Origin: Micavibrio sp.
GTDB lineage: Bacteria > Pseudomonadota > Alphaproteobacteria > Micavibrionales > UBA2020
Assembly (NCBI GenBank): GCA_040377425.1
Contig: JBEIOU010000013.1
Location: forward strand, 7,919-71,918
Length of the DNA: 64,000 nt
Reading direction: 5' to 3'
This document shows positions 1-64,000 of this stretch, piece by piece; the first letter of the stretch is position 1, and each line of letters opens with the position of its first letter. Under the pieces are notes generated by a model. That model did no database searches. It was given only the letters and a program-made list of their open reading frames with translations, and had not been told where the DNA came from. Both the position numbers and the translations under genes were made by a program.

Positions 1-1611
1 TTTACCGCGCAGGCCGCATATTACAAACATGCACAAAGCGAATTTGAAGCCCGCGCGGCTGCCGGCGGCTTGAATGCCGCAGAAGAAGGCGCGCGTCTGG
101 CGGGGCTTTATGAATCTGTGGCGGCATGGTTTGATGCGCAGGCGCAGGACGTATCGGGCGGCACGCCGATTGATGCGCTACATTTTGATATCAAATTCTT
201 TGTCGAAACCATCCTGTTGAAACCCGCGCAGCTGAACCGTGAACGCGCCGCAGCTTGCCGCGCCCTGATGGCGGCAGATGCTGAACAGCTGGCACATCAT
301 TATGCCATTCTGGCGGGTCTGTTTAACGTCGAGTTTGCAAGCTTCGAGCGTAAGCGGTACATCAACCTGTCGCACGACGCAAACAAGGCGATGAACCTGA
401 ACAGCTATATCCAGCTGATCGGCCATGCCTGGAAAGAAGTCGAAACGCCGCAAGGTCTGGTGCTGGAGCAATGCGCAGCCGAAGAGGCAACGTTCAGCGT
501 GCCGAATACCGATTATATCAACACCATCGATGCCGACAGCCTGATGACGCATGATTACGTGTCGCGTCTGGTTTATTTGATGGAACAGCCCGACCACGCC
601 AAAATTGCCGTGGCGCAGGCGCCGTGCTCGTCCATTCCTGGCTCTCCCGTTGAAATCGAACGCATCGCGGGTGCCGTGATTGACGTGCAGTATCATACCC
701 ACCAGGGCTATACCTATTGGTATGCCAGTTTCTGGGTGGGCGCGAATGCCATGCTACGTATGACCGCGCTGAATGCGATCAAGGAAATCGCCAATGTCGA
801 TGGCAAAACCTTCGCCATTTATATTCAAGACCGCACGGTGATCGAAGATACGGAATCGACCATCGACCTCGTACAAAAAGGGTGGCTGCTGTATAACTAT
901 CCTGCACGCATGACCTTTAGCGCAACGCCGGCGGATTTCGGCTCTCTGCTTATCCAGCGTCGCCGCTGGGCGAATGGCGGCCTGATTATTCTGCCAAAAC
1001 TGATCCGCTATGCCATGCAGGCGCCCAAGAACCTGCGCCTGCTCAAAGAACTTTTTATGCGCTTTAACTATCTGGCGATGACGACGCTCAGCGTGGCGGT
1101 GATGTATCTGTTTGCGTTCTACAGCTTTAGCCCGCGTCTCAGCACGCCACTGCTGATTTATGCGAATATTCCGCTGCTGCTGCTGTATTCGCGTGACCTC
1201 AAGGTTTGCGGCTACCGCTATACCGACGTGTTCCGCGTTATCTCGCTCAACCTGATGCTGCTGCCGATTATTACGGCGGGTGTTCTGAAACAGATGCAGC
1301 AAATTTTGACAGGCCGCAAAGTTCCTTTTGCGCGCACGCCCAAGGTGAAAAACCGTACCGGCGCGCCGGCGATGTATTACCTGATGGAACTGGGCATGAT
1401 CGGCTATTGCGCATATATGGTGATTGCGAACGCGCTGGATGACGAATGGTCGCCTGTGGTTTATTCGCTTTTGAACCTGACGATGCTGCTGTATGCCATG
1501 TTCCGGTATATTGGTGTGCGTGCCATGTGCCAGGATTTGTGGGCGGCATGGATAAACACATGGGCAGGTTTCACGCAAAAGCGTGCGGCGCGTCAAAAAC
1601 CGCAAGCCTGA
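1..1611 (+). CDS. Family-2 processive glycosyltransferase (cellulose-synthase-like), 5' partial
   Basis: The frame is open from base 1, and the track start at 70 is only a TTG. It carries the DAD (TIDADSLM), TED (EDTEST) and QRRRW motifs, followed by several hydrophobic C-terminal helices. Confidence 0.8.
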   Translation, partial: FTAQAAYYKHAQSEFEARAAAGGLNAAEEGARLAGLYESVAAWFDAQAQDVSGGTPIDALHFDIKFFVETILLKPAQLNRERAAACRALMAADAEQLAHHYAILAGLFNVEFASFERKRYINLSHDANKAMNLNSYIQLIGHAWKEVETPQGLVLEQCAAEEATFSVPNTDYINTIDADSLMTHDYVSRLVYLMEQPDHAKIAVAQAPCSSIPGSPVEIERIAGAVIDVQYHTHQGYTYWYASFWVGANAMLRMTALNAIKEIANVDGKTFAIYIQDRTVIEDTESTIDLVQKGWLLYNYPARMTFSATPADFGSLLIQRRRWANGGLIILPKLIRYAMQAPKNLRLLKELFMRFNYLAMTTLSVAVMYLFAFYSFSPRLSTPLLIYANIPLLLLYSRDLKVCGYRYTDVFRVISLNLMLLPIITAGVLKQMQQILTGRKVPFARTPKVKNRTGAPAMYYLMELGMIGYCAYMVIANALDDEWSPVVYSLLNLTMLLYAMFRYIGVRAMCQDLWAAWINTWAGFTQKRAARQKPQA

Positions 1612-1630
1612 TAGATGAAAACCAAGCAAA

Positions 1631-1658
1631 AGCCCGCTGGCATTGCTGTCAGCGGGCT
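1631..1658. terminator. Bidirectional rho-independent terminator between convergent genes
   Basis: Stem AGCCCGCTG / CAGCGGGCT with a 10-nt loop, an A-run upstream and a T-rich tract downstream. Confidence 0.7.
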
Positions 1659-1682
1659 TTTGCTTTTGCGGTTGTGCGGTTT

Positions 1683-2857
<1,175 letters not shown>

Positions 2858-3173
2858 TCAATGCCTGCGCCGTGTATAAATCGAGTGGCCGAGGCCCGCT
2901 ATTAGGCCATTGATTCGTCTTTCTAAAAAAGCTGAAAACTTTCAGATCACTACGGCCGAGTGTGAAACCACCAGACGCAAAGCATGCGCTATCGCCATGG
3001 ACGGGGATATGTGGTCAATCCGCTTTATGGTTTTTGCGCCGCTGCGTAAGCGTAAAATTTTTGAAAAATTTTAAGACGTCCCGAGGGCTTGTTTTTTAAA
3101 CCCTTTTTGCCCTGGTTTTTCCCTAAGCGAGATGAAAGCGACTCTCATTTAGATCCCCCTGCGGGACAAGATG

Positions 3174-3202
3174 TTGACAATGAGTAAACGCAATCATACT
3201 AT
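3174..3202 (+). promoter_or_regulatory. Candidate sigma70-type promoter for nrdHIEF
   Basis: TTGACA (3174-3179), a 17-nt spacer, then TACTAT (3197-3202). Confidence 0.5.
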
Positions 3203-3211
3203 ATCTAGTAG
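3196..3211. promoter_or_regulatory. NrdR-box-like palindrome overlapping the -10 element
   Basis: ATACTATATCTAGTAG has a near-palindromic core ACTATATCTAGT and matches about 12 of 16 positions of the NrdR consensus as I recall it. Only one box was found. Confidence 0.3.
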
Positions 3212-3532
3212 CTGGAGGGGGCAGGGGTTAACGACGCGCCGCTATCAACCAATATCGGTTTTGCCGCATATTTTGGCCTTGATAAACGCGTTTTTTCACG
3301 CAAAAAACCATAGATTTGCCGAAAAACCATATTTTTCGGAATGCCTGATTTTTGCCTGAAGCCCGGTTTGCTTCTCTCTGGTCAACGATAAAAACACTCA
3401 CGCACCCATCATCGGGGCACATCGAAGACGAAGAGAAAATCAGCCGACAGCGCCGGATGTCCTATCCGGTTCGCGGGACGCCTTTCACTGACATCCTTGA
3501 TCGTGTGCCGATCTCACAAGCGAGGATTTCAC

Positions 3533-3754
3533 ATGTCAGTTACCGTTTACAGCAAACCGTCCTGCGTACAATGCACCGCAACCTACCGCGCGCTCGACCG
3601 CAAAGGCGTTTCTTATAACATTATCGACCTGTCCCAAGATCCTTCCATGCTGGGCAAGATCAGCGAACTGGGCTACCGCGAGGTGCCCGTTGTATTTGCT
3701 GGCGAACAGCACTGGTCCGGCTTCCGTCCGGATATGATCAGCGCGCTCGGTTAA
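3533..3754 (+). CDS. nrdH: Glutaredoxin-like protein NrdH
   Basis: [22 protein letters not shown] with a CVQC redox motif. A GAGGA RBS lies 7 nt upstream of the ATG. It is the first gene of the nrdHIEF order. Confidence 0.9.
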
Positions 3755-3762
3755 TTTTCGCC

Positions 3763-4196
3763 ATGGCGCGGGTCGTTTACTATTCCAGTCATTCACAAAA
3801 CACACACCGTTTTGCCGAACGTCTGGGCATTCCCGCCATGCGCATTCCGGTTTCCCCGCAGGAGGCTATGCCCCGTGCAGATGAACCGTTTGTTCTGATC
3901 ACGCCCACCTATGCCGATGATGTCGGCCGCGGCGCGGTTCCCAAACAGGTCATCCGATTTCTCAACGACCCTGCACACAGGGAACTGTTGAGGGGGGTCA
4001 TCGCCTCCGGCAACCGGAACTTCGGCCAGTTTTATGGCCATGCGGGTAATGTGATTGCTCAAAAATGTGATGTGCCGCTTTTGTACAAGTTCGAGCTGTC
4101 GGGCACCGAAGAAGATATCAACAACGTTAAGCAAGGAATGATGAAGTTATGGGAGTCGTCGAATTGGGATACGCAGGCGCTGCTAAAAAAGAGCCT

Positions 4197-4200
<4 letters not shown>
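3763..4200 (+). CDS. nrdI: Class Ib ribonucleotide reductase flavodoxin-like protein NrdI
   Basis: The N-terminus [18 protein letters not shown] is typical of NrdI. It sits between nrdH and nrdE. Confidence 0.88.
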
Positions 4201-7348
<3,148 letters not shown>

Positions 7349-7376
7349 TCGCCCGTAAATAGGCGGCATAAAAAAA

Positions 7377-7400
7377 GAGAGCGGGCATTTACCCGCTCTC
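7377..7400. terminator. Bidirectional rho-independent terminator (nrdF / csp convergent)
   Basis: Stem GAGAGCGGG / CCCGCTCTC flanked by an A-run and a T-run. Confidence 0.8.
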
Positions 7401-7437
7401 TTTTTTTATGCGTTTTTGCGCGGCGCTTTGAAAACCT

Positions 7438-7644
7438 TTACGGCAAGAGCGCGATATTTACTGCCGACGTTTTACCGTTTTCTGTATGGAGGTCATAGGA
7501 CAGGCGCTGGCCAACGTCGACTTGTTCGATACCCGCGGCGCTCAGGGCCGAGATATGCACGTAAACGTTATCTCCCCCGTCTTGCGGGCGGATAAAGCCG
7601 TAGCCGCGATCTTGTTTGAACGAAATAATACTTCCTGTCGGCAT
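7438..7644 (-). CDS. Cold-shock domain protein (CspA family)
   Basis: The RNP1-like motif DRGYGFI is followed by VYVHISAL. The product is 68 aa. Confidence 0.9.
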   Translation of the reverse strand: MPTGSIISFKQDRGYGFIRPQDGGDNVYVHISALSAAGIEQVDVGQRLSYDLHTENGKTSAVNIALLP

Positions 7645-7645
7645 T

Positions 7646-7969
7646 TTAATCTTCCTTTACCAGCTTCTGGCATTTGCCCATTTTGATCGATGATAACTTA
7701 CGGCGGATCATATCGCCCGCATTTATTTTGGAGGGGGTATCTTCGGCGCTCTCGATCAACGATAGCCGCTTGACCGCGATGACCTCCAGCTCGACTGTCT
7801 CGCCGAGCGAGAGGACTTTTGCGGTCACCGCCTGCTCCCCGATTTGATCCGGCTTCCCGCGCGGTTTGTTCGGTTTTGCCCAAATCGGCTCGCGCCAGCG
7901 GATCGTATCCGAAACGGCGGGGGCGGGGCAGGGCGGCCATTTTTCTTGTGTCATTTTTAAATTATCCAA
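7646..7969 (-). CDS. Hypothetical protein, translationally coupled to the downstream csp
   Basis: ORF of 107 aa (an alternative start is at M6). Its TAA stop is 1 nt from the csp ATG. I recognise no family. Confidence 0.5.
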   Translation of the reverse strand: MDNLKMTQEKWPPCPAPAVSDTIRWREPIWAKPNKPRGKPDQIGEQAVTAKVLSLGETVELEVIAVKRLSLIESAEDTPSKINAGDMIRRKLSSIKMGKCQKLVKED

Positions 7970-8090
7970 AAGATAAATTTCTAGTAAGGGTGCGGCGGCT
8001 CAATTCTCGGGGGTGGCGCAGCCCGAAGATGGCAGAATATTCTACTTTTTATCATCGGAAATACAGAGAACTTTTTCATTTTTACGCGGG

Positions 8091-9284
8091 TCATGACAGG
8101 AATTTGGCCACCCGCCGGGAAATCGCGGGAGAGGCTGCCGCGACCACGGGCGTCACCAGCAATGACATAGACGTTACAATCATGAAAAACTGGGCGTCTG
8201 CTGCCGGAATGATGCCATAGCCGAGGGCGATTGTAACGATCACAAAAACAAACTCTCCGCTTTGCCCAAGAAGGATCGAGGTTTCGGCGGCCGTTTTTTT
8301 CTCTACCTTGAACAAGAGGCAAAGCGCAAACAGAATGCCCGCCTTGAGAAGGCCGATACCCGCGACCGATGCAAATATCCACAGCGCATTATCCATCAGC
8401 ATTTTTCCATCTATCATCATGCCGACCGACAGAAAAAACACACCCATCAGAAGGTTTTTAATGGGGGCGATGACGCTTTGAATATCGTTTTTATGTTCTG
8501 TTTCCGCAAGCAGCAGCCCCGCAAGGAAGGCGCCCAGCGCCGACGACAGCCCCGCCTTCTCCGTCAAGGATGCCGCCCCGATCATGACAAAGAGCGCGAA
8601 GGACGTGAGCCATTCCTTGCGCTTGCTGGGGTTGATGTGGCGTAGCAGGGGTCTCAGCAGGCGCATGCCGATCAAATAAATTCCGGCAACCGTCACGGTG
8701 GCCAGTGCCAGCGCACTGCCGGTTACAAAGAAAAGGCTTTGATCCGTTTTTGTTGTATATGCCGTCAGCAGTACCAGAATGGGGACAACTGCCAGATCTT
8801 GCATCAGAAGGATTGAAAACGACAGTTTGCCGACAGGTTTGTTGAGGGTGTCTTTTTCATCGAGCAGTTGCATGACAACGGCCGTCGATGAAAGCGCAAA
8901 GCAGGCCCCCAGCAAAATAGACATTTCAAGCGCGTTTCCAAAATAATAGGCGATGACGAATACCGCGGTACCCGTCAGAACGATCTGGCAACTGCCCAGC
9001 CCCAGGATGTGTCTTCTCATTTGCCACAACTCGTTCAGCGAGAGTTTCAGGCCAATCATAAACATCAAAAAAATGATACCCAGCTCCGAGAATTCGGTAA
9101 TCATCTCGCTGTCTGCAATAGACGGGATTGCCTGCGTATCAAGCCACGACGTCAGACCATGCGGGCCCATCAATATGCCGCATAACAAAAAACCCAGCAC
9201 AGGAGAAATCTTCATCCTGTGAAGCAGAGGGATCGTCAGGCCCGCAATGCCCAGAAGAATAAGAATTTGTGTATAGTTGTGCAT
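8091..9284 (-). CDS. Cation:proton antiporter (CPA2/Kef-type membrane domain, no KTN domain)
   Basis: Polytopic membrane protein with an N-terminus (LLGIAGLTIPLLHRMKISPVLGFLLCGILMGPHGL) typical of Kef/CPA2 transporters. Confidence 0.8.
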   Translation of the reverse strand: MHNYTQILILLGIAGLTIPLLHRMKISPVLGFLLCGILMGPHGLTSWLDTQAIPSIADSEMITEFSELGIIFLMFMIGLKLSLNELWQMRRHILGLGSCQIVLTGTAVFVIAYYFGNALEMSILLGACFALSSTAVVMQLLDEKDTLNKPVGKLSFSILLMQDLAVVPILVLLTAYTTKTDQSLFFVTGSALALATVTVAGIYLIGMRLLRPLLRHINPSKRKEWLTSFALFVMIGAASLTEKAGLSSALGAFLAGLLLAETEHKNDIQSVIAPIKNLLMGVFFLSVGMMIDGKMLMDNALWIFASVAGIGLLKAGILFALCLLFKVEKKTAAETSILLGQSGEFVFVIVTIALGYGIIPAADAQFFMIVTSMSLLVTPVVAAASPAISRRVAKFLS

Positions 9285-9363
9285 AGGTTCTGACCCTCAG
9301 GGGCGGCTCTCATGTCTGTTGAGAACGATTGCTATCTCGGCGTGTTTTTTAGAGACTACACGG

Positions 9364-9456
9364 TTAGAGACCCATAATAGCAAAGAGTGTTGATAGAACG
9401 GCTGCGTATACCGCAACAGGGTCTATATTGCCTGATGCTGTAAAATCAAAAGTCAT
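9364..9456 (-). pseudogene. Truncated remnant (30 codons) paralogous to the N-terminus of the 10381..10875 gene
   Basis: MTFDFTASGNIDPVAVYAAVLSTLFAIMGL* compares with MTLDFSISGDIDPVALYAAILSTVIAIVGLYQWW. A TAA stands where the full copy has TAC. Confidence 0.7.
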
Positions 9457-9481
9457 TTATCTGAAATTATATTTTTGTGTA

Positions 9482-9961
9482 TTATTCAATAATCTTACAT
9501 ATGCCAGTCCATTGAGACGGCATGCTTGTCGTTTCACCAAAAGACAATTGCGTGTGTCGTGAGGTTGCATAGAAATAATTTCCATCGGCATCTCGGTTGG
9601 AAAAAATAGTTGCCGTTATTAAAGCGCCTACACCAGTAAAGTCTATAAAGTTTAGGCCGACTTCCCCTGCTCGGACTGCAACATCATCTGTGCCAGCATT
9701 GCCTATGATAAGCGCCGTGCCATGTTTAATATCTATTTTTGTATAGGTGGCAACGCTGTCTTCTGGATTTTTTGAGAAAGCGCCCCTTTCAAAAGAAGTC
9801 TTTTTGCCATTAAATGTTGATGTGCCGCCTTCTTTAATCGTGCATCGAATTGTTTTGGCGCCCAACAGCGGATCAAGATTGCTTTGTGCTGAGACAGAAA
9901 AAGGTGTGAAAAGTACAATTAACGTCACGAGAAAAATTTTCTTCATTTTAACCTTCTCCAA
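9482..9961 (-). CDS. Hypothetical secreted protein (Sec signal peptide)
   Basis: MKKIFLVTLIVLFTPFSVSA|QS is signal-like. The gene is AT-rich. One Cys lies near the mature N-terminus and one lies 5 residues from the C-terminus. Confidence 0.6.
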   Translation of the reverse strand: MEKVKMKKIFLVTLIVLFTPFSVSAQSNLDPLLGAKTIRCTIKEGGTSTFNGKKTSFERGAFSKNPEDSVATYTKIDIKHGTALIIGNAGTDDVAVRAGEVGLNFIDFTGVGALITATIFSNRDADGNYFYATSRHTQLSFGETTSMPSQWTGICKIIE

Positions 9962-10031
9962 GGGAACAATAATCTTTTCTGATCAGTAACATAGTATCTT
10001 ACAATCCACCTGCCTAAGCAAGTTAATGGAG

Positions 10032-10240
10032 CGAAATTGATTATGGCAGGAACCGCATTTGTCAGCTAAATGAATCGCTTAAAAAATGGTACTTCCTGCT
10101 CTCCAGTACCTGAAAGTTTCTCAGAGTTTTCTATTTGAGAGATAAGAGCGGGCGTGAAGTACGTAAAAAATCCACGCCGACAGTTCACGAATGATTGCAA
10201 ATAAAAGCTTATCACATTGTTGTTCGCGTGACGCTTGTTT
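10032..10240. repeat. Copy 1 of a roughly 200-bp imperfect direct repeat (non-coding)
   Basis: It aligns by eye with 11391..11595 and shares blocks GATTATGGCAG, AAATGAATCGCTTAAAAA, GGCGTGAAGTAC, CAGTTCAC and GCAAATAAA. It contains a GGTACT..AGTACC hairpin (10088-10110). Confidence 0.7.
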
Positions 10241-10380
10241 GCACCAGAGATACGGTTCGTGAAGAATAAATGGCGGAGCAAACAACCCCACGGCGAACCG
10301 TGCATTACCTTACGGCGGGGCCTGTCTGGAATTATCTGGGGGTTTCTGGGAAGAAACAAGCGGTATTTTCCAATGGCGGC

Positions 10381-10875
10381 TCAGGAGTTAGATGGAATTT
10401 TTACCCTGCATAAAACTCCATTTTTTCCACCCATCGAGTGAGCGACAACCGCGTACAGCAGACCTTTGCTAGCCATTCCCTCAAAGTCGTCGGAGGAACT
10501 GTCGACGCCCCCGTCTTGTGGTACCTGTGCTTGCCATTGCTCACCTGGCGGAAGTACATGAGGCGTTTTTACCTTATGGGCAAAGTAAGTCTGAGCTGCC
10601 TTAGATCGAAATATTCTTTTCCAAGGGGATTCCCAATAATGGAAATATAGTCCGGTTATCGTTGTTGCTGATACGCCCGTGTTTGTCACTGTTACGGAGA
10701 TATATCGATGATCGTCCACACTCGGTATCATCACCATATTTCCATTACATTTCACGGAAATCCGATTGCGTGCCCACCACTGGTAAAGACCCACGATAGC
10801 AATGACTGTCGAAAGAATAGCTGCATATAACGCAACTGGGTCTATATCGCCAGATATTGAAAAATCTAATGTCAT
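10381..10875 (-). CDS. Hypothetical membrane-anchored protein (N-terminal TM helix, beta-rich C-terminal domain)
   Basis: 164-aa ORF in the AT-rich islet. The TM segment is IDPVALYAAILSTVIAIVGLYQWW. I recognise no family. Confidence 0.6.
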   Translation of the reverse strand: MTLDFSISGDIDPVALYAAILSTVIAIVGLYQWWARNRISVKCNGNMVMIPSVDDHRYISVTVTNTGVSATTITGLYFHYWESPWKRIFRSKAAQTYFAHKVKTPHVLPPGEQWQAQVPQDGGVDSSSDDFEGMASKGLLYAVVAHSMGGKNGVLCRVKIPSNS

Positions 10876-10891
10876 TTAAGACTTTCTCTTT

Positions 10892-11272
10892 TTATCTTTC
10901 TATGAGAGCGCAGGTTCCATCAAAGAATCCTGGAGGCACTTTTAATGCCACCGCATTGCTTAATTTAGAGAAGTGCCCAGCCATCTTACCACCATCATAA
11001 ATTTGCAATTGATCGCCTACTTTTTTAATAGGGGTGTAGTAACCGAGATACTGACTTGGAATTTCAAATTTTAGGTCACCGTCGGCGTCACTCCACAATC
11101 CTACCCAAGGCCTATATTCACTCAGCCTTAAATAAATTTTAGACTGTTGGGACGTATTATCCGCAGTAATTTTACCATCACACTCAAAACTGGTCTCCAC
11201 AGCAGAAAATTTAATAACGACTACAAATGCGATTATTAGTAAAATAAAAACAGTACCTAAGATTTTTTTCAT
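10892..11272 (-). CDS. Hypothetical signal-anchored/secreted small protein
   Basis: MKKILGTVFILLIIAFVVVIKF is a hydrophobic N-terminus. Cys residues lie near both ends of the mature part. A GGAG RBS is present. Confidence 0.6.
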   Translation of the reverse strand: MKKILGTVFILLIIAFVVVIKFSAVETSFECDGKITADNTSQQSKIYLRLSEYRPWVGLWSDADGDLKFEIPSQYLGYYTPIKKVGDQLQIYDGGKMAGHFSKLSNAVALKVPPGFFDGTCALIER

Positions 11273-11390
11273 TCGTACTCTCCATTAATAAATTCTGCAT
11301 TCATACTAAACAAAGAATTAATATCACAAAACGCCAAATCCACGCTTGTGGAGGGTTACATGATATCTTGGTTAGGCAGTTGAAGTTACG

Positions 11391-11595
11391 AAATAGATTA
11401 TGGCAGAAGTCGAATTCACCAGCAAAATGAATCGCTTAAAAACTGGTACTTCAGAGTCAAAAGTACCAAAAATTACTCAGAGATTTCGTGATTGAGAGAT
11501 AGAAATAGGCGTGAAGTACACGAAGAAAATCGTATCAGCAGTTCACAAACAATCGCAAATAAACGCTTGTGACGCTGTCGTCCATGCGTGGTCGC
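11391..11595. repeat. Copy 2 of the roughly 200-bp imperfect direct repeat, abutting tRNA-Ser
   Basis: See copy 1. The hairpin is TGGTACTT..AAGTACCA (11446-11470). Confidence 0.7.
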
Positions 11596-11628
11596 ATTAC
11601 AGTTGAGATATGGTTGCAACCAGATAAA

Positions 11629-11718
11629 TGGCGGAGAGGATGAGATTCGAACTCACGAAACCTGTTACAGTTTACTCGCTTTCCAGGCGAGCGCCTTCAA
11701 CCACTCGGCCACCTCTCC
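11629..11718 (-). tRNA. tRNA-Ser (anticodon GGA)
   Basis: The reverse complement folds as a cloverleaf with acceptor GGAGAGG/CCTCTCC, anticodon loop CUGGAAA, a long variable arm, T-loop TTCGAAT and an encoded CCA. Confidence 0.9.
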
Positions 11719-11834
11719 GCATCTAGAATGCTGGGTTGTCATGGGACTGCGGGAAGTGAAAGGGCATGCGCGGGGCAGCATTTCAGGCCGTGAATCAGCA
11801 CCAAAGTATCCGCGGTTACCGGATACGGAGCAAC

Positions 11835-11872
11835 AAATTACCCTTAATACGTTTCCGTATCAAGGGTAATTT
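11835..11872 (-). terminator. Extended hairpin downstream of the SPFH/NfeD operon
   Basis: AAATTACCCTT-A-ATACG-TTTC-CGTAT-C-AAGGGTAATTT. On the minus strand it is followed by GTTG, so the T-run is weak. Confidence 0.45.
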
Positions 11873-11919
11873 AGTGTATTCAAAACAATGGTTTATGCCG
11901 GTTTTTGTCCGGCGGCGCC

Positions 11920-12666
11920 TTAGTTGCCCAGTTTCTTGAGCATATCGAGCGGCAGGGGGAGCACGATGGTGCTGCTCTTGTCGTTTGCGATGTCCTGGAA
12001 GGCGGCGAGGTAGCGCAGCTGCATCGCGCCCGGCTCGGTCGCCAGCAGGCGGGAGGCTTCGACCAGCTTGCCGGCGGCTTGCAATTCACCCTCGGCGCTG
12101 ATGACTTTGGCGCGGCGTTCGCGTTCGGCTTCGGCCTGACGGGCAATCGCGCGGATCATGCTTTCGGCGATGTCGATGTGTTTCAGTTCAACGTTGGCGA
12201 CCTTGATGCCCCACTGGTCGGTCAGGCCGTCGAGGATCTCGCGGATGTCGGCGCTGAGCTTGTCACGCTCCGACAGCATTTCGTCCAGCTCGTGCTTACC
12301 CAGAACAGATCGCAGGGTGGTCTGCGCCAGTTCGGACGTTGCGCGCATGAAATCGGTAACTTTGTTGATGGCGTTATCCGGCGATACAACGCGGAAGTAG
12401 ACAACCGCGTTGACCTTGACCGAAATGTTGTCTTTGGAAATCACGTCCTGGCTGGGAACGTCGATGGTGCGTACACGCATATCGACGCGCACCATGGTCT
12501 GGAAGCCGGGGACCAGAATGATCAGGCCGGGACCTTTGACGCCGGTGAAACGGCCAAGGGTGTAGACAACGCCGCGTTCATATTCGCGCAAGACGCGGAA
12601 CGCATAGCCCAGAAAGACAAGGCCGACGAGGAGCAAAAAGCCTAAAAAGCCGATACCGATACCCAT
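11920..12666 (-). CDS. SPFH/band-7 (stomatin-like) membrane protein
   Basis: An N-terminal TM helix is followed by VLREYERGVVYTLGRF and DNISVKVNAVVYFRV, typical of the slipin/QmcA family. It is paired with the upstream NfeD gene. Confidence 0.88.
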   Translation of the reverse strand: MGIGIGFLGFLLLVGLVFLGYAFRVLREYERGVVYTLGRFTGVKGPGLIILVPGFQTMVRVDMRVRTIDVPSQDVISKDNISVKVNAVVYFRVVSPDNAINKVTDFMRATSELAQTTLRSVLGKHELDEMLSERDKLSADIREILDGLTDQWGIKVANVELKHIDIAESMIRAIARQAEAERERRAKVISAEGELQAAGKLVEASRLLATEPGAMQLRYLAAFQDIANDKSSTIVLPLPLDMLKKLGN

Positions 12667-12743
12667 GATTGATTAGATCCTTTCGTTATAGATAAACGTT
12701 TGTGCGCGGGGGCGTTTGTGCCGCTGCGCGGTTGTCTGGTTGG

Positions 12744-14111
12744 TTATTCTTTGTGTTCCTTGACTGTCAGCGTCAGGCCGTCGAGAGAGAGGATATCTAC
12801 CTTGTCGCCTTTTTGCAAAATCGCATCGCCATCGGAAATCGCCCGCCAGATTTCACCCGTTACGCGCACTTCGCCGCGGCCCTGCGACCACGACAGAATT
12901 TCCCCGACGGACGTAAAAAGCTCTTCCGTGCCTGTGGTCTTCGGCCGGCGCTGCGCCTTGAGGACCAAGGCCAGTAGCACAGACAGGAACGCCACGCTGA
13001 CAAACGTAATGCTGCCCGCGACCAGAATGTCGACGCCGTAATCGGGCGTATCGCTTTCGATCAACATCATGGATCCGGCAAAGAAAGCGATGGCGCCGCC
13101 TATCCCCATGATGCCGAACGACGGCGTCAGCGCTTCGCCCGCCATCAGTGCAAGACCGATAAAGATGAGCGCAAGACCCGCATAGTTGATGGGCAGAATG
13201 TTCAGCGCAAACAGGCCGAGCAGCAGGCAGATCGCCCCCGCAATACCGGGCAGCAGCGCGCCGGGGTTCGCAAATTCATACACCAGGCCGTAAAAGCCGA
13301 TCGACATCAACAGCAGCGCCACGTTGGGGTGCGTGATGACTTCCAGCAGTTTGTGGCGCCAGTCGGGGGCGACAAATTCAATGACGGCGCCGCGGGTTTT
13401 CAGGGTGTGGGTTTTCCCCTCCGGCATTTTCACTATTTTTCCATCCATTTTATCCATCAGCGACGGCAGGTCGTCTGCGATGATGTCGATGACTTTTTTG
13501 CTCAAAGCTTCGGAGGCGGTCAGGCTTTCGGCGCTGCGCACCGCGCGCTCTGCCCATTCGGCGTTACGGCCGCGCATTTCCGCCAGTCCGCGGATATAAG
13601 CGGATGCGTCATTGACCATTTTCTGATCCATGGCGGAGCCTTGCTGCGGCACGTCGCCCTGTTTCTGCGGGCCTTGCTGCGGTTGACCGCCGCCATCGTT
13701 CATTTGTACGGGTGTGGCCGCGCCGATGTTTGTGCCGGGTGCCATGGCGGCGATGTGGCTGGCGTACAGGATATACGTACCCGCGCTGGCCGCGTGCGAA
13801 CCTGCGGGCGCGACATAGGTCGCGACGGGCACGGGGGATTCAAGAATGTCCTGAATGATTTCCTGCATGCTGTTATAAAGTCCGCCCGGTGTATGCATTT
13901 GCAAAACGACGATGGCGGCGTTTTTTTCTTTGGCGTAGCGCAGGTGGCGGCCAATCAGGTCGTGCATGGCGGGACTGACAACGCCTTTGACTTCCAGCAC
14001 ATAGGCGAGGGGTTTGGCGTCGTCTTCGCTTTTGGCCTGCAGCGGCGCCATGAACAGCAAAAGTCCGGCCGCGAGGCAAAGGGCAGAAAGGAATTTTTTC
14101 ATCAAAAGCAT
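12744..14111 (-). CDS. NfeD-family membrane-bound ClpP-class serine protease
   Basis: It has a signal peptide, a ClpP-like domain (VVLQMHTPGGL), multiple TM helices and a C-terminal OB-like NfeD domain. The start is uncertain (14111 or 14102). Confidence 0.85.
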   Translation of the reverse strand: MLLMKKFLSALCLAAGLLLFMAPLQAKSEDDAKPLAYVLEVKGVVSPAMHDLIGRHLRYAKEKNAAIVVLQMHTPGGLYNSMQEIIQDILESPVPVATYVAPAGSHAASAGTYILYASHIAAMAPGTNIGAATPVQMNDGGGQPQQGPQKQGDVPQQGSAMDQKMVNDASAYIRGLAEMRGRNAEWAERAVRSAESLTASEALSKKVIDIIADDLPSLMDKMDGKIVKMPEGKTHTLKTRGAVIEFVAPDWRHKLLEVITHPNVALLLMSIGFYGLVYEFANPGALLPGIAGAICLLLGLFALNILPINYAGLALIFIGLALMAGEALTPSFGIMGIGGAIAFFAGSMMLIESDTPDYGVDILVAGSITFVSVAFLSVLLALVLKAQRRPKTTGTEELFTSVGEILSWSQGRGEVRVTGEIWRAISDGDAILQKGDKVDILSLDGLTLTVKEHKE

Positions 14112-14230
14112 GCGACCCCCGAAGGAAAGCGATAATGCTGAAATCATAACAAAATCTTGCCTGCAAACCTATAAAATCCGGTTAACTGGATGGCTTTCTG
14201 GCGGGGGATTACGGCAAGGCTTGGTGGGTA

Positions 14231-15253
14231 TTATGACAGGCCGGGTGGTTTGGGTGCCACGGGTGCGGCGGGTTTGGGGGCGTTTTTGCCCACTTGCGGC
14301 TCTGCCCCGCGGTGCTGAATGACGTCGGATGCCCAAAGTGCACCCTGCGCCGCGCTGTCGGCGGCGGTCTTTCCCTGCGCAAGGCCATAGATAAAACCGG
14401 CGGCAAACTGGTCGCCGGCGCCGTTGGTGTCGACAAGCTTGTCGACTTTGTGGGCGGGTACATGGGTGATGATGCCGTTTTCAATCACATCGGCACCCTT
14501 GGCACCTGCGGTGATGGCGGCGGTGAAGCCGTGCGCGGATGCTTTCGCGGCGGCTTCTTCGAATGTAGATACGGCGAACAGTGCCATAAATTCCTTGCGG
14601 TCGCCGACCAGAATGTCGGCGTGCGCAGCCGCGAGGGCCAGATATTTTTCCTGATGGCGGGCGACCAGCGCGGCATCGTTCAACGCCATGGCGACTTTGC
14701 CGCCGGATTGTTTGGCCAGCGCGGCGGCATGCGCCACAGCATCCTGCCCGCTGTCGCTCAACCACAAATAAGAATCCAGATAGGTGATTTTCGCCTGCTT
14801 GATCAGCGTTTCGTCGATGTCTTCGGGCGTTAGTTCATACGCCGCGCCACTGGCGAAGGCAAAACTGCGTTCGCGGTCGGGCGTGGTCAGAACCATCACG
14901 GCGTTGGTGGCTGTTTCCGGATTGGTGCTGATGACGGGTGTAAAATCTACATCGTGCTTATTCAGACGCCCGGTCAGGAATGCGCCCGCATCGTCGTTGG
15001 CGATTTTGCCGATCAAGGCGACTTTGCCGCCCCGCAGGCCAATGCCGCCCGCCACGTTGCCGCCGGGGCTACCGGGGGTTTTGATGGCGTCGTCGCCCAG
15101 TTCAATCGCGCGCGCGGTGTCGGAGGATACTAAATTCGTCAGGCCTTTTTTAAGGCCGTGGCGTTCGATCTCGCTGTCCGGTACAGCCGCCTGAATATCC
15201 ACGCAAAGGGCGCTCAGCGCGACAACATCGTAAACCTTACGGTTCTGCGGCAT
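14231..15253 (-). CDS. PfkB-family carbohydrate/nucleoside kinase (adenosine-kinase-like) with a Pro-rich C-terminal tail
   Basis: DTNGAGDQFAAGF (the GAGD motif) in a PfkB fold pattern. The start was chosen at MPQNRKVYDVV. Confidence 0.8.
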   Translation of the reverse strand: MPQNRKVYDVVALSALCVDIQAAVPDSEIERHGLKKGLTNLVSSDTARAIELGDDAIKTPGSPGGNVAGGIGLRGGKVALIGKIANDDAGAFLTGRLNKHDVDFTPVISTNPETATNAVMVLTTPDRERSFAFASGAAYELTPEDIDETLIKQAKITYLDSYLWLSDSGQDAVAHAAALAKQSGGKVAMALNDAALVARHQEKYLALAAAHADILVGDRKEFMALFAVSTFEEAAAKASAHGFTAAITAGAKGADVIENGIITHVPAHKVDKLVDTNGAGDQFAAGFIYGLAQGKTAADSAAQGALWASDVIQHRGAEPQVGKNAPKPAAPVAPKPPGLS

Positions 15254-15353
15254 GTGTTGATTCTCCGGTAAAATGCGAACGCCCATACCCTAGCAAAGCT
15301 GCTGGGGTGCGCCAAGCGTATAGGGCGTGGACTCTGGAAACATAGGGGTGTTT

Positions 15354-17051
15354 TTATCGCCAGGCATCTTTCAGGCGGCGGACGGCATGTACATGCCCCT
15401 CCGCCCCGCTGCCGCGCAGCTTCAGCAGTACCTTGTCCGTGACATGTGCCTTGCCGCAAATCACCACAGGCCGTCCGCCGCGCACCAGACTGTTCAGAAA
15501 TACCGTCATGGCCATCATGCCTGTCATATCAATCATGGGCACATGGGTCAGGTCGACAACGATTTTGCGTTCGGGGTCGGGCAGGGTGGCGATGCTGCTT
15601 TCCAGCGTTTTGCCGATTGTGCCGAAAAACAGCGGGCCGTCGATGCGGTAAACCAATGTATCGGCGGGAATGCTATCGTCTGTGTCCGCGCTGTGAATGC
15701 TGATATCCGTCAACACGGCGATACGGCGCATGAACAGCAGCGACGCCATGACCATGCCAACCGCAATGCCTGCGACCATATCCACAAAAACGGTCAGCAG
15801 GAAACATGTCAGCAGCACAACGCTGTCACTACGTGGGGCAAGCTTTAATACCATGATGAATTGCGGCGCGTGCGACATGCGCCACGCCACGCCCAGCAGC
15901 AGCGCCGCGAGCGACGCCATGGGAATATGGCTGATGTAGGGCGCCAGCGTCAGCACATACAGCAGCAAAAACAGCGCATGAAAGATACTGGCCATGGGCG
16001 TTTTCGCGCCGGCCTGAATGTTGGCGGCCGTACGCGCAATGGCGCCCGTAGCCGGAATGCCGGCAGCAAGGCCTGAGAAAATATTACCAAGGCCGATGCC
16101 GTTTAATTCGGCATTCGGGTCATGGCGCGTGCGTGCCATACCATCGGCCACGGTCGCGGACAGCAGCGATTCAAGTGCCGCCAGCGCGGCAATCACCAGC
16201 GCAGGCATCAGCAGCATTTTAAATTCGGCATAATCCGGAATAGCAAACAGCGCGCCATCGCCCGGTAGGTGCAAACGCGGCGCCATGGGCGGAATGCCCG
16301 CCTGCAACGCGCCCGCCGTATCGGTATAGCTAAAACGCGACAGCAGTGTGTCGACATTAATGCCCGATTGCTGGAGCACCCACGCGGTGACAAAGCCGAG
16401 CGATATGCCCGCAACCGCCGCCGGAATTTTTTTGCTGATACGCGGCGTCAAAATCAAGCCCGCCAATGTAATGGCACCAACGGCCAGATTGGGCCAGCGT
16501 AAATCCGGCAAGGCGGCGGCGATGGTTTTGACTTTGTCGATATAATGCCCCTCCAGCTGTGCAAGGCCGAGGCCGAAAAAATCATTCAGCGCCAGCGTGC
16601 CAATGGTCACGGCAATCCCCGCGGTAAATCCCGTGACAACAGGATACGGCACATAATTGACAAATTTGCCAAGGCGCAGCATGCCCAGCACAATCAATAT
16701 CGCCCCCGCCATGATCTGGCACCAGATTAGACCGTGCAGGCCGTATTTACTGACGATGGGCGCGACGATGACAACGAAAGCCGCTGTGGGGCCGCTCACC
16801 TGCGTAGTCGAGCCGCCAAAAATGGCGGTGACGATCCCCGCAACAATGGCAGTGTAAAGCCCGTGTTCTGGCGGCAGACCGACCGCAATCGACAGCGCCA
16901 TCGCCAGCGGCAACGCAATCAGCGATACGATCAACCCTGCGGTGATATCGGCGCGCAGCGTCTGGCGGTCATAGGTTTTAAGCGTGGTGCGAAGCGCCGT
17001 CGCAAGAGGAAATAACCGCACTTTGGCGGCGGAGGTAACTGGCTGTGACAT
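15354..17051 (-). CDS. SulP-family anion permease with a C-terminal STAS domain
   Basis: DITAGLIVSLIALPLAMALSIAVGLPPEHGLYTAIVAG is typical of SulP. A STAS-like C-terminus is present. Confidence 0.9.
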   Translation of the reverse strand: MSQPVTSAAKVRLFPLATALRTTLKTYDRQTLRADITAGLIVSLIALPLAMALSIAVGLPPEHGLYTAIVAGIVTAIFGGSTTQVSGPTAAFVVIVAPIVSKYGLHGLIWCQIMAGAILIVLGMLRLGKFVNYVPYPVVTGFTAGIAVTIGTLALNDFFGLGLAQLEGHYIDKVKTIAAALPDLRWPNLAVGAITLAGLILTPRISKKIPAAVAGISLGFVTAWVLQQSGINVDTLLSRFSYTDTAGALQAGIPPMAPRLHLPGDGALFAIPDYAEFKMLLMPALVIAALAALESLLSATVADGMARTRHDPNAELNGIGLGNIFSGLAAGIPATGAIARTAANIQAGAKTPMASIFHALFLLLYVLTLAPYISHIPMASLAALLLGVAWRMSHAPQFIMVLKLAPRSDSVVLLTCFLLTVFVDMVAGIAVGMVMASLLFMRRIAVLTDISIHSADTDDSIPADTLVYRIDGPLFFGTIGKTLESSIATLPDPERKIVVDLTHVPMIDMTGMMAMTVFLNSLVRGGRPVVICGKAHVTDKVLLKLRGSGAEGHVHAVRRLKDAWR

Positions 17052-17075
17052 GATGCGGTCCGGAATGCGTCTTTA

Positions 17076-17681
17076 TCAGGCGTAGAGCCAGAACATTTCC
17101 TTTCTGTGCTGCTTTTCAAAATGGTCGATGGCATCGGCATGCTCCAGCGTCAGGCCGATATCGTCAAGGCCGGACAGCAGGCAGTGCCGCTCGAACGCGG
17201 GCGTGTCAAACGTGTATGTTTTTCCGCCGGAGATGCTGAGGGTTTGTTTTTCAAGATCTGCCGTAAAAATGGCTTTATCGCTGGCGGCCTGCATCAGCGT
17301 GCCGATATATGCGGGCGATATTTCGATTGGCAAAATGCCGTGGCGGTAACAGCCGGCACGGAAGGCGCCATCGAATACTGCGGCAACAACGACGCGAATG
17401 CCAAAATCGGTCAGTGCCCAAAACAGATGGTCACTGGCGTCGCCATGCCCGAAATGCATGCCTGTCACCAATATGGCCGATTTGCGCCATGCGGGTTGGT
17501 TGAGGATGAATGCGGGGTTTTCGCGGCCTTTGTCGTTATACCGTTCTGCCGCGAACAGGAATTTGCCAAGGCCGGTGCGTTCGGCTTTTTGCTGTGCATC
17601 CAGCGGCAGGATATCGATAGCGGCGATCCGGTCGGCGGGCATCGGCGCGGCGATGCCTTTGATGGCGGTAAACTTTTCCAT
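17076..17681 (-). CDS. LeuD-like protein (3-isopropylmalate dehydratase small-subunit homologue), motifs degenerate
   Basis: MEKFTAIKGIAAPM...NPAFILNQP...FERHCLLSGLDDIGLTL aligns with LeuD. The canonical NFGCGSSREHAPWAL motif reads HFGHGDASDHLFWAL here. Confidence 0.6.
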   Translation of the reverse strand: MEKFTAIKGIAAPMPADRIAAIDILPLDAQQKAERTGLGKFLFAAERYNDKGRENPAFILNQPAWRKSAILVTGMHFGHGDASDHLFWALTDFGIRVVVAAVFDGAFRAGCYRHGILPIEISPAYIGTLMQAASDKAIFTADLEKQTLSISGGKTYTFDTPAFERHCLLSGLDDIGLTLEHADAIDHFEKQHRKEMFWLYA

Positions 17682-17683
17682 GG

Positions 17684-18430
17684 CTACAACGTCTCCCAAT
17701 AGGCGCAGGCCTGGGGCCAGTCGCGGCCGGACGGCGCGTATGTGCGCCCCTTGAACCATTCAATTGTGCGGCTGTCGACGGCCATGATGGCGCCGTGCGG
17801 GGCCAGTACCGCAATTTTGTCTGCTGCCGTCATGCGCGTGTGGATATCTAGCGCCGCGATGCCGGCACCGTGCAGGTAAAGAGCATGGGTGCGCAGCACG
17901 GGCAGGCCCTGCGTTGTTACCAGATGCGCCACGATTTGTTCGGGTGATTTCAGGTTGTCATCATCGCCGATGTGTACCGTCAATACGGGCGGCAAGGGCA
18001 GGCGCAGCGTTTGTGTCGCCAGCACGTGTTCGCATTCTGCGGGTGTGCTGAAAAAACAGACCGCGCCGATACCGCCAAAGCGTGCGATATCATTACGGTG
18101 ACCCGCGACGGTCATGCCGGGCTGGATCAGGCCGTCTTGCAGGTCGGCGGGTTCAAACCGTGCGGTATGATATTCGTGTGCATTCGCATCCAGCGTATCC
18201 AGCAGCTTTGCCTGCACAGGGTCATGCGGTGCGTTTTCGAGGTGCGGGGCATAGGTCGCTTCGGGGTGGCGCACTTCGCGCTGTGCAAGGCGCAAACCGT
18301 CAAACGCCTGCGCACTGATATGGGGGTGCAGGATATGGCGGTCGATATAAATAATTGTATGGCCCGCCGCATCCGTATGCACGGTATGGGCTGCTATGAT
18401 TTTTGAATAAGTGCCTGTGACGTTCGACAT
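17684..18430 (-). CDS. LeuC-like protein, N-terminal half only, motifs degenerate
   Basis: IIYIDRHILHPHISAQAFDGLR and ECEHVLATQTL align with LeuC. GDSHT is lost. The ORF ends at the position equivalent to AYWKTL, so the Fe-S half is missing. Confidence 0.6.
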   Translation of the reverse strand: MSNVTGTYSKIIAAHTVHTDAAGHTIIYIDRHILHPHISAQAFDGLRLAQREVRHPEATYAPHLENAPHDPVQAKLLDTLDANAHEYHTARFEPADLQDGLIQPGMTVAGHRNDIARFGGIGAVCFFSTPAECEHVLATQTLRLPLPPVLTVHIGDDDNLKSPEQIVAHLVTTQGLPVLRTHALYLHGAGIAALDIHTRMTAADKIAVLAPHGAIMAVDSRTIEWFKGRTYAPSGRDWPQACAYWETL

Positions 18431-18527
18431 CGCGCCGCCTTTGAATATCTATTACAGCGCCTATAGCATAGGCCGCCACAGGCGCGGCGGTCAATGCCGG
18501 GGCAAAGAGCTGCTGGGGCCTGCAGCT

Positions 18528-19109
18528 TTATTTCCGGTTGCGTGCGGTCAGGGCTTCGCCAATCGCATAAAAATGCCCACCCGCCACATGATGCAGGCTA
18601 CGCCATTCGGGGCCGGTTTCTTCAAACAGCCAATGGCCGTTTTTAAAAATACGGCTGTCCGCCCATGCGCCCGTGACTTCGCCGATGAACAGGTCATAGG
18701 TTTCCTGATTGTGTGGCTCCGGCACCAGTTTGCAGCTGAGCCATGCGGCGCAGCCCGCGACGTAGGGCATGTCATCGCCGTGCATGCGGAACAAATCCAC
18801 GCCGCATTTGGCCAGTTTGCCCGGGTCTTCTTCAAGGCTGACGGTGCCGACATCGTTAGTCAATTGCAGTTGCCGTGCGGTGGGGACCTGAATAATAAAC
18901 CTGCTGCTTTGTTCGACCAGTGCGCGTGTTTTGGTGGCTTTGTCGATAACGACGGTCAGCTTGGGCGGCGAAAAATCAAGAGCGCAGCACCACGCCGCCG
19001 CCATCACGTTATCCACGCCGTCATGGCGGCTGGATACCAACACGGTAGGGCCATGGTTAAGCAGGCGGTAGGCCTTACCCATTTCAACGGGTTCGATGTG
19101 GTCGTTCAT
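18528..19109 (-). CDS. Flavin reductase-like FMN-binding domain protein
   Basis: LLNHGPTVLVSS...NVMAAAWCCALDFSPPKL is typical of the flavin reductase (DIM6/NTAB) family. The start is at MNDHIEP because the upstream extension contains the rplS terminator. Confidence 0.8.
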   Translation of the reverse strand: MNDHIEPVEMGKAYRLLNHGPTVLVSSRHDGVDNVMAAAWCCALDFSPPKLTVVIDKATKTRALVEQSSRFIIQVPTARQLQLTNDVGTVSLEEDPGKLAKCGVDLFRMHGDDMPYVAGCAAWLSCKLVPEPHNQETYDLFIGEVTGAWADSRIFKNGHWLFEETGPEWRSLHHVAGGHFYAIGEALTARNRK

Positions 19110-19170
19110 CGTGCGCTCCTGCGTGCTCTGACCTCGGCAGTTGTTGCGTAGGTCGGTCTGTTTGGCCAAT

Positions 19171-19200
19171 AAAAAACCCCGCATTGCTGCGGGGTTTTTT
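19171..19200 (-). terminator. Rho-independent terminator after rplS
   Basis: Stem CCCCGCA / TGCGGGG flanked by an A6 run and a T6 run. Confidence 0.8.
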
Positions 19201-19226
19201 GTGTCATGTGCATATCATGCGCGAAC

Positions 19227-19661
19227 TTACGCGTTGACTGCTTTTTTCTCGACAGCGGGTGCTGCTGCGCTGCTGGTCGTGTCGGTGTCGCGCTCGCGCT
19301 CTGCGATACGTGCAGATTTGCCGCTGCGGCCACGCAGGTAGTACAGTTTGCCACGACGTACAGAACCACGGCGGACCAGCTCGATGCTGTCAACGCTGGG
19401 GCTGTACAGCGGGAATACGCGCTCGACGCCTTCGCCGTAGCTGATTTTGCGAACGGTGAACGTGGCTTGAATGCCTCTGCCGCCGCGGGCGATGCAAACG
19501 CCTTCGAACGCCTGAATACGGTGACGCAGATCTTTGCCGCTGCCTTCAACGATTTTTACGTTGACGCGTACGCTGTCGCCGGGTTGGAATTCGGGGATTT
19601 TTTTCGCGGTCGACAGCTGCTTTTCCAGCTGCGCCTGTTCAAATTTCTGAAGATCGTTCAT
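19227..19661 (-). CDS. rplS: 50S ribosomal protein L19
   Basis: [18 protein letters not shown]...[11 protein letters not shown]...[21 protein letters not shown]. Confidence 0.93.
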
Positions 19662-19830
19662 GGTCTTTAGCCTTTTACTTTGTCGGAACCCGTAAAGTTC
19701 GGTCACGCTTTTGTTACTTAACGGCGCGTGCCGGCGGTTCACATTTTGTTATTACCGAAAGGCCTGCTCACCCGCGAGTCAGCAGTGCTGGGCGAGATTC
19801 ATACAGAAAACAGCGTCCTATTTCAATATT

Positions 19831-20565
19831 TTATTCCGGTTTCTTGTGCAACGCACGGTATTTCTCGAACAAGTCGGGGCGGCGTTCTGCCGTTAACTGT
19901 TCGGACTGGGCACGGCGCCAGCCCTCTATTTTGGCATGGTGGCCAGAGGTAAGTACTTCAGGAACCTTACGAATAATCCCCTGCGGGTCCATCCATTCGG
20001 CGGGGCGGGTATAGTGGGGGTATTCCAGCAAATGGCTGGTGAAACTCTCTTCGTTATGGGTTTCCATATTCCCGATAACGTCGGGCAATAGCCGAATAAC
20101 GGCATCTAGCAGAATCATCGCCGCCTGCTCTCCGCCCGAAAGGACATAATCGCCGAGGGAAATCTCCTCCGCGCCATAGGCATCCAGCAGGCGCTGGTCG
20201 ATACCCTCGTACCGGCCGCAGAGAATGGTCAGGCGCGGCTCCCGCGTCAGTTCCTGCACCAGCGGCTGGGTCAGGGGCTTGCCGCGCGGGCTCATGTATA
20301 TAAAGCGGCCGAGGGGCATGTGCGCCTCCAGCGTCTTCGACAGCACGTCCGGCTTCATCACCATGCCTGCGCCGCCGCCAAAAGGGGCGTCGTCGACTGT
20401 TTTGTGCAGATCCGTGGCATAGGCACGTGGGTTGACGGTGTCAAACGACCAGATGCCGCGCTCCATCGCTTTGCCCGACAGGCTTTGCCCCAAAAACCCC
20501 GGAAACATTTCGGGGAACAGGGTGATGATATGGGCATGAAAGGGGGCGGCGTGGCGTAAGGTCAT
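19831..20565 (-). CDS. trmD: tRNA (guanine37-N1)-methyltransferase
   Basis: IITLFPEMFPG...VDDAPFGGGAGMVMKP...CGRYEGIDQR. Confidence 0.93.
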   Translation of the reverse strand: MTLRHAAPFHAHIITLFPEMFPGFLGQSLSGKAMERGIWSFDTVNPRAYATDLHKTVDDAPFGGGAGMVMKPDVLSKTLEAHMPLGRFIYMSPRGKPLTQPLVQELTREPRLTILCGRYEGIDQRLLDAYGAEEISLGDYVLSGGEQAAMILLDAVIRLLPDVIGNMETHNEESFTSHLLEYPHYTRPAEWMDPQGIIRKVPEVLTSGHHAKIEGWRRAQSEQLTAERRPDLFEKYRALHKKPE

Positions 20566-20783
20566 GATGCCTTCAAAATCGCACGCGCCGGGCGCAGGGT
20601 CAATATTTGACGGTCTTGTTTGTAAGAATGAACAAGCCATGCGCTCAGAACAGGCAGCCTGCGCCGGACGCCGCGGGCAGAATCGGTGCCCCGAATACAC
20701 CCTGCCGCAGCCTGTTTTTTGACAGACACGAAACCGTGGACGACATATACGGCCTTATATTTACTCAATTTCTTTCGTTTTGT

Positions 20784-20811
20784 TTTACAAAAATGCGATT
20801 TTTTATATGAT
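20784..20811 (+). promoter_or_regulatory. Candidate promoter of the inserted glycine-zipper gene
   Basis: TTTACA, a 16-nt spacer, then TATGAT, inside an AT-rich tract about 75 nt upstream of the ATG. Confidence 0.35.
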
Positions 20812-20884
20812 TGTGTCCCGTTTAATGAAAAATTAATGAATGCAGTGTTATGTTTAGTCCAATTGTTCAAGAAAGGGCAGAATC

Positions 20885-21442
20885 ATGGCGGTCGGACCAG
20901 TGACAGGTGGTGTGGTGAAAACAGCGTTTAAGGCACTCACCAGTATCCTTCCCGGCATTCTCAAAAAATCCGGTTTGCCGGATGATGTGGCCGAAGCCAT
21001 GGGCGCCAAAGGTAATTTCTGGGCGGGTGTTACGCTGGGTGCGGGCGCGGCGCTGCTGGGCGGCGGTTTGCTGCTGGGGGCGCTGGCAGGGGGCACGTTG
21101 ATTGCGCCGGGTCTGCTGGGCACGGTTTTGCTGAACGGTGCGGTTGCGACGGCTGCGGTGGCGGCGGGGGGCTTTCTGCTGCGCGAAACGGCCAAAGAAC
21201 TCGGCGGTTCGCTGATTAAAAAAGTCGTCGGCGCCCTGCTGGGCCGCGGCAACAAAGATGATGCGGAAAATCATGCCAAGCCGCATGCACACGCGCTGCA
21301 TCAGGCGCCAGCGGCGGCAAGCTTCTCGGTATCGCCGCTCAAACACAAATTTGCACATGCCAGAACGCGCACGGCGGTGAAGGGCGAAAAAGCTTTCACC
21401 TATGTATCGCCCCGTCTGGGATTGAGCATGCAGCCAGCATAA
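20885..21442 (+). CDS. Hypothetical Gly/Ala-rich (glycine-zipper-like) membrane protein
   Basis: 185-aa ORF with an amphipathic N-terminus, then GVTLGAGAALLGGGLLLGALAGGTLIAPGLLGTVLLNGAVATAAVAAGGFLL, then a basic His-rich tail. It has its own promoter-like element and terminator. Confidence 0.6.
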   Translation: MAVGPVTGGVVKTAFKALTSILPGILKKSGLPDDVAEAMGAKGNFWAGVTLGAGAALLGGGLLLGALAGGTLIAPGLLGTVLLNGAVATAAVAAGGFLLRETAKELGGSLIKKVVGALLGRGNKDDAENHAKPHAHALHQAPAAASFSVSPLKHKFAHARTRTAVKGEKAFTYVSPRLGLSMQPA

Positions 21443-21514
21443 TGAAGATAACCGCGGGATGAAACATCATCACGGGGTGAGGCACAGACAAGAAATATAA
21501 AAAAACAAAAAAAC

Positions 21515-21540
21515 AACGGCGGCCTTCGCGGGCCGCCGTT
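21515..21540. terminator. Bidirectional rho-independent terminator (ends rimM on minus and the inserted gene on plus)
   Basis: Stem AACGGCGGCC / GGCCGCCGTT with loop TTCGCG, A-rich upstream and T-rich downstream. Confidence 0.8.
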
Positions 21541-21565
21541 TGTTTTTGTTTGCGTGACTTTGTTA

Positions 21566-22102
21566 TCAGTCCAAAAGCCCCGGTGGCGGGTCGATGGTGA
21601 TGGTGCCGCCTTTGATATCCACTTCGGGGACGGCGTCGCCGGTGAAGGGGACATAGAAACTGGCGCCCTTGACGGGGCGGATTTCGATCAGGTCGCCGGC
21701 GCCAAAATTGGCAACACTGACAACTTTGCCCATCGGTTTGCCATCCGGCCAGCGGGCGGCAAGACCGATAAGATCGACGTGATAGAAGGTTTCTTCTTCG
21801 TCAATTTCCGGCAGGCGGTCACGTGGAACGTAAAGCTTCGTGCCGCGCATTTTTTCGGCCGCATTGCGGTCGGTGACGCCGTCGATGTCGGCCAGATAAG
21901 TCCCCCCGTGCTGTTGCACGGATAAAATCTCGAATGTTTTTTTCCGGGTCGCATCGCAAAACGGGGCATAATCGGGCAGGGCTTCGGGGTCGTCGCTGAG
22001 AATCTTCAGCTTGACGGCGCCTTTGATGCCATGCACACCGACAACCTCGGCCATCAGGACGAGGTCATTGGTGGTTTCCGACGATGCACCCGTTTTACGC
22101 AT
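21566..22102 (-). CDS. rimM: 16S rRNA processing protein RimM
   Basis: VVGVHGIKGAVKLK...FYHVDLIG...PFTGDAVPEVDI. It sits after rpsP. Confidence 0.9.
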   Translation of the reverse strand: MRKTGASSETTNDLVLMAEVVGVHGIKGAVKLKILSDDPEALPDYAPFCDATRKKTFEILSVQQHGGTYLADIDGVTDRNAAEKMRGTKLYVPRDRLPEIDEEETFYHVDLIGLAARWPDGKPMGKVVSVANFGAGDLIEIRPVKGASFYVPFTGDAVPEVDIKGGTITIDPPPGLLD

Positions 22103-22127
22103 GCTTGAACCGGATCAATATAGCCGA

Positions 22128-22484
22128 TTACTCGGCAGCTTCTTCTTTGCCGGCTTTAGCGGCTTTTTCTTTTGCACGCTCGACAGCTTTTGCTTTGGGC
22201 TGGGATTTCTGCGTGCTGTTGCGCTGTGCGGGCACGGGCGCGAGGCCAGCTTTGCCAACGAAGATCGCAACGCGTTCGGTCATCTGCGCGCCGTTTTTGA
22301 TCCAATGGGTGATGCGCTCGCCGTTCAGCTTGATGCGGTCAGCATTTTCGCGGGGCAGCATCGGGTTGTAGGAGCCTACTTTTTCCAGGAAGCTACCATC
22401 GCGCGGGTTGCGGCTGTCCGCAACAACGATATGGTAGTAGGGCTTTTTCTTTGCGCCTGCGCGCGCGAGTCTGATTTTCAGCAT
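22128..22484 (-). CDS. rpsP: 30S ribosomal protein S16 (extended C-terminal tail)
   Basis: [30 protein letters not shown]. Confidence 0.93.
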
Positions 22485-22575
22485 TGGTTATCTCTCCAGT
22501 TTTTGATCCGGTTGCGTTGTTTGTGTCCCTGCGTGCGGTGCAACCATGTGCCGCGCGGGGGAATTCTTAAAAACC

Positions 22576-24057
22576 TTATTTCTTGTTCTTGCCGCCACCC
22601 AGAAGGTTGTTGCCTTTCAGGAAGTCGGGATTCTCAAACGGGTTGGGGCCCAGCTCGCCGCCCATCTGGTCTTGCATGTTCTTGGCCATTTCTTCGAATT
22701 CGGCCATCTGGCCGCCGCCGAACAGGCCGCCCATGTTGCGCATCATGCCTTTGCCGCCTAGTTTCTGCATGCGCTTCATCATGGTTTGCATTTCCTGAAA
22801 CTGTTTCAGCAGACGGTTTACGTCCTGCACCGTGGTGCCGCTGCCTGCGGCAATGCGGCGGCGGCGCGACGCGTTCAGCGTATCGGGTTTTTCGCGTTCT
22901 TTCAGCGTCATCGACAAGATAATCGCTTCCTGACGTTTGATGATGCTGTCATCGACGTTGGCGTTGTCCATCATGCCTTTCAGCTTGCCCATGCCGGGCA
23001 TAAAGCCCATCAGGCCCGAAAGACCGCCCATCTTTTTCATCTGGCGCAGCTGTGTCAGGAAATCGCCCAGATCGAATTTGCCCTGCGCCATTTTCTCGGC
23101 GACGCGTTTGGCTTCGTCGATTTCAATCGTCTCGACGGCTTTTTCAACCAGGCTGACAACGTCGCCCATATCAAGAATACGGCCGGCGATACGCTTGGCG
23201 TCGAACGCCTGCAGGGCATCCATGCCCTCGCCCATACCCAGAAACTTGATCGGCTTGCCCGTGATCGCACGCATGGACAGCGCCGCGCCGCCGCGTGCAT
23301 CACCATCTACGCGCGTCAGAACGATACCGGTAATGCCGATGCGTTCGTTGAAATTCTTGGCCGTGTTGACGGCGTCCTGTCCGGTCAGGCTGTCGGCGAC
23401 CAGCAGGGTTTCGACAGGCTTCGCCATATCGCGCACGGCGGCCAGTTCGTTCATCAGCGCATCGTCAATCGACAAACGGCCCGCGCTGTCGAGGATCAGG
23501 ATATCATATCCCTCCAGCTTCGCGGCCTTCAGCGCGCGCGCGGCGATGTCGAGGGGTTTTTCACCCGCAACAATCGGCAGGCTGCCGGCGTCGACTTTTT
23601 TCGCCAGAATTTCCAGCTGTTCCTGTGCCGCCGGACGGTAAATGTCGAGCGATGCCAGCAGGACTTTCTTGCGCTGTTTATCTTGCAGGAATTTTGCCAG
23701 TTTACCGGCGGTGGTCGTTTTACCCGAACCCTGCAAACCGGCCATCAGGATGACGGCGGGGGCGGGGACGTTCAGGTTGATCTCGCTATCGGCATGGCCG
23801 AGCGTGTCAATCAGTGCGTCGTGTACAATTTTCACGACCTGCTGGCCGGGTTTTACCGCGCGCAGGACTTTTTCGCCCACGGCTTCGGCTTTGACTTTTT
23901 CGACGAATTCTTTGGCGACAGGCAGGGCGACGTCGGCTTCCAGCAGGGCGACGCGTACCATGCGCAGCGCTTCGGCCACGTCTTCTTCACGCAGCACGCC
24001 GCGCTTCATCAGCCCGTCAAAAATACCGCCAAGGCGGCCTGTCAAACTGTCGAACAT
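22576..24057 (-). CDS. ffh: Signal recognition particle protein Ffh
   Basis: MFDSLTGRLGGIF, GLQGSGKTTT, DSAGR and a Met-rich M domain. The start is at the ATG at 24057. Confidence 0.93.
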   Translation of the reverse strand: MFDSLTGRLGGIFDGLMKRGVLREEDVAEALRMVRVALLEADVALPVAKEFVEKVKAEAVGEKVLRAVKPGQQVVKIVHDALIDTLGHADSEINLNVPAPAVILMAGLQGSGKTTTAGKLAKFLQDKQRKKVLLASLDIYRPAAQEQLEILAKKVDAGSLPIVAGEKPLDIAARALKAAKLEGYDILILDSAGRLSIDDALMNELAAVRDMAKPVETLLVADSLTGQDAVNTAKNFNERIGITGIVLTRVDGDARGGAALSMRAITGKPIKFLGMGEGMDALQAFDAKRIAGRILDMGDVVSLVEKAVETIEIDEAKRVAEKMAQGKFDLGDFLTQLRQMKKMGGLSGLMGFMPGMGKLKGMMDNANVDDSIIKRQEAIILSMTLKEREKPDTLNASRRRRIAAGSGTTVQDVNRLLKQFQEMQTMMKRMQKLGGKGMMRNMGGLFGGGQMAEFEEMAKNMQDQMGGELGPNPFENPDFLKGNNLLGGGKNKK

Positions 24058-24358
24058 CTTCTGTTCTCCAAACCAAAACTCATAACACTTTAGCCCCAGT
24101 GAGCGTAATTTCGCCGACTGGGGGACGCGGAGCGCTAAAACCTCATCCATGTGTGGATAACGGCTTGGCCGCAAAAACTTAGGGTTTTATAGCGGCGTTA
24201 TGGCGAAAGAGTCAAGATTTGCCGCCCTTTTATGTTCGATATTCCCATGCGGCAGGAGGGGGAGCGGCGAAGCGCGGTATTAATATACCACAATTTGTTG
24301 ACCTGTATGTCATATTTATGATAAAAAGACATGTAAAATCAAAAATAGGGAATCACCC

Positions 24359-25024
24359 ATGAGCCACGCCACGCGCCTGATTGATGCGGTCAAAATCGAC
24401 AATGACGTCGATGCGGCACGCCGTGCGCTGAAGGCGGGTGTGGATGCGAATACCAAGGCGGGCATGGATCGCGGTATGCTGTTTTTCGCCGCCGACAAGG
24501 GGAACCTTGAAATGGTGGACCTGCTGCTGGCACACAAAGCCGACCCCAACCATCTGGACGAAGAAGGCTTCGGCGCGCTCCATCAGGCGATCGCGGGCGG
24601 GCATTTTGATATTGCGGATAAGCTGATCGCTGCCGGTGCGCAGGTGAATGCCCGTGATGAATACGCCATGCTGGGGCTGACGCCGATGCATGTGGCGTTT
24701 AACGCTGACCTGCGCGAAGAACGCACCGACCGCGTGATTTTCATGCTGGAGCGGGGCGGTGATGTGAACATTGCCGACACATCCGGCCGCAACGTCATGG
24801 CCACGGGGCGCGAACGCGCGGGGCAATTCCCCTTCGCAGGTGAAATTCTGACGCATATGCGCGAATGGCAGCAAAACAAAGCCGCCGAAGCCGAAGCTGC
24901 TGAACTGGCCAGACAGCAGGCCGCCGACAACGCCATCCGCGACGCCGTGCATGGCGGTTTGACGTCCGATGTATCCGTGCCCAGCATGAACATCCGCCGC
25001 CGAAACGCATCACCGCGGCCTTGA
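24359..25024 (+). CDS. Ankyrin-repeat protein
   Basis: Repeats of the type FFAADKGNLEMVDLLLAHKADPN, ALHQAIAGGHFDIADKLIAAGAQVN and TPMHVAF.... Confidence 0.8.
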   Translation: MSHATRLIDAVKIDNDVDAARRALKAGVDANTKAGMDRGMLFFAADKGNLEMVDLLLAHKADPNHLDEEGFGALHQAIAGGHFDIADKLIAAGAQVNARDEYAMLGLTPMHVAFNADLREERTDRVIFMLERGGDVNIADTSGRNVMATGRERAGQFPFAGEILTHMREWQQNKAAEAEAAELARQQAADNAIRDAVHGGLTSDVSVPSMNIRRRNASPRP

Positions 25025-25150
25025 AATTTCAACGTCTATAAGTCGTCATGATATTGTCTCTTGCCACATCACGCCAAAGAGGTGCTGGCCAGTCGCGAAA
25101 TTCATGTCCTAAATGGTTTATCCAATTTTTTGGTTTTTGGAGTTTTTGAA

Positions 25151-25396
25151 ATGCCCGAGTATACGCGTGAAGAAGTAGTGCGTTTGATAAGGGCTTTCCT
25201 TGACGGGTCGTGCGGAGAGCGGGATTGGGATGATTTCACCTCTGTAAAACAAAAAAATACGGCCATAGAACAAGTAAGAATCCGGCTCATTCAGATACAT
25301 GATCTATTCCCGTCGCAGAATCCCCGTGAATATTGCAACGACCAAGGCGTGCAAGAAATGTTGGAGATCATTCGTGCGCTGGAAAAGGATATCTGA
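25151..25396 (+). CDS. Hypothetical small protein (81 aa) in an AT-rich patch
   Basis: A TGGAG RBS precedes the ATG at 25151. The sequence is MPEYTREEVVRLIRAFLDGSCGERDWDDF.... Base composition is clearly AT-richer than the neighbours. Confidence 0.5.
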   Translation: MPEYTREEVVRLIRAFLDGSCGERDWDDFTSVKQKNTAIEQVRIRLIQIHDLFPSQNPREYCNDQGVQEMLEIIRALEKDI

Positions 25397-25465
25397 TTAT
25401 TTTTATAGTAAGTGGCTTGTTTAATGGGGTTTAATCGCCGGTCCGCCTGTGCTAAACATGGGCGC

Positions 25466-26473
25466 ATGTGGTGGTATCCTGACCAGTTCGCACGCAAAGT
25501 GCCGTATTTAAAAGCCCGCGCCGAGATTTTGCAGCGCGTGCGCGATTTCATGACGTCGCGCGGATACCTTGAAGTCGACACGCCTGCGCTGCAAACGGCG
25601 CCGTGCATGGAGCCGCATATTCAGGCCTTCAAAACCGAACTGCAAAGTGCCGATGGCCAGTCGCGCCGCACGATGTACCTGCACACCAGCCCCGAATTCG
25701 CGATGAAAAAACTGCTGGTGGCGGGCCTGCCCAAAATTTTCCAGCTGGCGACGGTGTTTCGCAATGCCGAGGGATCGTCGTGGCACAGCCCCGAATTTTC
25801 CATGATTGAATGGTATCAGGCGGGCATGGATTATACCGCTATGATGGATGAAACGGCGGATCTGGTGCGCGCGGCGGCGGGGGCAGACCGGATGTTGACA
25901 GCAAACGGCCAGACGTGCGACCCGCACGCGCCGTGGGAAAAAATCACTGTGGTCGAGGCGCTGCGCAAATATGCGGATATTGATATCGAACAGAACCTGG
26001 GCGATCTAGGCCATATCCGCGCCGAAGCCAAACGCATCGGCGTATACACATCAATGCATGACGATTGGGAAAATGCACTGCTGAAGGTTTTGATGGATAA
26101 AGTCGAGCCAGTAATGGGCATGCGTGTCCCTACGGTTATTTACGACTACCCCGTATCCATGGCCGCACTGGCACGCCCCAAACCGGATGACGCCAGATTT
26201 GCCGAACGGTTCGAGGTTTATGTTTGCGGCATCGAACTTGCCAATGCCTTTGGCGAGCTGACAGATGCAAAGGTGCAGCGTGACCGTTTTGTGCATGACG
26301 TTGCGCAGCGTAAGGCGGTATATGGCGATGATTATCCGGTCGATGAAGATTTCCTGAAAGCGATCGAATACGGTTTGCCGATGTCGAGCGGCAATGCCCT
26401 CGGCCTTGACCGTCTGGTGATGCTGGTGACGGGCGCGGATGATATTGATCTGGTGCGCGCCGCACCTGTTTAA
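25466..26473 (+). CDS. epmA: Elongation factor P--(R)-beta-lysine ligase (LysRS class II paralogue, GenX/PoxA)
   Basis: It aligns along its length with E. coli EpmA as I recall it (LEVDTPAL, TSPEF.MKKLLVAG, FRN.E....H.PEF.M.EWY, AERFEVY..GIELANAF.ELTD, GLDRLVML). It has no anticodon-binding domain. Confidence 0.85.
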   Translation: MWWYPDQFARKVPYLKARAEILQRVRDFMTSRGYLEVDTPALQTAPCMEPHIQAFKTELQSADGQSRRTMYLHTSPEFAMKKLLVAGLPKIFQLATVFRNAEGSSWHSPEFSMIEWYQAGMDYTAMMDETADLVRAAAGADRMLTANGQTCDPHAPWEKITVVEALRKYADIDIEQNLGDLGHIRAEAKRIGVYTSMHDDWENALLKVLMDKVEPVMGMRVPTVIYDYPVSMAALARPKPDDARFAERFEVYVCGIELANAFGELTDAKVQRDRFVHDVAQRKAVYGDDYPVDEDFLKAIEYGLPMSSGNALGLDRLVMLVTGADDIDLVRAAPV

Positions 26474-26526
26474 TTTACGCGCGCCGCGTCTGTTTAAGAC
26501 AGCCAGCGCCTATCGCCCAAACAAAA

Positions 26527-26550
26527 AGCCCCGCAAATGAATGCGGGGCT
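26527..26550. terminator. Bidirectional rho-independent terminator (epmA / infC convergent)
   Basis: Stem AGCCCCGCA / TGCGGGGCT flanked by an A-run and a T-run. Confidence 0.8.
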
Positions 26551-26569
26551 TTTTGTTGTCTTGGGTTGA

Positions 26570-27112
26570 TTAGCTGGCTGTTTTTGCCGACATAATCATG
26601 ATGACCGTGTTGCCTTCGGCGCGAACGTCCATCTCAATCTTGCCCGCATCCAGCAGCTCTTCTTTGATACGGCGGATGATGGCATAACCGATTTCTTTGT
26701 GTTCGGCTTCGCGGCCGCGGAACTGCATGGTGAAGCGTACTTTGTCGCCATCTTCAAAGAAGCGGCGGGCTGAACGCAGTTTGACCTGAATATCATGCTC
26801 TTCGATATTCGGTCGCAGTTTCAGTTCTTTGGTCAGTACGATTTTCTGGTTCTTGCGCGCGGCGGCATCTTTTTTCTGCTGTTCATACCGGTATTTGCCG
26901 ATGTCGCCGATTTTGCAAACGGGCGGCTCGGCATTGGGCGAAATTTCGATCAGGTCCAGACCCAGTTCTTCGGCGGCTTGTACGGCTTCACGCACGGACA
27001 TAACGCCCACCATCTCGCCGTCTTCGTCAATAACGCGGACTTTGTCGGCGCGAATCTGGTTGTTGATGCGGGGGCCGTCTTGATGCGGCGTCGGTTTATG
27101 AAAGGTAGCGAT
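26570..27112 (-). CDS. infC: Translation initiation factor IF-3, probable non-AUG (AUC) start
   Basis: The conserved PRINNQIRADKVRVIDEDGE lies upstream of the first in-frame ATG. An in-frame ATC at 27112-27110 lies 8 nt after GGAG (27124-27121). Confidence 0.85.
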   Translation of the reverse strand: MATFHKPTPHQDGPRINNQIRADKVRVIDEDGEMVGVMSVREAVQAAEELGLDLIEISPNAEPPVCKIGDIGKYRYEQQKKDAAARKNQKIVLTKELKLRPNIEEHDIQVKLRSARRFFEDGDKVRFTMQFRGREAEHKEIGYAIIRRIKEELLDAGKIEMDVRAEGNTVIMIMSAKTAS

Positions 27113-27200
27113 GGGATATTCTCCGTTTGGTTGTCAAAAATAAAAGCTTTGGGCCGTCCCGTGTTTGGGCATGCGGATACGTGCGCTCGTGCGCAGGGTA

Positions 27201-29162
27201 TCAAACGGGGGGCTTTGAGTCATCCGCGATTTTACGAATAGCTTCGTCAAGTGCAAGCACTTCTTGGGCATCACTGCCCAAACGGCGGATAGCGACTTTT
27301 TGCTCCTCCGCCTCGCGTTTGCCGACAACCCAGATCTGGGGCGTCTTTTGCAGGCTATGTTCGCGGATTTTATAGTTAATTTTCTCGTTGCGGGTGTCGA
27401 TCTCGGCACGGATGCCGGCGGCTTTCAGCTGTTCGACGACGCGCTTTGCATAATCATCCGCATCCGAGGTAATCGTTGCCACCACGGCCTGAACCGGCGC
27501 CAGCCAGAGCGGGAAGCGGCCCGCATGGTGTTCGATCAGGATACCGATAAAGCGCTCGAGAGAGCCCAAGATCGCGCGGTGGAGCATCACGGGGCGGTGG
27601 CGCTGGCTGTCTTCGCCGATATAGCTGGCATCCAGACGCTCCGGCAGGTTGAAGTCCAGCTGTAGCGTACCGCATTGCCACGTACGGCCAATCGCGTCCG
27701 TCAGGTGGAATTCGACTTTGGGGCCATAGAACGCGCCTTCGCCGGGCAGTTCGTCGAACGGCAATCCGGCACCGTTCAGCGCCGCACGCAGGGCGTTTTC
27801 AGCGCGGTCCCAAACTTCGTCGCTGCCCAGGCGTTCGTTCGCGCCGGGGCGCAGCGCCAGCTTGACCGAGATTTTTTCAAAGCCAAGGTCGCGGTATACG
27901 CCCAGCTGTAGCTTGAAGTAATCAAGCGCTTCTTGCTCCACCTGATCTTCGCGGCAGAAAATATGGGCATCGTCCTGTGTGAACTGGCGCACGCGCATGA
28001 TGCCGTGCATCGCGCCCGATGGCTCGTTCCTGTGGCAGCAGCCGAATTCCGCCATGCGGATCGGCAGGTCGCGGTAGGATTTGAGGCCCTGATTAAAAAT
28101 CTGTACATGCGCGGGGCAGTTCATGGGTTTAATGCCCATCATTTTTTCGCCGTCGCCATGCGTGTCGCGGACTTTGAACATGTTGTCGCCGTACATGTCC
28201 CAGTGGCCGGACGCCTTGAACAGGGCGCTGTCGTACAGCTGCGGGGTTTTCACTTCCTGATAACCTGCGTGGCGGATACGGCTGCGGATGAAGTTTTCAA
28301 TCACGCGCCAGATCGTATAGCCCTTGTCGTGCCAGAACACGCTGCCCACGGCCTCTTCTTGCATGTGGAACAGATCCATTTCGCGGCCGATTTTGCGGTG
28401 GTCGCGTTTTTCGGCTTCTTCCAGCATCAGCAGGTAGGCGTCCAGTTCTTTCTGGTCGCGCCAAGCGGTTGCGTAAATACGTTGCAGCTGCGCATTGTTT
28501 GAATCACCGCGCCAGTACGCGCCGGCGACTTTCATCAGTTTGAACGCCGTGCCGACATGGCCGGTCGATGGCAGGTGGGGACCGCGGCACAGGTCGTACC
28601 ATTTGCCCTGGCGGTAAATGCTGATTTCTTCGGTGGTCGGCAGATCGCGGATCAGCTCGGCTTTGTATTTCTCGCCGATACCCTCGAAGTGCTTCATCGC
28701 GTCGTCGCGGTTCCAGACTTCGCGGATGAAGTTTTCGTTGCGGGCGACGATCTCGCGCATTTTGGCTTCGATCTTGGGGAAATCTTCGGTCGTGAAAGGC
28801 TCCGCACGGGCGAAGTCATAATAAAAGCCGTTGTCGATCGCGGGGCCGATGGTGACCTGCGTACCCGGAAACAGTTCTTGCACGGCTTCGGCCATCACAT
28901 GCGATGCGTCGTGGCGGATGAGTTCGAGCACTTCGTCGGATTTACGGGTGATGATGGCGATCTTCGCGCTTTTGGTGATGGCGCGGTTCAGGTCGAAAAT
29001 TTCATCATCCAGCTTCACGGCCAGCGCGGCCTTGGCCAGCCCTGCGCCAATGGACGCCGCGACGTCGGCGCCCGTGACAGGCGCGGTGAAGGTCAGTACC
29101 TTCCCATCGGGGAGGGTTAGCTGAATATCCTTCTGGTTTGCGTCCTGCGGTGCCGATTTCAT
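27201..29162 (-). CDS. thrS: Threonyl-tRNA synthetase
   Basis: TGS and editing domains are present, with class II motifs ([33 protein letters not shown]). The product is 653 aa. Confidence 0.93.
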
Positions 29163-29358
29163 CTCAAGAATCCGTTGTTAAGGGGTTAAAAAACAAGGTT
29201 ATAATCTCCGCCTGCGGGGCGCGGCTGTCAAGCGGTTTCCCCGCGATTTTGCTGGAAATCCGGCGTTTTTGAGAGTAAAAGCAATGCCATGCTGCAACCT
29301 TGCGCGTTTTTGCGTATTTTTTGCCGCCTTGCGATGTTGACAACGGGAAAGCCGAAAA

Positions 29359-30615
29359 ATGATCAAAACATGGGATAGCGCAAGCCTGACCTTCCGCCGC
29401 TTTGTCGAGCAGAACCATGCGCCCGTTATTTTGCAAGTTCTGCCCGCGCTTAATTCCGGCGGTGTCGAACAGGGCGTGATCGATATCAACGCCGCGATTG
29501 TGCGTGCGGGCGGTAAATCGATTGTCGTGTCGTCGGGCGGTTTGCGCGTGCATGAAATCGCCAAGGCGGGCGGCACCCATATCGAAATGCCTGTGCATAG
29601 CAAAAACCCGTTAGTGATGGCCGCCAACATCGGTCGCCTGCGCCGCCCGATCCGTGACATGAATGTGGATGTTGTCCACGCCTGCAGCCGCGCCCCCGCA
29701 TGGAGCGCCGGCCGCGCCGTCGAAGGTACCAAGGCAAGATACGTCACCAGCTGCCACGCCGCGCATAAAATCGGCGGCATGTTCAAGCGTGCGTATAACG
29801 CATCGATTGCAGCAGGGGAGCGCGTGATCGCCGTATCGCATTTTCTGGCGGATTATCTGGAACAGAATTACAAAGTCGATCCGAATGTGCTGCGCGTTAT
29901 TCACCGCGGGGTCGCGGTTGAAAAATTCCATCCCAATTCTGTCACGCCGGATCGTTTGATCAAGGTATCCAACCAGATGCGCATCCCCGAGGGCGCGGCG
30001 GTTGTGATGCTGCCCGCGCGTATCAGCCGTATCAAGGGGCATATGTTTTTGCTGGATGCTATCGCGGCGCTGGGCAAAAAAGATTTGTTCTGCTTGTTCC
30101 TTGGCTCTGACATCGGCAACGAAACGTACCGCAAAGAGCTGGAAGATTATATCGAAAGCAAGGGGCTTGCTGCATCGTCGCGCATTATTACCAACTGCGA
30201 TGACATGCCCGCGGCTTATATGATTTCGACGGTGGTTGTGTGCCCCTCGCTGGTGCCCGAAGGTTTTGGCCGTGTGCCGATCGAGGCGCAGGCCATGGGC
30301 CGCCCCGTGATTGCCACCGATCACGGTGGTACGCGCGAAACGATTATACGTGACGAAACCGGCTGGCTGGTGACGCCTGGCGATGTCGATGCCCTGACGC
30401 GTGCGCTGCACGAAGCCATCAGTCTGGATGCACGCGGCCGTGCCATGTTGGCCACGCGCGGCATGGCGCATGTGGCGCAGCATTTCACGAATGAACAGAT
30501 GTGCGAGGGTACGCTGGATGTTTATGCCGAACTGCTCGGCACCGCCGGCGCCGTGAAGGCGTTGCCGTCCAATGACAGCTTCAGCGCGTCCGAAGCTGAC
30601 CGCGCGGCCGGTTAA
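29359..30615 (+). CDS. Glycosyltransferase family 4 (GT-B, group 1)
   Basis: SGGVEQGV at the N-terminus and EGFGRVPIEAQAMGRPVIATDHGGTRE (EX7E-type motif). Confidence 0.8.
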   Translation: MIKTWDSASLTFRRFVEQNHAPVILQVLPALNSGGVEQGVIDINAAIVRAGGKSIVVSSGGLRVHEIAKAGGTHIEMPVHSKNPLVMAANIGRLRRPIRDMNVDVVHACSRAPAWSAGRAVEGTKARYVTSCHAAHKIGGMFKRAYNASIAAGERVIAVSHFLADYLEQNYKVDPNVLRVIHRGVAVEKFHPNSVTPDRLIKVSNQMRIPEGAAVVMLPARISRIKGHMFLLDAIAALGKKDLFCLFLGSDIGNETYRKELEDYIESKGLAASSRIITNCDDMPAAYMISTVVVCPSLVPEGFGRVPIEAQAMGRPVIATDHGGTRETIIRDETGWLVTPGDVDALTRALHEAISLDARGRAMLATRGMAHVAQHFTNEQMCEGTLDVYAELLGTAGAVKALPSNDSFSASEADRAAG

Positions 30616-30620
30616 GCGCT

Positions 30621-31610
30621 ATGCCCGGCACGCCGCAACATACCGCCGGTACGCCAAAAAAGGTATTGGTCATCAAGCTGAGCGCGCTGGGTGATGTCCT
30701 GATCGCCTTGGGCGCCATGGCCGCGATCCGCCGCCACCACGGCGATGCGCATATCACGTTTTTAACCACGCGCCCCTTTGCCGACATGGCGCAGCGCAGC
30801 GGGTATTTCAATACCGTCGAAGTCATCACGCGTGCGCGGTTTTTTGAACTGGGTACCTGGCTGCGGCTATCGAAATTTCTGAACGCGGGAAAATTCGATA
30901 TTGTCTATGACCTGCAAATGAATGGCCGCAGCGGGTTATATTACAGGCTGATGCGCAAAAAACCCCTTTGGTCGGGTGTTGTCGCGGGGGCATCGCATAA
31001 CTATGCGATAGAAAATCCTGATTGGCGCCAAATGCACGCGTTTGAGCGTCACAAAGTCATGCTGGCGCAGCATGGTATCGACATTGCGCTGCCCGATATA
31101 AACTGGATGCGCACCGATGTGTCGCTATTATTGCCGCCATCGCCCTATGTCTTGATGATGCCGGGCTGTGCGCCGCAGCACCTTTATAAACGCTGGCCTG
31201 CCGCCAAATTTGCCGCCATCGCCCTGAAGCTGCAGCGGCAAGGGTATCATGTTGCGCTGATCGGTACAGCGGCGGAACATGATGCGATCAGCAAAATAAA
31301 ATCCGTTGCGCCTGAATGTTTTGACCTGTCGGGCCGCACCTCGCTGTATGATATTGCAACGCTGGCCATGGGCGCGGCGGGGGCGGTCGGCAACGATACG
31401 GGCCCGTCGCATCTGGTGGCGCTGGCGGGCTGTCCTGTTGTGGCACTGTTTTCGGGCGTGACCGATCCTGCGCTATCCGCGCCAATCGGCGATGCGGTCA
31501 CGGTTATTCAGGCCGAAGACATCGCTGATATCACTGTCGATGACGTCATGAAAGCGCTGCGCCTGCGCGACGACAAAGCGGATCGGATCAAAACAGGAGC
31601 AGAGGCATGA
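30621..31610 (+). CDS. ADP-heptose:LPS heptosyltransferase family (GT9)
   Basis: KVLVIKLSALGDVLIALGAMAAIRRHH and VGNDTGPSHL motifs. Confidence 0.8.
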   Translation: MPGTPQHTAGTPKKVLVIKLSALGDVLIALGAMAAIRRHHGDAHITFLTTRPFADMAQRSGYFNTVEVITRARFFELGTWLRLSKFLNAGKFDIVYDLQMNGRSGLYYRLMRKKPLWSGVVAGASHNYAIENPDWRQMHAFERHKVMLAQHGIDIALPDINWMRTDVSLLLPPSPYVLMMPGCAPQHLYKRWPAAKFAAIALKLQRQGYHVALIGTAAEHDAISKIKSVAPECFDLSGRTSLYDIATLAMGAAGAVGNDTGPSHLVALAGCPVVALFSGVTDPALSAPIGDAVTVIQAEDIADITVDDVMKALRLRDDKADRIKTGAEA

Positions 31611-31873
31611 CGGGGCGGCACCGCCATTTTCTGGATGCCAGCGGCCTTGTCTGCCCGCTGCCTGTTTTACGGGCGCGAAAAGTGTTGCAACACCTGCCTG
31701 AAGGGGCGATGCTGTACATCACGGTGACCGATGAAAAAGCGCCCCGCGATTTCGAGGCTTTCTGCCGCGACGCAGGGCACAAAATCGAAAGCGTCACCCC
31801 GACCACAGACGGAATTGAAATTATTGTTTTACGCGGGCCGAAGCCTGCGGAAGAAAGCGAGATTGCGCGATGA
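31607..31873 (+). CDS. TusA/SirA-family sulfur-carrier-like protein
   Basis: LDASGLVCPLPVLRARK (CPxP motif). The product is 88 aa. It has an ATGA overlap with the upstream gene. Confidence 0.75.
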   Translation: MTGRHRHFLDASGLVCPLPVLRARKVLQHLPEGAMLYITVTDEKAPRDFEAFCRDAGHKIESVTPTTDGIEIIVLRGPKPAEESEIAR

Positions 31874-32175
31874 AAAAAAGCATTATGTTGCTGGCGGCGG
31901 CGGGCATTTTTATGCTGGCAGGCACAAATACCGCCAAGGCCGAAGTCACCAAGCAAACCGCAACCCAGTACATGCGCAGTCAGGCGGGCAATAATACAAA
32001 GCGCTCGTTCGAGATTGATCTGAAAAAAATCGCTCCCAAAGATGCGACATCGCAGCGTATGGCGGGTAATGCGCAGCGCAAACTGAAAAAAGGCGTCGGC
32101 AAGAACAATCGCAAGATTCAGGGCCGCAAGCGCGTATCGCGCGATCAGAAAAACTTCGGCAATCTGAACCGCTGA
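31870..32175 (+). CDS. Hypothetical small basic secreted protein
   Basis: Signal peptide MKKSIMLLAAAGIFMLAGTNTAKA. It has an ATGA overlap with the TusA-like gene. Confidence 0.55.
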   Translation: MKKSIMLLAAAGIFMLAGTNTAKAEVTKQTATQYMRSQAGNNTKRSFEIDLKKIAPKDATSQRMAGNAQRKLKKGVGKNNRKIQGRKRVSRDQKNFGNLNR

Positions 32176-32194
32176 TTTTTTTCGCTCAGCAAAA

Positions 32195-32218
32195 AGCCGG
32201 TACAGCGATGTACCGGCT
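32195..32218. terminator. Bidirectional rho-independent terminator
   Basis: Stem AGCCGGTACA / TGTACCGGCT with loop GCGA, flanked by an A-run and a T-run. Confidence 0.8.
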
Positions 32219-32240
32219 TTTGTGTTTTGCAGGTTTTCGC

Positions 32241-33266
32241 TTAAACGGGGCGCGGGTTGCGTTCCTGAAATCCGCGTTGGTGCCAATACGGATAGGCGGG
32301 CGTTTTCTCGCTCGCGGCATCCAGTTTTTTGACTTGCTCTGCGGTCAAATTCCAGCCAACAGCGCCGAGGTTTTGTTTCAGCTGCTCTTCGTTGCGCGCG
32401 CCGATGACAATATTGCTGACAGTCGGGCGTTGTAAAAGCCAGTTCAGCGCCACCTGCGGCACGGTCTTGCCGGTTTCCTGTGCAACCTCGTCAATCGCAT
32501 CGACCACGCTGTACAGATATTCATTATCCACCGGCGGGCCGCCTTCGGCGCCGCCCTGTTTGATGCGCCCTTCGGGCAGCGGCTGGCCGCGGCGGATTTT
32601 ACCGGTCAGACGGCCCCAGCCGAGCGGGCTCCAGACCATCAAACCAACACCCTGATCGACGCCCAGCGGCATCAGCTCTTCTTCGTAATCGCGCCCGATG
32701 AGCGAATAATAACCCTGATACGCCACATAGCGCGCCAGACCATATTTCTCGGACGTTGCCAGCGATTTCATCAAATGCCAGCCGGAGAAGTTGGAACAGC
32801 CGATGTACCCGATCTTGCCGCTTTGTACCAGATGGTCAAGCGCGGCAAGGGTTTCGTCCACGGGCGTTTGTGCATCGAAGCCGTGCATGAAATAAAGATC
32901 GATATGATCGGTGCCAAGACGCTTCAGGCTTGCCTCCGCCGCGCGGATCAGGTGATAGCGGGACGATCCTTTGTCATTCGGTCCATCACCCATCGAAAAC
33001 GTGGCTTTGGTTGCAATCAGGGTTTTGTCGCGGCGGCCCTTGATGGCGGCGCCCAGAACTTCTTCGGAGGCGCCAGCCGAATAAATATCGGCGGTGTCGA
33101 AAAAATTGAGCCCCGCATCAAGGCAGATGTCCACCATGCGCGATGCTTCTTTTGCATCGGTGTCGCCCCAGCGTTTGAAAAATTCGTTACTGCCGCCGAA
33201 TGTGGCGGTGCCAAGGCTCAGGACCGGCACTTTCAGGCCTGATTTGCCGAGTAGTCTGTGTTCCAT
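32241..33266 (-). CDS. Aldo/keto reductase
   Basis: LGTATFGG...FFDTADIYS...IDLYFMHGFD...GCSNFSGW pattern. Confidence 0.88.
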   Translation of the reverse strand: MEHRLLGKSGLKVPVLSLGTATFGGSNEFFKRWGDTDAKEASRMVDICLDAGLNFFDTADIYSAGASEEVLGAAIKGRRDKTLIATKATFSMGDGPNDKGSSRYHLIRAAEASLKRLGTDHIDLYFMHGFDAQTPVDETLAALDHLVQSGKIGYIGCSNFSGWHLMKSLATSEKYGLARYVAYQGYYSLIGRDYEEELMPLGVDQGVGLMVWSPLGWGRLTGKIRRGQPLPEGRIKQGGAEGGPPVDNEYLYSVVDAIDEVAQETGKTVPQVALNWLLQRPTVSNIVIGARNEEQLKQNLGAVGWNLTAEQVKKLDAASEKTPAYPYWHQRGFQERNPRPV

Positions 33267-33295
33267 GTATATTCTCCTTTGGGGTTATGCCGTGG

Positions 33296-34519
33296 TTAGA
33301 TGGCGTGCGGTGCGGGTTGCAGATCGGTGTTTTGAGCGCTCTCTTCTTGCGGTGTTTGCGTGCCGGAGTCTTTGCCGCGTGTGCGCAGAAACACGAGACA
33401 GAGCAGGATAGTCAAAACAGAAAACCCGACAGCTGTCAGCGGCACGGCGCGCAGGCCCAGCTCCGCCTCGATCACCTTGCCACCTGCCCAGGCGCCAAGA
33501 GCATTCCCCGTGTTGAAAGCGCCGACGTTAATTGTTGAAATCAGATTGGGCGCACGGCTGCCCGCCGTGATGGCGTTATAATGTACAGCAGAGCAGCTGG
33601 CAAAAAACGCAACGCCCCACAGGAACAGTGTGATTTCAGCGGGGATGAACGATCGCGCGCTCCAGTAGAAAATCAGCTGGAATAAACCGACCGCGATGAA
33701 TGTGACCAGCAAGGTGGTGCGCGGGTGCCTGTCTGTCATGCGGCCGCCGATGAAATTACCCACCGTCAGGCCGACGCCGATCAGCAGCAGGGTGTAGCTT
33801 ACCGCCCGCGGCGTGATTTGCGTGATTTCGCCCAGAATGGGGGCGATGTAAGTAAACAGGGCAAAGATCGCCGCGCTGTTAAAAATCGTCAAACCGAGCG
33901 CCATCCAAACCCGCACATCGCGCAGAACAGCTATTTCAGTCAGCAAGCTGGGCGGGGCTTCGGGTTTATCGCGCGGCAGCAGGACGGCCAGCGCCGCAAA
34001 AGCCGCAACGCCAATGGCCGTCACGGCCCAAAATGTGGCGCGCCATCCCATTTCCTGTCCCAGCAATGTGCCAAACGGCACGCCCAGCACGTTGGCGATT
34101 GTCAGCCCCATAAACATCATGGCAATCGCCGATGCGCGGCGGTTGGGCGGTGCCAGATTGGCCGCGGCAATTGAACCGATGCCAAAAAACGCGCCATGGC
34201 AGAGCGCTGTCACGATGCGTGCGATCATCAGCAGGTCATAGTTTTCGGCCATGGCGCAAAACGCGTTACCAGCAATGAAAATACCCATCAGGCCGATCAA
34301 CGCTTTTTTGCGCGGGAAACGTGCCGTGGCGAAGGCCATGATCGGTGCCCCAATCGCAACGCCGAGGGCATAGCCGGTAATCAGCATGCCGGCATCGGGG
34401 ATGGTGACATCCAGATCGCGTGCCACATCTGGCAGCAAGCCCATGATCACAAATTCTGTCGTGCCGATACCAAAGGCCGCCAAAGCCAGCGCCAGCAGGG
34501 GGAGGTACATGCTTTTCAT
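33296..34519 (-). CDS. MFS transporter (sugar/drug efflux type)
   Basis: A 12-TM pattern with GIGTTEFVIMGLLPDVARDL typical of the YdhP/AraJ-like MFS group. Confidence 0.85.
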   Translation of the reverse strand: MKSMYLPLLALALAAFGIGTTEFVIMGLLPDVARDLDVTIPDAGMLITGYALGVAIGAPIMAFATARFPRKKALIGLMGIFIAGNAFCAMAENYDLLMIARIVTALCHGAFFGIGSIAAANLAPPNRRASAIAMMFMGLTIANVLGVPFGTLLGQEMGWRATFWAVTAIGVAAFAALAVLLPRDKPEAPPSLLTEIAVLRDVRVWMALGLTIFNSAAIFALFTYIAPILGEITQITPRAVSYTLLLIGVGLTVGNFIGGRMTDRHPRTTLLVTFIAVGLFQLIFYWSARSFIPAEITLFLWGVAFFASCSAVHYNAITAGSRAPNLISTINVGAFNTGNALGAWAGGKVIEAELGLRAVPLTAVGFSVLTILLCLVFLRTRGKDSGTQTPQEESAQNTDLQPAPHAI

Positions 34520-34528
34520 TTTTATTCT

Positions 34529-34873
34529 CTATTCCGCAGAAGAAGGTTTATTTTTGGCAGCTGGCGTCTGGTGGTGGCGCAGGATGGTATCGAGCAGACC
34601 CGGAAAATATCGCTCCAGATCGTCCTTGCGCACGGTGTTGATGACTTCGACACCTTGTTTTTCCGACCGGATAATTCCGCATGCCCGCAGCACTTTGTGG
34701 TGGTGCGATATAGTAGAGGCGGGCGTATTATCCATGCAGGCTTCACGGCAGCTCATGCCATTGCACGACAGTAATTTGGCGACGATATCGCGGCGTGCCG
34801 GATCGGCCAGCGCACGCAGAATGTCGTCAATGGATACGTCATGCAAAGACGGATGGTGAAAGGGTCGAGACAT
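34529..34873 (-). CDS. ArsR/SmtB-family transcriptional regulator
   Basis: ILRALADPARRDIVAKLL...STISHHHKVLRACGII, a winged-HTH pattern. Confidence 0.8.
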   Translation of the reverse strand: MSRPFHHPSLHDVSIDDILRALADPARRDIVAKLLSCNGMSCREACMDNTPASTISHHHKVLRACGIIRSEKQGVEVINTVRKDDLERYFPGLLDTILRHHQTPAAKNKPSSAE

Positions 34874-35106
34874 AAGAAAAGATATAGGGACGTGCATTTA
34901 ATACTTCAAGGATCTTGAAGTATTTCTTATATTTCTTTTATCCGTTTGAAAATAAATGGCAATTTATTTTGCGGCGCAAAACAAAAGGGGGCCGAGATAA
35001 AAAAGATTGAAAGGGTGCCCCGTATTAGGTAAACAGGTCGGCGTGCTTTTGCACACGCGATTCATTTCCTTAAAATCAGCGCAACCATGGAGGTTCTGCA
35101 TAAATC

Positions 35107-36561
35107 ATGACCGATCACGTTCCCGTGTCTTCGACCCCGTATCAAGTATACGCAAAAATTTCTGGTCCGATTGTTATTATCGGCTTTGGCTCTATCGGCC
35201 GCGGCACCTTGCCCCTGATCGAGCGTCATTTCGAATACGACAAGGAACGTCTCGTTGTCATCGATCCGCAGGATGATGATATCGCGATCCTGAATGAACG
35301 CGGCATCCGCTTCATTCAGACACACGTCACCAAAGAAAACTACCGCGATCTGCTGCCGCCGCTGTTAACGGTTGGCGGCGGGCAGGGGTTCTGCGTCAAC
35401 CTGTCGGTGGACGTATCGTCCCTCGACATGATGAAACTGTGCCGCGCGTTGAACACGCTTTATATCGACACCGTTGTTGAGCCGTGGCTGGGTTTCTATT
35501 TCGATGAAACGCTGGATACGTCTGCGCGCAGCAACTATGCGCTACGCGAAGCGGTACTGGCTGAACGCCGTAATAATCCGGGCGGCACGACCGCGGTTTC
35601 CTGCTGCGGTGCGAACCCCGGCATGGTGTCTTGGTTTGTGAAACAGGCGTTGATCGACGTTGCCGCCGCAACGGGCGTGAAGTGCGATGTGCCGACCACG
35701 CGCGAGGGTTGGGCGTCGTTGATGCAGCAGGTCGGCGTCAAGGGCATCCACATTGCCGAGCGCGATACCCAGCGCAGCAAGAACCCCAAGAAAATGGGTG
35801 TTTTTGTCAATACGTGGTCTGTCGAAGGTTTTATCTCCGAAGGGTTGCAGCCCGCCGAACTGGGCTGGGGCAGCCATGAAAAATGGTTTCCGGCCACCGG
35901 CCATCGCCATGAAACAGGCTGCAAAGCTGCAATTTACCTGATGCAACCCGGCGCAAATACGCGTGTGCAAAGCTGGTGCCCCACGCCCGGCCCGCAATAC
36001 GCGTTTCTGGTCACGCATAACGAAGCGATTTCCATTTCCGACTACTTCACCGTCGGCAGTGGTGATACGCCCACATACCGTCCGACCTGCCATTACGCAT
36101 ACCACCCGTCGAACGACGCGGTGTTATCCGTGCATGAAATGTTCGGCAGCTGCGGCAACCCGCAAAAACAACATCACATTCTGGAAGAAGCCGAGATTGT
36201 CGATGGTTCGGACGAACTGGGCGTGCTGCTGTATGGTCACGCCAAGAATGCCTATTGGTACGGTTCGCAACTGACGATCGAAGAAACGCGCGCGCTGGCG
36301 CCGTATCAGAATGCAACAGGCATGCAGGTAACGTCGGCGGTGCTGGCGGGTATGGTCTGGGCGCTTGAAAACCCGAATGCAGGGATTGTCGAGACGGACG
36401 AGATGGATTTCCGCCGCTGCCTCGATATTCAAAAGCAATATCTGGGAAAGATGGCGGGCTATTATACCGACTGGACGCCACTGCAAAACCGCCCCGGTTT
36501 GTTCCCTGAAGATATCGACACCAGCGATCCGTGGCAGTTCCGCAATATTCTGGTGCGTTAA
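35107..36561 (+). CDS. hss: Homospermidine synthase
   Basis: GPIVIIGFGSIGRGTLPLIERHF at the N-terminus and an overall length of 484 aa match bacterial homospermidine synthases as I recall them. Confidence 0.8.
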   Translation: MTDHVPVSSTPYQVYAKISGPIVIIGFGSIGRGTLPLIERHFEYDKERLVVIDPQDDDIAILNERGIRFIQTHVTKENYRDLLPPLLTVGGGQGFCVNLSVDVSSLDMMKLCRALNTLYIDTVVEPWLGFYFDETLDTSARSNYALREAVLAERRNNPGGTTAVSCCGANPGMVSWFVKQALIDVAAATGVKCDVPTTREGWASLMQQVGVKGIHIAERDTQRSKNPKKMGVFVNTWSVEGFISEGLQPAELGWGSHEKWFPATGHRHETGCKAAIYLMQPGANTRVQSWCPTPGPQYAFLVTHNEAISISDYFTVGSGDTPTYRPTCHYAYHPSNDAVLSVHEMFGSCGNPQKQHHILEEAEIVDGSDELGVLLYGHAKNAYWYGSQLTIEETRALAPYQNATGMQVTSAVLAGMVWALENPNAGIVETDEMDFRRCLDIQKQYLGKMAGYYTDWTPLQNRPGLFPEDIDTSDPWQFRNILVR

Positions 36562-36584
36562 TTCGTATACGGCCTAAACAAAAA

Positions 36585-36608
36585 ACCGCGCCAGTCAAAC
36601 GGCGCGGT
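36585..36608. terminator. Bidirectional rho-independent terminator
   Basis: Stem ACCGCGCC / GGCGCGGT flanked by an A-run and a T-run. Confidence 0.8.
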
Positions 36609-36625
36609 TTTTTGTGGGCCTGTAT

Positions 36626-37378
36626 TTAATCAGGCTTTTTTGGCGCACGCGCCAGAATGCTGTCGCCAATGCACAGCGGCAGCGCGGCAATCAATCGCGA
36701 CAAAATCAACATGGGCAGCGGGAAGGCGATGCGGGCGCGGTTTTTTTCGATGCCTTTTTTAATGCAGGCTGCGGCTTTGTCGGCGGTCATCAAAAACGGC
36801 ATGGTGAAGTTGTTCACATCCGTCAGCGGCGTTTTGATAAACCCGGGGAAGATCACCGATACATTGACGCCATCGGGCGCCAGCAGCGGGCGCAGCGCTT
36901 CGCCCAATGCCCGCACCGCCATCTTGCTGGTGCTATAGGCGACCGCATTCGGCATGCCGCGCCATCCTGCCATGGAACTCATCAGCACGATATGTCCGCT
37001 TTTGCGGGCTTTCATACGGTCGATGAGCGGCATCACCGTGTGCAGCGTGCCATCCAGATTGGTGTGCATGATACCGTAAAAACCGGCGCCGCCACTGCTG
37101 CCGCCGGAAATGCCGGCATTGGCGATGACGATATCGATATTGTGGGCGTCGTCCCATGTGGCGACTTGTTCTTCGAAGGCGATGCGGTCGGTCACGGGTA
37201 CGGTGCTGATTTCAGCATCCGCGCCGCGGGTGCGGCAATCGCTGGCCACACGCTCCAGCCGCGTCACGTCGCGGCCGGTCAGCAGCAGGGTGACGCCCTG
37301 CGCCGCATAGGCATTGGCAAGCGCGTGACCGATACCGCTGGAGGCGCCAGTGATCAGAACTGTTTTATTATTTGACAT
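36626..37378 (-). CDS. Short-chain dehydrogenase/reductase (SDR)
   Basis: TGASSGIG cofactor motif and YSTSK catalytic motif. Confidence 0.88.
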   Translation of the reverse strand: MSNNKTVLITGASSGIGHALANAYAAQGVTLLLTGRDVTRLERVASDCRTRGADAEISTVPVTDRIAFEEQVATWDDAHNIDIVIANAGISGGSSGGAGFYGIMHTNLDGTLHTVMPLIDRMKARKSGHIVLMSSMAGWRGMPNAVAYSTSKMAVRALGEALRPLLAPDGVNVSVIFPGFIKTPLTDVNNFTMPFLMTADKAAACIKKGIEKNRARIAFPLPMLILSRLIAALPLCIGDSILARAPKKPD

Positions 37379-37483
37379 ATCGTAAAACTTTCAGGGCATA
37401 AGCGGGTGTGGAAGCTTGTATCCCAAGGGGGTGCGGGTTATAACAGGGCTTCAACAGATTCTCAGCATAAGTGTAAAAGAAAG

Positions 37484-38155
37484 ATGATGGCCGCAGCAAG
37501 CATCACGACATTTCCCGCACCCGAAGCTTCGACGCTGAAACGCCGGGGGATCATGCTGGTCCTCGCTTCTCCGCCAGGCGGGGGGAAAACCACCGTCAGC
37601 CGCGCCATTGCCGAGCAAGATCCCCAGACGACCATCTCTGTTTCCGCCACCACCCGCGCGATGCGCCCCGGTGAAGTGGATGGTACGCATTATTATTTCG
37701 TCACGCGCGAGAATTTCGAACAGCAGATTGCCGAGGGCAATATGCTGGAACATGCGCTGGTCTATAACAACTATCTGTACGGTACGCCCAAACAGCCGGT
37801 TGAAAAAGCGCTGAGCGAAGGCCGCGATGTGCTGTTCGATATCGACTGGCAGGGCAACCGCAAGCTGACCGAAGTCGCGGCGGATGATGTTGTATCGGTC
37901 TTTTTGCTGCCCCCGTCATGGAAAGCGCTGGCCGACCGTCTGCATGGCCGCAAGCAGGACAGCGAAGAAGAAATCGAACGCCGCCTCGGCAAAGCGCGTG
38001 ATGAAATCTCGCATTACAAAGAATTCAATTACGTGATCGTCAACAACGACCTGCAAGATACCATTGCGCAGGTGCGTGCGATCCTGGAAGCCGAGCGCAC
38101 ACGCCGCCACCGTCTGACGGATGTCGATGCCTTTGTGGCGACGCTGAAGCCGTAA
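37484..38155 (+). CDS. gmk: Guanylate kinase
   Basis: SPPGGGKTT P-loop, SATTRAMRPGEVDGTHYYF and YGT motifs. Confidence 0.9.
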   Translation: MMAAASITTFPAPEASTLKRRGIMLVLASPPGGGKTTVSRAIAEQDPQTTISVSATTRAMRPGEVDGTHYYFVTRENFEQQIAEGNMLEHALVYNNYLYGTPKQPVEKALSEGRDVLFDIDWQGNRKLTEVAADDVVSVFLLPPSWKALADRLHGRKQDSEEEIERRLGKARDEISHYKEFNYVIVNNDLQDTIAQVRAILEAERTRRHRLTDVDAFVATLKP

Positions 38156-38168
38156 TTATAAAGCCAGA

Positions 38169-39035
38169 TTATACGCTGATTTTCTCAAGCGCTTCGGCCA
38201 TGCGGACAAAGCCTGCGATGTCGATTTCTTCGGCGCGGGCCGTGCCGTCGATACCGGCCATCTCCAGCAGTTTTGTTTCATCTACGCCCAGCGATTTCAG
38301 GCTCTGGCGCAGCATTTTGCGGCGCTGGCCAAATGCGGCGGCGGTCAGACGTTCCATGGTTTTCATCTGCACGCTGTTGGTGCGCACGGTTTTGGGTACG
38401 ATGTGCACCACGCTGGATGTCACTTTGGGCGGCGGGGTGAAGGCAGACGGCGGGATATCGAACATTTTTTCCGCATCGCAAAGCCACTGCGTCATAACGC
38501 TCAGGCGGCCGTAATCTTTGGTCCGCGGTTCGGCGGTGATCCGCTCCGCGACTTCTTTTTGGAACATCAACGTCATGCTTTTGAATGACGCCGCCTTTTC
38601 CAGCCACCCCAGCAGCAAAACGGTTGCGATGTTGTAAGGCAGGTTTGCGGCCAATGCACGCGGTGCAGGGCAGATAGCTTCGTAATCGATATTCAGCGCA
38701 TCATCGGCGATGATGGTCAGGCGGCCGTTGGCAGCGGTGGCCAGTTCTTGCAGCGCATTGACGCAGCGGTCGTCGCGTTCGATGGCGTATACATGCGGTG
38801 TGCCGGTTTGCACAAGCGCCCGTGTGAGACCGCCCGGCCCCGGTCCGATTTCAATCACGTTCACGCCCTGCAGGTTGCCTGCGCAGCGGGCAATGCGCGC
38901 CGTGAGATTAAGATCGAGCAGGAAATTCTGGCCTAGGTTTTTCTTGGCATTCAGTTCATAGCGCGCAATGGTTTCCCGCAGCGGCGGCAAAGCCTCCACA
39001 GCCGATGTGTCAAACGGGTATGGGGTTTGGCTCAT
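38169..39035 (-). CDS. rsmA: 16S rRNA (adenine1518/1519-N6)-dimethyltransferase
   Basis: LGQNFLLD, VIEIGPGPGGLT, NLPYNI. Confidence 0.92.
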   Translation of the reverse strand: MSQTPYPFDTSAVEALPPLRETIARYELNAKKNLGQNFLLDLNLTARIARCAGNLQGVNVIEIGPGPGGLTRALVQTGTPHVYAIERDDRCVNALQELATAANGRLTIIADDALNIDYEAICPAPRALAANLPYNIATVLLLGWLEKAASFKSMTLMFQKEVAERITAEPRTKDYGRLSVMTQWLCDAEKMFDIPPSAFTPPPKVTSSVVHIVPKTVRTNSVQMKTMERLTAAAFGQRRKMLRQSLKSLGVDETKLLEMAGIDGTARAEEIDIAGFVRMAEALEKISV

Positions 39036-39038
39036 CGA

Positions 39039-40568
39039 TCAGAAACGCTGTTCGATAAAGGCTGTCGCCCGCAGGTCGCGCAGGTAACGCTCGGCCATCT
39101 GTTCCAGACGCTGGGTGCCGAGGCGGTTGGCGATTTCTTCGCGCTGCATTTCGTTCGCGCCGCCTTCTGCGTTATTTGCCGCGGGGGCGGCGGCCGGTTT
39201 TTCCGGCGCAGGCGCGGGGGCTTCGGCCATGTCGATGACTTTGGGGGCGGGTGCTGTATCGCGGCCGCAGACCATATAAAGCGCGATGCCGCCGTCGATG
39301 CGTGCAGGGCGGCTCAGGCTGCCATCGTTTATGCCATCAAGCGCAGCTTTGGCGGCATCGGGCAGCGCGGTGGTATCCATGCGGCCCAGATCGCCCGTAC
39401 CGGTGGCAGAGAAATCTTTCATGCGTGCATCCATGGCATCGCACGATGTGATTTCGCGGCGCAGCTGTTCGGCGCGTGCCAGTTTGCTCTGCACCAGCAC
39501 CTCTGCTTCGCCTGTGGCGAGCGGCAGCATAATGCGCTTTACGTTTGCTTCGGCCGACAGTTTCGGCAGTTCAGGCGCCGGTGCGTCGGTGGCGACCAAT
39601 GATGGGCGCTTTTCAGCTGCGGCCGGTGCTGCATCTGTTGCGGCGGGGGCCGGTGCCGCGGCGGGAGCTGCTGCGTTACCGCCGGGGAGCCCTTTTTGAC
39701 GCATGTCACGCAAGAACAGCAGGTGATAACCTTTGCTGGTGCGCACGGGCGCGCTCAGTTGGCCCGGCTGCAATCCGACAACGGCGGCGTTCAATTCGGG
39801 CGCAAGGATGCCTTCTTCGATCCAGCCCAGATCACCGCCTGTGGCGGCGCCGGGGGCTTCGGAATATTCACGAGCAACCTGCGAAAACGGACGGCCCTTG
39901 GCAATGTCGCTGCTGAGGCGTTCTATCTGTTCGCGTGCGTTTTTCTCGCTCGCGTCGCCGTCGAATGACAAAAAGATTTCAGCGATGCGGTATTCGGTGC
40001 GGCCGGAGCTGCGCTGCAAACGGTCGACTTCTGTATCAATCTCGTTTTCCGAGATGACAATCTGCGGGCGCAACTTGCGGCGGATAACCTGCGTCCATGC
40101 CAGTTCGGCGCGGATTTGTTCATGGATTGTGTTCAGGTTGATACCCGATTGCTGCAGGCCTTCGCGGAAACGCTCCGGCGTGACTTTGTTTTGCGCGGCC
40201 AGCATCGCAAAGCCGTCTTCGATTTCCTTGTCGGTCGGGGCGATGTTGAGCGCCTTCGCTTCCTGCAATTGCAGCTTTTCGTCGACCAGACGATAAACAG
40301 CCTGCTGCAATACTTTTTGTTTTGCTTCCTGCGGCAGGTTGGGCGGCGCGCCCAGCATGTAAAGACTCATGCGGTCTTCGATATCGCTGAAAGTAATCAC
40401 GTCGTCATTTACCACGGTCGCAATACCGATGCGCGAGCCGGATGATTGTTTGCTTTGCGTTTTGCCTTGGGCAGGCTTGGCGGTTTTTTCAGGCGCGGCC
40501 ATAACCGGCGCGGCAAAAGCCAGCGCGGCGCAGGTGGCGAAAATGGCAAGGCGGAGCGAAACGGTCAC
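39039..40568 (-). CDS. surA: SurA-like periplasmic chaperone / peptidyl-prolyl isomerase with Ala/Pro-rich inserts
   Basis: It has a signal peptide, a SurA N-domain pattern and a parvulin-like segment (GGDLGWIEEG...GYHLLFL). The start codon is GTG. Confidence 0.75.
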   Translation of the reverse strand: MTVSLRLAIFATCAALAFAAPVMAAPEKTAKPAQGKTQSKQSSGSRIGIATVVNDDVITFSDIEDRMSLYMLGAPPNLPQEAKQKVLQQAVYRLVDEKLQLQEAKALNIAPTDKEIEDGFAMLAAQNKVTPERFREGLQQSGINLNTIHEQIRAELAWTQVIRRKLRPQIVISENEIDTEVDRLQRSSGRTEYRIAEIFLSFDGDASEKNAREQIERLSSDIAKGRPFSQVAREYSEAPGAATGGDLGWIEEGILAPELNAAVVGLQPGQLSAPVRTSKGYHLLFLRDMRQKGLPGGNAAAPAAAPAPAATDAAPAAAEKRPSLVATDAPAPELPKLSAEANVKRIMLPLATGEAEVLVQSKLARAEQLRREITSCDAMDARMKDFSATGTGDLGRMDTTALPDAAKAALDGINDGSLSRPARIDGGIALYMVCGRDTAPAPKVIDMAEAPAPAPEKPAAAPAANNAEGGANEMQREEIANRLGTQRLEQMAERYLRDLRATAFIEQRF

Positions 40569-40686
40569 GGCGATGAATCCCTAAACTTCGGTCAAAGGCG
40601 AAATGAGTATGTAAACAGCCTGCATCATATAGGCAAGCGCGGCGAAATACCAGCCGGACAAATTTCCGTAAAGTGGCAAAAATTTG

Positions 40687-41628
40687 TTAAATCTTGCGAT
40701 ACTGGCGCAGATACGTTGGCAAGATGCCCCCCATCGCCGTGGGCGTGATGCCCAGATCGGCCAAGCCGGGGTGGTGCCCGCTGGCCACGTTATCGGCGGC
40801 AAGGCTGCGCACCTGATCGACCGTCAGCGGTGGCGTCGGGCAGAGGCTGCCCAAGGCACCGATGATTTTCGCCACAGGCGCGGGCAGGGGCACAAACAGA
40901 CGTTTGCGTCCGGTCATGTGCAGCATCAGTTCCAGCAATGCGCGGAAGGTGGCTGTTTGCGGCCCGGCCAGCTCGAAAATCTGTCCGGCGTATTTGGATG
41001 CGGCGGGGCAGGTGACGATCTTGGCAATCGCATCGGCGATATCGCCGACATAGACAGGCTGAAAACGTGTTTTGCCCCCCATGACCAACGGCAATACTGG
41101 CGACAGCCGCGCCATGGCTGCAAAACGGTTAAAGAAATTATCTTCGGCACCGAACACAAGGCTGGGACGCAGAATAACGGCGCTTGGGTATGCACGCAGC
41201 ACGGCCTCTTCGCCATCCGCCTTGCTCTGGGCATAATGCGCGGTAGCCTGTTTTGATGCACCGATCGCCGAGATGTGAATAAATTGCTGCGCGCCAGCCT
41301 CCGCTGCGGCATGTGCGATGCGCTGTGCGGCCAGATGGTGAATGGCGTCGAATCTGTTTTTGCGGACGCTTTCAAACAAAATGCCGATCAGATTGATAAC
41401 ATGCGTGCTGCCTGCCACGGCGCGCGCGACGCTGGCGGTATCATGGATGTCGCAGGCGATCGGCACAATCTGTCCGACATCGCCGCAAGGCTTCAGGAAA
41501 TAGGCGCTGGCCGGGCTGCGTGTGGCAATTCGGATTTGTGCGCCCGTGCGCGCCAGCTGCTGTACGGTATAGCGGCCAATAAAGCCCGTACCGCCAAAAA
41601 TGGTGATGATTTTACGCGCTGCGGTCAT
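40687..41628 (-). CDS. NAD-dependent epimerase/NDUFA9-like atypical SDR
   Basis: IFGGTGFIGRY Rossmann motif in a roughly 313-aa protein, as in alphaproteobacterial complex I 39-kDa-like proteins. Confidence 0.75.
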   Translation of the reverse strand: MTAARKIITIFGGTGFIGRYTVQQLARTGAQIRIATRSPASAYFLKPCGDVGQIVPIACDIHDTASVARAVAGSTHVINLIGILFESVRKNRFDAIHHLAAQRIAHAAAEAGAQQFIHISAIGASKQATAHYAQSKADGEEAVLRAYPSAVILRPSLVFGAEDNFFNRFAAMARLSPVLPLVMGGKTRFQPVYVGDIADAIAKIVTCPAASKYAGQIFELAGPQTATFRALLELMLHMTGRKRLFVPLPAPVAKIIGALGSLCPTPPLTVDQVRSLAADNVASGHHPGLADLGITPTAMGGILPTYLRQYRKI

Positions 41629-41719
41629 ATGTAGGATCCCCGGATAAATGCATGTAAAGAAATAGGCTTTGGTCTTTCAATATCAATATCAATCTGCGCG
41701 TGATATCGCGCGGCCATGG

Positions 41720-43978
41720 TTAATTTGTTTCTTTTGTCACGAAACTGTCCATGATTTTTTTGCGGCCTGCCTTGTCGAATTTTATGTCCAGTTTATCGCG
41801 GTCTGTCGATACAACCGTACCGGCGCCGAATTTCTGGTGAAACACGCGCTCGCCGGGCGCGAAGCCGCCTTCGGATTCCAGATGAGGGCTGATTTGCGAA
41901 ATCGAATTGTCGATTAAATCGGCGCGGCGGCCACGGAAGGATGGATTGCCGCCGCCATAACCGCCGCTGCCACCCCCATAACCGCTATTGCCGTATCCAC
42001 CGCCAAAGCCGCCACTTTGTGCGCCAAGGCCGGTTTCGACAATGGCTTCCACATGATCTTTGGGCAGCTCGTCAATAAAACGCGACGGCAGGCACGAAGT
42101 CCAGCTGCCGTAAATCACGCGGTTGGCGGCAAATGAAATGGTTGCCCGTTTGCGTGCGCGGGTGATACCGACATAGGCAAGGCGGCGTTCTTCTTCCAGT
42201 CCGGCCAGACCGTTTTCATCCATGGTGCGCTGGCTGGGGAAAACGCCTTCTTCCCAGCCAGGTAAAAACACGACGTCGAATTCAAGGCCTTTGGCGCTGT
42301 GCAGGGTCATGATCGACACCATGTCACCACTCGCCTGTTCCTGATTTTCCATGACCAGCGCAACGTGCTCAAGGAAGGTTTCCATGCTGTCAAATTCTTC
42401 AAGGGCAGCGACAAATTCTTTCAGGTTCTCCAATCGTCCGGACGCTTCGGGCGATTTGTCGGCTTGCCACATGCCGGTGTATCCGCTTTCGTCCAGAATA
42501 ATCCCCGCCAGTTCCGCCTGCGTCAATTCACGCAGCTGGTGGCGCCAGCGGTCAAAATCGGTGACCAGGGATGTCAGCGTTTGTTTGACCTTCGGTTTGA
42601 ACTCGTCCGTTTCAATCAGCCGGCGCACGGCGCCAAACAGCGAAATATTCTGCGCGCGGGCAAAACGGTGCAGTACCTGCATTGTCGCATCGCCAAGGCC
42701 CCGCTTGGGCAGGTTGATGATGCGCTGGAAAGCCAGATCATCGTCCGGCTGCACCGTCACGCGCATATAGGCAATCGCATCGCGGATTTCCTGACGTTCA
42801 TAAAAACGCAGCCCGCCGATAACGCGGTAAGGGATGCTTTCGCGTATAAAACGCTCTTCAAACTCGCGGGTTTGGAAACCGGCGCGCACCAGAATGGCGA
42901 TGTCGCGCAGCTTGACGCCTTTGCGCTGCAGGCTTTCGATATCCGATGCAGTACTTTGTGCTTCCTGTGCGCCGTCCCAGACGCCGCGCAGATGCACGGG
43001 TTCGCCATCTTCGTCTGCGCTCCAAAGTTCTTTGCCCAGCCGTCCGCGGTTGTGGGCAATCACGCCGTTTGCAGCGGATAGAATGTTTTTGGTCGAACGG
43101 TAATTCTGCTCCAGCCGCACAATGCTGGCACCGGGGAAGTCTTGTTCGAACTTCAAAATGTTGCCGATTTCCGCGCCGCGCCAGCCATAAATGGACTGGT
43201 CATCGTCACCGACGCAGCAGATGTTTTTATGTTTCTGCGCCAATAAACGCAGCCACATATATTGTGCGACGTTCGTGTCCTGATATTCATCGACAAGTAT
43301 ATATTTAAAACGTGACTGGTAATCCTCTAGCACGTCGGCGTTTTTGGCGTCACGCAGCATGGTCACGCAATGCATCAGCAAGTCGCCGAAATCGCAGGCA
43401 TTCAATATCAGCAAGCGCTGCTGGTACTGCTCGTATAATTTTTTCAGCTTGCCATCGGCCAACTCGCCCGCATCGGCGGCCGAAATCTGGTCGGGCGTTT
43501 GCGCGCGGTCTTTCCAGCGGGAAATGACGGACAGCAAAAGCCGCGGCGGACATTTTTTGGCATCGATGTTTTCCGCTTCAGCCAGCTGCTTGATCAGCCG
43601 CACCTGATCGTCGTCATCCAGAATGGTGAAATTGGTTTTCAGCCCCACACGCTCCGCATGGCGGCGCAGCATGCGTGCGCACAAGCTGTGGAACGTGCCC
43701 AGCCACCAGCCCTCCACGTGGCGGCCGCCCAGCATGGACGACACGCGGTGTTTCATTTCGGCCGCAGCTTTGTTGGTGAAGGTCACCGCCAGCACCTGCG
43801 CGGGGCCGGCGCGGCCGGTGGTCATCAGGTGGCCAAGGCGCGTCGTCAGTACGCGTGTTTTGCCCGTGCCGGCACCGGCCAGCACCAGAACAGGGCCATC
43901 CAGACTTTCGACGGCCTGCCGCTGGGCGGGGTTCAGGCTGTCAAGATATGAAAAACGGTCGCTCGCCGAGGGTAACAT
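41720..43978 (-). CDS. uvrD: ATP-dependent DNA helicase UvrD/PcrA family
   Basis: AGAGTGKT, VDEYQDTN, GDDDQSIYGWRGA, HSAKGLEF and YVGITRA motifs. The ATG at 43978 is preferred over the TTG at 43990. Confidence 0.9.
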   Translation of the reverse strand: MLPSASDRFSYLDSLNPAQRQAVESLDGPVLVLAGAGTGKTRVLTTRLGHLMTTGRAGPAQVLAVTFTNKAAAEMKHRVSSMLGGRHVEGWWLGTFHSLCARMLRRHAERVGLKTNFTILDDDDQVRLIKQLAEAENIDAKKCPPRLLLSVISRWKDRAQTPDQISAADAGELADGKLKKLYEQYQQRLLILNACDFGDLLMHCVTMLRDAKNADVLEDYQSRFKYILVDEYQDTNVAQYMWLRLLAQKHKNICCVGDDDQSIYGWRGAEIGNILKFEQDFPGASIVRLEQNYRSTKNILSAANGVIAHNRGRLGKELWSADEDGEPVHLRGVWDGAQEAQSTASDIESLQRKGVKLRDIAILVRAGFQTREFEERFIRESIPYRVIGGLRFYERQEIRDAIAYMRVTVQPDDDLAFQRIINLPKRGLGDATMQVLHRFARAQNISLFGAVRRLIETDEFKPKVKQTLTSLVTDFDRWRHQLRELTQAELAGIILDESGYTGMWQADKSPEASGRLENLKEFVAALEEFDSMETFLEHVALVMENQEQASGDMVSIMTLHSAKGLEFDVVFLPGWEEGVFPSQRTMDENGLAGLEEERRLAYVGITRARKRATISFAANRVIYGSWTSCLPSRFIDELPKDHVEAIVETGLGAQSGGFGGGYGNSGYGGGSGGYGGGNPSFRGRRADLIDNSISQISPHLESEGGFAPGERVFHQKFGAGTVVSTDRDKLDIKFDKAGRKKIMDSFVTKETN

Positions 43979-44206
43979 GGTGTGCTTCAAAAGTCGTTTT
44001 TTGGGTTTATGGGGGAACTCCGGACTCCGCCGGACGGTTTGACTGCGTGGATTCCCCTCTCTGTCTTCGTCTATAGCAGACGGGGGGGACGAAAATCTTT
44101 AAAAAAACGCCTGTTTTTCCAAAACGGCCTTGTAAGCTCGGGAACAGCAGGATAAATATGACGAACGCCCAAGTCGGGCTTTTTACATCCCATAGGAGTT
44201 AATATA

Positions 44207-44722
44207 ATGCGTGGTCGTACTATTCAAATCGTAAGCATGCTGGCCGTTGTGCTGATGCTCGGCGCTTGCGGCAAAAAAGATCAAGTTGGCGTTGCAGGTG
44301 ATGGCAGCCTGACGGCAGATGATCGCACCCAAGTTTCTCAAGACGTTAACCAAGGCGGCGTGACCCCCGGCAGCCAGCAGGATCTGGTTGTGAATGTGGG
44401 TGACCGCGTTTTCTTCGGCTACGATCAGTTTGACCTGACGGCTGAAGCACGCGCAACGGTTGAGCGTCAATCGCAGTGGCTGAAAACCCACCAGAACGTT
44501 AACGTGATCATCGAAGGTCATTGCGACGAGCGTGGCACGCGCGAATACAACCTGGCGCTGGGCGAAAAACGCGCAGCAGCTGTTCGTAACTACCTGATCG
44601 CCAACGGCATCACGCCGAACCGCGTTCAAACCATTTCGTATGGTAAAGAGCGTCCGGTTATCCTGGGTTCCGACAACACGTCCTGGGCGCAAAACCGCCG
44701 CGGCGTGATGGTCGTCCAGTAA
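44207..44722 (+). CDS. pal: Peptidoglycan-associated lipoprotein Pal (OmpA-like domain)
   Basis: Lipobox LGAC, then FGYDQFDL...EGHCDERGTREYNLALGEKRA. Confidence 0.92.
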   Translation: MRGRTIQIVSMLAVVLMLGACGKKDQVGVAGDGSLTADDRTQVSQDVNQGGVTPGSQQDLVVNVGDRVFFGYDQFDLTAEARATVERQSQWLKTHQNVNVIIEGHCDERGTREYNLALGEKRAAAVRNYLIANGITPNRVQTISYGKERPVILGSDNTSWAQNRRGVMVVQ

Positions 44723-44753
44723 TCCGAACGGCCTGAACGGAAAGGCGAAAGAC

Positions 44754-45749
44754 GTGGCACACGCAACGCGTCATCACGGTAAAGGCAATAAAACAGGGCT
44801 CCTGCTTGTCGCAGGGGCTCTGTTTGCCGTGTTTATGACGGCGGAAGCGACCGCCGGTTTTAGCCAAAGCGCCGATACGGGGCAGTTGATGAACCGTATC
44901 AGCCAGCTGGAAAACCAGATCCAGACCCTGAGCCGCGCAGTCTATCGCGGCAAAGATTTAAGCCCGGCTGACAAAGCCGCACTCTCCGCCGGTGGCGCCG
45001 CCGATACGGCCGCCATGGCCAACCTTGATACGCGCCTCAACCAGCTGGAAAACCAGCAGCGTTCGCTGATCGGCCAGCTGGAGCGCATGAATCATGATGT
45101 CCAGCAGATCAAAACACGCCTTGATCGTTTGCAAACCGACAACGACCAGCGTTTCCAGCAACTGGAACGCGGCGGTGCATCGGGCGCAGCAGCAGGCAGT
45201 GCCGCGGCGGGTGCGGCGCCTGCGACCGATACGACATTATATGCGCAGGATGTTACGCAGCAGGTATCTGGCGGCGATGCCCGTACCAGCGGTAACAGCG
45301 GTGCGCGTAATCTGGGCACGCTGTCGGCGGGCGGTGCTGCCAGCGGCGGTTCGCGCGCCAGCGATCCGGCAAATATTTTATATGATCAGGCTTTCAGCGA
45401 TATCCGCGAAGCGAAATACGATCAGGCCGAAGACAAATTCAAACGTTTTATGGCCATGTATCCCAGCCATACGCTAGCGGCAAATGCACAATATTGGCTG
45501 GCCGAAACCTATTACGTGCGCGGCGATTACCAGCAGGCGGCACGTATGTTCGCGCAGGGCTATCAAACCTATCCCAAGGGCGCCAAGGCACCCGACAGCT
45601 TGCTCAAACTGGGTTTGTCGCTGGCGCAAATCGGCAAAAAAGAAGACGCTTGCCTGTCTTTCGCGCAGCTGAAAAAAGAATATCCGGGTGACCAAAGTCC
45701 CGCTATACGCCGCGCCGATCAGGAATCGAAACGCCTCGGTTGCAAATAA
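44754..45749 (+). CDS. cpoB: Tol-Pal system protein CpoB/YbgF
   Basis: It has a signal sequence, a coiled-coil region and C-terminal TPR repeats (AQYWLAETYYVRGDYQQAARMF). The start codon is GTG. Confidence 0.85.
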   Translation: MAHATRHHGKGNKTGLLLVAGALFAVFMTAEATAGFSQSADTGQLMNRISQLENQIQTLSRAVYRGKDLSPADKAALSAGGAADTAAMANLDTRLNQLENQQRSLIGQLERMNHDVQQIKTRLDRLQTDNDQRFQQLERGGASGAAAGSAAAGAAPATDTTLYAQDVTQQVSGGDARTSGNSGARNLGTLSAGGAASGGSRASDPANILYDQAFSDIREAKYDQAEDKFKRFMAMYPSHTLAANAQYWLAETYYVRGDYQQAARMFAQGYQTYPKGAKAPDSLLKLGLSLAQIGKKEDACLSFAQLKKEYPGDQSPAIRRADQESKRLGCK

Positions 45750-45761
45750 GCCGCGCCGCGC

Positions 45762-47144
45762 ATGACGCCCCTTAAAAATTTTTCTCCCCCTGCGGCTTCC
45801 GGTATGGATGCGCAAATCAAAGCCTTTGATGCGGCTTTGGCGGCGTGCGGTCTTGCCGATGCCGATGCGCTGGCGCTTGCGGTATCGGGCGGTGGCGATA
45901 GCATCGCGATGGCGGTCTTGGCCGCCCGCGTGCTGCTGCCGCGCGGCGTACGCCTGAAAGCCTATACGGTCGACCATGGCCTGCGTGCAGAATCCCGCAG
46001 CGAAGCCGTCGAGACAGGTGCGCGTCTGGCGGCGCTGGGCATCGCGCACGACATTCTGACATGGGGGGGCGACAAGCCGCAAACCCACGTGCAGGAACGT
46101 GCCCGCGATGCGCGTTATGCGCTGCTGTCCGCCGCGTGTCGCCGCGACGGTTTTCCCACCCTGCTGACCGCCCATCAGGCCGAAGACCAGATGGAAACAT
46201 TCTGGATGCGTCTTTCGCATGGCAGCGGGTTGGATGGTCTGGCCGCCATACCCCCGCGCCGCGTGATGCCCTGCGGCATTGTGATTGCGCGGCCGCTGCT
46301 GGGTTTTGAGCGTGCCGCTTTGCGCCAGATTTGCCGTGCGGCGGGTGTGACATGGGCCGAAGACCCGTCAAACCATCATGCGAAATATTTACGTCCACGC
46401 CTGCGCGCGTTCGAAGATCTGCTGGCGGCCGAAGGTCTGACGCCTCAGCGCCTTGCGCAGGTTTTGCAAAAGCTGGATGATTCACGGGCCGCGCTGGAAT
46501 ACGCCGCCGCCGAAAAATTTGCAGCCGTGGCGCATTTGTACCCTGAAGGCTACGCCATGATTGATGCCGCTGCGCTGTGTGCACTGCCGGATGATCTGGC
46601 GCGGCGTGTGCTGTCGCGTGTTTTATCGTCTGTTGCGCCAGCAGATTATCCGCCGGGATTTGATAGCGTTTCCGCGCTGCTCGCCGATATGCGGGCAGGG
46701 GGTTTTACAGGGCGTACGGCGTATGGATGCGATCTTTCGCCGCTGGCGGATGCACGCATTCTGGTGGTGCGTGAATACGCCGCAGTGACGCCGCAAACCT
46801 TGCCGCATGCGGGCGATATTGTCTGGGATGGGCGTTTCAGGATTTCGGGTGTTCCATCCGCATTAGCCGAATCCCTGATGCTGGCCCCGCTTGGGACGGC
46901 AGGTGTGGCGGCGTTAAGGAAACACGCGGGCGGCGATAAAAATATTCTTGCCGCGCTGGAGGGCTTGCCGGGCAAGGTGCGGGCGGTGCTACCGGCGCTC
47001 TGGTCGGGTGAAAATCTCGTGTCTGTTCCGCATCTTAGCTGGTGCAGCGGCACGTACGGTGCCGATTTGGCGCAGGTAGAGGTGCAGTTTCTGCCAGCGC
47101 AGGCAGAACACATCCGCGCGGACGATTGTTTCGCAGGCACCTAA
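45762..47144 (+). CDS. tilS: tRNA(Ile)-lysidine synthase
   Basis: The PP-loop SGGGDS lies in LALAVSGGGDSIAM. It sits upstream of ftsH. Confidence 0.88.
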   Translation: MTPLKNFSPPAASGMDAQIKAFDAALAACGLADADALALAVSGGGDSIAMAVLAARVLLPRGVRLKAYTVDHGLRAESRSEAVETGARLAALGIAHDILTWGGDKPQTHVQERARDARYALLSAACRRDGFPTLLTAHQAEDQMETFWMRLSHGSGLDGLAAIPPRRVMPCGIVIARPLLGFERAALRQICRAAGVTWAEDPSNHHAKYLRPRLRAFEDLLAAEGLTPQRLAQVLQKLDDSRAALEYAAAEKFAAVAHLYPEGYAMIDAAALCALPDDLARRVLSRVLSSVAPADYPPGFDSVSALLADMRAGGFTGRTAYGCDLSPLADARILVVREYAAVTPQTLPHAGDIVWDGRFRISGVPSALAESLMLAPLGTAGVAALRKHAGGDKNILAALEGLPGKVRAVLPALWSGENLVSVPHLSWCSGTYGADLAQVEVQFLPAQAEHIRADDCFAGT

Positions 47145-47195
47145 GGCTATATAATTGAAAGAGTAACTATATTTTCCCAAAGAATAGAGGCGGGC

Positions 47196-49160
47196 ATGAG
47201 AGATCAAAACGACAACAACGAGCAGGACAACAACCCCAATCCCATGGGGCGCAACCTGATTGTGTGGATGGTGATCTTGCTGATGCTGGTCGCCGTATTC
47301 AATATGTTCAACCGCGACCCGCAAGGCATGGCTGGTTTGAAGTCGATGCCCTACAGTGATTTCATCACGCAGGTCGACAACAAACAAATCGAAAGCGTCA
47401 CCATTGCGGGCTCGTTGATGGAAGTGCGCAAAACGGGCGGCGAGAAATTCGGCGTCATCATTCCCCAAAACACCGATGTGGTCAGCCGTATCGAGGGCAA
47501 GGGGGTCGTGATCGAGGCGAAGCCGGATACCAGCGGCTCGCCCACGCTGTTTAGTATTCTGCTGTCGTGGTTCCCGATGCTGCTGTTGATCGGTGTGTGG
47601 ATTTTCTTTATGCGCCAGATGCAGGGCAGCGGCAACAAAGCCATGGGCTTTGGCAAATCCAAAGCAAAGCTGCTGAACGAGAAAAACGGCCGCGTGATGT
47701 TCGCCGACGTTGCGGGCGTTGAAGAAGCCAAGGAGGAACTGGAAGAAGTCGTCGAATTCCTGAAAGATCCGCAGAAATTCCAGCGTCTGGGCGGTAAAAT
47801 TCCGAAAGGCGTTTTGCTGGTCGGTCCGCCGGGTACAGGTAAAACCCTGATTGCGCGTGCGGTTGCGGGCGAAGCAGGCGTGCCGTTCTTTACCATTTCG
47901 GGTTCTGACTTCGTTGAAATGTTTGTGGGTGTTGGCGCCAGCCGCGTGCGCGACATGTTCGAACAGGGCAAGAAAAATGCGCCCTGCATTATCTTTATTG
48001 ACGAGATCGACGCTGTCGGTCGCCATCGCGGCGCCGGTCATGGCGGCGGTAACGATGAACGCGAACAAACCCTCAACCAGATGCTGGTCGAGATGGACGG
48101 TTTCGAAGCGAACGAGGGCGTAATTCTGATCGCCGCGACCAACCGTCCTGACGTGCTGGACCCTGCGCTGCTGCGTCCCGGCCGTTTCGACCGTCAGGTT
48201 GTCGTGCCCAACCCCGATGTGGGCGGCCGCGAAAAAATTCTCAAGGTTCACATGCGCAAAGTGCCGCTGGGCCCCGATGTGGATGCGCGCGTGATTGCAC
48301 GTGGCACCCCCGGTTTTTCGGGTGCCGATCTGGCGAACCTGGTGAACGAAGCCGCGCTGCTGGCCGCCCGCAGATCCAAGCGCGTGGTAAGCATGGCCGA
48401 ACTGGAAGACGCCAAAGACAAAGTCATGATGGGTGCGGAGCGCCGGTCTATGGTGATGTCCGATGCGGAGAAAAAACTGACGGCCTATCACGAAGCCGGC
48501 CACGCGATTGTGGCCATTCATGAACCGTCGTCTGACCCCATCCACAAAGCAACCATTATTCCGCGCGGACGTGCGCTGGGTATGGTTATGCGCCTGCCCG
48601 AAGGCGACCGCCTGTCGATTTCCAAGGAAAAGCTGCATGCCGATCTGGCTGTCGCCATGGGTGGCCGTATTGCCGAAGAGCTGATTTTCGGCGCCGAAAA
48701 AGTCACGACCGGCGCGTCGTCTGACATCAAAATGGCGACCAGCATGGCGCGCCGCATGGTGACCGAATGGGGCATGAGCCACGAGATGGGCCCCATCCAC
48801 TATAGCAACGACCGCGATGAATTGTTCCTCGGCCATAGCGTCGGCGGACCGCAGAGCATTTCCGGATCCACCGCTGCCAAGGTGGATGCCGAAGTGAAAC
48901 GCATCGTCGAAGATGCCTATGTCAGCGCCAAAAAAACGCTGACGGACAACCTGCACGAACTGCATGCGCTTGCCAAAGCACTCCTGGAATATGAAACGCT
49001 GAATGGCGAAGAAATTCCGAAAGTGATCAAAGGCGATCCGCTCAACCGCACGACGCCGGAAGAAGAAGCCGAAGAGCGCCGCAAACGCGCGAAATCAGGC
49101 TCCGTCCCGACGGCGGGGGGCATCGACCTCGGAGCGCCCGATCCGGCGCCGCAGGCGTAA
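47196..49160 (+). CDS. ftsH: ATP-dependent zinc metalloprotease FtsH
   Basis: GPPGTGKT, the second region of homology and the HEAGH zinc motif. Confidence 0.95.
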
Positions 49161-49180
49161 ACCCCGCTTGATCTGCAAAA

Positions 49181-49209
49181 AAGCCGCCCGCATATGGGCG
49201 GCTTTTTTT
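49181..49209 (+). terminator. Rho-independent terminator after ftsH
   Basis: Stem AAGCCGCCC / GGGCGGCTT followed by a T7 run. Confidence 0.85.
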
Positions 49210-49395
49210 GTGCTCATGTTGCGCTGCGGTTTTGTTAAGCGATTGTTTTAAATGGGTTGTTGGCGTGGGTGGTCGCCGCCTGCAGAATTGACAGGCGGGG
49301 CATGCGCCCCCTATGATCGGCCTGTTTCAAAATGGGTACTCATTCAAAAGGATTGCAGCCGTGACAACGCCTGCCCGCCAGAAAGCCGCCTGAGC

Positions 49396-50277
49396 ATGGT
49401 ATGGTTCGCCGCCAGCCGTATTGCCGAGGCCATCCGCGAAGATCGTATCGACGATCTGCGTCATCTGTTGGTGACGAAAAAAGCCAACCCCAATGCCTGC
49501 GAAGAATACGGCCGTACGCCGATGGAGCTGGCGGTGCGCAAAGGCAGTGCAGCGGCGCTGCAACTGCTGATCGCTGCGGGCGCGGATACCCAGATGAATT
49601 ACGAAGACGGCACACTGTTGCATGTGGCGGCGGCACGCGGGCATATGGCCGTGGCCGATCTGCTGGCCAAGACCTATCCGTATATGATATCTGCCGAAGA
49701 CGACCACCGGAATACACCGCTGCATACCGCCGCGCATGCGGGTTATGCGGAAATGGTGACGTTTTTAATTGATAACGGCGCGAACCCTGCGCTGAAGAAC
49801 AAAGAAAACCGCACGCCGCTGTATCTGGCACAAAAACAATCGCACCCTGATGTAATCGAAATTCTGCAAGCTTACCATGATGCAAATCCGCTGCCTAAAC
49901 CCGCCATGCCGCGCCAGATCGAAGCGGCGCGTGCGGCAGAACCGCGGCAAATAGAAGCTGCGGTGCACGAGGATGAGGGCTGGCGCAAGCTGGCCGATGA
50001 CCGCATCGCGCATGTGACGGTCGAAACGCCGATCGGGTATAAAATTACCGAGGTTTTTAATTTCGCCGCCCGCGAACGCACGCGCATTTATCACAACCTC
50101 GAAACGCGTCTTGATTCTGCCCAGACGCAGGGGTTTGATGAAATTGCCGAAAAAGCGCCCATCGAAGATGCCCTGACGCGTCTGCGCGCACTGGGCGGCA
50201 CGGCAGAGGAGGGGGTCATCCATGCCCGCCCACTGGGCAAGCCCAGCCGTCCGCGCGGGCCGGACAGCGCCGGATAA
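49396..50277 (+). CDS. Ankyrin-repeat protein with a non-ankyrin C-terminal domain
   Basis: GRTPMELAVRKGSAAALQLLIAAGAD, TLLHVAAARGHMAVADLL, TPLHTAAHAGYAEMVTFLIDNGANP. The start is at MVWFAA. Confidence 0.75.
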   Translation: MVWFAASRIAEAIREDRIDDLRHLLVTKKANPNACEEYGRTPMELAVRKGSAAALQLLIAAGADTQMNYEDGTLLHVAAARGHMAVADLLAKTYPYMISAEDDHRNTPLHTAAHAGYAEMVTFLIDNGANPALKNKENRTPLYLAQKQSHPDVIEILQAYHDANPLPKPAMPRQIEAARAAEPRQIEAAVHEDEGWRKLADDRIAHVTVETPIGYKITEVFNFAARERTRIYHNLETRLDSAQTQGFDEIAEKAPIEDALTRLRALGGTAEEGVIHARPLGKPSRPRGPDSAG

Positions 50278-50440
50278 CCCCGAATCCACGCCAAAACGTA
50301 ACAAAACGTCATACAAAGTGAACGGTATAAATACCCAAAATGCCGCGAAACCCTGCGCAGGGCATAGACGTTTGCGCGGCGGGCGGTTAGGTTATGAACA
50401 CGCCCTCCCCGGGTTTGAATAGGCAAAAGGACAACAGATC

Positions 50441-51805
50441 ATGACGCGTAAACTTTTCGGCACAGACGGCATCCGCGGCAAAGCGAATACCGGCGCCATC
50501 ACCGCAGAAATGGCATTGAAGGTGGCCATGGCGGCCGCGCAGGTGCTGGCACGCGGTACCCACCGCCGCAAGGTCGTGATCGGCAAAGACACCCGCCTGT
50601 CAGGGTATATGTTGGAGCCTGCGATGCAGGCGGGTTTCGTATCCATGGGGCTGGATGTCGTACTGGTCGGCCCGATGCCGACGCCGGCGGTGGCGATGCT
50701 GACGCGTTCGTTGCGCGCTGATCTGGGCGTTGTGATTTCGGCGTCGCATAACCTGTATGAAGATAACGGTATTAAACTGTTCGGCGCGAACGGATACAAA
50801 CTGACCGATGAAACCGAGGCCGAGATCGAAGCCCTGCTGGCAACCGACCTGTCGACACGTCTGGCGCCTGCGCCCAAACTGGGCCGCGCCGCGCGTCTGG
50901 AAGATGCCAGCGGACGTTACATCGAATACGTCAAAAATACGTTTCCCAAGGGTTTGCGTCTGGATGGCCTGAAAATCGTGGTCGATTGCGCGAATGGTGC
51001 GGCGTATAAAGTTGCCCCGCGCATTCTGTACGAACTGGGCGCCGATGTTGTGCCGATTGGCGTGGCGCCCGATGGTACCAACATCAACAAACATTGCGGC
51101 GCGACTGCGCCCGATTTGCTGTGCGAACATGTCGTGAAGCATGGCGCCAATCTGGGCATTGCGCTGGATGGTGACGCGGATCGCCTGATTTTGTGTGACG
51201 AGCATGGCCATGTGGTCGATGGCGACCAGATCATGGCGTTGATCGCAACCGCCATGCATGCCCGCGGTGAACTGGAAGGCGGCGGCGTGGTGGCGACGGT
51301 CATGTCCAACCTCGGCCTTGAACGCCATCTGAAAGCAAAAGGTTTGGAATTATTCCGCACGCCTGTCGGTGACCGTTATGTGGTTGATTATATGCGCACC
51401 GGCGGCTGCAATATTGGCGGCGAACAATCCGGCCATATTATTCTGGGCGATTATTCAACGACGGGCGATGGTCTGATTGCCGCGCTGCAGGTGCTGGCGG
51501 TTATTCGCGGGGCGGGGCGTCCGGTCAGCGAAATTTGCCGCGTATTTACGCCTGTGCCGCAATTGCTGCAAAACGTGCGTACCCAAAGCCCTGTGGCGCT
51601 GGACGTTCCCGCGATGCGCGAGGCGATCAAGGCGGCCGAAGCGAAGCTGGGCGATAGCGGCCGTATTCTTATTCGTAAATCCGGCACCGAACCGCTGGTG
51701 CGCGTGATGGCCGAGGGCGATGATGCCGCGCTGGTGAAATCGGTTGTGCAAGATCTGTGTGCGACTGTCGAACAACTGGATACCCCCGCTGCGAAAGCCG
51801 TTTGA
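50441..51805 (+). CDS. glmM: Phosphoglucosamine mutase
   Basis: FGTDGIRG, active-site SASHN and GEQSGH motifs. Confidence 0.93.
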
Positions 51806-52564
51806 ATGAAAATCCATTTCTACGCCGCCGATACCAAGGGTGCGCAGGCCGCATACAGCGAATTATCTGCTGTCTATGGCGATCATGCGATGGCTGACGC
51901 CGATGTGTGCGTCGCGCTGGGCGGGGATGGATCGATGCTGCGTGCGCTGCACGAAAGCATGCAGCATGGCAAACCCGTATTTGGCATGAACCGCGGATCG
52001 GTCGGCTTTTTGCTGAACGAATACCGCGCCGAAGGCTTGAGCGAGCGTCTGGCCGCGGCGCAAAGCGTGACGCTAAAACCGCTGCGCATGGCCGTGACGA
52101 CGCTGGATGGCAAACGTCAGGAAGCCTTGGCAGTCAACGAAGTATCGCTTTTGCGCGAAACGCGGCAAGCGGCGAAGCTCAGCATTCACATCGACGATAT
52201 CCTGCGGTTGAACGAACTCATTTGCGATGGCGTGATCGTGGCGACGCCCGCAGGTTCCACCGCCTATAATCTCTCCGCCCATGGCCCCATCATTCCACTG
52301 GAGGCGGGGATACTGGCGTTGACGCCCATTTCCGCCTTCCGTCCGCGCCGGTGGCGCGGGGCGCTGCTGCCGCAAAAAAGCCGTTTGACGTTTACGGTGC
52401 AAGACCCCGAAAACCGCCCTGTCAGCGCGGTTGCCGACTTCACCGAATTCCGCGATGTGGTCAAGGTCGAGGTCTGGAAAGACCAAACCGCATCCATCAA
52501 CCTGTTGTTCGACCCCGAAATGAACCTGGATGAGCGGATGATCAAAGAACAATTCATGCCGTGA
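51806..52564 (+). CDS. nadK: NAD kinase
   Basis: GGDGSMLRA motif and the [17 protein letters not shown] segment. Confidence 0.9.
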
Positions 52565-52628
52565 CGCGCCGCCGCATGTGCTAAGTCCTTTATAAATCAC
52601 ATGGTTTTCGATTTTTCATACGAAGCGC

Positions 52629-52658
52629 TTGACAGAATCAACGCGCGCGCCGTATTGT
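52629..52658 (+). promoter_or_regulatory. Candidate promoter, copy 1 of the TTGACAGAATCA element
   Basis: TTGACA (52629-52634), an 18-nt spacer, then TATTGT (52653-52658). The 12-mer TTGACAGAATCA is repeated at 54325. Confidence 0.4.
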
Positions 52659-52668
52659 CATTACCATC

Positions 52669-52728
52669 ATGACAAACGCAAAACACATCGCTGTTTTCTT
52701 TTTTAGCTACGCTTATTTTGGCGCCTAG
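52669..52728 (+). CDS. Mini-ORF (19 codons) MTNAKHIAVFFFSYAYFGA, putative and near-leaderless
   Basis: The ATG lies about 11 nt after the putative -10. It is the positional counterpart of the mini-ORF at 54362. There is no SD sequence. Confidence 0.2.
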   Translation: MTNAKHIAVFFFSYAYFGA

Positions 52729-52828
52729 TCGCCATTGTCATTTTTACAGCCGTATGCGCTGCCACCCTCAGTACCCCATCACGACAATAGCACCCTAAGG
52801 TAAAAAGCCTGGGCGAAGGAATACAGTC

Positions 52829-54247
52829 ATGACAGATGTTGTCAAAAACAAGGACACCCGCATTTCCAAAGTCGAAGACGCGCTTGCGTTCTTCCAGCCG
52901 CCGCCGGAAACATTCACCGGCAAAACCGGCCTTGAAGTCGAAATGGCGCTGTACCGCGCGGGTGCAAACAAACCCCAAATCCCCAATGCCGCAGACATGG
53001 TGGCCATGCATGCGACGCTGAAAGCCAAAGGATACGATGCGCAGCTGGAAGCCGCAGGGGTGCTAGAATACGCAAGCCCGCCTGCCGCGCTTGATAACCT
53101 CGCCCCGCTGGTCGAGCGTGTGAAGGCCGATATGCAGGCATTCGAAGACGAAGCGGCATCGCGCGGCTACACCCGTGCGCCCTTCAGCATTTTGCCGACG
53201 ACGACGGTGCAGGACGCGCTTGATAACCGCGTGCCGCGCGAACGTCTCGAGGCGTCTTTGAACGTGATCGAAACCGCGCTGAACCCGAACCTGAACCGTA
53301 TCCCGCTGCTGACCACGGGCGTTCAGACCAGCTTCAGCCCCAAAGACCCCGATGAAATGTTCCGTATGGCGCACCGCGGATATGCGCTCACGCCGCTGCT
53401 GGTTGCGGCCATGAACAGCACGGCGGGATATGTTGAAAATAACGATGAGCGTTTAACGCATCACCCGCGCGGCAAATACTACGAAATGTACGGCGCATCG
53501 GGCGGTCTGGCGCAAAGCTTCGCCAAGGCGGCCGATCCGCAGGGCTTCATCCGTAACCATATCGAGGCGGTATTCGATGCCCCGATGTTCTTTGCGTATG
53601 ACCACGACGGCTCTCTCATCCGTTCGACCAAAGACGATGTGCTGACCTTCCGCAAGCTGATGGACCGCGGCCTGAATACGCAGTCGAACTTTGAACTTGC
53701 CGAAACGTTCATCTACAACGATATCAAAATTTGCAACCTGCGTGACGAAGTGGGCAACGTCGTGGGCAAACGCCTCGAAGTCCGCGCGGCGGACAGCGGC
53801 ATGCATCAACCCGTCAGCGCGCTTTTGCTGACCGCGGCGCTGGTGCCCGATGGTAAAACAGCGGATAAGTTCGATGCGCTGCTGCGTGATTACGGCTTCA
53901 CGGGTATCCCCAAAGACGATGCGGCCTTGCTGCAGGCGGGGCGTGATGCGGCTGTCAACCATGGCGGCAAGTTCATGGATGTGGCCTTCGGCAAAAACGT
54001 ACAAACGGGCGAAGCGCGTTCCTTGCGTGAATTTGCGGCCGATGTGGCGGGCATTGTCGTTGCGCATTACGAACGCGACAAGGCGCTGGCGGCGGACGTG
54101 TCCAAATTGGCCGATCTGCTGCTGACGGGGCAGTGCGATGCGAAAACCTTCGCCGCGCAATACCGCGATCTGGGCGAAATTACCGCCGCCCTGCAACAGA
54201 CGCCCGCACCGCAATTGCAGTCGAAACCTGCGCAATTGCGTATCTAA
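52829..54247 (+). CDS. Divergent glutamate-cysteine-ligase-superfamily (carboxylate-amine ligase-like) protein, paralogue 1
   Basis: Motif-level resemblance to plant/alphaproteobacterial GCL: GLEVEM vs GTEHEKF, GVLEYASP vs GGQFELSGAP, GVQTSFSP vs VQVNLDF, LEVRAADSG vs LEMRGADGG. The product is 472 aa. Confidence 0.55.
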   Translation: MTDVVKNKDTRISKVEDALAFFQPPPETFTGKTGLEVEMALYRAGANKPQIPNAADMVAMHATLKAKGYDAQLEAAGVLEYASPPAALDNLAPLVERVKADMQAFEDEAASRGYTRAPFSILPTTTVQDALDNRVPRERLEASLNVIETALNPNLNRIPLLTTGVQTSFSPKDPDEMFRMAHRGYALTPLLVAAMNSTAGYVENNDERLTHHPRGKYYEMYGASGGLAQSFAKAADPQGFIRNHIEAVFDAPMFFAYDHDGSLIRSTKDDVLTFRKLMDRGLNTQSNFELAETFIYNDIKICNLRDEVGNVVGKRLEVRAADSGMHQPVSALLLTAALVPDGKTADKFDALLRDYGFTGIPKDDAALLQAGRDAAVNHGGKFMDVAFGKNVQTGEARSLREFAADVAGIVVAHYERDKALAADVSKLADLLLTGQCDAKTFAAQYRDLGEITAALQQTPAPQLQSKPAQLRI

Positions 54248-54268
54248 GCTGTGATGTTTCCTCCGAGA

Positions 54269-54304
54269 AAACCGCCCCTTTCCCGCGAGAGGGGCGGTTT
54301 TTTA
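54269..54304 (+). terminator. Rho-independent terminator after paralogue 1
   Basis: Stem AAACCGCCCCT / AGGGGCGGTTT followed by a T-run. Confidence 0.85.
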
Positions 54305-54324
54305 TGCGGTGCATCAAGATTTTA

Positions 54325-54354
54325 TTGACAGAATCATTATGAATCAGTCATGAT
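54325..54354 (+). promoter_or_regulatory. Candidate promoter, copy 2 of the TTGACAGAATCA element
   Basis: TTGACA (54325-54330), an 18-nt spacer, then CATGAT (54349-54354). Confidence 0.35.
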
Positions 54355-54361
54355 GTAAAAC

Positions 54362-54427
54362 ATGAAAACGGCATTTATCATCATCGCTGGCATCCGCCAC
54401 GCTCATCTGCATCATCACTGGCACTAA
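54362..54427 (+). CDS. Mini-ORF (21 codons) MKTAFIIIAGIRHAHLHHHWH, putative and near-leaderless
   Basis: The ATG lies about 8 nt after the putative -10. Six of the last nine codons are His. There is no SD sequence. Confidence 0.25.
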   Translation: MKTAFIIIAGIRHAHLHHHWH

Positions 54428-54543
54428 GCCAGTTCGTCGTTTATTCGCAGGTTTCGGCCTGCATTCACCCACAGATACCGATCTAAAATCCGCCGCCGGA
54501 AAACAAGGCAGGCGACGACAATTTATAAAGGGTTCAAAAAATC

Positions 54544-55986
54544 ATGACTGATGTGCAGAAAAATAACAGCCGCCTGATCGCCAGCATCGACGATGCAAAG
54601 GTGCTTTATGCCGCCCCCCCCGTAGAATTCACTGGCAAGATGGGCGTTGAAGTCGAAATGCCTCTCATCGACGCCCGCCGCGGCAAACCGGAAGTGCCCA
54701 CCGCCGCCGAAATGGAAAAACTGCAAGGCGTCCTGCGCGCCAAAGGCTTCGATGCGCAGCTGGAACCCGCAGGCGTTCTTGAATACGCCAGCCCCGCAAC
54801 CACCCCCGATGCACCCGCTGTCGCCCGTCTGGTCGATGTGCTGCGTCAGGAACTGGGCACGTTTACCAAATCAGCCGAAGAGGCCGGTTTCACCCGCGTG
54901 CCGTTTTCGATTGTCCCCACGACGACCGAACAGGATGCGCTCGATAAAATCGTATCGCGCCCGCGTTTGCAGGTTAGCATTGGCGCGATGAAGGAAATCT
55001 TCCCCGCCGATACGCTGCGCCTACCGCTGCTGACGTCTGCGGTGCAGGTCAGCTTTAGCCCCAAAGACGAAAATGAAATGTTCGATATGGCGCGCCGTGC
55101 CTATGCGCTGACGCCGCTTCTGATGGCTGCTTGCAATACGCTCAGCGGTTATGTTGTGAACGAAGACGAAAAAATCGGCACCTTGCCCCGCGCGAAATAT
55201 TATCAAGGCTACGGCCGCGCAGGCGGCTTGTCCGAAGCCTTCCTGAAGGCGACGAACGGCAAAGAATTCATCGAAAACCACATCCGTGAAGTTTTCGACG
55301 CGCCCATGCACTTCGCGTATGACAAAGACGGCAACCTGTTCCCGGCCAGCAAAGAAAAGCCGATTACGTTTGCAGGTCTGGCGGCTGAGGGGCTGAACAA
55401 CCAGTCCAACTATGAACTCGCGGAAACCTTTTTGTATAACGACATCAAGATCTGCAACCTGCGCGACGAAGCGGGTAATGTGGTTGGCAAACGTATGGAA
55501 GTGCGCGGTGCTGACAGCGGCATCGACCAGCCCGTGATGGCAGCCTTGCTGTCCGCGGCGATCGTACCCGCAGGCCCGCAGGCGAAAGCGTTTGATGGCT
55601 TGCTCAAAGAATACGGATTTACCGGCAACCCCACGGTCGATGCGCCGCTGCTGAAAGGTGCGCGCGAGGCGGTGGTAAACCACGGCGGTCAATTCATGGA
55701 TGTCGCGTTTGGCAAAGACGCCAAAACGGGCGAAGCACGTTCACTGCGTGATTTCGCGGCAGATGTGGCGAACATTGTGGCCACCCGCTACGAAAACCAG
55801 CCAGAGTTGGCATCGGACGTGTCCCGTCTGGTGCAGGTGCTGCTGACGGGTGATTGCGATGCCAAATTGTTCTCGCAAAAATTCGACACGATCCGCGATG
55901 CCTCCGACTACATGCTGGCGCAGGCCAAGCCGGAAAACAAACCGGCCCCTGTGGTTGCGGCGCCCCGCATGGTGATGGGCAAGTAA
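54544..55986 (+). CDS. Divergent glutamate-cysteine-ligase-superfamily protein, paralogue 2
   Basis: It is colinear with paralogue 1, with roughly half of the residues identical by eye (for example NQSNYELAETFLYNDIKICNLRDEAGNVVGKRMEVRGADSG). Confidence 0.55.
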   Translation: MTDVQKNNSRLIASIDDAKVLYAAPPVEFTGKMGVEVEMPLIDARRGKPEVPTAAEMEKLQGVLRAKGFDAQLEPAGVLEYASPATTPDAPAVARLVDVLRQELGTFTKSAEEAGFTRVPFSIVPTTTEQDALDKIVSRPRLQVSIGAMKEIFPADTLRLPLLTSAVQVSFSPKDENEMFDMARRAYALTPLLMAACNTLSGYVVNEDEKIGTLPRAKYYQGYGRAGGLSEAFLKATNGKEFIENHIREVFDAPMHFAYDKDGNLFPASKEKPITFAGLAAEGLNNQSNYELAETFLYNDIKICNLRDEAGNVVGKRMEVRGADSGIDQPVMAALLSAAIVPAGPQAKAFDGLLKEYGFTGNPTVDAPLLKGAREAVVNHGGQFMDVAFGKDAKTGEARSLRDFAADVANIVATRYENQPELASDVSRLVQVLLTGDCDAKLFSQKFDTIRDASDYMLAQAKPENKPAPVVAAPRMVMGK

Positions 55987-56012
55987 ATAACCAGTCAAGA
56001 CGGCAAAAAAGA

Positions 56013-56040
56013 CGCCCCGCAAATGCGGGGTGTTTTTTTT
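56013..56040 (+). terminator. Rho-independent terminator after paralogue 2
   Basis: Stem CCCCGC / GCGGGG with loop AAAT, followed by a T8 run. Confidence 0.85.
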
Positions 56041-56129
56041 GTGTGGAGCCTGCCCGATAAATTAACCCGGGATTATTTATTATCGGCTATGATGTAGGGT
56101 ATTCGCCAGCAAACCGGAGCTTTGCCGCC

Positions 56130-56432
56130 ATGACAGCTTTTTCCAAATTTCTGAGTGACGTTGTGATGGGCGCTGCGGGTGAAAAGGCGCAAATGACGGG
56201 CCGCATGCTCGACCTTGCCGCCGCTGACCATGGCTTGCCTGCGGGTTCGCTGAAGATGCAGCAAATACCCGAAACGGGCGCCGTTGCGATTGTGCCCATG
56301 ACACCGCCCGCCGATGGCTCGCTCAAAAATTATGGTGTGCAGGGATCAAACTATTGGGATGAACTCAAAGCCCGCGCGCAGGTGCAGGCCGCCATATCGC
56401 CGCCCCCGCGCCCAAAGGGGCCGAAGCCTTAA
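56130..56432 (+). CDS. Hypothetical protein (100 aa)
   Basis: An ORF with backbone-like composition. I recognise no family. Confidence 0.4.
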   Translation: MTAFSKFLSDVVMGAAGEKAQMTGRMLDLAAADHGLPAGSLKMQQIPETGAVAIVPMTPPADGSLKNYGVQGSNYWDELKARAQVQAAISPPPRPKGPKP

Positions 56433-56534
56433 ACAATTATACGCTTTGCCGCTATCGATGTACGGCGGCAACGCGCGGCTTTCCTGTCAACGGTACAACT
56501 GGATTCCGGCCGACGCCGGAATGACAGCGTGCTG

Positions 56535-57164
56535 CTAGCCGCGGACCTGCAACATAAATTCTTCGCGTAGATCGTCATCTTTTTCATACGCGCCGGTAAA
56601 CATGCTGGTGACGGTGACAGCGTGGTCTTTGTGGACGCCGCGCACTTTCATGCAGAAATGTTCAGCCTCCAGCATGACGGCGATGCCTTTGGGCTTCAGG
56701 TGTTTTTGCAGGGCAGCGGTAATCTCGGCGGTCAAACGTTCCTGCGTTTGCAGGCGGCGGGCGTACATATCGACCAGACGGGCGATTTTGGACAAGCCGA
56801 CGATTTTGCCGTTCGGAATATACGATACATGCGCCTTGCCCAAAAACGGGGCGAGGTGATGTTCGCAGCGCGATTCAAATTCGATATGCTTGACCAGCAC
56901 CGCGCCGTCATATCCGCCGGTTTCAGAAAACGTTTTGGCCAGAATATCGCCCGCGTTCAGGCTATACCCCGCGCAATATTCATCAAATGCCTTGATCACG
57001 CGGCGCGGCGTATCGCGCAGCCCCTCGCGGTCGGGGTTTTCGCCCACCCACGACAGCAGGGTGCGAATGGCGGCTTCTGCTTCGCTGCGCGCGGGGCGCG
57101 GGGCAGCCGTTTTGGCAGGCTTGGCGACAGTCGTTTTTTTCTTGCGGGCGGGCTTGTCGGTCAT
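56535..57164 (-). CDS. folE: GTP cyclohydrolase I
   Basis: [36 protein letters not shown] and EAEHFCM motifs. Confidence 0.92.
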
Positions 57165-57212
57165 GGCCGTGTGATCCTTTTGTAAGAATATCTAGACTAT
57201 AAATCCGGCACC

Positions 57213-57866
57213 TCAGGTGCGCCAGACAATAAGGGATGCCGCACTGCGGTAGGGGGCGAAGGCTTCCCCATGCAGGCGGGTTTCGTCAGGCTTTGGCCGT
57301 GCGGGCAGTCCCAGCAGGTTTTGCAGCCCCTTTTGAAGGGCAATATCCCCTGCCGGCCACAGGTCACCCCGGCCAAGACTGAACATCAGGTAAATCTCCG
57401 CGCTCCAAAGTCCAATCCCTTTGAGGCTGGTGAGCGTATAAAAAGCATCCGCATCGTCCATATCCGGAATATCGGCCGGATTGAACCGCTTGCTGACGAT
57501 CGCTTCGGAGAGGTGGCGCAGGTAAAGGATTTTCTGTCGGCTGATACCCATGGCGCGGAAGGCATCGTCGTCTTTTTTTAGCAGGCGGCGCGGGGTGAGC
57601 TCGGGCAGGGCGGCCTTCATCCGCCGCACCAGATGCGTGGCAACCGCCGTCGATATTTGCTGGGCCAGAATAATGTTTACCAGCCCTTCAAACCCCTCCG
57701 GCTGCTTTTTCCAGGGCAAAATGCCGTTTTGAGCATAGCCTGCGGCCAAAAGCGGGTTTTCTTTACGCAAATATCGCAAACCGCGCCGGATTTCTGGTAA
57801 GTCCTTGAGCGCGATATCCCCCTCCAGCCAGAAGTTCAGGGGTGATGTGTCTTGTTTTTCAATCAT
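57213..57866 (-). CDS. DNA-3-methyladenine glycosylase II-like (HhH-GPD superfamily)
   Basis: LKGIGLWSAEIYLMFSLGRGDLWPAGDIAL, a helix-hairpin-helix followed by the catalytic Asp region. Confidence 0.8.
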   Translation of the reverse strand: MIEKQDTSPLNFWLEGDIALKDLPEIRRGLRYLRKENPLLAAGYAQNGILPWKKQPEGFEGLVNIILAQQISTAVATHLVRRMKAALPELTPRRLLKKDDDAFRAMGISRQKILYLRHLSEAIVSKRFNPADIPDMDDADAFYTLTSLKGIGLWSAEIYLMFSLGRGDLWPAGDIALQKGLQNLLGLPARPKPDETRLHGEAFAPYRSAASLIVWRT

Positions 57867-57933
57867 TTTTCATTATTTCTGTTTATAATCTGGTACTTGG
57901 ATGCACAACACAAACAAAAGGGGATGGGTGTAT

Positions 57934-58254
57934 ATGACCTCGCTCGATGATCGCAAACAGGCTTTCGAAAACAAGTTCAAAATGGACGAAGAGTTCCGCT
58001 TCAAGGTCAACGCCCGCGCCGTGAAACTGATGGGGTTCTGGGCGGCCGAGCAGCTGGGCATGTCCGGCGCCGAAGCCGAAGCCTATGCCAGCGAAGTGGT
58101 TGATGCCGATTTCGAAGAGCCGGGCAACCAGGACGTTTTCCGCAAGGTACAAAAAGACTTTGCGCTGAAAGGCATGGATGTATCGCTGCATCACCTTGAA
58201 AACCAGTTTAACGTCCATCTGGAAGAAGCCAAGAAAAGCCTGATGGAGGGCTGA
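57934..58254 (+). CDS. DUF1476 / F1Fo-ATPase inhibitor zeta-subunit homologue
   Basis: MTSLDDRKQAFENKFKMDEEFRFKVNARAVKLMGFWAAEQLG...DFEEPGNQDVFRKV closely parallels the Paracoccus zeta subunit as I recall it. Confidence 0.8.
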   Translation: MTSLDDRKQAFENKFKMDEEFRFKVNARAVKLMGFWAAEQLGMSGAEAEAYASEVVDADFEEPGNQDVFRKVQKDFALKGMDVSLHHLENQFNVHLEEAKKSLMEG

Positions 58255-58309
58255 TCTTTCACATCGGTATATTTTGACAATAACCGCGCACGGGGAAACC
58301 TTCGCGCGG

Positions 58310-61183
58310 TTATTCGTTTTCTTTCAGAAATTCGCGTGTGATGGCGACAGCTTCGGCAAGGCCGATACGTTCAATCGCAACGCCATCCGGAAAAGCGGCT
58401 GTTAAACGTGTTGGCAATGCGCTATCCAGCATCACGAAAATGCCGCGGTCATCCGCGCGGCGGATCAGCCGGCCATAGGCCTGTTTGATTTTAAACCGCG
58501 TCAGCATGTCATCATACGCACGGCCGAAATGTGCGCGGCGCGCCTTGTGCAAAATCGTCGGGCGCGGCCACGGCACACGGTCGTAGACGCACAGGCGCAG
58601 CGAGCGGCCGGGCACATCGATGCCGTCGCGCGTGGCGTCCGTGCCCAGCAGGCAGGCGTTTTCTTCTTCGCGGAAAATATCGATCAGGGTGCCGGTTTCC
58701 AGCGGATCGACGTGCTGCGCGTATAGCGGCAGACCTGCCTCGGCCAGTGGCGCACGGATACGCTCTTCGGTCATTTTCAACCGCTGCACAGCGGTAAAAA
58801 TACCCAGCGCCCCGCCGCCCGATGCCTTGAACAGTTCACGCATGGCGGCGGCCACGGCGTCGGGGTCTTCTTTTTTGACGTCTTTTAAAACCAGTACGCG
58901 CGTTTGTGCGGCGTAATCAAACGGTGACGGCACGTGGAACGATCTCGTCGTTTCAGGTACCGCCAGGGCGCCAATGCCGCTGCGTGCAAACGGCGATTGC
59001 CAGCCCGCGGCGTCTTCGTCGGTCATATCGCGCAGCGTAGCCGATGTCACGGCAACGCCTTGTGCATGCGGCTTTAACTTGGCTGCAAACAATGCGGCGG
59101 GGTCGATTGCATGGCGGTAAAAACCGACATCGTATTCGTGCCCTTCGGCGCGGGTGATTTCCAGCCAGTCGACAACATCGCTGACCTCGCCCGCGCGCAA
59201 TCCGTCCAGCATCGATATCCAGCCGCCCAGCACATGCTGCGCACGGCGGTTTAGGGATGTCGCCATAAACTGCAAACGCTCGCGCATGCTGCTATCCAGT
59301 GTGTCGGCTTCGTCGTCCAGCCGTGCCAGAAACTTTTTCGCCAGTGCCTGCATCGGCTTTTGAATGTCGCGCAGGCGCAGCGACAGCGCATAGGCGGCGT
59401 CGAACAAGCCGGGAATGGCAGGGTGCAGCGGCGTTTCAAGACCGTACATGCCGTTCTGGTTTGCCTCTGCATTGCGTGTTTTGACTTGCTGGCGGCACAG
59501 GGCGAGGAATTGTTCGCAAGCCCCCTTGGCGGCGCCATCCCACAGACGCTGACGCCAGCCGGGCGCGGGCAGGGCGCGGGCGGCTTCTATGATGCGGTCC
59601 AGCTCGGCCTTGGCTTCGTCATCGCCCGCGATCAATTCTTCGGCGCGTTTTTGAAGCCCGCGGGCGCGGCTTTTCTGGCCGGTTTCCGCGCCTAGCAGCC
59701 AGCGGCGCAGATCCGCTGTTTCGTTACCGTCCAGATGGCACGAAAACGCGCCATCTGCCGCTTCGAATAAATGATGTCCTTCGTCGAACACATACCGTGA
59801 GGGCAGCGTATCTTCGGGGCCGATGACGGCGGTCTGGTGCATCACCAGCGCGTGGTTGGCAATGACAATATCGGCGCGTTTTGCCTTGCGTATCGATTTT
59901 TCAACAAAGCATTTATCAAAATGGGGACAGGCCGCGTAAATGCATTCGCCGCGGCGATCAGCGAAGCTCATGATACGGTTCCAGCCGATCAAACCGGGCA
60001 ACCAGCCCGGGAAGTCGCGTCCCGCCAGATCACCATCCGCTGTGACGGATACCCAGCGTGCCATGAGGCCGAGCGCCGTTGCATTCAGGTCATGCGTCAT
60101 GATGCTTTGTGATTGGGCGATGTCTTCGAAGTTTAACAGGCATAAATAATTCTCGCGCCCCTTGCGTGTGACCACTTTGCGCGTGCGCTGCGTTGGGTCG
60201 TCATACAGGCGGTCCAGTTCGGCTTCTACCTGTCTTTGCAGGTTGCGTGTGAAGGTCGATACCCAAACCGCGCCGCCATTTTTTTCTGCCCACACCGTGG
60301 CAGGTGCCAAATATCCAAGCGTTTTGCCAACGCCGGTGCCTGCTTCGGCGACCACCACATTGGGGGCTTCGGGGTGGTTGCGCGGGGCGAAAGCGTGCGA
60401 CAGTGTTTGCGCAAAAGCGCGCTGCTGCGGACGGTCTTCGCGGCTTTGTTTGCCCAGCAATTGTTGCAGCCGTGCGCTCGCTTCGTCTTCGCTGACGCCG
60501 TAATGTCCGGCGGGTGGTTCGGGCGCGTGCTGTGCCCATTCGGGCAGTTTGTCCCAGATGCGCAGTGCCGCGCGGATATCGCCGCGGGTGGGGGGCGTTT
60601 CGCTGCGCCCCATGGCCGCCAATACAGAGGCCGCCCACGGCCAGCCATATCGCTCGGCGGCTTCGATGGATGCGGCGGTCGCGGCATTGTCGGCTTGGCC
60701 GTGCATCAGCCCCATCATGGCGGCCAGTGCCGCGATGTCCTGCTGGCTTTGCAGGGGTTTTTCGCCGCGTGCATTATCGGCGCCTGCCATGCCCAGATCG
60801 GCCAGCAGATGGCGCGCGATATCGCGCAGGGCAAGGCACTGGTCTTCGGCGCTGGCGGGTTCCAGCAAATTTAAACGCCGCGCCATACCGCGCGGGGTGG
60901 GTACGGTAAACAGGCCGGGATGCACGAAAGCGAATAATTCAAGCACGTCATAGGCGTGGAATCGCTCCATCCCCAAATGTGCGGCCAGATGCGGGGCGTG
61001 ACAAACCAGCGGCATATGCAGGCGTACCATTTGCCGCGCGGCATCAATAGACAGGGGTGTGAATTCGCCATCTGTGGTCAGGCACAGCAAACGCAAACCG
61101 TCCAGCACCAGCACGGGTGCCTGCGGCACCAAAAGGCGGCGCGTCGATGCGGCGTTTTGCGGCATATGCGGCGGGGTGGTCAT
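58310..61183 (-). CDS. DinG/Rad3-family ATP-dependent DNA helicase with an N-terminal extension
   Basis: AEAGTGVGKTLGYL (Walker A), a Cys cluster (CIYAACPHFDKC) and the DEGHH box. The product is about 957 aa from the ATG at 61183. Confidence 0.8.
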   Translation of the reverse strand: MTTPPHMPQNAASTRRLLVPQAPVLVLDGLRLLCLTTDGEFTPLSIDAARQMVRLHMPLVCHAPHLAAHLGMERFHAYDVLELFAFVHPGLFTVPTPRGMARRLNLLEPASAEDQCLALRDIARHLLADLGMAGADNARGEKPLQSQQDIAALAAMMGLMHGQADNAATAASIEAAERYGWPWAASVLAAMGRSETPPTRGDIRAALRIWDKLPEWAQHAPEPPAGHYGVSEDEASARLQQLLGKQSREDRPQQRAFAQTLSHAFAPRNHPEAPNVVVAEAGTGVGKTLGYLAPATVWAEKNGGAVWVSTFTRNLQRQVEAELDRLYDDPTQRTRKVVTRKGRENYLCLLNFEDIAQSQSIMTHDLNATALGLMARWVSVTADGDLAGRDFPGWLPGLIGWNRIMSFADRRGECIYAACPHFDKCFVEKSIRKAKRADIVIANHALVMHQTAVIGPEDTLPSRYVFDEGHHLFEAADGAFSCHLDGNETADLRRWLLGAETGQKSRARGLQKRAEELIAGDDEAKAELDRIIEAARALPAPGWRQRLWDGAAKGACEQFLALCRQQVKTRNAEANQNGMYGLETPLHPAIPGLFDAAYALSLRLRDIQKPMQALAKKFLARLDDEADTLDSSMRERLQFMATSLNRRAQHVLGGWISMLDGLRAGEVSDVVDWLEITRAEGHEYDVGFYRHAIDPAALFAAKLKPHAQGVAVTSATLRDMTDEDAAGWQSPFARSGIGALAVPETTRSFHVPSPFDYAAQTRVLVLKDVKKEDPDAVAAAMRELFKASGGGALGIFTAVQRLKMTEERIRAPLAEAGLPLYAQHVDPLETGTLIDIFREEENACLLGTDATRDGIDVPGRSLRLCVYDRVPWPRPTILHKARRAHFGRAYDDMLTRFKIKQAYGRLIRRADDRGIFVMLDSALPTRLTAAFPDGVAIERIGLAEAVAITREFLKENE

Positions 61184-61291
61184 GTGGATGCTTGGGCTTT
61201 CGCGCAACTTCGTTCTTGGCTTGTTCTTTTTCGTTGTAGCGGATTCTATGGCCTAACGCCAGCCCAAACGCCCGACAACGATTAAGAACGA

Positions 61292-61675
61292 TCAATCTGT
61301 ACTGCCGAAAACGTGGCCAACCAGACGTGCGACGGCCAGCGGATGCGAAGCCCCCGGCGCGCGTTTGTGCAAAATGTCCGGATGCAGATGATAAAATGTA
61401 TCGAGGACTTCATGAATATTCAGGCTGACATACAGCATTTCATGAACAACCCGGCTTTTCTTTTGTCCGTAGGATACGCGGTAAAAACGATAAACGTTCC
61501 ACGTGGCGCCACCATCGCGGCAGGCTTCAAAAACGATATTGTGCGTCGAGGGGCAGCGTATAATGCTGATATCGTCGAGTGTCAATTTTTGGCCACGCAG
61601 CTTTTTATACAGCCGGCTTGCCGTGCGCCGCAGACGTGTTGTCCAGGCTTCATGATTGGCGCTATTGTGTGACAT
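61292..61675 (-). CDS. Hypothetical protein, short paralogue of the 61767..62372 product
   Basis: Shared blocks are L.L.D..(I/V)I..P, F.A.R..G.WNV(Y/W) and HP..VA...GH(V/I)F. I recognise no family. Confidence 0.55.
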   Translation of the reverse strand: MSHNSANHEAWTTRLRRTASRLYKKLRGQKLTLDDISIIRCPSTHNIVFEACRDGGATWNVYRFYRVSYGQKKSRVVHEMLYVSLNIHEVLDTFYHLHPDILHKRAPGASHPLAVARLVGHVFGSTD

Positions 61676-61766
61676 TCGTCACTATAGGTGTTGATACGCA
61701 TAATAAGCAAAGTAATTCGTGTTTATTATTTGTGTGTTGCCCCGCGCGCCGGAAAAGCCAGCGTTA

Positions 61767-62372
61767 TCAGCGTTTCGGTGAATAATCTTTGCGGCGCGGC
61801 GGCGGCAACAAATCTGGCGGCACCGGAATTTTGTGACCCAGTTCATCCGGAAAAATATGACCCGTCCGCGCCGCGACGTATGCGGGGTGCCAATGCATGT
61901 ATATTTTTTGTTTCATGCCCTGCGGATTTTTTGCGGCAAGGATATTCAGCGCATCGCCGATTTGAACATCCATCATGATCAGCGTATCTACAATCCGCTC
62001 CACGCCCTGCGCATGGCCGGTGCGTTGCCAGACGTTCCAGTTGCCTTTTGTATTGCGCTTGGCAAAAAAACGGCGCCCACCAGCATCTTCGGGCAGCTTG
62101 ATGACGTTGAGGTCCTGCAGCTCTATCGGCTGATGATTGGCGGCCCTTGCCAGACGGGCGGCAAAGCGGCGGAATTGCTGTGACAGCGGCTCTTCGCCCA
62201 GCGCCTTTTGCAGGGCGTCCGGCAGGGCGTCGAAACGCATCTGGCGGTTGGCAATATCTTGCAGCATTTCCTGCTCGGCGGTGTAGCCTTTGCCGATCAG
62301 GCGGCCTGTATTGCGGGCGGCTTTTTTGATGTGGTCGAAAAACGGCGGCATGGGCGGGCGGCTTTCAGGCAA
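61767..62372 (-). CDS. Hypothetical protein, long paralogue (about 85-aa N-terminal extension, Pro-rich C-terminus)
   Basis: See the shared blocks with 61292..61675. The product is 201 aa. Confidence 0.55.
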   Translation of the reverse strand: MPESRPPMPPFFDHIKKAARNTGRLIGKGYTAEQEMLQDIANRQMRFDALPDALQKALGEEPLSQQFRRFAARLARAANHQPIELQDLNVIKLPEDAGGRRFFAKRNTKGNWNVWQRTGHAQGVERIVDTLIMMDVQIGDALNILAAKNPQGMKQKIYMHWHPAYVAARTGHIFPDELGHKIPVPPDLLPPPRRKDYSPKR

Positions 62373-62534
62373 TGTATATTACGCGCGGCGCATGCTCTGG
62401 CGCGGGGGTTGTTCATGCCGCAGAGGCTATCAAAGGAGATAGATTATGTCAATATTGTGCGATTTTAATGTTAAATCCTTGATTTGAACGCCTGTTTTTG
62501 GCACATATGCGGCCATTACCAAGGGGGCTTTTAT

Positions 62535-62966
62535 ATGCATATCCGCTGCTATCCGGTCGTTTCGCCCGAAGATATGAAAACGTGCATGGATATTCGCCAC
62601 AAAGTTTTCGTCGAAGAACAGCAGGTGCCCGCCAATCTGGAGATGGATGGTCTGGATACCGCTGCGCGCCACTTTGCGGTACAGGCCGATGGCAACGTGA
62701 TTGCCACCTGCCGCGTCCGCCTGATGGGCAGCGCCGCCAAAATCGAACGTGTCGCCGTTTTGAAAGAACACCGCAGCCGCGGCGTGGGCGGTGTTTTGAT
62801 GAAATACATCTTGCAGGAACTGTCCAAGGCGGGCGATATTCAGCTGTTCAAGCTGAGCGCGCAGGCCGAGGCCGTGCCGTTCTACGAAAAGCTTGGCTTC
62901 CGCACCCGCGGGTCCGAGTATATGGATGCCGGAATTCCGCATTACGATATGGTGCTTGAAAAATAA
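62535..62966 (+). CDS. GNAT-family N-acetyltransferase
   Basis: IERVAVLKEHRSRGVGGVLM (motif A) and FYEKLGF. An AAGGGGG RBS precedes the ATG at 62535. Confidence 0.85.
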   Translation: MHIRCYPVVSPEDMKTCMDIRHKVFVEEQQVPANLEMDGLDTAARHFAVQADGNVIATCRVRLMGSAAKIERVAVLKEHRSRGVGGVLMKYILQELSKAGDIQLFKLSAQAEAVPFYEKLGFRTRGSEYMDAGIPHYDMVLEK

Positions 62967-62995
62967 CCAAACCGCCCAAGGAAGAGCGATACATC

Positions 62996-64000
62996 ATGTC
63001 CAAACAACAGCCCGCAGCCGAACAGCACGCTACCGACTCCAACGCCCTGATCGAGGCGAAGATCGAGAACATGAAGCAGCTGCAGCTGAAGGGCGTGAAC
63101 CCCTTCGCATACCGCTTTGACGTCACGGCATTCGCCGCCGACCTGCAAAAGAAATATGAAAGCCTGAAAGACGGCGAGACGACCGAAGATGTCGTGTCTG
63201 TCGCAGGCCGCGTCATGTCGAACCGCAACTCCGGCATGTTCATCGACCTCAAAGACACCACGGGCAAAATCCAGATTTTCAGCCACAAAGAACACGTGCC
63301 CGCCGACCTGCTCGAGCAAATGGCGTTCTATGACATCGGCGACATCATCGGCGTCACGGGCAAAGTCCGCCGTACCCCGCGCGGCGAGTTGACGATCAAT
63401 ACCGAAAAGGTCGAGATGCTGACCAAGTCCGTGCGTCCGCTGCCGGAAAAATACCACGGCCTGCACGACGTAGAGCTGAAATACCGCAAGCGCTATCTCG
63501 ATCTGATCATGAACGACGAGAGCCGCGAGACGTTCCGCAAACGCAGCCGCATTCTGTCGTTCATCCGCCAGACCCTGACGGGTGAAGGTTTCATGGAAGT
63601 TGAAACGCCGATGCTGCACTCGATTGCGGGTGGCGCAAACGCGAAACCGTTTTTGACACATCACAACGCGCTGGATATGCAGCTGTATCTGCGCATCGCC
63701 CCCGAACTGCACCTGAAGCGTCTGGTGGTGGGCGGTTTTGACCGCGTGTTCGAAATCAACCGCTGCTTCAGAAACGAAGGCATCTCGGTCAAGCACAACC
63801 CCGAATTTACGTCGGTAGAAATCTATCAGGCCTATGCCGATTACAACGATATGATGGCACTGACCGAACGCATCATCGAAGGCGCCGTCAAGATGCTGCA
63901 CGGCGGCGAAACCAAAATCAAATTCGGCGAGCGTGAAATCGACTTCAAAGCCCCTTGGGCGCGCAAGACGATGACGGAACTGGTACAGGAAAAAACCGGT
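62996..64000 (+). CDS. lysS: Lysyl-tRNA synthetase class II, 3' partial (runs off the window)
   Basis: It has an OB anticodon-binding domain. Downstream come RKRYLDLIMN, GFMEVETPML, RIAPELHLKRLVVGG and FEINRCFRNEG. It is not in the ORF track because there is no stop in the window. Confidence 0.92.
   Translation, partial: MSKQQPAAEQHATDSNALIEAKIENMKQLQLKGVNPFAYRFDVTAFAADLQKKYESLKDGETTEDVVSVAGRVMSNRNSGMFIDLKDTTGKIQIFSHKEHVPADLLEQMAFYDIGDIIGVTGKVRRTPRGELTINTEKVEMLTKSVRPLPEKYHGLHDVELKYRKRYLDLIMNDESRETFRKRSRILSFIRQTLTGEGFMEVETPMLHSIAGGANAKPFLTHHNALDMQLYLRIAPELHLKRLVVGGFDRVFEINRCFRNEGISVKHNPEFTSVEIYQAYADYNDMMALTERIIEGAVKMLHGGETKIKFGEREIDFKAPWARKTMTELVQEKTG

Follow-up and report, generated by a model that had tools for sequence, protein, structure and literature searches.

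An AT-rich islet at a tRNA-Ser(GGA) gene, probably the remains of two successive insertions of small integrase-less cassettes

Introduction

What do the small genes of an AT-rich islet encode, and how does the islet, which carries no integrase, come to lie directly at the 3' end of a tRNA gene? Transfer RNA genes are familiar landing sites of large islands that bear their own integrase. The islet studied here, at positions 9285-11628 of the window (the whole stretch of DNA analysed, 64,000 nucleotides), had been predicted from the sequence to consist of two tandem cassettes of accessory genes. The explanation that we consider best, with a probability of about 0.62, is that it represents what is left of two successive site-specific insertions of integrase-less cassettes of ~1.4 kb into the 3' end of tRNA-Ser(GGA).

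Results

A strain-specific islet adjoins an intact tRNA-Ser(GGA) gene

The existence of the islet and the coordinates of all its features were confirmed. It lies between a Na+/H+ (Kef-type) exchanger gene (8091..9284, minus strand; Pfam Na_H_Exchanger, 3e-55), which flanks the cassettes and is not part of them, and the gene for tRNA-Ser(GGA) (11629..11718, minus strand; ARAGORN; Rfam tRNA, 60.5 bits), its anchor and presumed target. Consistently with the drop in composition that had been noted between antiporter and tRNA, GC across 9300-11550 was 0.34-0.47, which is 10-20 points below the genome mean of 0.558, while the tRNA side reached 0.52-0.65. The islet begins 0-5 nt past the tRNA, which is intact, a position corresponding to insertion at the 3' end with preservation of the tRNA gene.

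Comparison across related genomes revealed no conserved syntenic core locus. The islet was missing in all eight congeners (8/8), whose similarity to the window breaks off 3-7 nt past tRNA-Ser(GGA); at six congener loci the tRNA gene was 96-99% identical and similarity ended at window positions 11622-11626. Gene content after this same tRNA differed in each congener, which counts in favour of the preferred reading, and the 164-aa gene of the islet was present in none of 40 relatives (the eight congeners and 32 further genomes). The flanking exchanger gene is not conserved in the genus either, the best congener match being 44% identical and found in one genome, and the others being ~30% identical paralogues. 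The accessory nature proposed in the original prediction is borne out by the variable content after the tRNA, by the distribution of the 164-aa gene and by the restriction of the repeated element described below; a match to a housekeeping family, named beforehand as refuting that proposal, was tested for and did not occur.

The islet was also correctly described as lacking an integrase, since searches with P4-type and IntI integrases gave no match within it or elsewhere on its contig. Matches to P4-type integrases in the genome were confined to contigs C23 and C7, and the sole intact one, 44% identical to the integrase of the related element L005 (see below), is no obvious helper because it sits beside a tRNA-Met-like fragment and not at tRNA-Ser, which counts against the preferred reading.

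Two tandem units share a non-coding element that starts within the tRNA

The islet is made of two tandem units with the same order of parts, namely a non-coding element that we call R, a gene for a secreted protein and a gene of the 164-aa family, so that the predicted pair of cassettes of one architecture was found as described. Shared segments of the two units are spaced by 1357-1419 nt: positions 10032-10278 and 11389-11636 are 72% identical over 247 nt (E 4.6e-26), and positions 9359-9459 and 10778-10878, the start of the 164-family gene, are 79% identical.

R measures ~250 nt and opens with the final 8 nt of the tRNA followed by TTTAT; further on it contains a terminator hairpin and an extended -10 promoter-like site that is conserved. 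Repeat comparison placed its tRNA-proximal copy, R2, at 11380..11636 and its distal copy, R1, at 10021..10278 (both on the minus strand), and a covariance model scored them at 146 and 137 bits, respectively. The likeness of R1 and R2 sets in exactly at the 13-mer CTCCGCCATTTAT, composed of the 8 tRNA nucleotides and the 5 that follow, and this coincidence counts for the insertion of cassettes. Exact copies of this att-like core are found at the tRNA end (11624..11636, minus strand) and at the junction between the two units (10266..10278, minus strand), bounding the proximal unit; these are the only two occurrences of the 13-mer in the 2.5-Mb genome. CTCCGCCATTTAT is invariant in R2, in R1 and in the R of a metagenome contig (L092), and it matches the attL/attR core CC[CT]CCGCCATTTA[AT]TC of the integrase-bearing element L005. 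A core copy was also sought at the outer edge of the older unit, beside the exchanger gene, and not found, which counts against the preferred reading. The segment 8120-8137, a weak 15/17 match that may be due to chance, was discarded as a candidate distal copy.

Within R2, a terminator scan located a hairpin with a T-run at 11443..11469 (minus strand), whose stem is kept in R1 (hairpin at 10088-10110, minus strand) and in L092 with one compensatory pair. Beyond it lies TGCCATAAT, a putative extended -10 promoter at 11397..11405 in R2 and 10040-10048 in R1 (both minus strand), identical in the two copies and in a genome from another family of the same order (G160), and replaced by TGCAATAAT in L092. 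The site failed a strict sigma-70 two-hexamer scan; its conservation suggests that it may act as a promoter.

R is rare, which again counts against the preferred reading: the covariance model detected it in two of 320 genomes of the order and in none of 400 other genomes sampled from the class, BLAST found none in the other 41 genomes of the family, and two exact-pattern scans of metagenome contigs gave no match.

The cargo consists of three protein families

The first gene of the proximal unit (10892..11272, minus strand) is an open reading frame for a 126-aa signal-anchored protein, predicted to be all-beta and periplasmic (AF2 pLDDT 93.7), with an N-in/C-out topology by charge bias. Its 58 homologues are spread over many phyla with no conserved neighbour gene among 37 loci, and the family occurs as a true integron cassette, between attC sites beside IntI, at two loci (L043 and L045, the latter in Luteimonas wenzhouensis). 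At a further locus (L096), the 126 gene is preceded by a homologous leader of only 66 nt and is not accompanied by R. The first gene of the distal unit (9482..9961, minus strand) encodes a 159-aa protein with a signal peptide and a predicted beta-barrel (AF2 pLDDT 81.7). This family is much smaller (12 homologues), and a tRNA-Ser gene or its 3' end was close by in all six other independent loci (6/6).

The two secreted proteins had been judged not obviously homologous, and profile-profile comparison agrees, showing no relation between the 126 and 159 families (hhalign probability 4%). Both contain a pair of cysteines, C31/C121 (invariant in 56 sequences) and C40/C155 (invariant in 12 sequences), and AF2 models put each Cys of these pairs in the first or last beta strand. 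The end-to-end disulfide that had been suggested for both proteins is consistent with this arrangement, with C31-C121 and C40-C155 as the predicted bonds.

The second gene of the proximal unit (10381..10875, minus strand), separated from the 126 gene by 16 nt, is an open reading frame for a 164-aa protein with an N-terminal transmembrane helix and a beta-rich domain predicted to be cytoplasmic. Lysine and arginine are richer after the helix than before it in 51/54 members of the family, a charge bias that supports an N-out anchor with a cytoplasmic beta domain; for the 126- and 159-aa proteins, exposure to the periplasm is the predicted topology. The family counts 309 cluster representatives at E<=1e-3, and elsewhere its members are mostly solitary genes between housekeeping genes. 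In the distal unit the corresponding gene is reduced to a 30-codon remnant (9364..9456, minus strand) that aligns with the N-terminus of the 164-aa protein at 68-70% identity and has its stop codon at the position of Tyr31 in the intact copy. The decay of the distal cassette, which had been proposed, is thus visible in this truncation and in the existence of an intact version of the unit, with genes for proteins of 157 and 170 aa, at tRNA-Ser(GGA) of another metagenome contig (L091).

No domain had been recognised in the three proteins, and searches of Pfam, NCBIfam, PADLOC and PHROGs gave nothing above threshold. The 164-aa family matched no Pfam, PHROG or PDB family, profiles of all three families found nothing at E<0.1 among PDB sequences, and Pfam scans of all members of cargo families A1 and A3, as well as a PHROGs scan of A3, were empty. 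The PADLOC anti-phage defence models matched neither the three window proteins nor the gene pair of L091, and searches of IMG/VR viral contigs detected neither the 126 nor the 159 family. Pfam PF03929 (PepSY_TM) was rejected for the 164-aa protein at 20.8 bits against a threshold of 28.8; one of 54 family members matches it. For the secreted proteins, Foldseek returned only weak beta-barrel or LolA-like matches: for the 126-aa model the best E was 3e-3 (LolA, TM 0.31), with nothing at E<=1e-3 in PDB or BFVD, and for the 159-aa model 4e-3 (the C-terminal barrel of NHBA, TM 0.40), with nothing at E<=1e-3 in PDB.

Related modules recur at tRNA-Ser genes elsewhere

Both R and the gene pair were encountered at tRNA-Ser genes of other genomes. 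In L091, tRNA-Ser(GGA) is followed by the 157-aa gene and the intact 170-aa gene of the 164 family, the counterpart of our remnant (44% identity, E 4.7e-42), and the pair lies between the copies of a 94-nt direct repeat (97% identity) whose beginning falls within the tRNA end. In L092, R stands directly past the 3' end of tRNA-Ser and is followed by a 159-family gene and by a parallel remnant of a 164-family gene. In G160, R comes after tRNA-Ser(GGA) and before an unrelated lipoprotein gene. Modules at two further loci (L006 and L088) lie between repeated copies of the tRNA 3' end or of its terminator, and several related loci are arrays of small same-strand ORFs. Moreover, a metagenome contig (L005, from SRR31629364) holds a complete 3.8-kb element at tRNA-Ser(GGA), with a P4-type integrase, AlpA and a 157-aa cargo, bounded by a 17-nt attL and attR whose core, CCGCCATTTA, is that of the window.

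Discussion

A proposed history of the islet

In the history that we favour, each cassette would have entered at the 3' end of tRNA-Ser(GGA), with the start of R, which is the 3' strand of the acceptor stem plus TTTAT, acting as the att core. Since R begins with this strand, the tRNA would stay intact after insertion; R would then give its transcript a replacement terminator and, directly after it, provide the cargo with an extended -10 promoter. The first cargo gene would supply a small beta protein, stapled by a disulfide and facing the periplasm, from either the 126-aa or the 159-aa family, and the second a 164-family protein anchored by a single N-terminal membrane helix, with its beta-rich domain facing the cytoplasm. 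The younger cassette (126 and 164), adjacent to the tRNA, may have displaced the older one (159 and 164) outward, the latter losing its second gene afterwards except for 30 codons. The enzyme behind the insertions was probably a P4-type tyrosine integrase acting in trans and similar to that of L005, and, because no L005-like integrase is left in the genome, the islet would now be stranded.

As to what the cargo does, an envelope-protective accessory role is our best guess, more apt to be wrong than right, since no hit in the databases searched points to a function. The beta protein in the periplasm would bind incoming agents directed at the envelope, or block them, such an agent being a bacteriocin, a contact-delivered toxin or a phage component, and the membrane protein would be its optional partner. 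A bolder reading of the locus, which we find doubtful, would make R-type units a gene-capture system of their own, the tRNA-anchored counterpart of the integron. A P4-family integrase in trans would serially insert promoter-bearing mini-cassettes of 0.65-1.5 kb at the acceptor end common to tRNA-Ser isoacceptors, R would be at once att site, tRNA terminator and cassette promoter, and the pool of small envelope-protein cargo would be shared with integrons.

Alternative explanations

The two units might instead have arisen in place, through local tandem duplication of one ancestral R-X-164 cassette by unequal homologous recombination, with one copy later exchanging its first gene for another and without any site-specific integration. 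R (72-77% identity) and the 164-family gene start are indeed common to both units in the same order and at the spacing given above, the limited identity of R1 and R2 is compatible with duplication followed by divergence, and the R-less 126 gene of L096 with its short leader fits the replacement of a first gene inside such a frame. However, we consider this origin improbable: the repeat begins exactly at the tRNA acceptor end, which is not required of an arbitrary duplication, R occurs with other cargo at tRNA-Ser genes of unrelated genomes, similar modules elsewhere are flanked by tRNA-end repeats and one has a cognate integrase, and a divergence of ~25% between the copies, together with wholly unrelated first genes, fits two imports better. 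Equally improbable, although compatible with cassette insertion, is the idea that R is conserved mainly as a structured RNA, a ~190-nt 3' trailer of the tRNA-Ser transcript that would be processed into a small regulatory RNA. R does extend between the 3' end of the tRNA and a same-strand terminator, and a second hairpin (GTGAAC...GTACTTCAC) is paired in three copies with differing Watson-Crick pairs at two positions; this covariation is of little weight because only three or four copies exist, the best-conserved part of the fourth (G160) is the terminator-promoter junction and not the trailer, and no Rfam family matched. An Rfam sX4 match (22.7 bits against a threshold of 70) was rejected.

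An integron origin, with the units as cassettes or as relics of an integron array acquired by attC x attI recombination, is very improbable. The genome has no IntI (with the L043 IntI as query, the best tblastn matches were 28-31% identical and XerC/D-like), neither a repeat search nor reading of the sequence turned up an imperfect palindrome of attC type in or beyond the spaces that separate the genes, a mere 16 nt divide the 126 gene from the 164 gene, and the true attC sites of L045 look quite different; the repeated element precedes the genes, opens with a tRNA end and contains its own promoter-like site, unlike promoterless cassettes. Against this stand the integron-cassette status of the 126-aa family in L045 and L043 and the same-strand ORF arrays at several related loci. 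Finally, the view that the three genes are ordinary core envelope genes placed next to the tRNA by chance has only their intact reading frames in its favour and is already refuted by their lack in the eight congeners and 32 further relatives and by the different genes that the congeners carry after the tRNA. Their low GC also speaks against it, as do the homologues, 40-50% identical, that unrelated phyla and integrons contain.

Comparison with known systems

The preferred reading, that of stranded and successively integrated mini-cassettes whose cargo matches no known family in the searched databases, places the islet near several described classes of element. Islands that target tRNA genes through tyrosine integrases include tandem arrays in which a newcomer displaces older elements outward (Islander database, PMC4383910; Prochlorococcus tycheposons, bioRxiv 10.1101/2020.12.28.424599). 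The islet resembles them in its position at a tRNA 3' end, in the regeneration of that end by element sequence, in the tRNA-end copy between its units, in the distal place and decay of its older unit, in its foreign composition and in its strain-specific content. It differs in having no integrase, excisionase or replication gene, in units of only ~1.4 kb, in a shared segment that is a 250-nt adaptor with terminator and promoter-like site, and in that no distal att copy was found.

Cis-mobilizable elements (CIMEs), described in streptococci, are att-flanked elements without recombination or transfer genes; they are thought to have arisen by deletion from integrative conjugative or mobilizable elements (ICEs or IMEs), which serve as helpers when CIMEs move by accretion (reviewed in PMC5704250). 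The proximal unit, and only this one, is comparable in lying between two att-like cores with no recombination or conjugation genes inside, and any movement of it would need an integrase from another element; no helper element, oriT or relaxase is present here. With L005 the islet shares the target tRNA (94% identical) and the att core, and the cargo of L005 is 69% identical to the 159-aa protein. In contrast, R and a 164-family gene are lacking in L005, whose genes include those for an integrase, AlpA, a 250-aa protein and a winged-helix protein. Its cargo gene sits at the far end, in the orientation opposite to that of the window, so that simple deletion from L005 does not account for the window, a point against the preferred reading.

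Integron gene cassettes are likewise small units of one or two genes in which variable cargo is joined to a common recombination element, whereas the islet has no attC, attI or IntI, its common element lies upstream of the genes with its own promoter-like site, and its recombinase would probably be a P4-type integrase. Three unnamed protein families are defined here, characterised by two invariant cysteines, one in the first strand and one in the last, or by an N-out anchor with a predicted cytoplasmic beta domain. Should the units be mobile, very small accessory genes would spread without the usual marks of mobile elements, and programs that find islands by their integrases would therefore miss them. 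In contrast to the large islands known at tRNA genes, the units are tiny and integrase-less and share an adaptor that we read as preserving the tRNA, ending its transcript and restarting transcription for the cargo; in other genomes this adaptor is found with other cargo, and one of the cargo families is also an integron cassette, which, again if the units are mobile, would imply exchange between two cassette systems.

A strain-specific islet of two tandem units at tRNA-Ser(GGA)

Read away from the tRNA-Ser(GGA) gene (11629-11718), the islet comprised, all on the minus strand like the tRNA, a non-coding repeat (R2, ~11380-11636), a 126-aa ORF (10892-11272), a 164-aa ORF 16 nt after it (10381-10875), a spacer of ~100 nt, a second repeat copy (R1, 10021-10278), a 159-aa ORF (9482-9961) and a 30-codon ORF (9364-9456), with the start of a Kef-type Na+/H+ exchanger gene (8091-9284, minus strand) 79 nt further on. 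R1 and R2 were 72-77% identical across ~250-300 nt. The 30-codon ORF and its ribosome-binding region showed 79% DNA identity to the start of the 164-aa gene, with the stop at the position of Tyr31 of the intact gene, and the GC content was 0.34-0.47 compared with 0.558 for the genome. The original prediction had described this gene order, the repeats, the remnant and the composition correctly in every point, with each feature where it was found here, and its overall interpretation was supported.

The SPFH gene and the tRNA were kept across the genus (81-84% DNA identity), and similarity to six congener loci ended at 11622-11626, 3-7 nt past the tRNA. The gene content beyond differed in each congener, in five of which the contig breaks at the tRNA or at most 3.5 kb from it; one carried a DsbD-like protein and an ECF sigma factor. 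The 164-aa gene was missing from 40 relatives, eight species of the genus among them, and none of the family's other 41 genomes had R. Thus, comparison of the tRNA-Ser locus across relatives bore out the predicted accessory nature of the islet. Against G006, the one congener with detectable synteny on the exchanger side, the differing segment spanned ~1,600-11,625, and the AT-rich islet was its tRNA-proximal part. The exchanger gene had no orthologue in seven of eight congeners (best match 44% identity, in one genome) and may be transcribed from inside the islet, since the only region upstream of it is the decayed cassette. As a separate observation, reading of translations identified a LuxR/LuxI-type quorum-sensing pair and a P450-like gene directly after tRNA-Ser(GGA) in another congener (G004, L079:5761-7316).

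Related modules at tRNA-Ser genes

Each of the seven independent 159-family loci, counting the window, had a tRNA-Ser gene or its 3' end close by, 140-320 nt upstream in six and ~3 kb away, within an integrase element, in L005. At L091, tRNA-Ser(GGA) was followed by a 157-aa homologue (57% identity to the 159-aa protein) and then by a 164-family protein of 170 aa that is intact (44% identity, E 4.7e-42). The module (1469 nt) lies between 94-nt direct repeats (97% identity) that open with the tRNA end and take in the tRNA terminator. The tRNA end recurs once more inside it, as a 19-nt copy, and the module corresponds to the distal unit of the window in intact form. The prediction of two tandem cassettes of the same architecture, the distal one decaying, is therefore upheld by this locus and by the repeat that begins both units. 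Two metagenome contigs (L092 and L093) begin in a tRNA-Ser 3' end, followed by the same 13-nt core, a clear R homologue, a 154-aa homologue (65% identity to the 159-aa protein) and another short 164-family remnant.

Loci L006 and L007 held a four-ORF module, including a 154-aa homologue, between 20-nt repeats of a tRNA-Ser(GCT) end. What the loci share as a core is the acceptor stem's 3' strand. Serine isoacceptors have that strand in common, which would account for the use of both GGA and GCT genes. L005 is a complete small element at tRNA-Ser(GGA), encoding a P4-type integrase, a 250-aa protein, AlpA, a winged-helix protein and a 157-aa cargo (69% identity to the window's 159-aa protein), bounded by 17-nt attL and attR with the core CC[CT]CCGCCATTTA[AT]TC. 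L088 and L089 had three tandem copies of the tRNA 3' end and terminator ahead of the cargo, and a single 153-aa cargo gene between two terminator-repeat copies. In L088 (5000-5960), these three copies lie 163 and 139 nt apart downstream of tRNA-Ser(GGA), several partial copies of the tRNA 5' end lie upstream, and the region looks like a site of repeated recombination.

The repeat as a candidate adaptor

The likeness of R1 and R2 begins exactly at CTCCGCCATTTAT, made up of the tRNA's final 8 nt and 5 nt more, a 13-mer that occurs nowhere else in the 2.5-Mb genome. About 160 nt past this core, a terminator scan located a hairpin and then a T-run on the tRNA strand, directly followed by a conserved TTGCTG-17 nt-TGCCATAAT, from which we infer a putative extended -10 promoter, the site having failed a strict two-hexamer scan. 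Given its start in the tRNA end, the hairpin with T-run and the promoter-like site, R would have three roles: keeping the tRNA end intact, terminating the tRNA transcript and giving the cargo a fresh transcription start. A covariance model of the terminator-promoter part gave one match (58 bits) in G160, of another family of the same order, directly past tRNA-Ser(GGA) and followed by an unrelated AT-rich lipoprotein gene of ~120 aa. At the far end of that cassette (L099:1030-1070) lies a partial copy of the tRNA-Ser 3' end (ATCTCCCTGTCCGG), inverted rather than direct.

A second hairpin lies between core and terminator; its stem stayed paired in three copies, two of the Watson-Crick pairs being made up of different bases, which, with R copies so few, is no more than a hint of RNA structure. 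In this hairpin, GTGAAC...GTACTTCAC (11500-11545 and 10140-10185), the inner stem varies between copies and is still paired; it could be a structural part of the tRNA trailer RNA or a site that a protein binds.

Three uncharacterised protein families

The 126-aa protein has a strongly hydrophobic N-terminal anchor preceded by positive charges, indicating a predicted N-in/C-out topology, and is all-beta past the anchor (AF2 pLDDT 93.7). The 159-aa protein has a classical signal peptide ending VSA|QS and a beta-barrel-like domain (pLDDT 81.7). The two families are unrelated in sequence, in agreement with the original prediction, which saw no obvious homology, and the single cysteine noted near each end of both proteins proved invariant (C31 and C121; C40 and C155), in the first and last strands of the models, which fits a putative end-to-end disulfide. 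Exhaustive HMMER searches gave 309 cluster representatives of the 164 family with the same ~160-aa design, in which an acidic N-terminus leads into a single membrane helix, then basic residues, then a beta-rich domain containing the motif V-x-N-x-G...TTIT. Since positive charges follow the helix in 51 of 54 members, this domain is probably cytoplasmic.

None of the three proteins matched a Pfam, NCBIfam, PHROG or PADLOC family, and the family profiles matched no PDB sequence. Foldseek returned only weak matches, to LolA for the 126-aa model (E 3e-3, TM 0.31) and to an NHBA/TbpB/avidin-type barrel for the 159-aa model (E 4e-3, TM 0.40). The families are uncharacterised, in line with the earlier failure to recognise any domain.

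The protein collection contained 58 homologues of the 126 family, and named genomes contributed 35 loci (30-71% identity), in Alpha-, Beta-, Gamma- and Deltaproteobacteria, Acidobacteriota, Bacillota, Patescibacteria, Verrucomicrobiota, Nitrospinota, Gemmatimonadota and Bacteroidota; the family had no conserved neighbour gene across 37 loci and was not found in IMG/VR viral contigs. In Luteimonas wenzhouensis (L045) two typical attC sites flank the gene, which comes second in the array behind IntI, after an aadA-like cassette; in L043 it comes third behind IntI. Elsewhere it lies 250-380 nt past tRNA-Ser (Stappia albiluteola L035; L039) or tRNA-Ala (L041). In its closest relative (L096, 82% identity) a core similar to a tRNA end precedes it, and the gene after it encodes a Trypsin_2 protease in place of a 164-family protein. 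It is a widely transferred, self-sufficient small gene with at least two kinds of vehicle.

Three loci with 126-family genes showed further features. The chromosomal integron of L045 (4911-9500) continues with at least four further cassettes, six near-identical attC sites parting its cassettes, the aadA-like one encoding a nucleotidyltransferase. In L096 (296-1753), the protease (355 aa, no signal peptide) begins 10 nt after the 126 homologue and weakly matches the PADLOC models RT-Protease and PDC-M35A. L008 (5047-7063) has, past tRNA-Ser(GCT), five small genes for secreted proteins or lipoproteins in a tight operon; one is a 126-family member, and a 254-aa ORF and another three small ORFs follow on the other strand.

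A tentative and rather doubtful reading is an accessory role in which the proteins would protect the envelope, for example by blocking a toxin or phage component on its way in. It would fit small periplasm-facing, disulfide-type beta proteins, a 126 family in which one gene suffices, carriage on integrons as well as tRNA islets, fast turnover, and an optional partner that is either the 164 family or a trypsin-like protease.

Origin of the islet

The simplest account would be two successive site-specific insertions at the tRNA end, the newer unit coming to lie nearer the tRNA and the older decaying afterwards. Three points count against it: an att copy was looked for at the distal end of the islet and not found, the cargo orientation differs from that in L005, and R is rare. 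A local duplication, after which the first gene would have been replaced, appears distinctly unlikely as the source of the two units. The islet is probably immobile now, since the genome has no integron integrase, and the only P4-type integrase that it encodes intact (44% identity to the L005 enzyme) is found next to a tRNA-Met-like fragment in a different island. That second AT-rich island (contig C23, 17000-24000, outside the window; GC 0.41-0.47) has the integrase beside a tRNA-Met-like 3' fragment and ORFs of 661 and 840 aa ahead of it.

Successive insertion, with the newer unit tRNA-proximal and the older decaying, is a known pattern of tRNA islands (PMC4383910; bioRxiv 10.1101/2020.12.28.424599). 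Unlike those islands, the units described here are very small, lack an integrase and have in common a putative multifunctional adaptor, R, that bears different cargo in different genomes.

Follow-up and report, generated by a model that had tools for sequence, protein, structure and literature searches.

Diverged glutamate-cysteine ligase-fold paralogues of Micavibrio-like Alphaproteobacteria and their leader mini-ORFs rich in aromatic or histidine codons

Here we describe two diverged, tandem ligases with a glutamate-cysteine ligase (GCL) fold, referred to as ligase A and ligase B, each of which is preceded by a conserved leader carrying a short open reading frame (mini-ORF) rich in Phe and Tyr codons (A) or His codons (B). 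The pair is located in a 64-kb stretch of Micavibrio sp. DNA (the window), whose positions are used throughout; all features are on the + strand unless noted. With moderate confidence, we lean toward an explanation in which both enzymes are under ribosome-dependent attenuation of the trpL type, with aromatic (A) and His-like (B) acceptors.

The genes for ligase A (52829..54247; 472 amino acids; Shine-Dalgarno [SD] sequence GAAGGA at 52815-52820) and ligase B (54544..55986; 480 amino acids; SD AAAGGG at 54527-54532) have exactly the coordinates and lengths given in an earlier note on this DNA. That note judged roughly half of the residues to be identical by eye, and BLASTP gave 57% identity and 71% positives over 447 amino acids with 2 gaps (E = 0); the two proteins are anciently duplicated paralogues. 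They are also separate transcription units, each with its own upstream region, including a TTGACA-N18 promoter-like site, and its own terminator, a GC-rich hairpin followed by a T-run. The site of unit A (52629..52658) consists of a TTGACAGAAT box (-35), which is unchanged across 23 A leaders, and TATTGT (-10), with 10 of 12 consensus matches, while that of unit B (54325..54354) has the same invariant TTGACAGAAT box and CATGAT (-10). Exact copies of TTGACAGAAT occur only twice in the window, in leader A and leader B, and these sites presumably function as promoters. The intrinsic terminator after A (54272..54303) reads CCGCCCCT...AGGGGCGG followed by TTTTTT, and the one after B (56015..56040) is bidirectional, with CCCCGC-aaat-GCGGGG placed between an A-run and a T-run.

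By sequence alone, membership of A and B in the GCL superfamily is borderline. In a search with the Pfam GCS2 profile, B fell just below the cut-off (20 versus 21 bits) and A had no match, many other family members scoring above the cut-off; neither protein matched any NCBIfam model, including the GshA equivalog, and a PDB sequence search returned no match for A or B. Profile and structure comparisons, in contrast, were clear. Alignment of the A/B family profile with plant-type GCL by hhalign gave an E value of 5.8e-5 over 298 columns, with GxExE, LExxGxxE, VQ, R214, PM-F, and ExRxxDxG in register. The AF2 models of A and B (pLDDT 94.7 and pTM 0.92 each) both had plant GCL 2gwc as the best Foldseek match (TM 0.72 to 0.78, 16% identity), followed by YbdK and then by E. 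coli and yeast GCL, and as modeled, A and B are bona fide GCL-fold enzymes. The view that the proteins outside their core motifs look unlike GshA or YbdK thus holds at the sequence level but not in structure, where A and B superimpose on plant GCL over their full length. The motifs GLEVEM/GVEVEM, VLEYASP, VQTSFSP/VQVSFSP, and LEVRAADSG/MEVRGADSG are present as the earlier note described them, and E36, E38, E74, E80, Q166, R214, E317, R319, and D322 are invariant in 43 family sequences. In characterized GCLs, the ExE, E..E, and ExR residues are Mg2+/phosphate ligands (PMC5613772). Judging from these invariant motifs, A and B are most likely catalytically intact ATP-dependent carboxylate-amine ligases.

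The closest known enzyme is the plant/alphaproteobacterial-type GCL (group 3; Brassica juncea, 2gwc; GCS2 PF04107), with which A and B share the fold over the whole chain and catalytic motifs in the same order and register (the Arg of YRSHIW among them); their size is similar too (about 450 to 480 amino acids). They differ from it in their low identity and sub-threshold Pfam score, in the PMYF Tyr, which is Phe in A and His in B, and in being two diverged copies with no gshB link, a narrow taxonomic distribution, and leader peptides of their own. YbdK (E. coli 1r8g, Salmonella 1tt4), the second-best structure match (TM 0.55 to 0.59 by query and 0.71 to 0.77 by target), is in the same Pfam clan and is another stand-alone enzyme whose physiological substrate is uncertain; however, it is about 100 amino acids shorter and only 12 to 14% identical to A and B, and we know of no leader peptide for it. 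Since identity to plant GCL is 16%, no equivalog model is matched, and the family comprises only 128 clusters among 1.84 billion representatives, A and B are not ordinary GshA orthologues; in agreement with the earlier note, the searches found neither high identity to a characterized GshA nor a lack of GCL match or active site.

The A-then-B tandem recurs in about 25 independent MAG/metagenome contigs (50 to 96% identity; spacer of 238 to 470 nt) and is therefore not a chance feature. This order is kept in every sufficiently long contig of the Micavibrio-like alphaproteobacterial clade, in surroundings of housekeeping synteny, and no partner enzyme was found at the A/B loci of this clade. The earlier note saw no obvious partner gene, such as one for glutathione synthetase, beside the pair, and the whole window has neither a glutathione synthetase nor another ligase partner. 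More distant family members have a conserved leuS-lptE-X-holA context.

Sequence identity is 67% within A and 67% within B, versus 53% between them, and only 7 positions strictly discriminate the two groups. Three of these 7 are in or beside active-site motifs: F254/H256 is located in PM[F/H]F, the counterpart of PMYF in GCL, and H326/D328 and S330/M332 directly follow ExRxxDxG. By motif alignment, F254/H256 may be equivalent to a substrate-contacting Tyr of GCL. The earlier note considered two different substrates plausible, and the Phe/Tyr-rich and His-rich leaders lend independent support to different amino-acid-related roles; A and B probably have different substrates, for whose putative assignment the evidence consists of the leader codons and these few discriminating residues.

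The conserved mini-ORF leaders are the most informative feature at this locus and were missed by the earlier note. Homologous leaders precede each gene in the order TTGACAGAAT box, leaderless mini-ORF of 16 to 24 codons, hairpin P1, U-rich tract, hairpin P2, and SD (60/60 A/B-clade leaders), and a mini-ORF was also found in another family member, L042. In every leader, the ATG follows the start of the box by only 35 to 40 nt, which makes the mini-ORF effectively leaderless. Mini-ORF A (52669..52728) encodes MTNAKHIAVFFFSYAYFGA followed by a stop, with 6 Phe/Tyr among the last 12 of its 19 codons, and mini-ORF B (54362..54427) encodes MKTAFIIIAGIRHAHLHHHWH followed by a stop, with 6 His among the last 12 of 21 codons. 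The 16 distinct A-type peptides all have 5 or 6 F/Y in their last 12 residues (background, 6.4%), and the 26 distinct B-type peptides have 3 to 6 His (background, 2.3%), an enrichment with P values of 1e-3 to 1e-7 per peptide. The frame is kept over five length classes (17, 18, 20, 21, and 22 codons) with no internal stops, while the peptide sequence varies freely (variable sites, 49/64/65 at codon positions 1/2/3; 2161 nonsynonymous versus 495 synonymous codon differences). In A leaders, Phe and Tyr codons swap freely through second-position changes with the aromatic character retained, an uncommon trait for a sensor of one amino acid. From these features, we infer that the mini-ORFs are translated.

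The mini-ORF stop and the ligase start are separated by roughly 100 nt of RNA that is conserved and structured. P1 (leader A, 52719..52734, TGGCG-cctagt-CGCCA; leader B, 54417..54433, ACTGGC-actaa-GCCAGT) has the stop codon of the mini-ORF within its loop in 60/60 leaders, TAG in our leader A and TAA in our leader B. Its stem has at least six different sequences across leaders and is invariant in 32 B leaders, and the C termini of the A and B peptides are this one RNA arm read in two frames. All real leaders (100%), versus 3% of shuffles, have a P1 of -5 kcal/mol or better, and P1 is followed by a U-rich tract (leader A, 52735..52748, TTGTCATTTTTACA; leader B, 54434-54447), the 12 nt after P1 containing a mean of 6.7 to 7.0 T versus about 2.7 expected. 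A terminator-type scan flags P1 and the U-rich tract of leader A as terminator-like, but since the stem is short (5 to 9 bp, -6 to -12 kcal/mol) and the U-tract imperfect, P1 may be a pause or stability element instead. P2 (leader A, 52747..52761, CAGC-cgtatgc-GCTG; leader B, 54447..54462, GCAGGT-ttcg-GCCTGC) is weak in our leader A, is stronger in its relatives, and is present in all A leaders except one, with unrelated stems (GCCCT/AGGGC, GAAGGCG/CGCCTTC, GGGGC/GCCCC, and others); a stability of -5 kcal/mol or better is seen for P2 in 78% of real leaders versus 17% of shuffles. In leader B, 4 of 6 P2 pairs change on both sides, with 24 compensatory cells and 97.8% of cells paired; the covariation score is reached by 0/500 shuffles, and slid controls pair in 19 to 44%. 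A C-rich single-stranded linker follows in leader B (54463..54516), with an ACCGA motif (54477-54481) that is conserved in A and B leaders alike and a tentative hairpin P3 (about 54490-54516) weakly above chance (47% versus 22% in shuffles). The ligase SD is not sequestered, no Rfam family was matched by the A or B leaders, and a search of the leaders for mutually exclusive antiterminator/terminator pairing found none.

These leaders are similar to known attenuators. The S. meliloti trp attenuator RNA (rnTrpL/peTrpL) begins at the ATG of trpL, a leaderless ORF of 14 codons, so that there, too, a short ORF sits at the extreme 5' end of the transcript, and the trpL-type leader peptide of Agrobacterium is MNIVSKNIANWWWSSFLRP (PMC7298713). 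The mini-peptides share the N-terminal pattern M.N..NI[AS] with trpL (MANTQNISI... versus MANTNNIAA... and MTNRVKNISA...), and as in trpL and E. coli pheL and hisL, the C-terminal half has a codon run for one amino acid class with hairpins directly behind. By analogy with these systems, the mRNA of each ligase would start at the mini-ORF, and the speed of the ribosome over its last dozen codons would reflect the supply of charged tRNA-Phe/Tyr (A) or tRNA-His (B). Formation of P1 as a terminator or pausing hairpin, and hence the amount of full-length ligase mRNA, would depend on this speed, with stalling giving more read-through. The enzymes themselves would phosphorylate a carboxylate, probably the gamma-carboxylate of L-glutamate, and join it to an amine, acceptor specificity having diverged toward an aromatic amino acid or amine in A and toward histidine or a related amine in B. 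There are, however, differences from trpL, pheL, and hisL: an SL2-type antiterminator was not found in the A/B leaders, their sole U-tract comes after the first hairpin, which holds the stop codon, A leaders mix Phe and Tyr codons, and the two paralogous enzymes have paralogous leaders that differ in their codon blocks. Known attenuators, moreover, act on genes that make the amino acid they sense or charge it onto tRNA, whereas a GCL-fold ligase has, to our knowledge, no such role, and the control logic could thus even be reversed, with an abundance of the amino acid turning expression on.

It is conceivable that the leaders sense a metabolite or protein and not aminoacyl-tRNA, either as TnaC/SpeFL-type ligand-dependent arrest peptides stalling at the stop in P1 or through a riboswitch or autoregulatory site formed by P1, P2, ACCGA, and P3, the Phe/Tyr/His richness being part of a nascent-chain or RNA motif. 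The missing antiterminator, the stop codon always within P1, the covarying P2, and the conserved ACCGA linker would fit such a sensor, and the C-rich unstructured linker may resemble a Rho loading site. We consider this unlikely, as arrest peptides usually require a conserved peptide sequence, whereas only composition is conserved here, and there is no Rfam match. Furthermore, A and B leaders have a common downstream RNA module and differ mainly in the codon block, which therefore appears to be the part that carries specificity.

The presence of a small conserved ORF directly 5' of each ligase in all genomes, with peptide and enzyme duplicated together as a module, raises the improbable alternative that the peptides are substrates (RiPP-like, microcin-C-like, or Pup-like), their C-terminal carboxylate being activated and amidated by the adjacent ligase and P1 with its U-tract being a leaky terminator that sets a high peptide:enzyme ratio. 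In mccA, a hairpin is found right behind the mini-gene, as here, and PafA/Dop, which act on the small protein Pup, share the carboxylate-amine ligase superfamily and are among the fold matches, but with a TM of only about 0.35, and the small gene product beside the ligase is a superficial parallel. Pup is conserved as a protein with a GGQ/GGE C-terminal end, whereas the mini-peptides evolve freely without purifying selection, have no Asp or Glu in any member, and vary in their last residue (A/G/C or absent; H/R/Q/L), with the conserved C-terminal residues being imposed by the P1 stem. Their attenuator-like N terminus, the structured RNA separating peptide and enzyme, and the absence of protease, transporter, and immunity genes near A/B also argue against this.

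Similarly doubtful is that one or both genes provide the lineage's GCL, a GshA analogue making gamma-Glu-Cys, with the leaders being incidental. GCLs are the closest structures, the catalytic residues and the Pfam scores of many relatives agree with this, JGI labels one distant member gamma-glutamylcysteine synthetase, and one distant member, L044, is 1.7 kb from gshB. However, gshB is absent from the window and all A/B loci and is close to only 1 of 5 distant members, and identity is just 16% to the plant/alpha-type GCL that Alphaproteobacteria normally use, with no GshA equivalog match and the PMYF Tyr replaced. Two diverged copies are kept clade-wide with different amino-acid-specific leaders, neither type of which has Cys codons. 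That the mini-ORFs are untranslated and the leaders purely structural 5' untranslated regions, the codon bias arising secondarily from U-rich and CAU-repeat RNA motifs, is very improbable: third-position bias and an SD before the mini-ORF are indeed absent, so that translation would need to be leaderless, but leaderless trpL is demonstrated in S. meliloti (PMC7298713), and the fixed ATG distance, the in-frame stop in P1, the open frame of all length variants, and the aromatic-preserving Phe/Tyr swaps argue for translation.

Taken together, A and B form an orphan subfamily restricted to Micavibrio-like (predatory) Alphaproteobacteria, and the leader codons suggest that the two ligases are coupled to the availability of different amino acids.

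The two ligase genes lie head to tail on the forward strand of the window, ligase A at 52829..54247 (472 aa) and ligase B at 54544..55986 (480 aa). These open reading frames (ORFs) and their colinearity, first described in an earlier note, are borne out by an ORF listing and an alignment, and the impression recorded there that roughly half of the residues are identical corresponds to 57% identity (71% similarity) over 447 residues with two gaps. As that note also had it, each gene has its own upstream region, with a TTGACA-N18 promoter-like site at 52629 for A and at 54325 for B, and its own strong terminator, a GC-rich hairpin followed by a T-run at 54272-54303 behind A and at 56015-56040 behind B, the latter being bidirectional. 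ORFs antisense to A and B were rejected as GC-rich shadow ORFs with zero Pfam or family matches. The window is ordinary chromosomal DNA (about 57% G+C), in which the pair is preceded by nrdEF, ffh, trmD, thrS, genes for LPS glycosyltransferases, tilS, ftsH, the gene for an ankyrin protein, glmM, and the NAD kinase gene and is followed by folE and the genes for an HhH-GPD glycosylase and a DinG-like helicase on the other strand. In agreement with the statement that no glutathione synthetase or obvious partner is adjacent, neither gshB nor a gene for another partner enzyme was found in the 64-kb window or in the other loci carrying A and B. A 100-aa ORF with a Pro-rich C terminus (56130-56432, forward strand) is located between the B terminator and folE; it has no Pfam match and is kept only in the two closest relatives (93 to 94% identity) among the loci fetched from related genomes or metagenomes, which carry L numbers here (L031 and L043). 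L012 is without this ORF, and folE is located directly 3' of B there.

The earlier note had placed both proteins in a divergent part of the glutamate-cysteine ligase (GCL) superfamily. The profile search that it proposed gave no match of A to Pfam GCS2 (PF04107), while B scored 20.0 bits against a cutoff of 21 (E = 4.9e-4), below the gathering score. This failure appears marginal and seems to reflect divergence, because PF04107 is present in many homologues and the L029 protein, which is 37% identical, reaches 33 bits. The NCBIfam models, including the curated GshA equivalog, gave zero matches at E values up to 10, and single-sequence searches of the PDB likewise gave zero matches; a profile of 43 family sequences found plant GCL weakly (E = 0.02). 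The predicted structures settle the assignment to a GCL/GS-type fold. AlphaFold2 models of A and B alike have a pLDDT of 94.7 and a pTM of 0.92, and the best Foldseek match for both is the plant GCL 2gwc (E = 1e-15 to 4e-16; TM score, 0.72 to 0.78; 16% identity), followed by YbdK and then by the E. coli, Francisella, and yeast GCLs, with glutamine synthetases and PafA/Dop ranking far lower.

When the family profile was compared with one built from aligned plant/alpha-type GCLs (E = 5.8e-5 over 298 columns), all catalytic motifs came into register, the family motifs GlEVEM, LEaaGvlEYAS, VQtSFSP, aPMfFAY, and EVRaADSG being paired with GTEHEKF, LEPGGQFELSGA, VQVNLDF, VPMYFVY, and EMRGADGG, respectively, and family residue R214 with the Arg of YRSHIW. 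Residues E36, E38, E74, E80, Q166, R214, E317, R319, and D322 are invariant in the 43 family sequences, and among them E36/E38, E74/E80, and E317/R319/D322 have GTEHE, LEPGGQFE, and EMRGAD as their counterparts in plant-type GCL. The ExE, E..E, and ExR residues serve in characterized GCLs as ligands of the Mg2+ ions and of the phosphate/gamma-carboxylate (PMC5613772). Because of the predicted fold, the in-register motifs, and the invariant metal and phosphate residues, A and B are very probably active ATP-dependent carboxylate-amine ligases. The structural check suggested in the earlier note was borne out as far as the match of the fold to GCL/YbdK is concerned, with the metal and phosphate residues matched by profile alignment and not by superposed coordinates. 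A and B are not orthologues of any characterized ligase and should not be filed as GshA; by predicted fold and aligned catalytic residues they belong to the GCL/carboxylate-amine ligase superfamily, and they fail its curated sequence thresholds.

A search of 5.8 billion clustered proteins returned about 120 clusters, nearly all of them unnamed and derived from metagenome-assembled genomes labeled Micavibrio sp. or Alphaproteobacteria bacterium, and only 128 proteins out of 1.84 billion representatives were retrieved in an exhaustive HMM search at E values up to 1e-3, a level that ordinary GCLs fall short of. The ligase family is very small. Gene neighborhoods and a phylogeny, which the earlier note had also proposed, are consistent with two separate lineages in a housekeeping context: the A-then-B tandem with a spacer of 238 to 470 nt is present in every long-enough contig (30 genome and 13 metagenome loci), within the conserved order ftsH-ankyrin-(glmM)-nadK-A-B-folE-glycosylase-helicase, and the mean identity, 67% inside each of the two groups, falls to 53% between A and B. 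The A and B clades are cleanly apart in an NJ point tree, so that the duplication appears to be older than the sampled clade. The distant relatives L027, L029, and L030 (34 to 47% identity) are single copy. A second, distant subfamily, retrieved with profile E values from 1e-41 to 1e-66 (L044, L047, L048, L049, and L050), is also single copy and is located in other bacteria between lptE and holA, in a leuS-lptE-X-holA synteny in which X is the ligase gene. By name and taxon, the distant members of the family are nearly all anonymous singletons. In L044, gshB lies 1.7 kb from the ligase gene on the opposite strand. A link to gshB was rejected, as this proximity was found in one of the five distant loci and was not reproduced in the four others, which share the leuS-lptE-X-holA order, and we regard it as coincidental.

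The overall interpretation of the earlier note is thereby supported, and it is extended by a feature that it had missed, namely, an RNA leader with a short reading frame (mini-ORF) in front of each ligase gene. In the window, the mini-ORF of A (MTNAKHIAVFFFSYAYFGA and a stop; 19 codons) lies at 52669-52728 and that of B (MKTAFIIIAGIRHAHLHHHWH and a stop; 21 codons) at 54362-54427, both on the forward strand. All A-type and B-type genes examined have a mini-ORF on their 5' side (60 leaders), with 16 distinct A peptides (consensus, ..IA[VA].[YF]F.YAYFG[GA]) and 26 distinct B peptides (consensus, ..ISALHHHHW[HR]). Across these 42 distinct peptides, codons for one amino acid class are clustered in the leader ORF: the last 12 codons contain 5 to 6 Phe/Tyr codons in A leaders (proteome background, 6.4%) and 3 to 6 His codons in B leaders (background, 2.3%). 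The ATG of the mini-ORF is located 35 to 40 nt from the start of an invariant TTGAC[AG]GAAT box, a span made up of a -35 hexamer, a 17- to 18-nt spacer, a weak -10 element, and about 7 nt. The mini-ORF would thus be effectively leaderless, because its ATG lies at or adjoins the predicted transcription start. The exact box occurs in the window at the two leaders only. The candidate role of the TTGACAGAAT box as a leader-specific operator was rejected, as TTGAC[AG]GAAT also precedes the ankyrin-repeat gene, with no mini-ORF, in two relatives (L016:2922-2931 and L018:2129-2138; cf. window 49252-50277), and for this reason the box by itself is probably a strong -35 element. Ankyrin proteins are unusual in bacteria; the gene in question lies 3' of ftsH and belongs to the conserved synteny 5' of the ligase pair.

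Downstream of the regulatory codons, the leaders contain, in this order, a hairpin P1, a U-rich tract, a second hairpin P2, a C-rich single-stranded linker with a conserved ACCGA, a variable hairpin P3, the Shine-Dalgarno (SD) sequence, and the ligase ATG, 92 to 135 nt past the mini-ORF stop. The 5' arm of P1 starts 6 to 10 nt ahead of this stop, which is located inside the P1 loop in 60/60 leaders, and U makes up about 7 of the 12 nt that follow P1 (2.7 expected). P1 is built from at least six stem sequences (ACTGGC/GCCAGT, TGGCG/CGCCA, TGGCGG/CCGCCA, ATTTTGGC/GCCAAAAT, CTTTGGCTG/CAGCCAAAG, and AACGCC/GGCGTT). A leaders were aligned too poorly by MAFFT/RNAalifold for a consensus, so hairpins were extracted by script and compared with shuffled controls. 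A stability of -5 kcal/mol or better was reached by P1 in 100% of leaders versus 3% of shuffles, by P2 in 78% versus 17%, and by P3 in 47% versus 22%, the support for P3 being weak. In an Infernal alignment of B leaders (n = 32), four of the six P2 pairs show compensatory changes, with 97.8% of cells paired; none of 500 shuffles reaches the covariation score, and slid controls pair at 19 to 44%. The B-leader covariance model detects A leaders weakly (E = 0.009 to 0.8) and gave no additional match in the rest of the window or across 46 loci. A cmscan of 52300-56600 against Rfam (including His_leader, Phe_leader, and Trp_leader) at E values up to 1 gave no match in either leader and sub-threshold matches only on the terminator 3' of B. 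Two short motifs are explained by none of the hairpins: a semiconserved (T)GTCATTT or ATCATTT 3 to 8 nt past P1 in A and B leaders (window 52735-52743; B leaders of L011 and L015) and the single-stranded ACCGA between P2 and P3, with the variants ACTGA, ACCGC, and ACCGT.

Some leaders combine the two codon types. The leader blocks of L041 and L018 mix aromatic and His residues (YYHFAFHFWR and PFHPRHHWR), within the mini-ORFs MTKGTYIAASYYHFAFHFWR (L041:371-512) and MTKAANIAVLPFHPRHHWR (L018:7797-8003). The leader of L042, which is basal in the A clade, is of the A type (MKEIRNTSINFFFFGYAYFGDCRQ) and has its stop just 3' of P1. As the L041 ligase is likewise basal in the A clade, subfunctionalization may have started from a single-copy ancestral enzyme whose leader was of the mixed aromatic/His kind. 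No leader mini-ORF was found in the five loci of the second subfamily.

A peptide encoded next to a ligase might also be its substrate, as in RiPP- or Pup-type systems, which require a protein-conserved peptide with a defined reactive residue or terminus; four observations favor a regulatory leader over such a substrate. First, the conserved C termini of the peptides are dictated by the RNA, in that one and the same arm of P1 (..TTTGGCG.. or ..ACTGGCG..) gives Y-F-G-A-stop in A, H-W-R-stop in B, and H-F-W-R-stop in L041. Second, variable sites number 49/64/65 at codon positions 1/2/3, codon differences are nonsynonymous in 2,161 cases and synonymous in 495, and no purifying selection on the peptide sequence was found in the mini-ORFs, while all five length classes (17 to 22 codons) hold frame from the ATG near the transcription start to the stop in the loop. 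Third, Asp or Glu is present in none of the mini-ORF peptides and the last residue varies, and a conserved peptide of the RiPP or Pup type was not seen. Fourth, the alphaproteobacterial trp attenuator is a precedent for the design (PMC7298713; PMC6614838): the S. meliloti attenuator RNA opens with the ATG of the leaderless 14-codon trpL (PMC7298713), the same leaderless mini-ORF design as here, and the peptides MANTNNIAAPYFSYAYFGG and MTNRVKNISALHHHHWH share an M.N..NI[AS] start with trpL peptides, that of Agrobacterium being MNIVSKNIANWWWSSFLRP (PMC7298713), except that Phe/Tyr or His replaces Trp. In light of this, we read the mini-ORFs as putative leader peptides that would register how much charged tRNA-Phe/Tyr (A) or tRNA-His (B) is available.

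With regard to how such a leader peptide could act, the simplest model is that P1 and its U-tract form a weak terminator or pause hairpin that is directly occluded by the ribosome. P1 alone among the leader elements has a U-rich tract, and together with this tract it is the one terminator-like element of the leader; its stem comprises 5 to 9 bp, and a terminator scan flagged P1 of A, but not P1 of B, as terminator-like. As the regulatory codons are located directly 5' of P1, ribosome stalling there would mask the P1 5' arm and prevent P1 from forming, and by analogy with known attenuators, starvation would cause stalling and stalling would cause read-through into the ligase gene. The same arrangement could possibly operate with the reverse logic, the ligase being expressed when the amino acid is plentiful. 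It is also possible that Rho is involved in leader control or that P2-ACCGA-P3 binds a ligand or protein, P2 and the ACCGA linker being without an assigned role. A classical attenuator was rejected, since no mutually exclusive antiterminator/terminator pairing is conserved in 29 individual folds or RNAalifold runs and the SD of the ligase genes is free and not sequestered in the leaders; the short P1, P2, and the ACCGA linker also argue against the textbook form. Direct ribosome occlusion would not need an antiterminator. We propose from their sequences that the leaders work like leader-peptide attenuators, from which they differ in two defining respects, the antiterminator and the Rfam family. 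To our knowledge, genes for ligases of this type have not previously been linked to control by leader-peptide attenuators, and such control would be extended here past biosynthetic and tRNA synthetase genes.

Only seven positions discriminate strictly between A and B, and three of these are at active-site motifs. In PM[F/H]F, all A sequences have F254 and all B sequences have H256, so that the Tyr of the GCL substrate pocket (PMYF) is not conserved in any A or B sequence; the other two, H326 (A)/D328 (B) and S330 (A)/M332 (B), directly follow the ExRxxDxG motif. Judged by motif spacing relative to Tyr397 of LdGcs (PMC5613772), and not by coordinates, residue 254/256 would be equivalent to a substrate-contacting Tyr. 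Together with the two leader types, the discriminating residues fit a divergence in the non-ATP substrate, and as a working hypothesis, we infer that a Glu-type acyl donor is joined to an aromatic acceptor by A and to histidine or a related amine by B. A role in amino acid management would be an attractive possibility, given that cultured Micavibrio aeruginosavorus, which is not among the sources of the fetched loci, was reported to be without His biosynthesis and without a known amino acid transporter (PMC3189940).

Three other regions of the window are of note. A leuCD-like pair (17076-19184, reverse strand) is perhaps degraded: it comprises an intact Aconitase_C ORF (226 aa) and a large-subunit ORF that has only 247 aa, covers positions 2 to 267 of the 463-position Aconitase profile, and overlaps the small-subunit ORF. 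Such a degraded pair would fit a loss of amino acid biosynthesis in a predator. A 353-aa protein with a class II tRNA synthetase core (25412-26473, forward strand) has tRNA-synt_2 only, with no anticodon domain, and is more suggestive of an EpmA/PoxA-type EF-P lysyltransferase than of a synthetase. Lastly, G+C content drops to 0.44 to 0.475 at 8001-12000, compared with about 0.57 elsewhere; this stretch holds a Na+/H+ exchanger gene (8091-9284, reverse strand) and, next to it, about 2.6 kb (9300-11900) in which any ORF is shorter than 180 aa. An island, degraded DNA, or a noncoding RNA would each be a possible explanation.

Taken together, we consider the overall picture, in which active GCL-fold ligases of different amino acid specificities are under leader-peptide control, to be slightly on the probable side of even, and we are much less sure of the particular substrates and of the direction of control. 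Literature searches on GCS2 with RiPPs, alphaproteobacterial His/Phe leader peptides, YbdK, and Micavibrio with glutathione gave no earlier description of the ligases or of the leaders. What we rate as new is the combination of an orphan GCL subfamily with an uncatalogued leader-peptide RNA, each being of a known general kind: the ligases form an orphan branch of their superfamily that is widely conserved inside one predatory clade, and the leaders add a cis-regulatory RNA that is supported by covariation, has the end of its leader ORF in a hairpin loop, and shows no evident antiterminator. More speculatively, and in our view improbable as things stand, the pair could be an amino-acid-specific conjugation system of epibiotic predatory Alphaproteobacteria. 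In that case, aromatic amino acids (by A) and histidine (by B) would be conjugated to gamma-glutamyl or similar groups, as a means of storage, buffering, trafficking, or signaling for amino acids that come from prey and are scarce, and leaderless leader-peptide attenuators of a new class would switch the two ligases according to the supply of Phe/Tyr or His. If true, this would be a new branch of amino acid homeostasis in organisms reported to be without His biosynthesis and known amino acid transporters (PMC3189940). The leader codons, aromatic in one case and histidine in the other, hint at the role of each paralogue and turn an unknown ligase into a testable hypothesis, and they point to a candidate pathway for Micavibrio-like predators, whose amino acid economy, with its auxotrophies and no known transporters, is unexplained.
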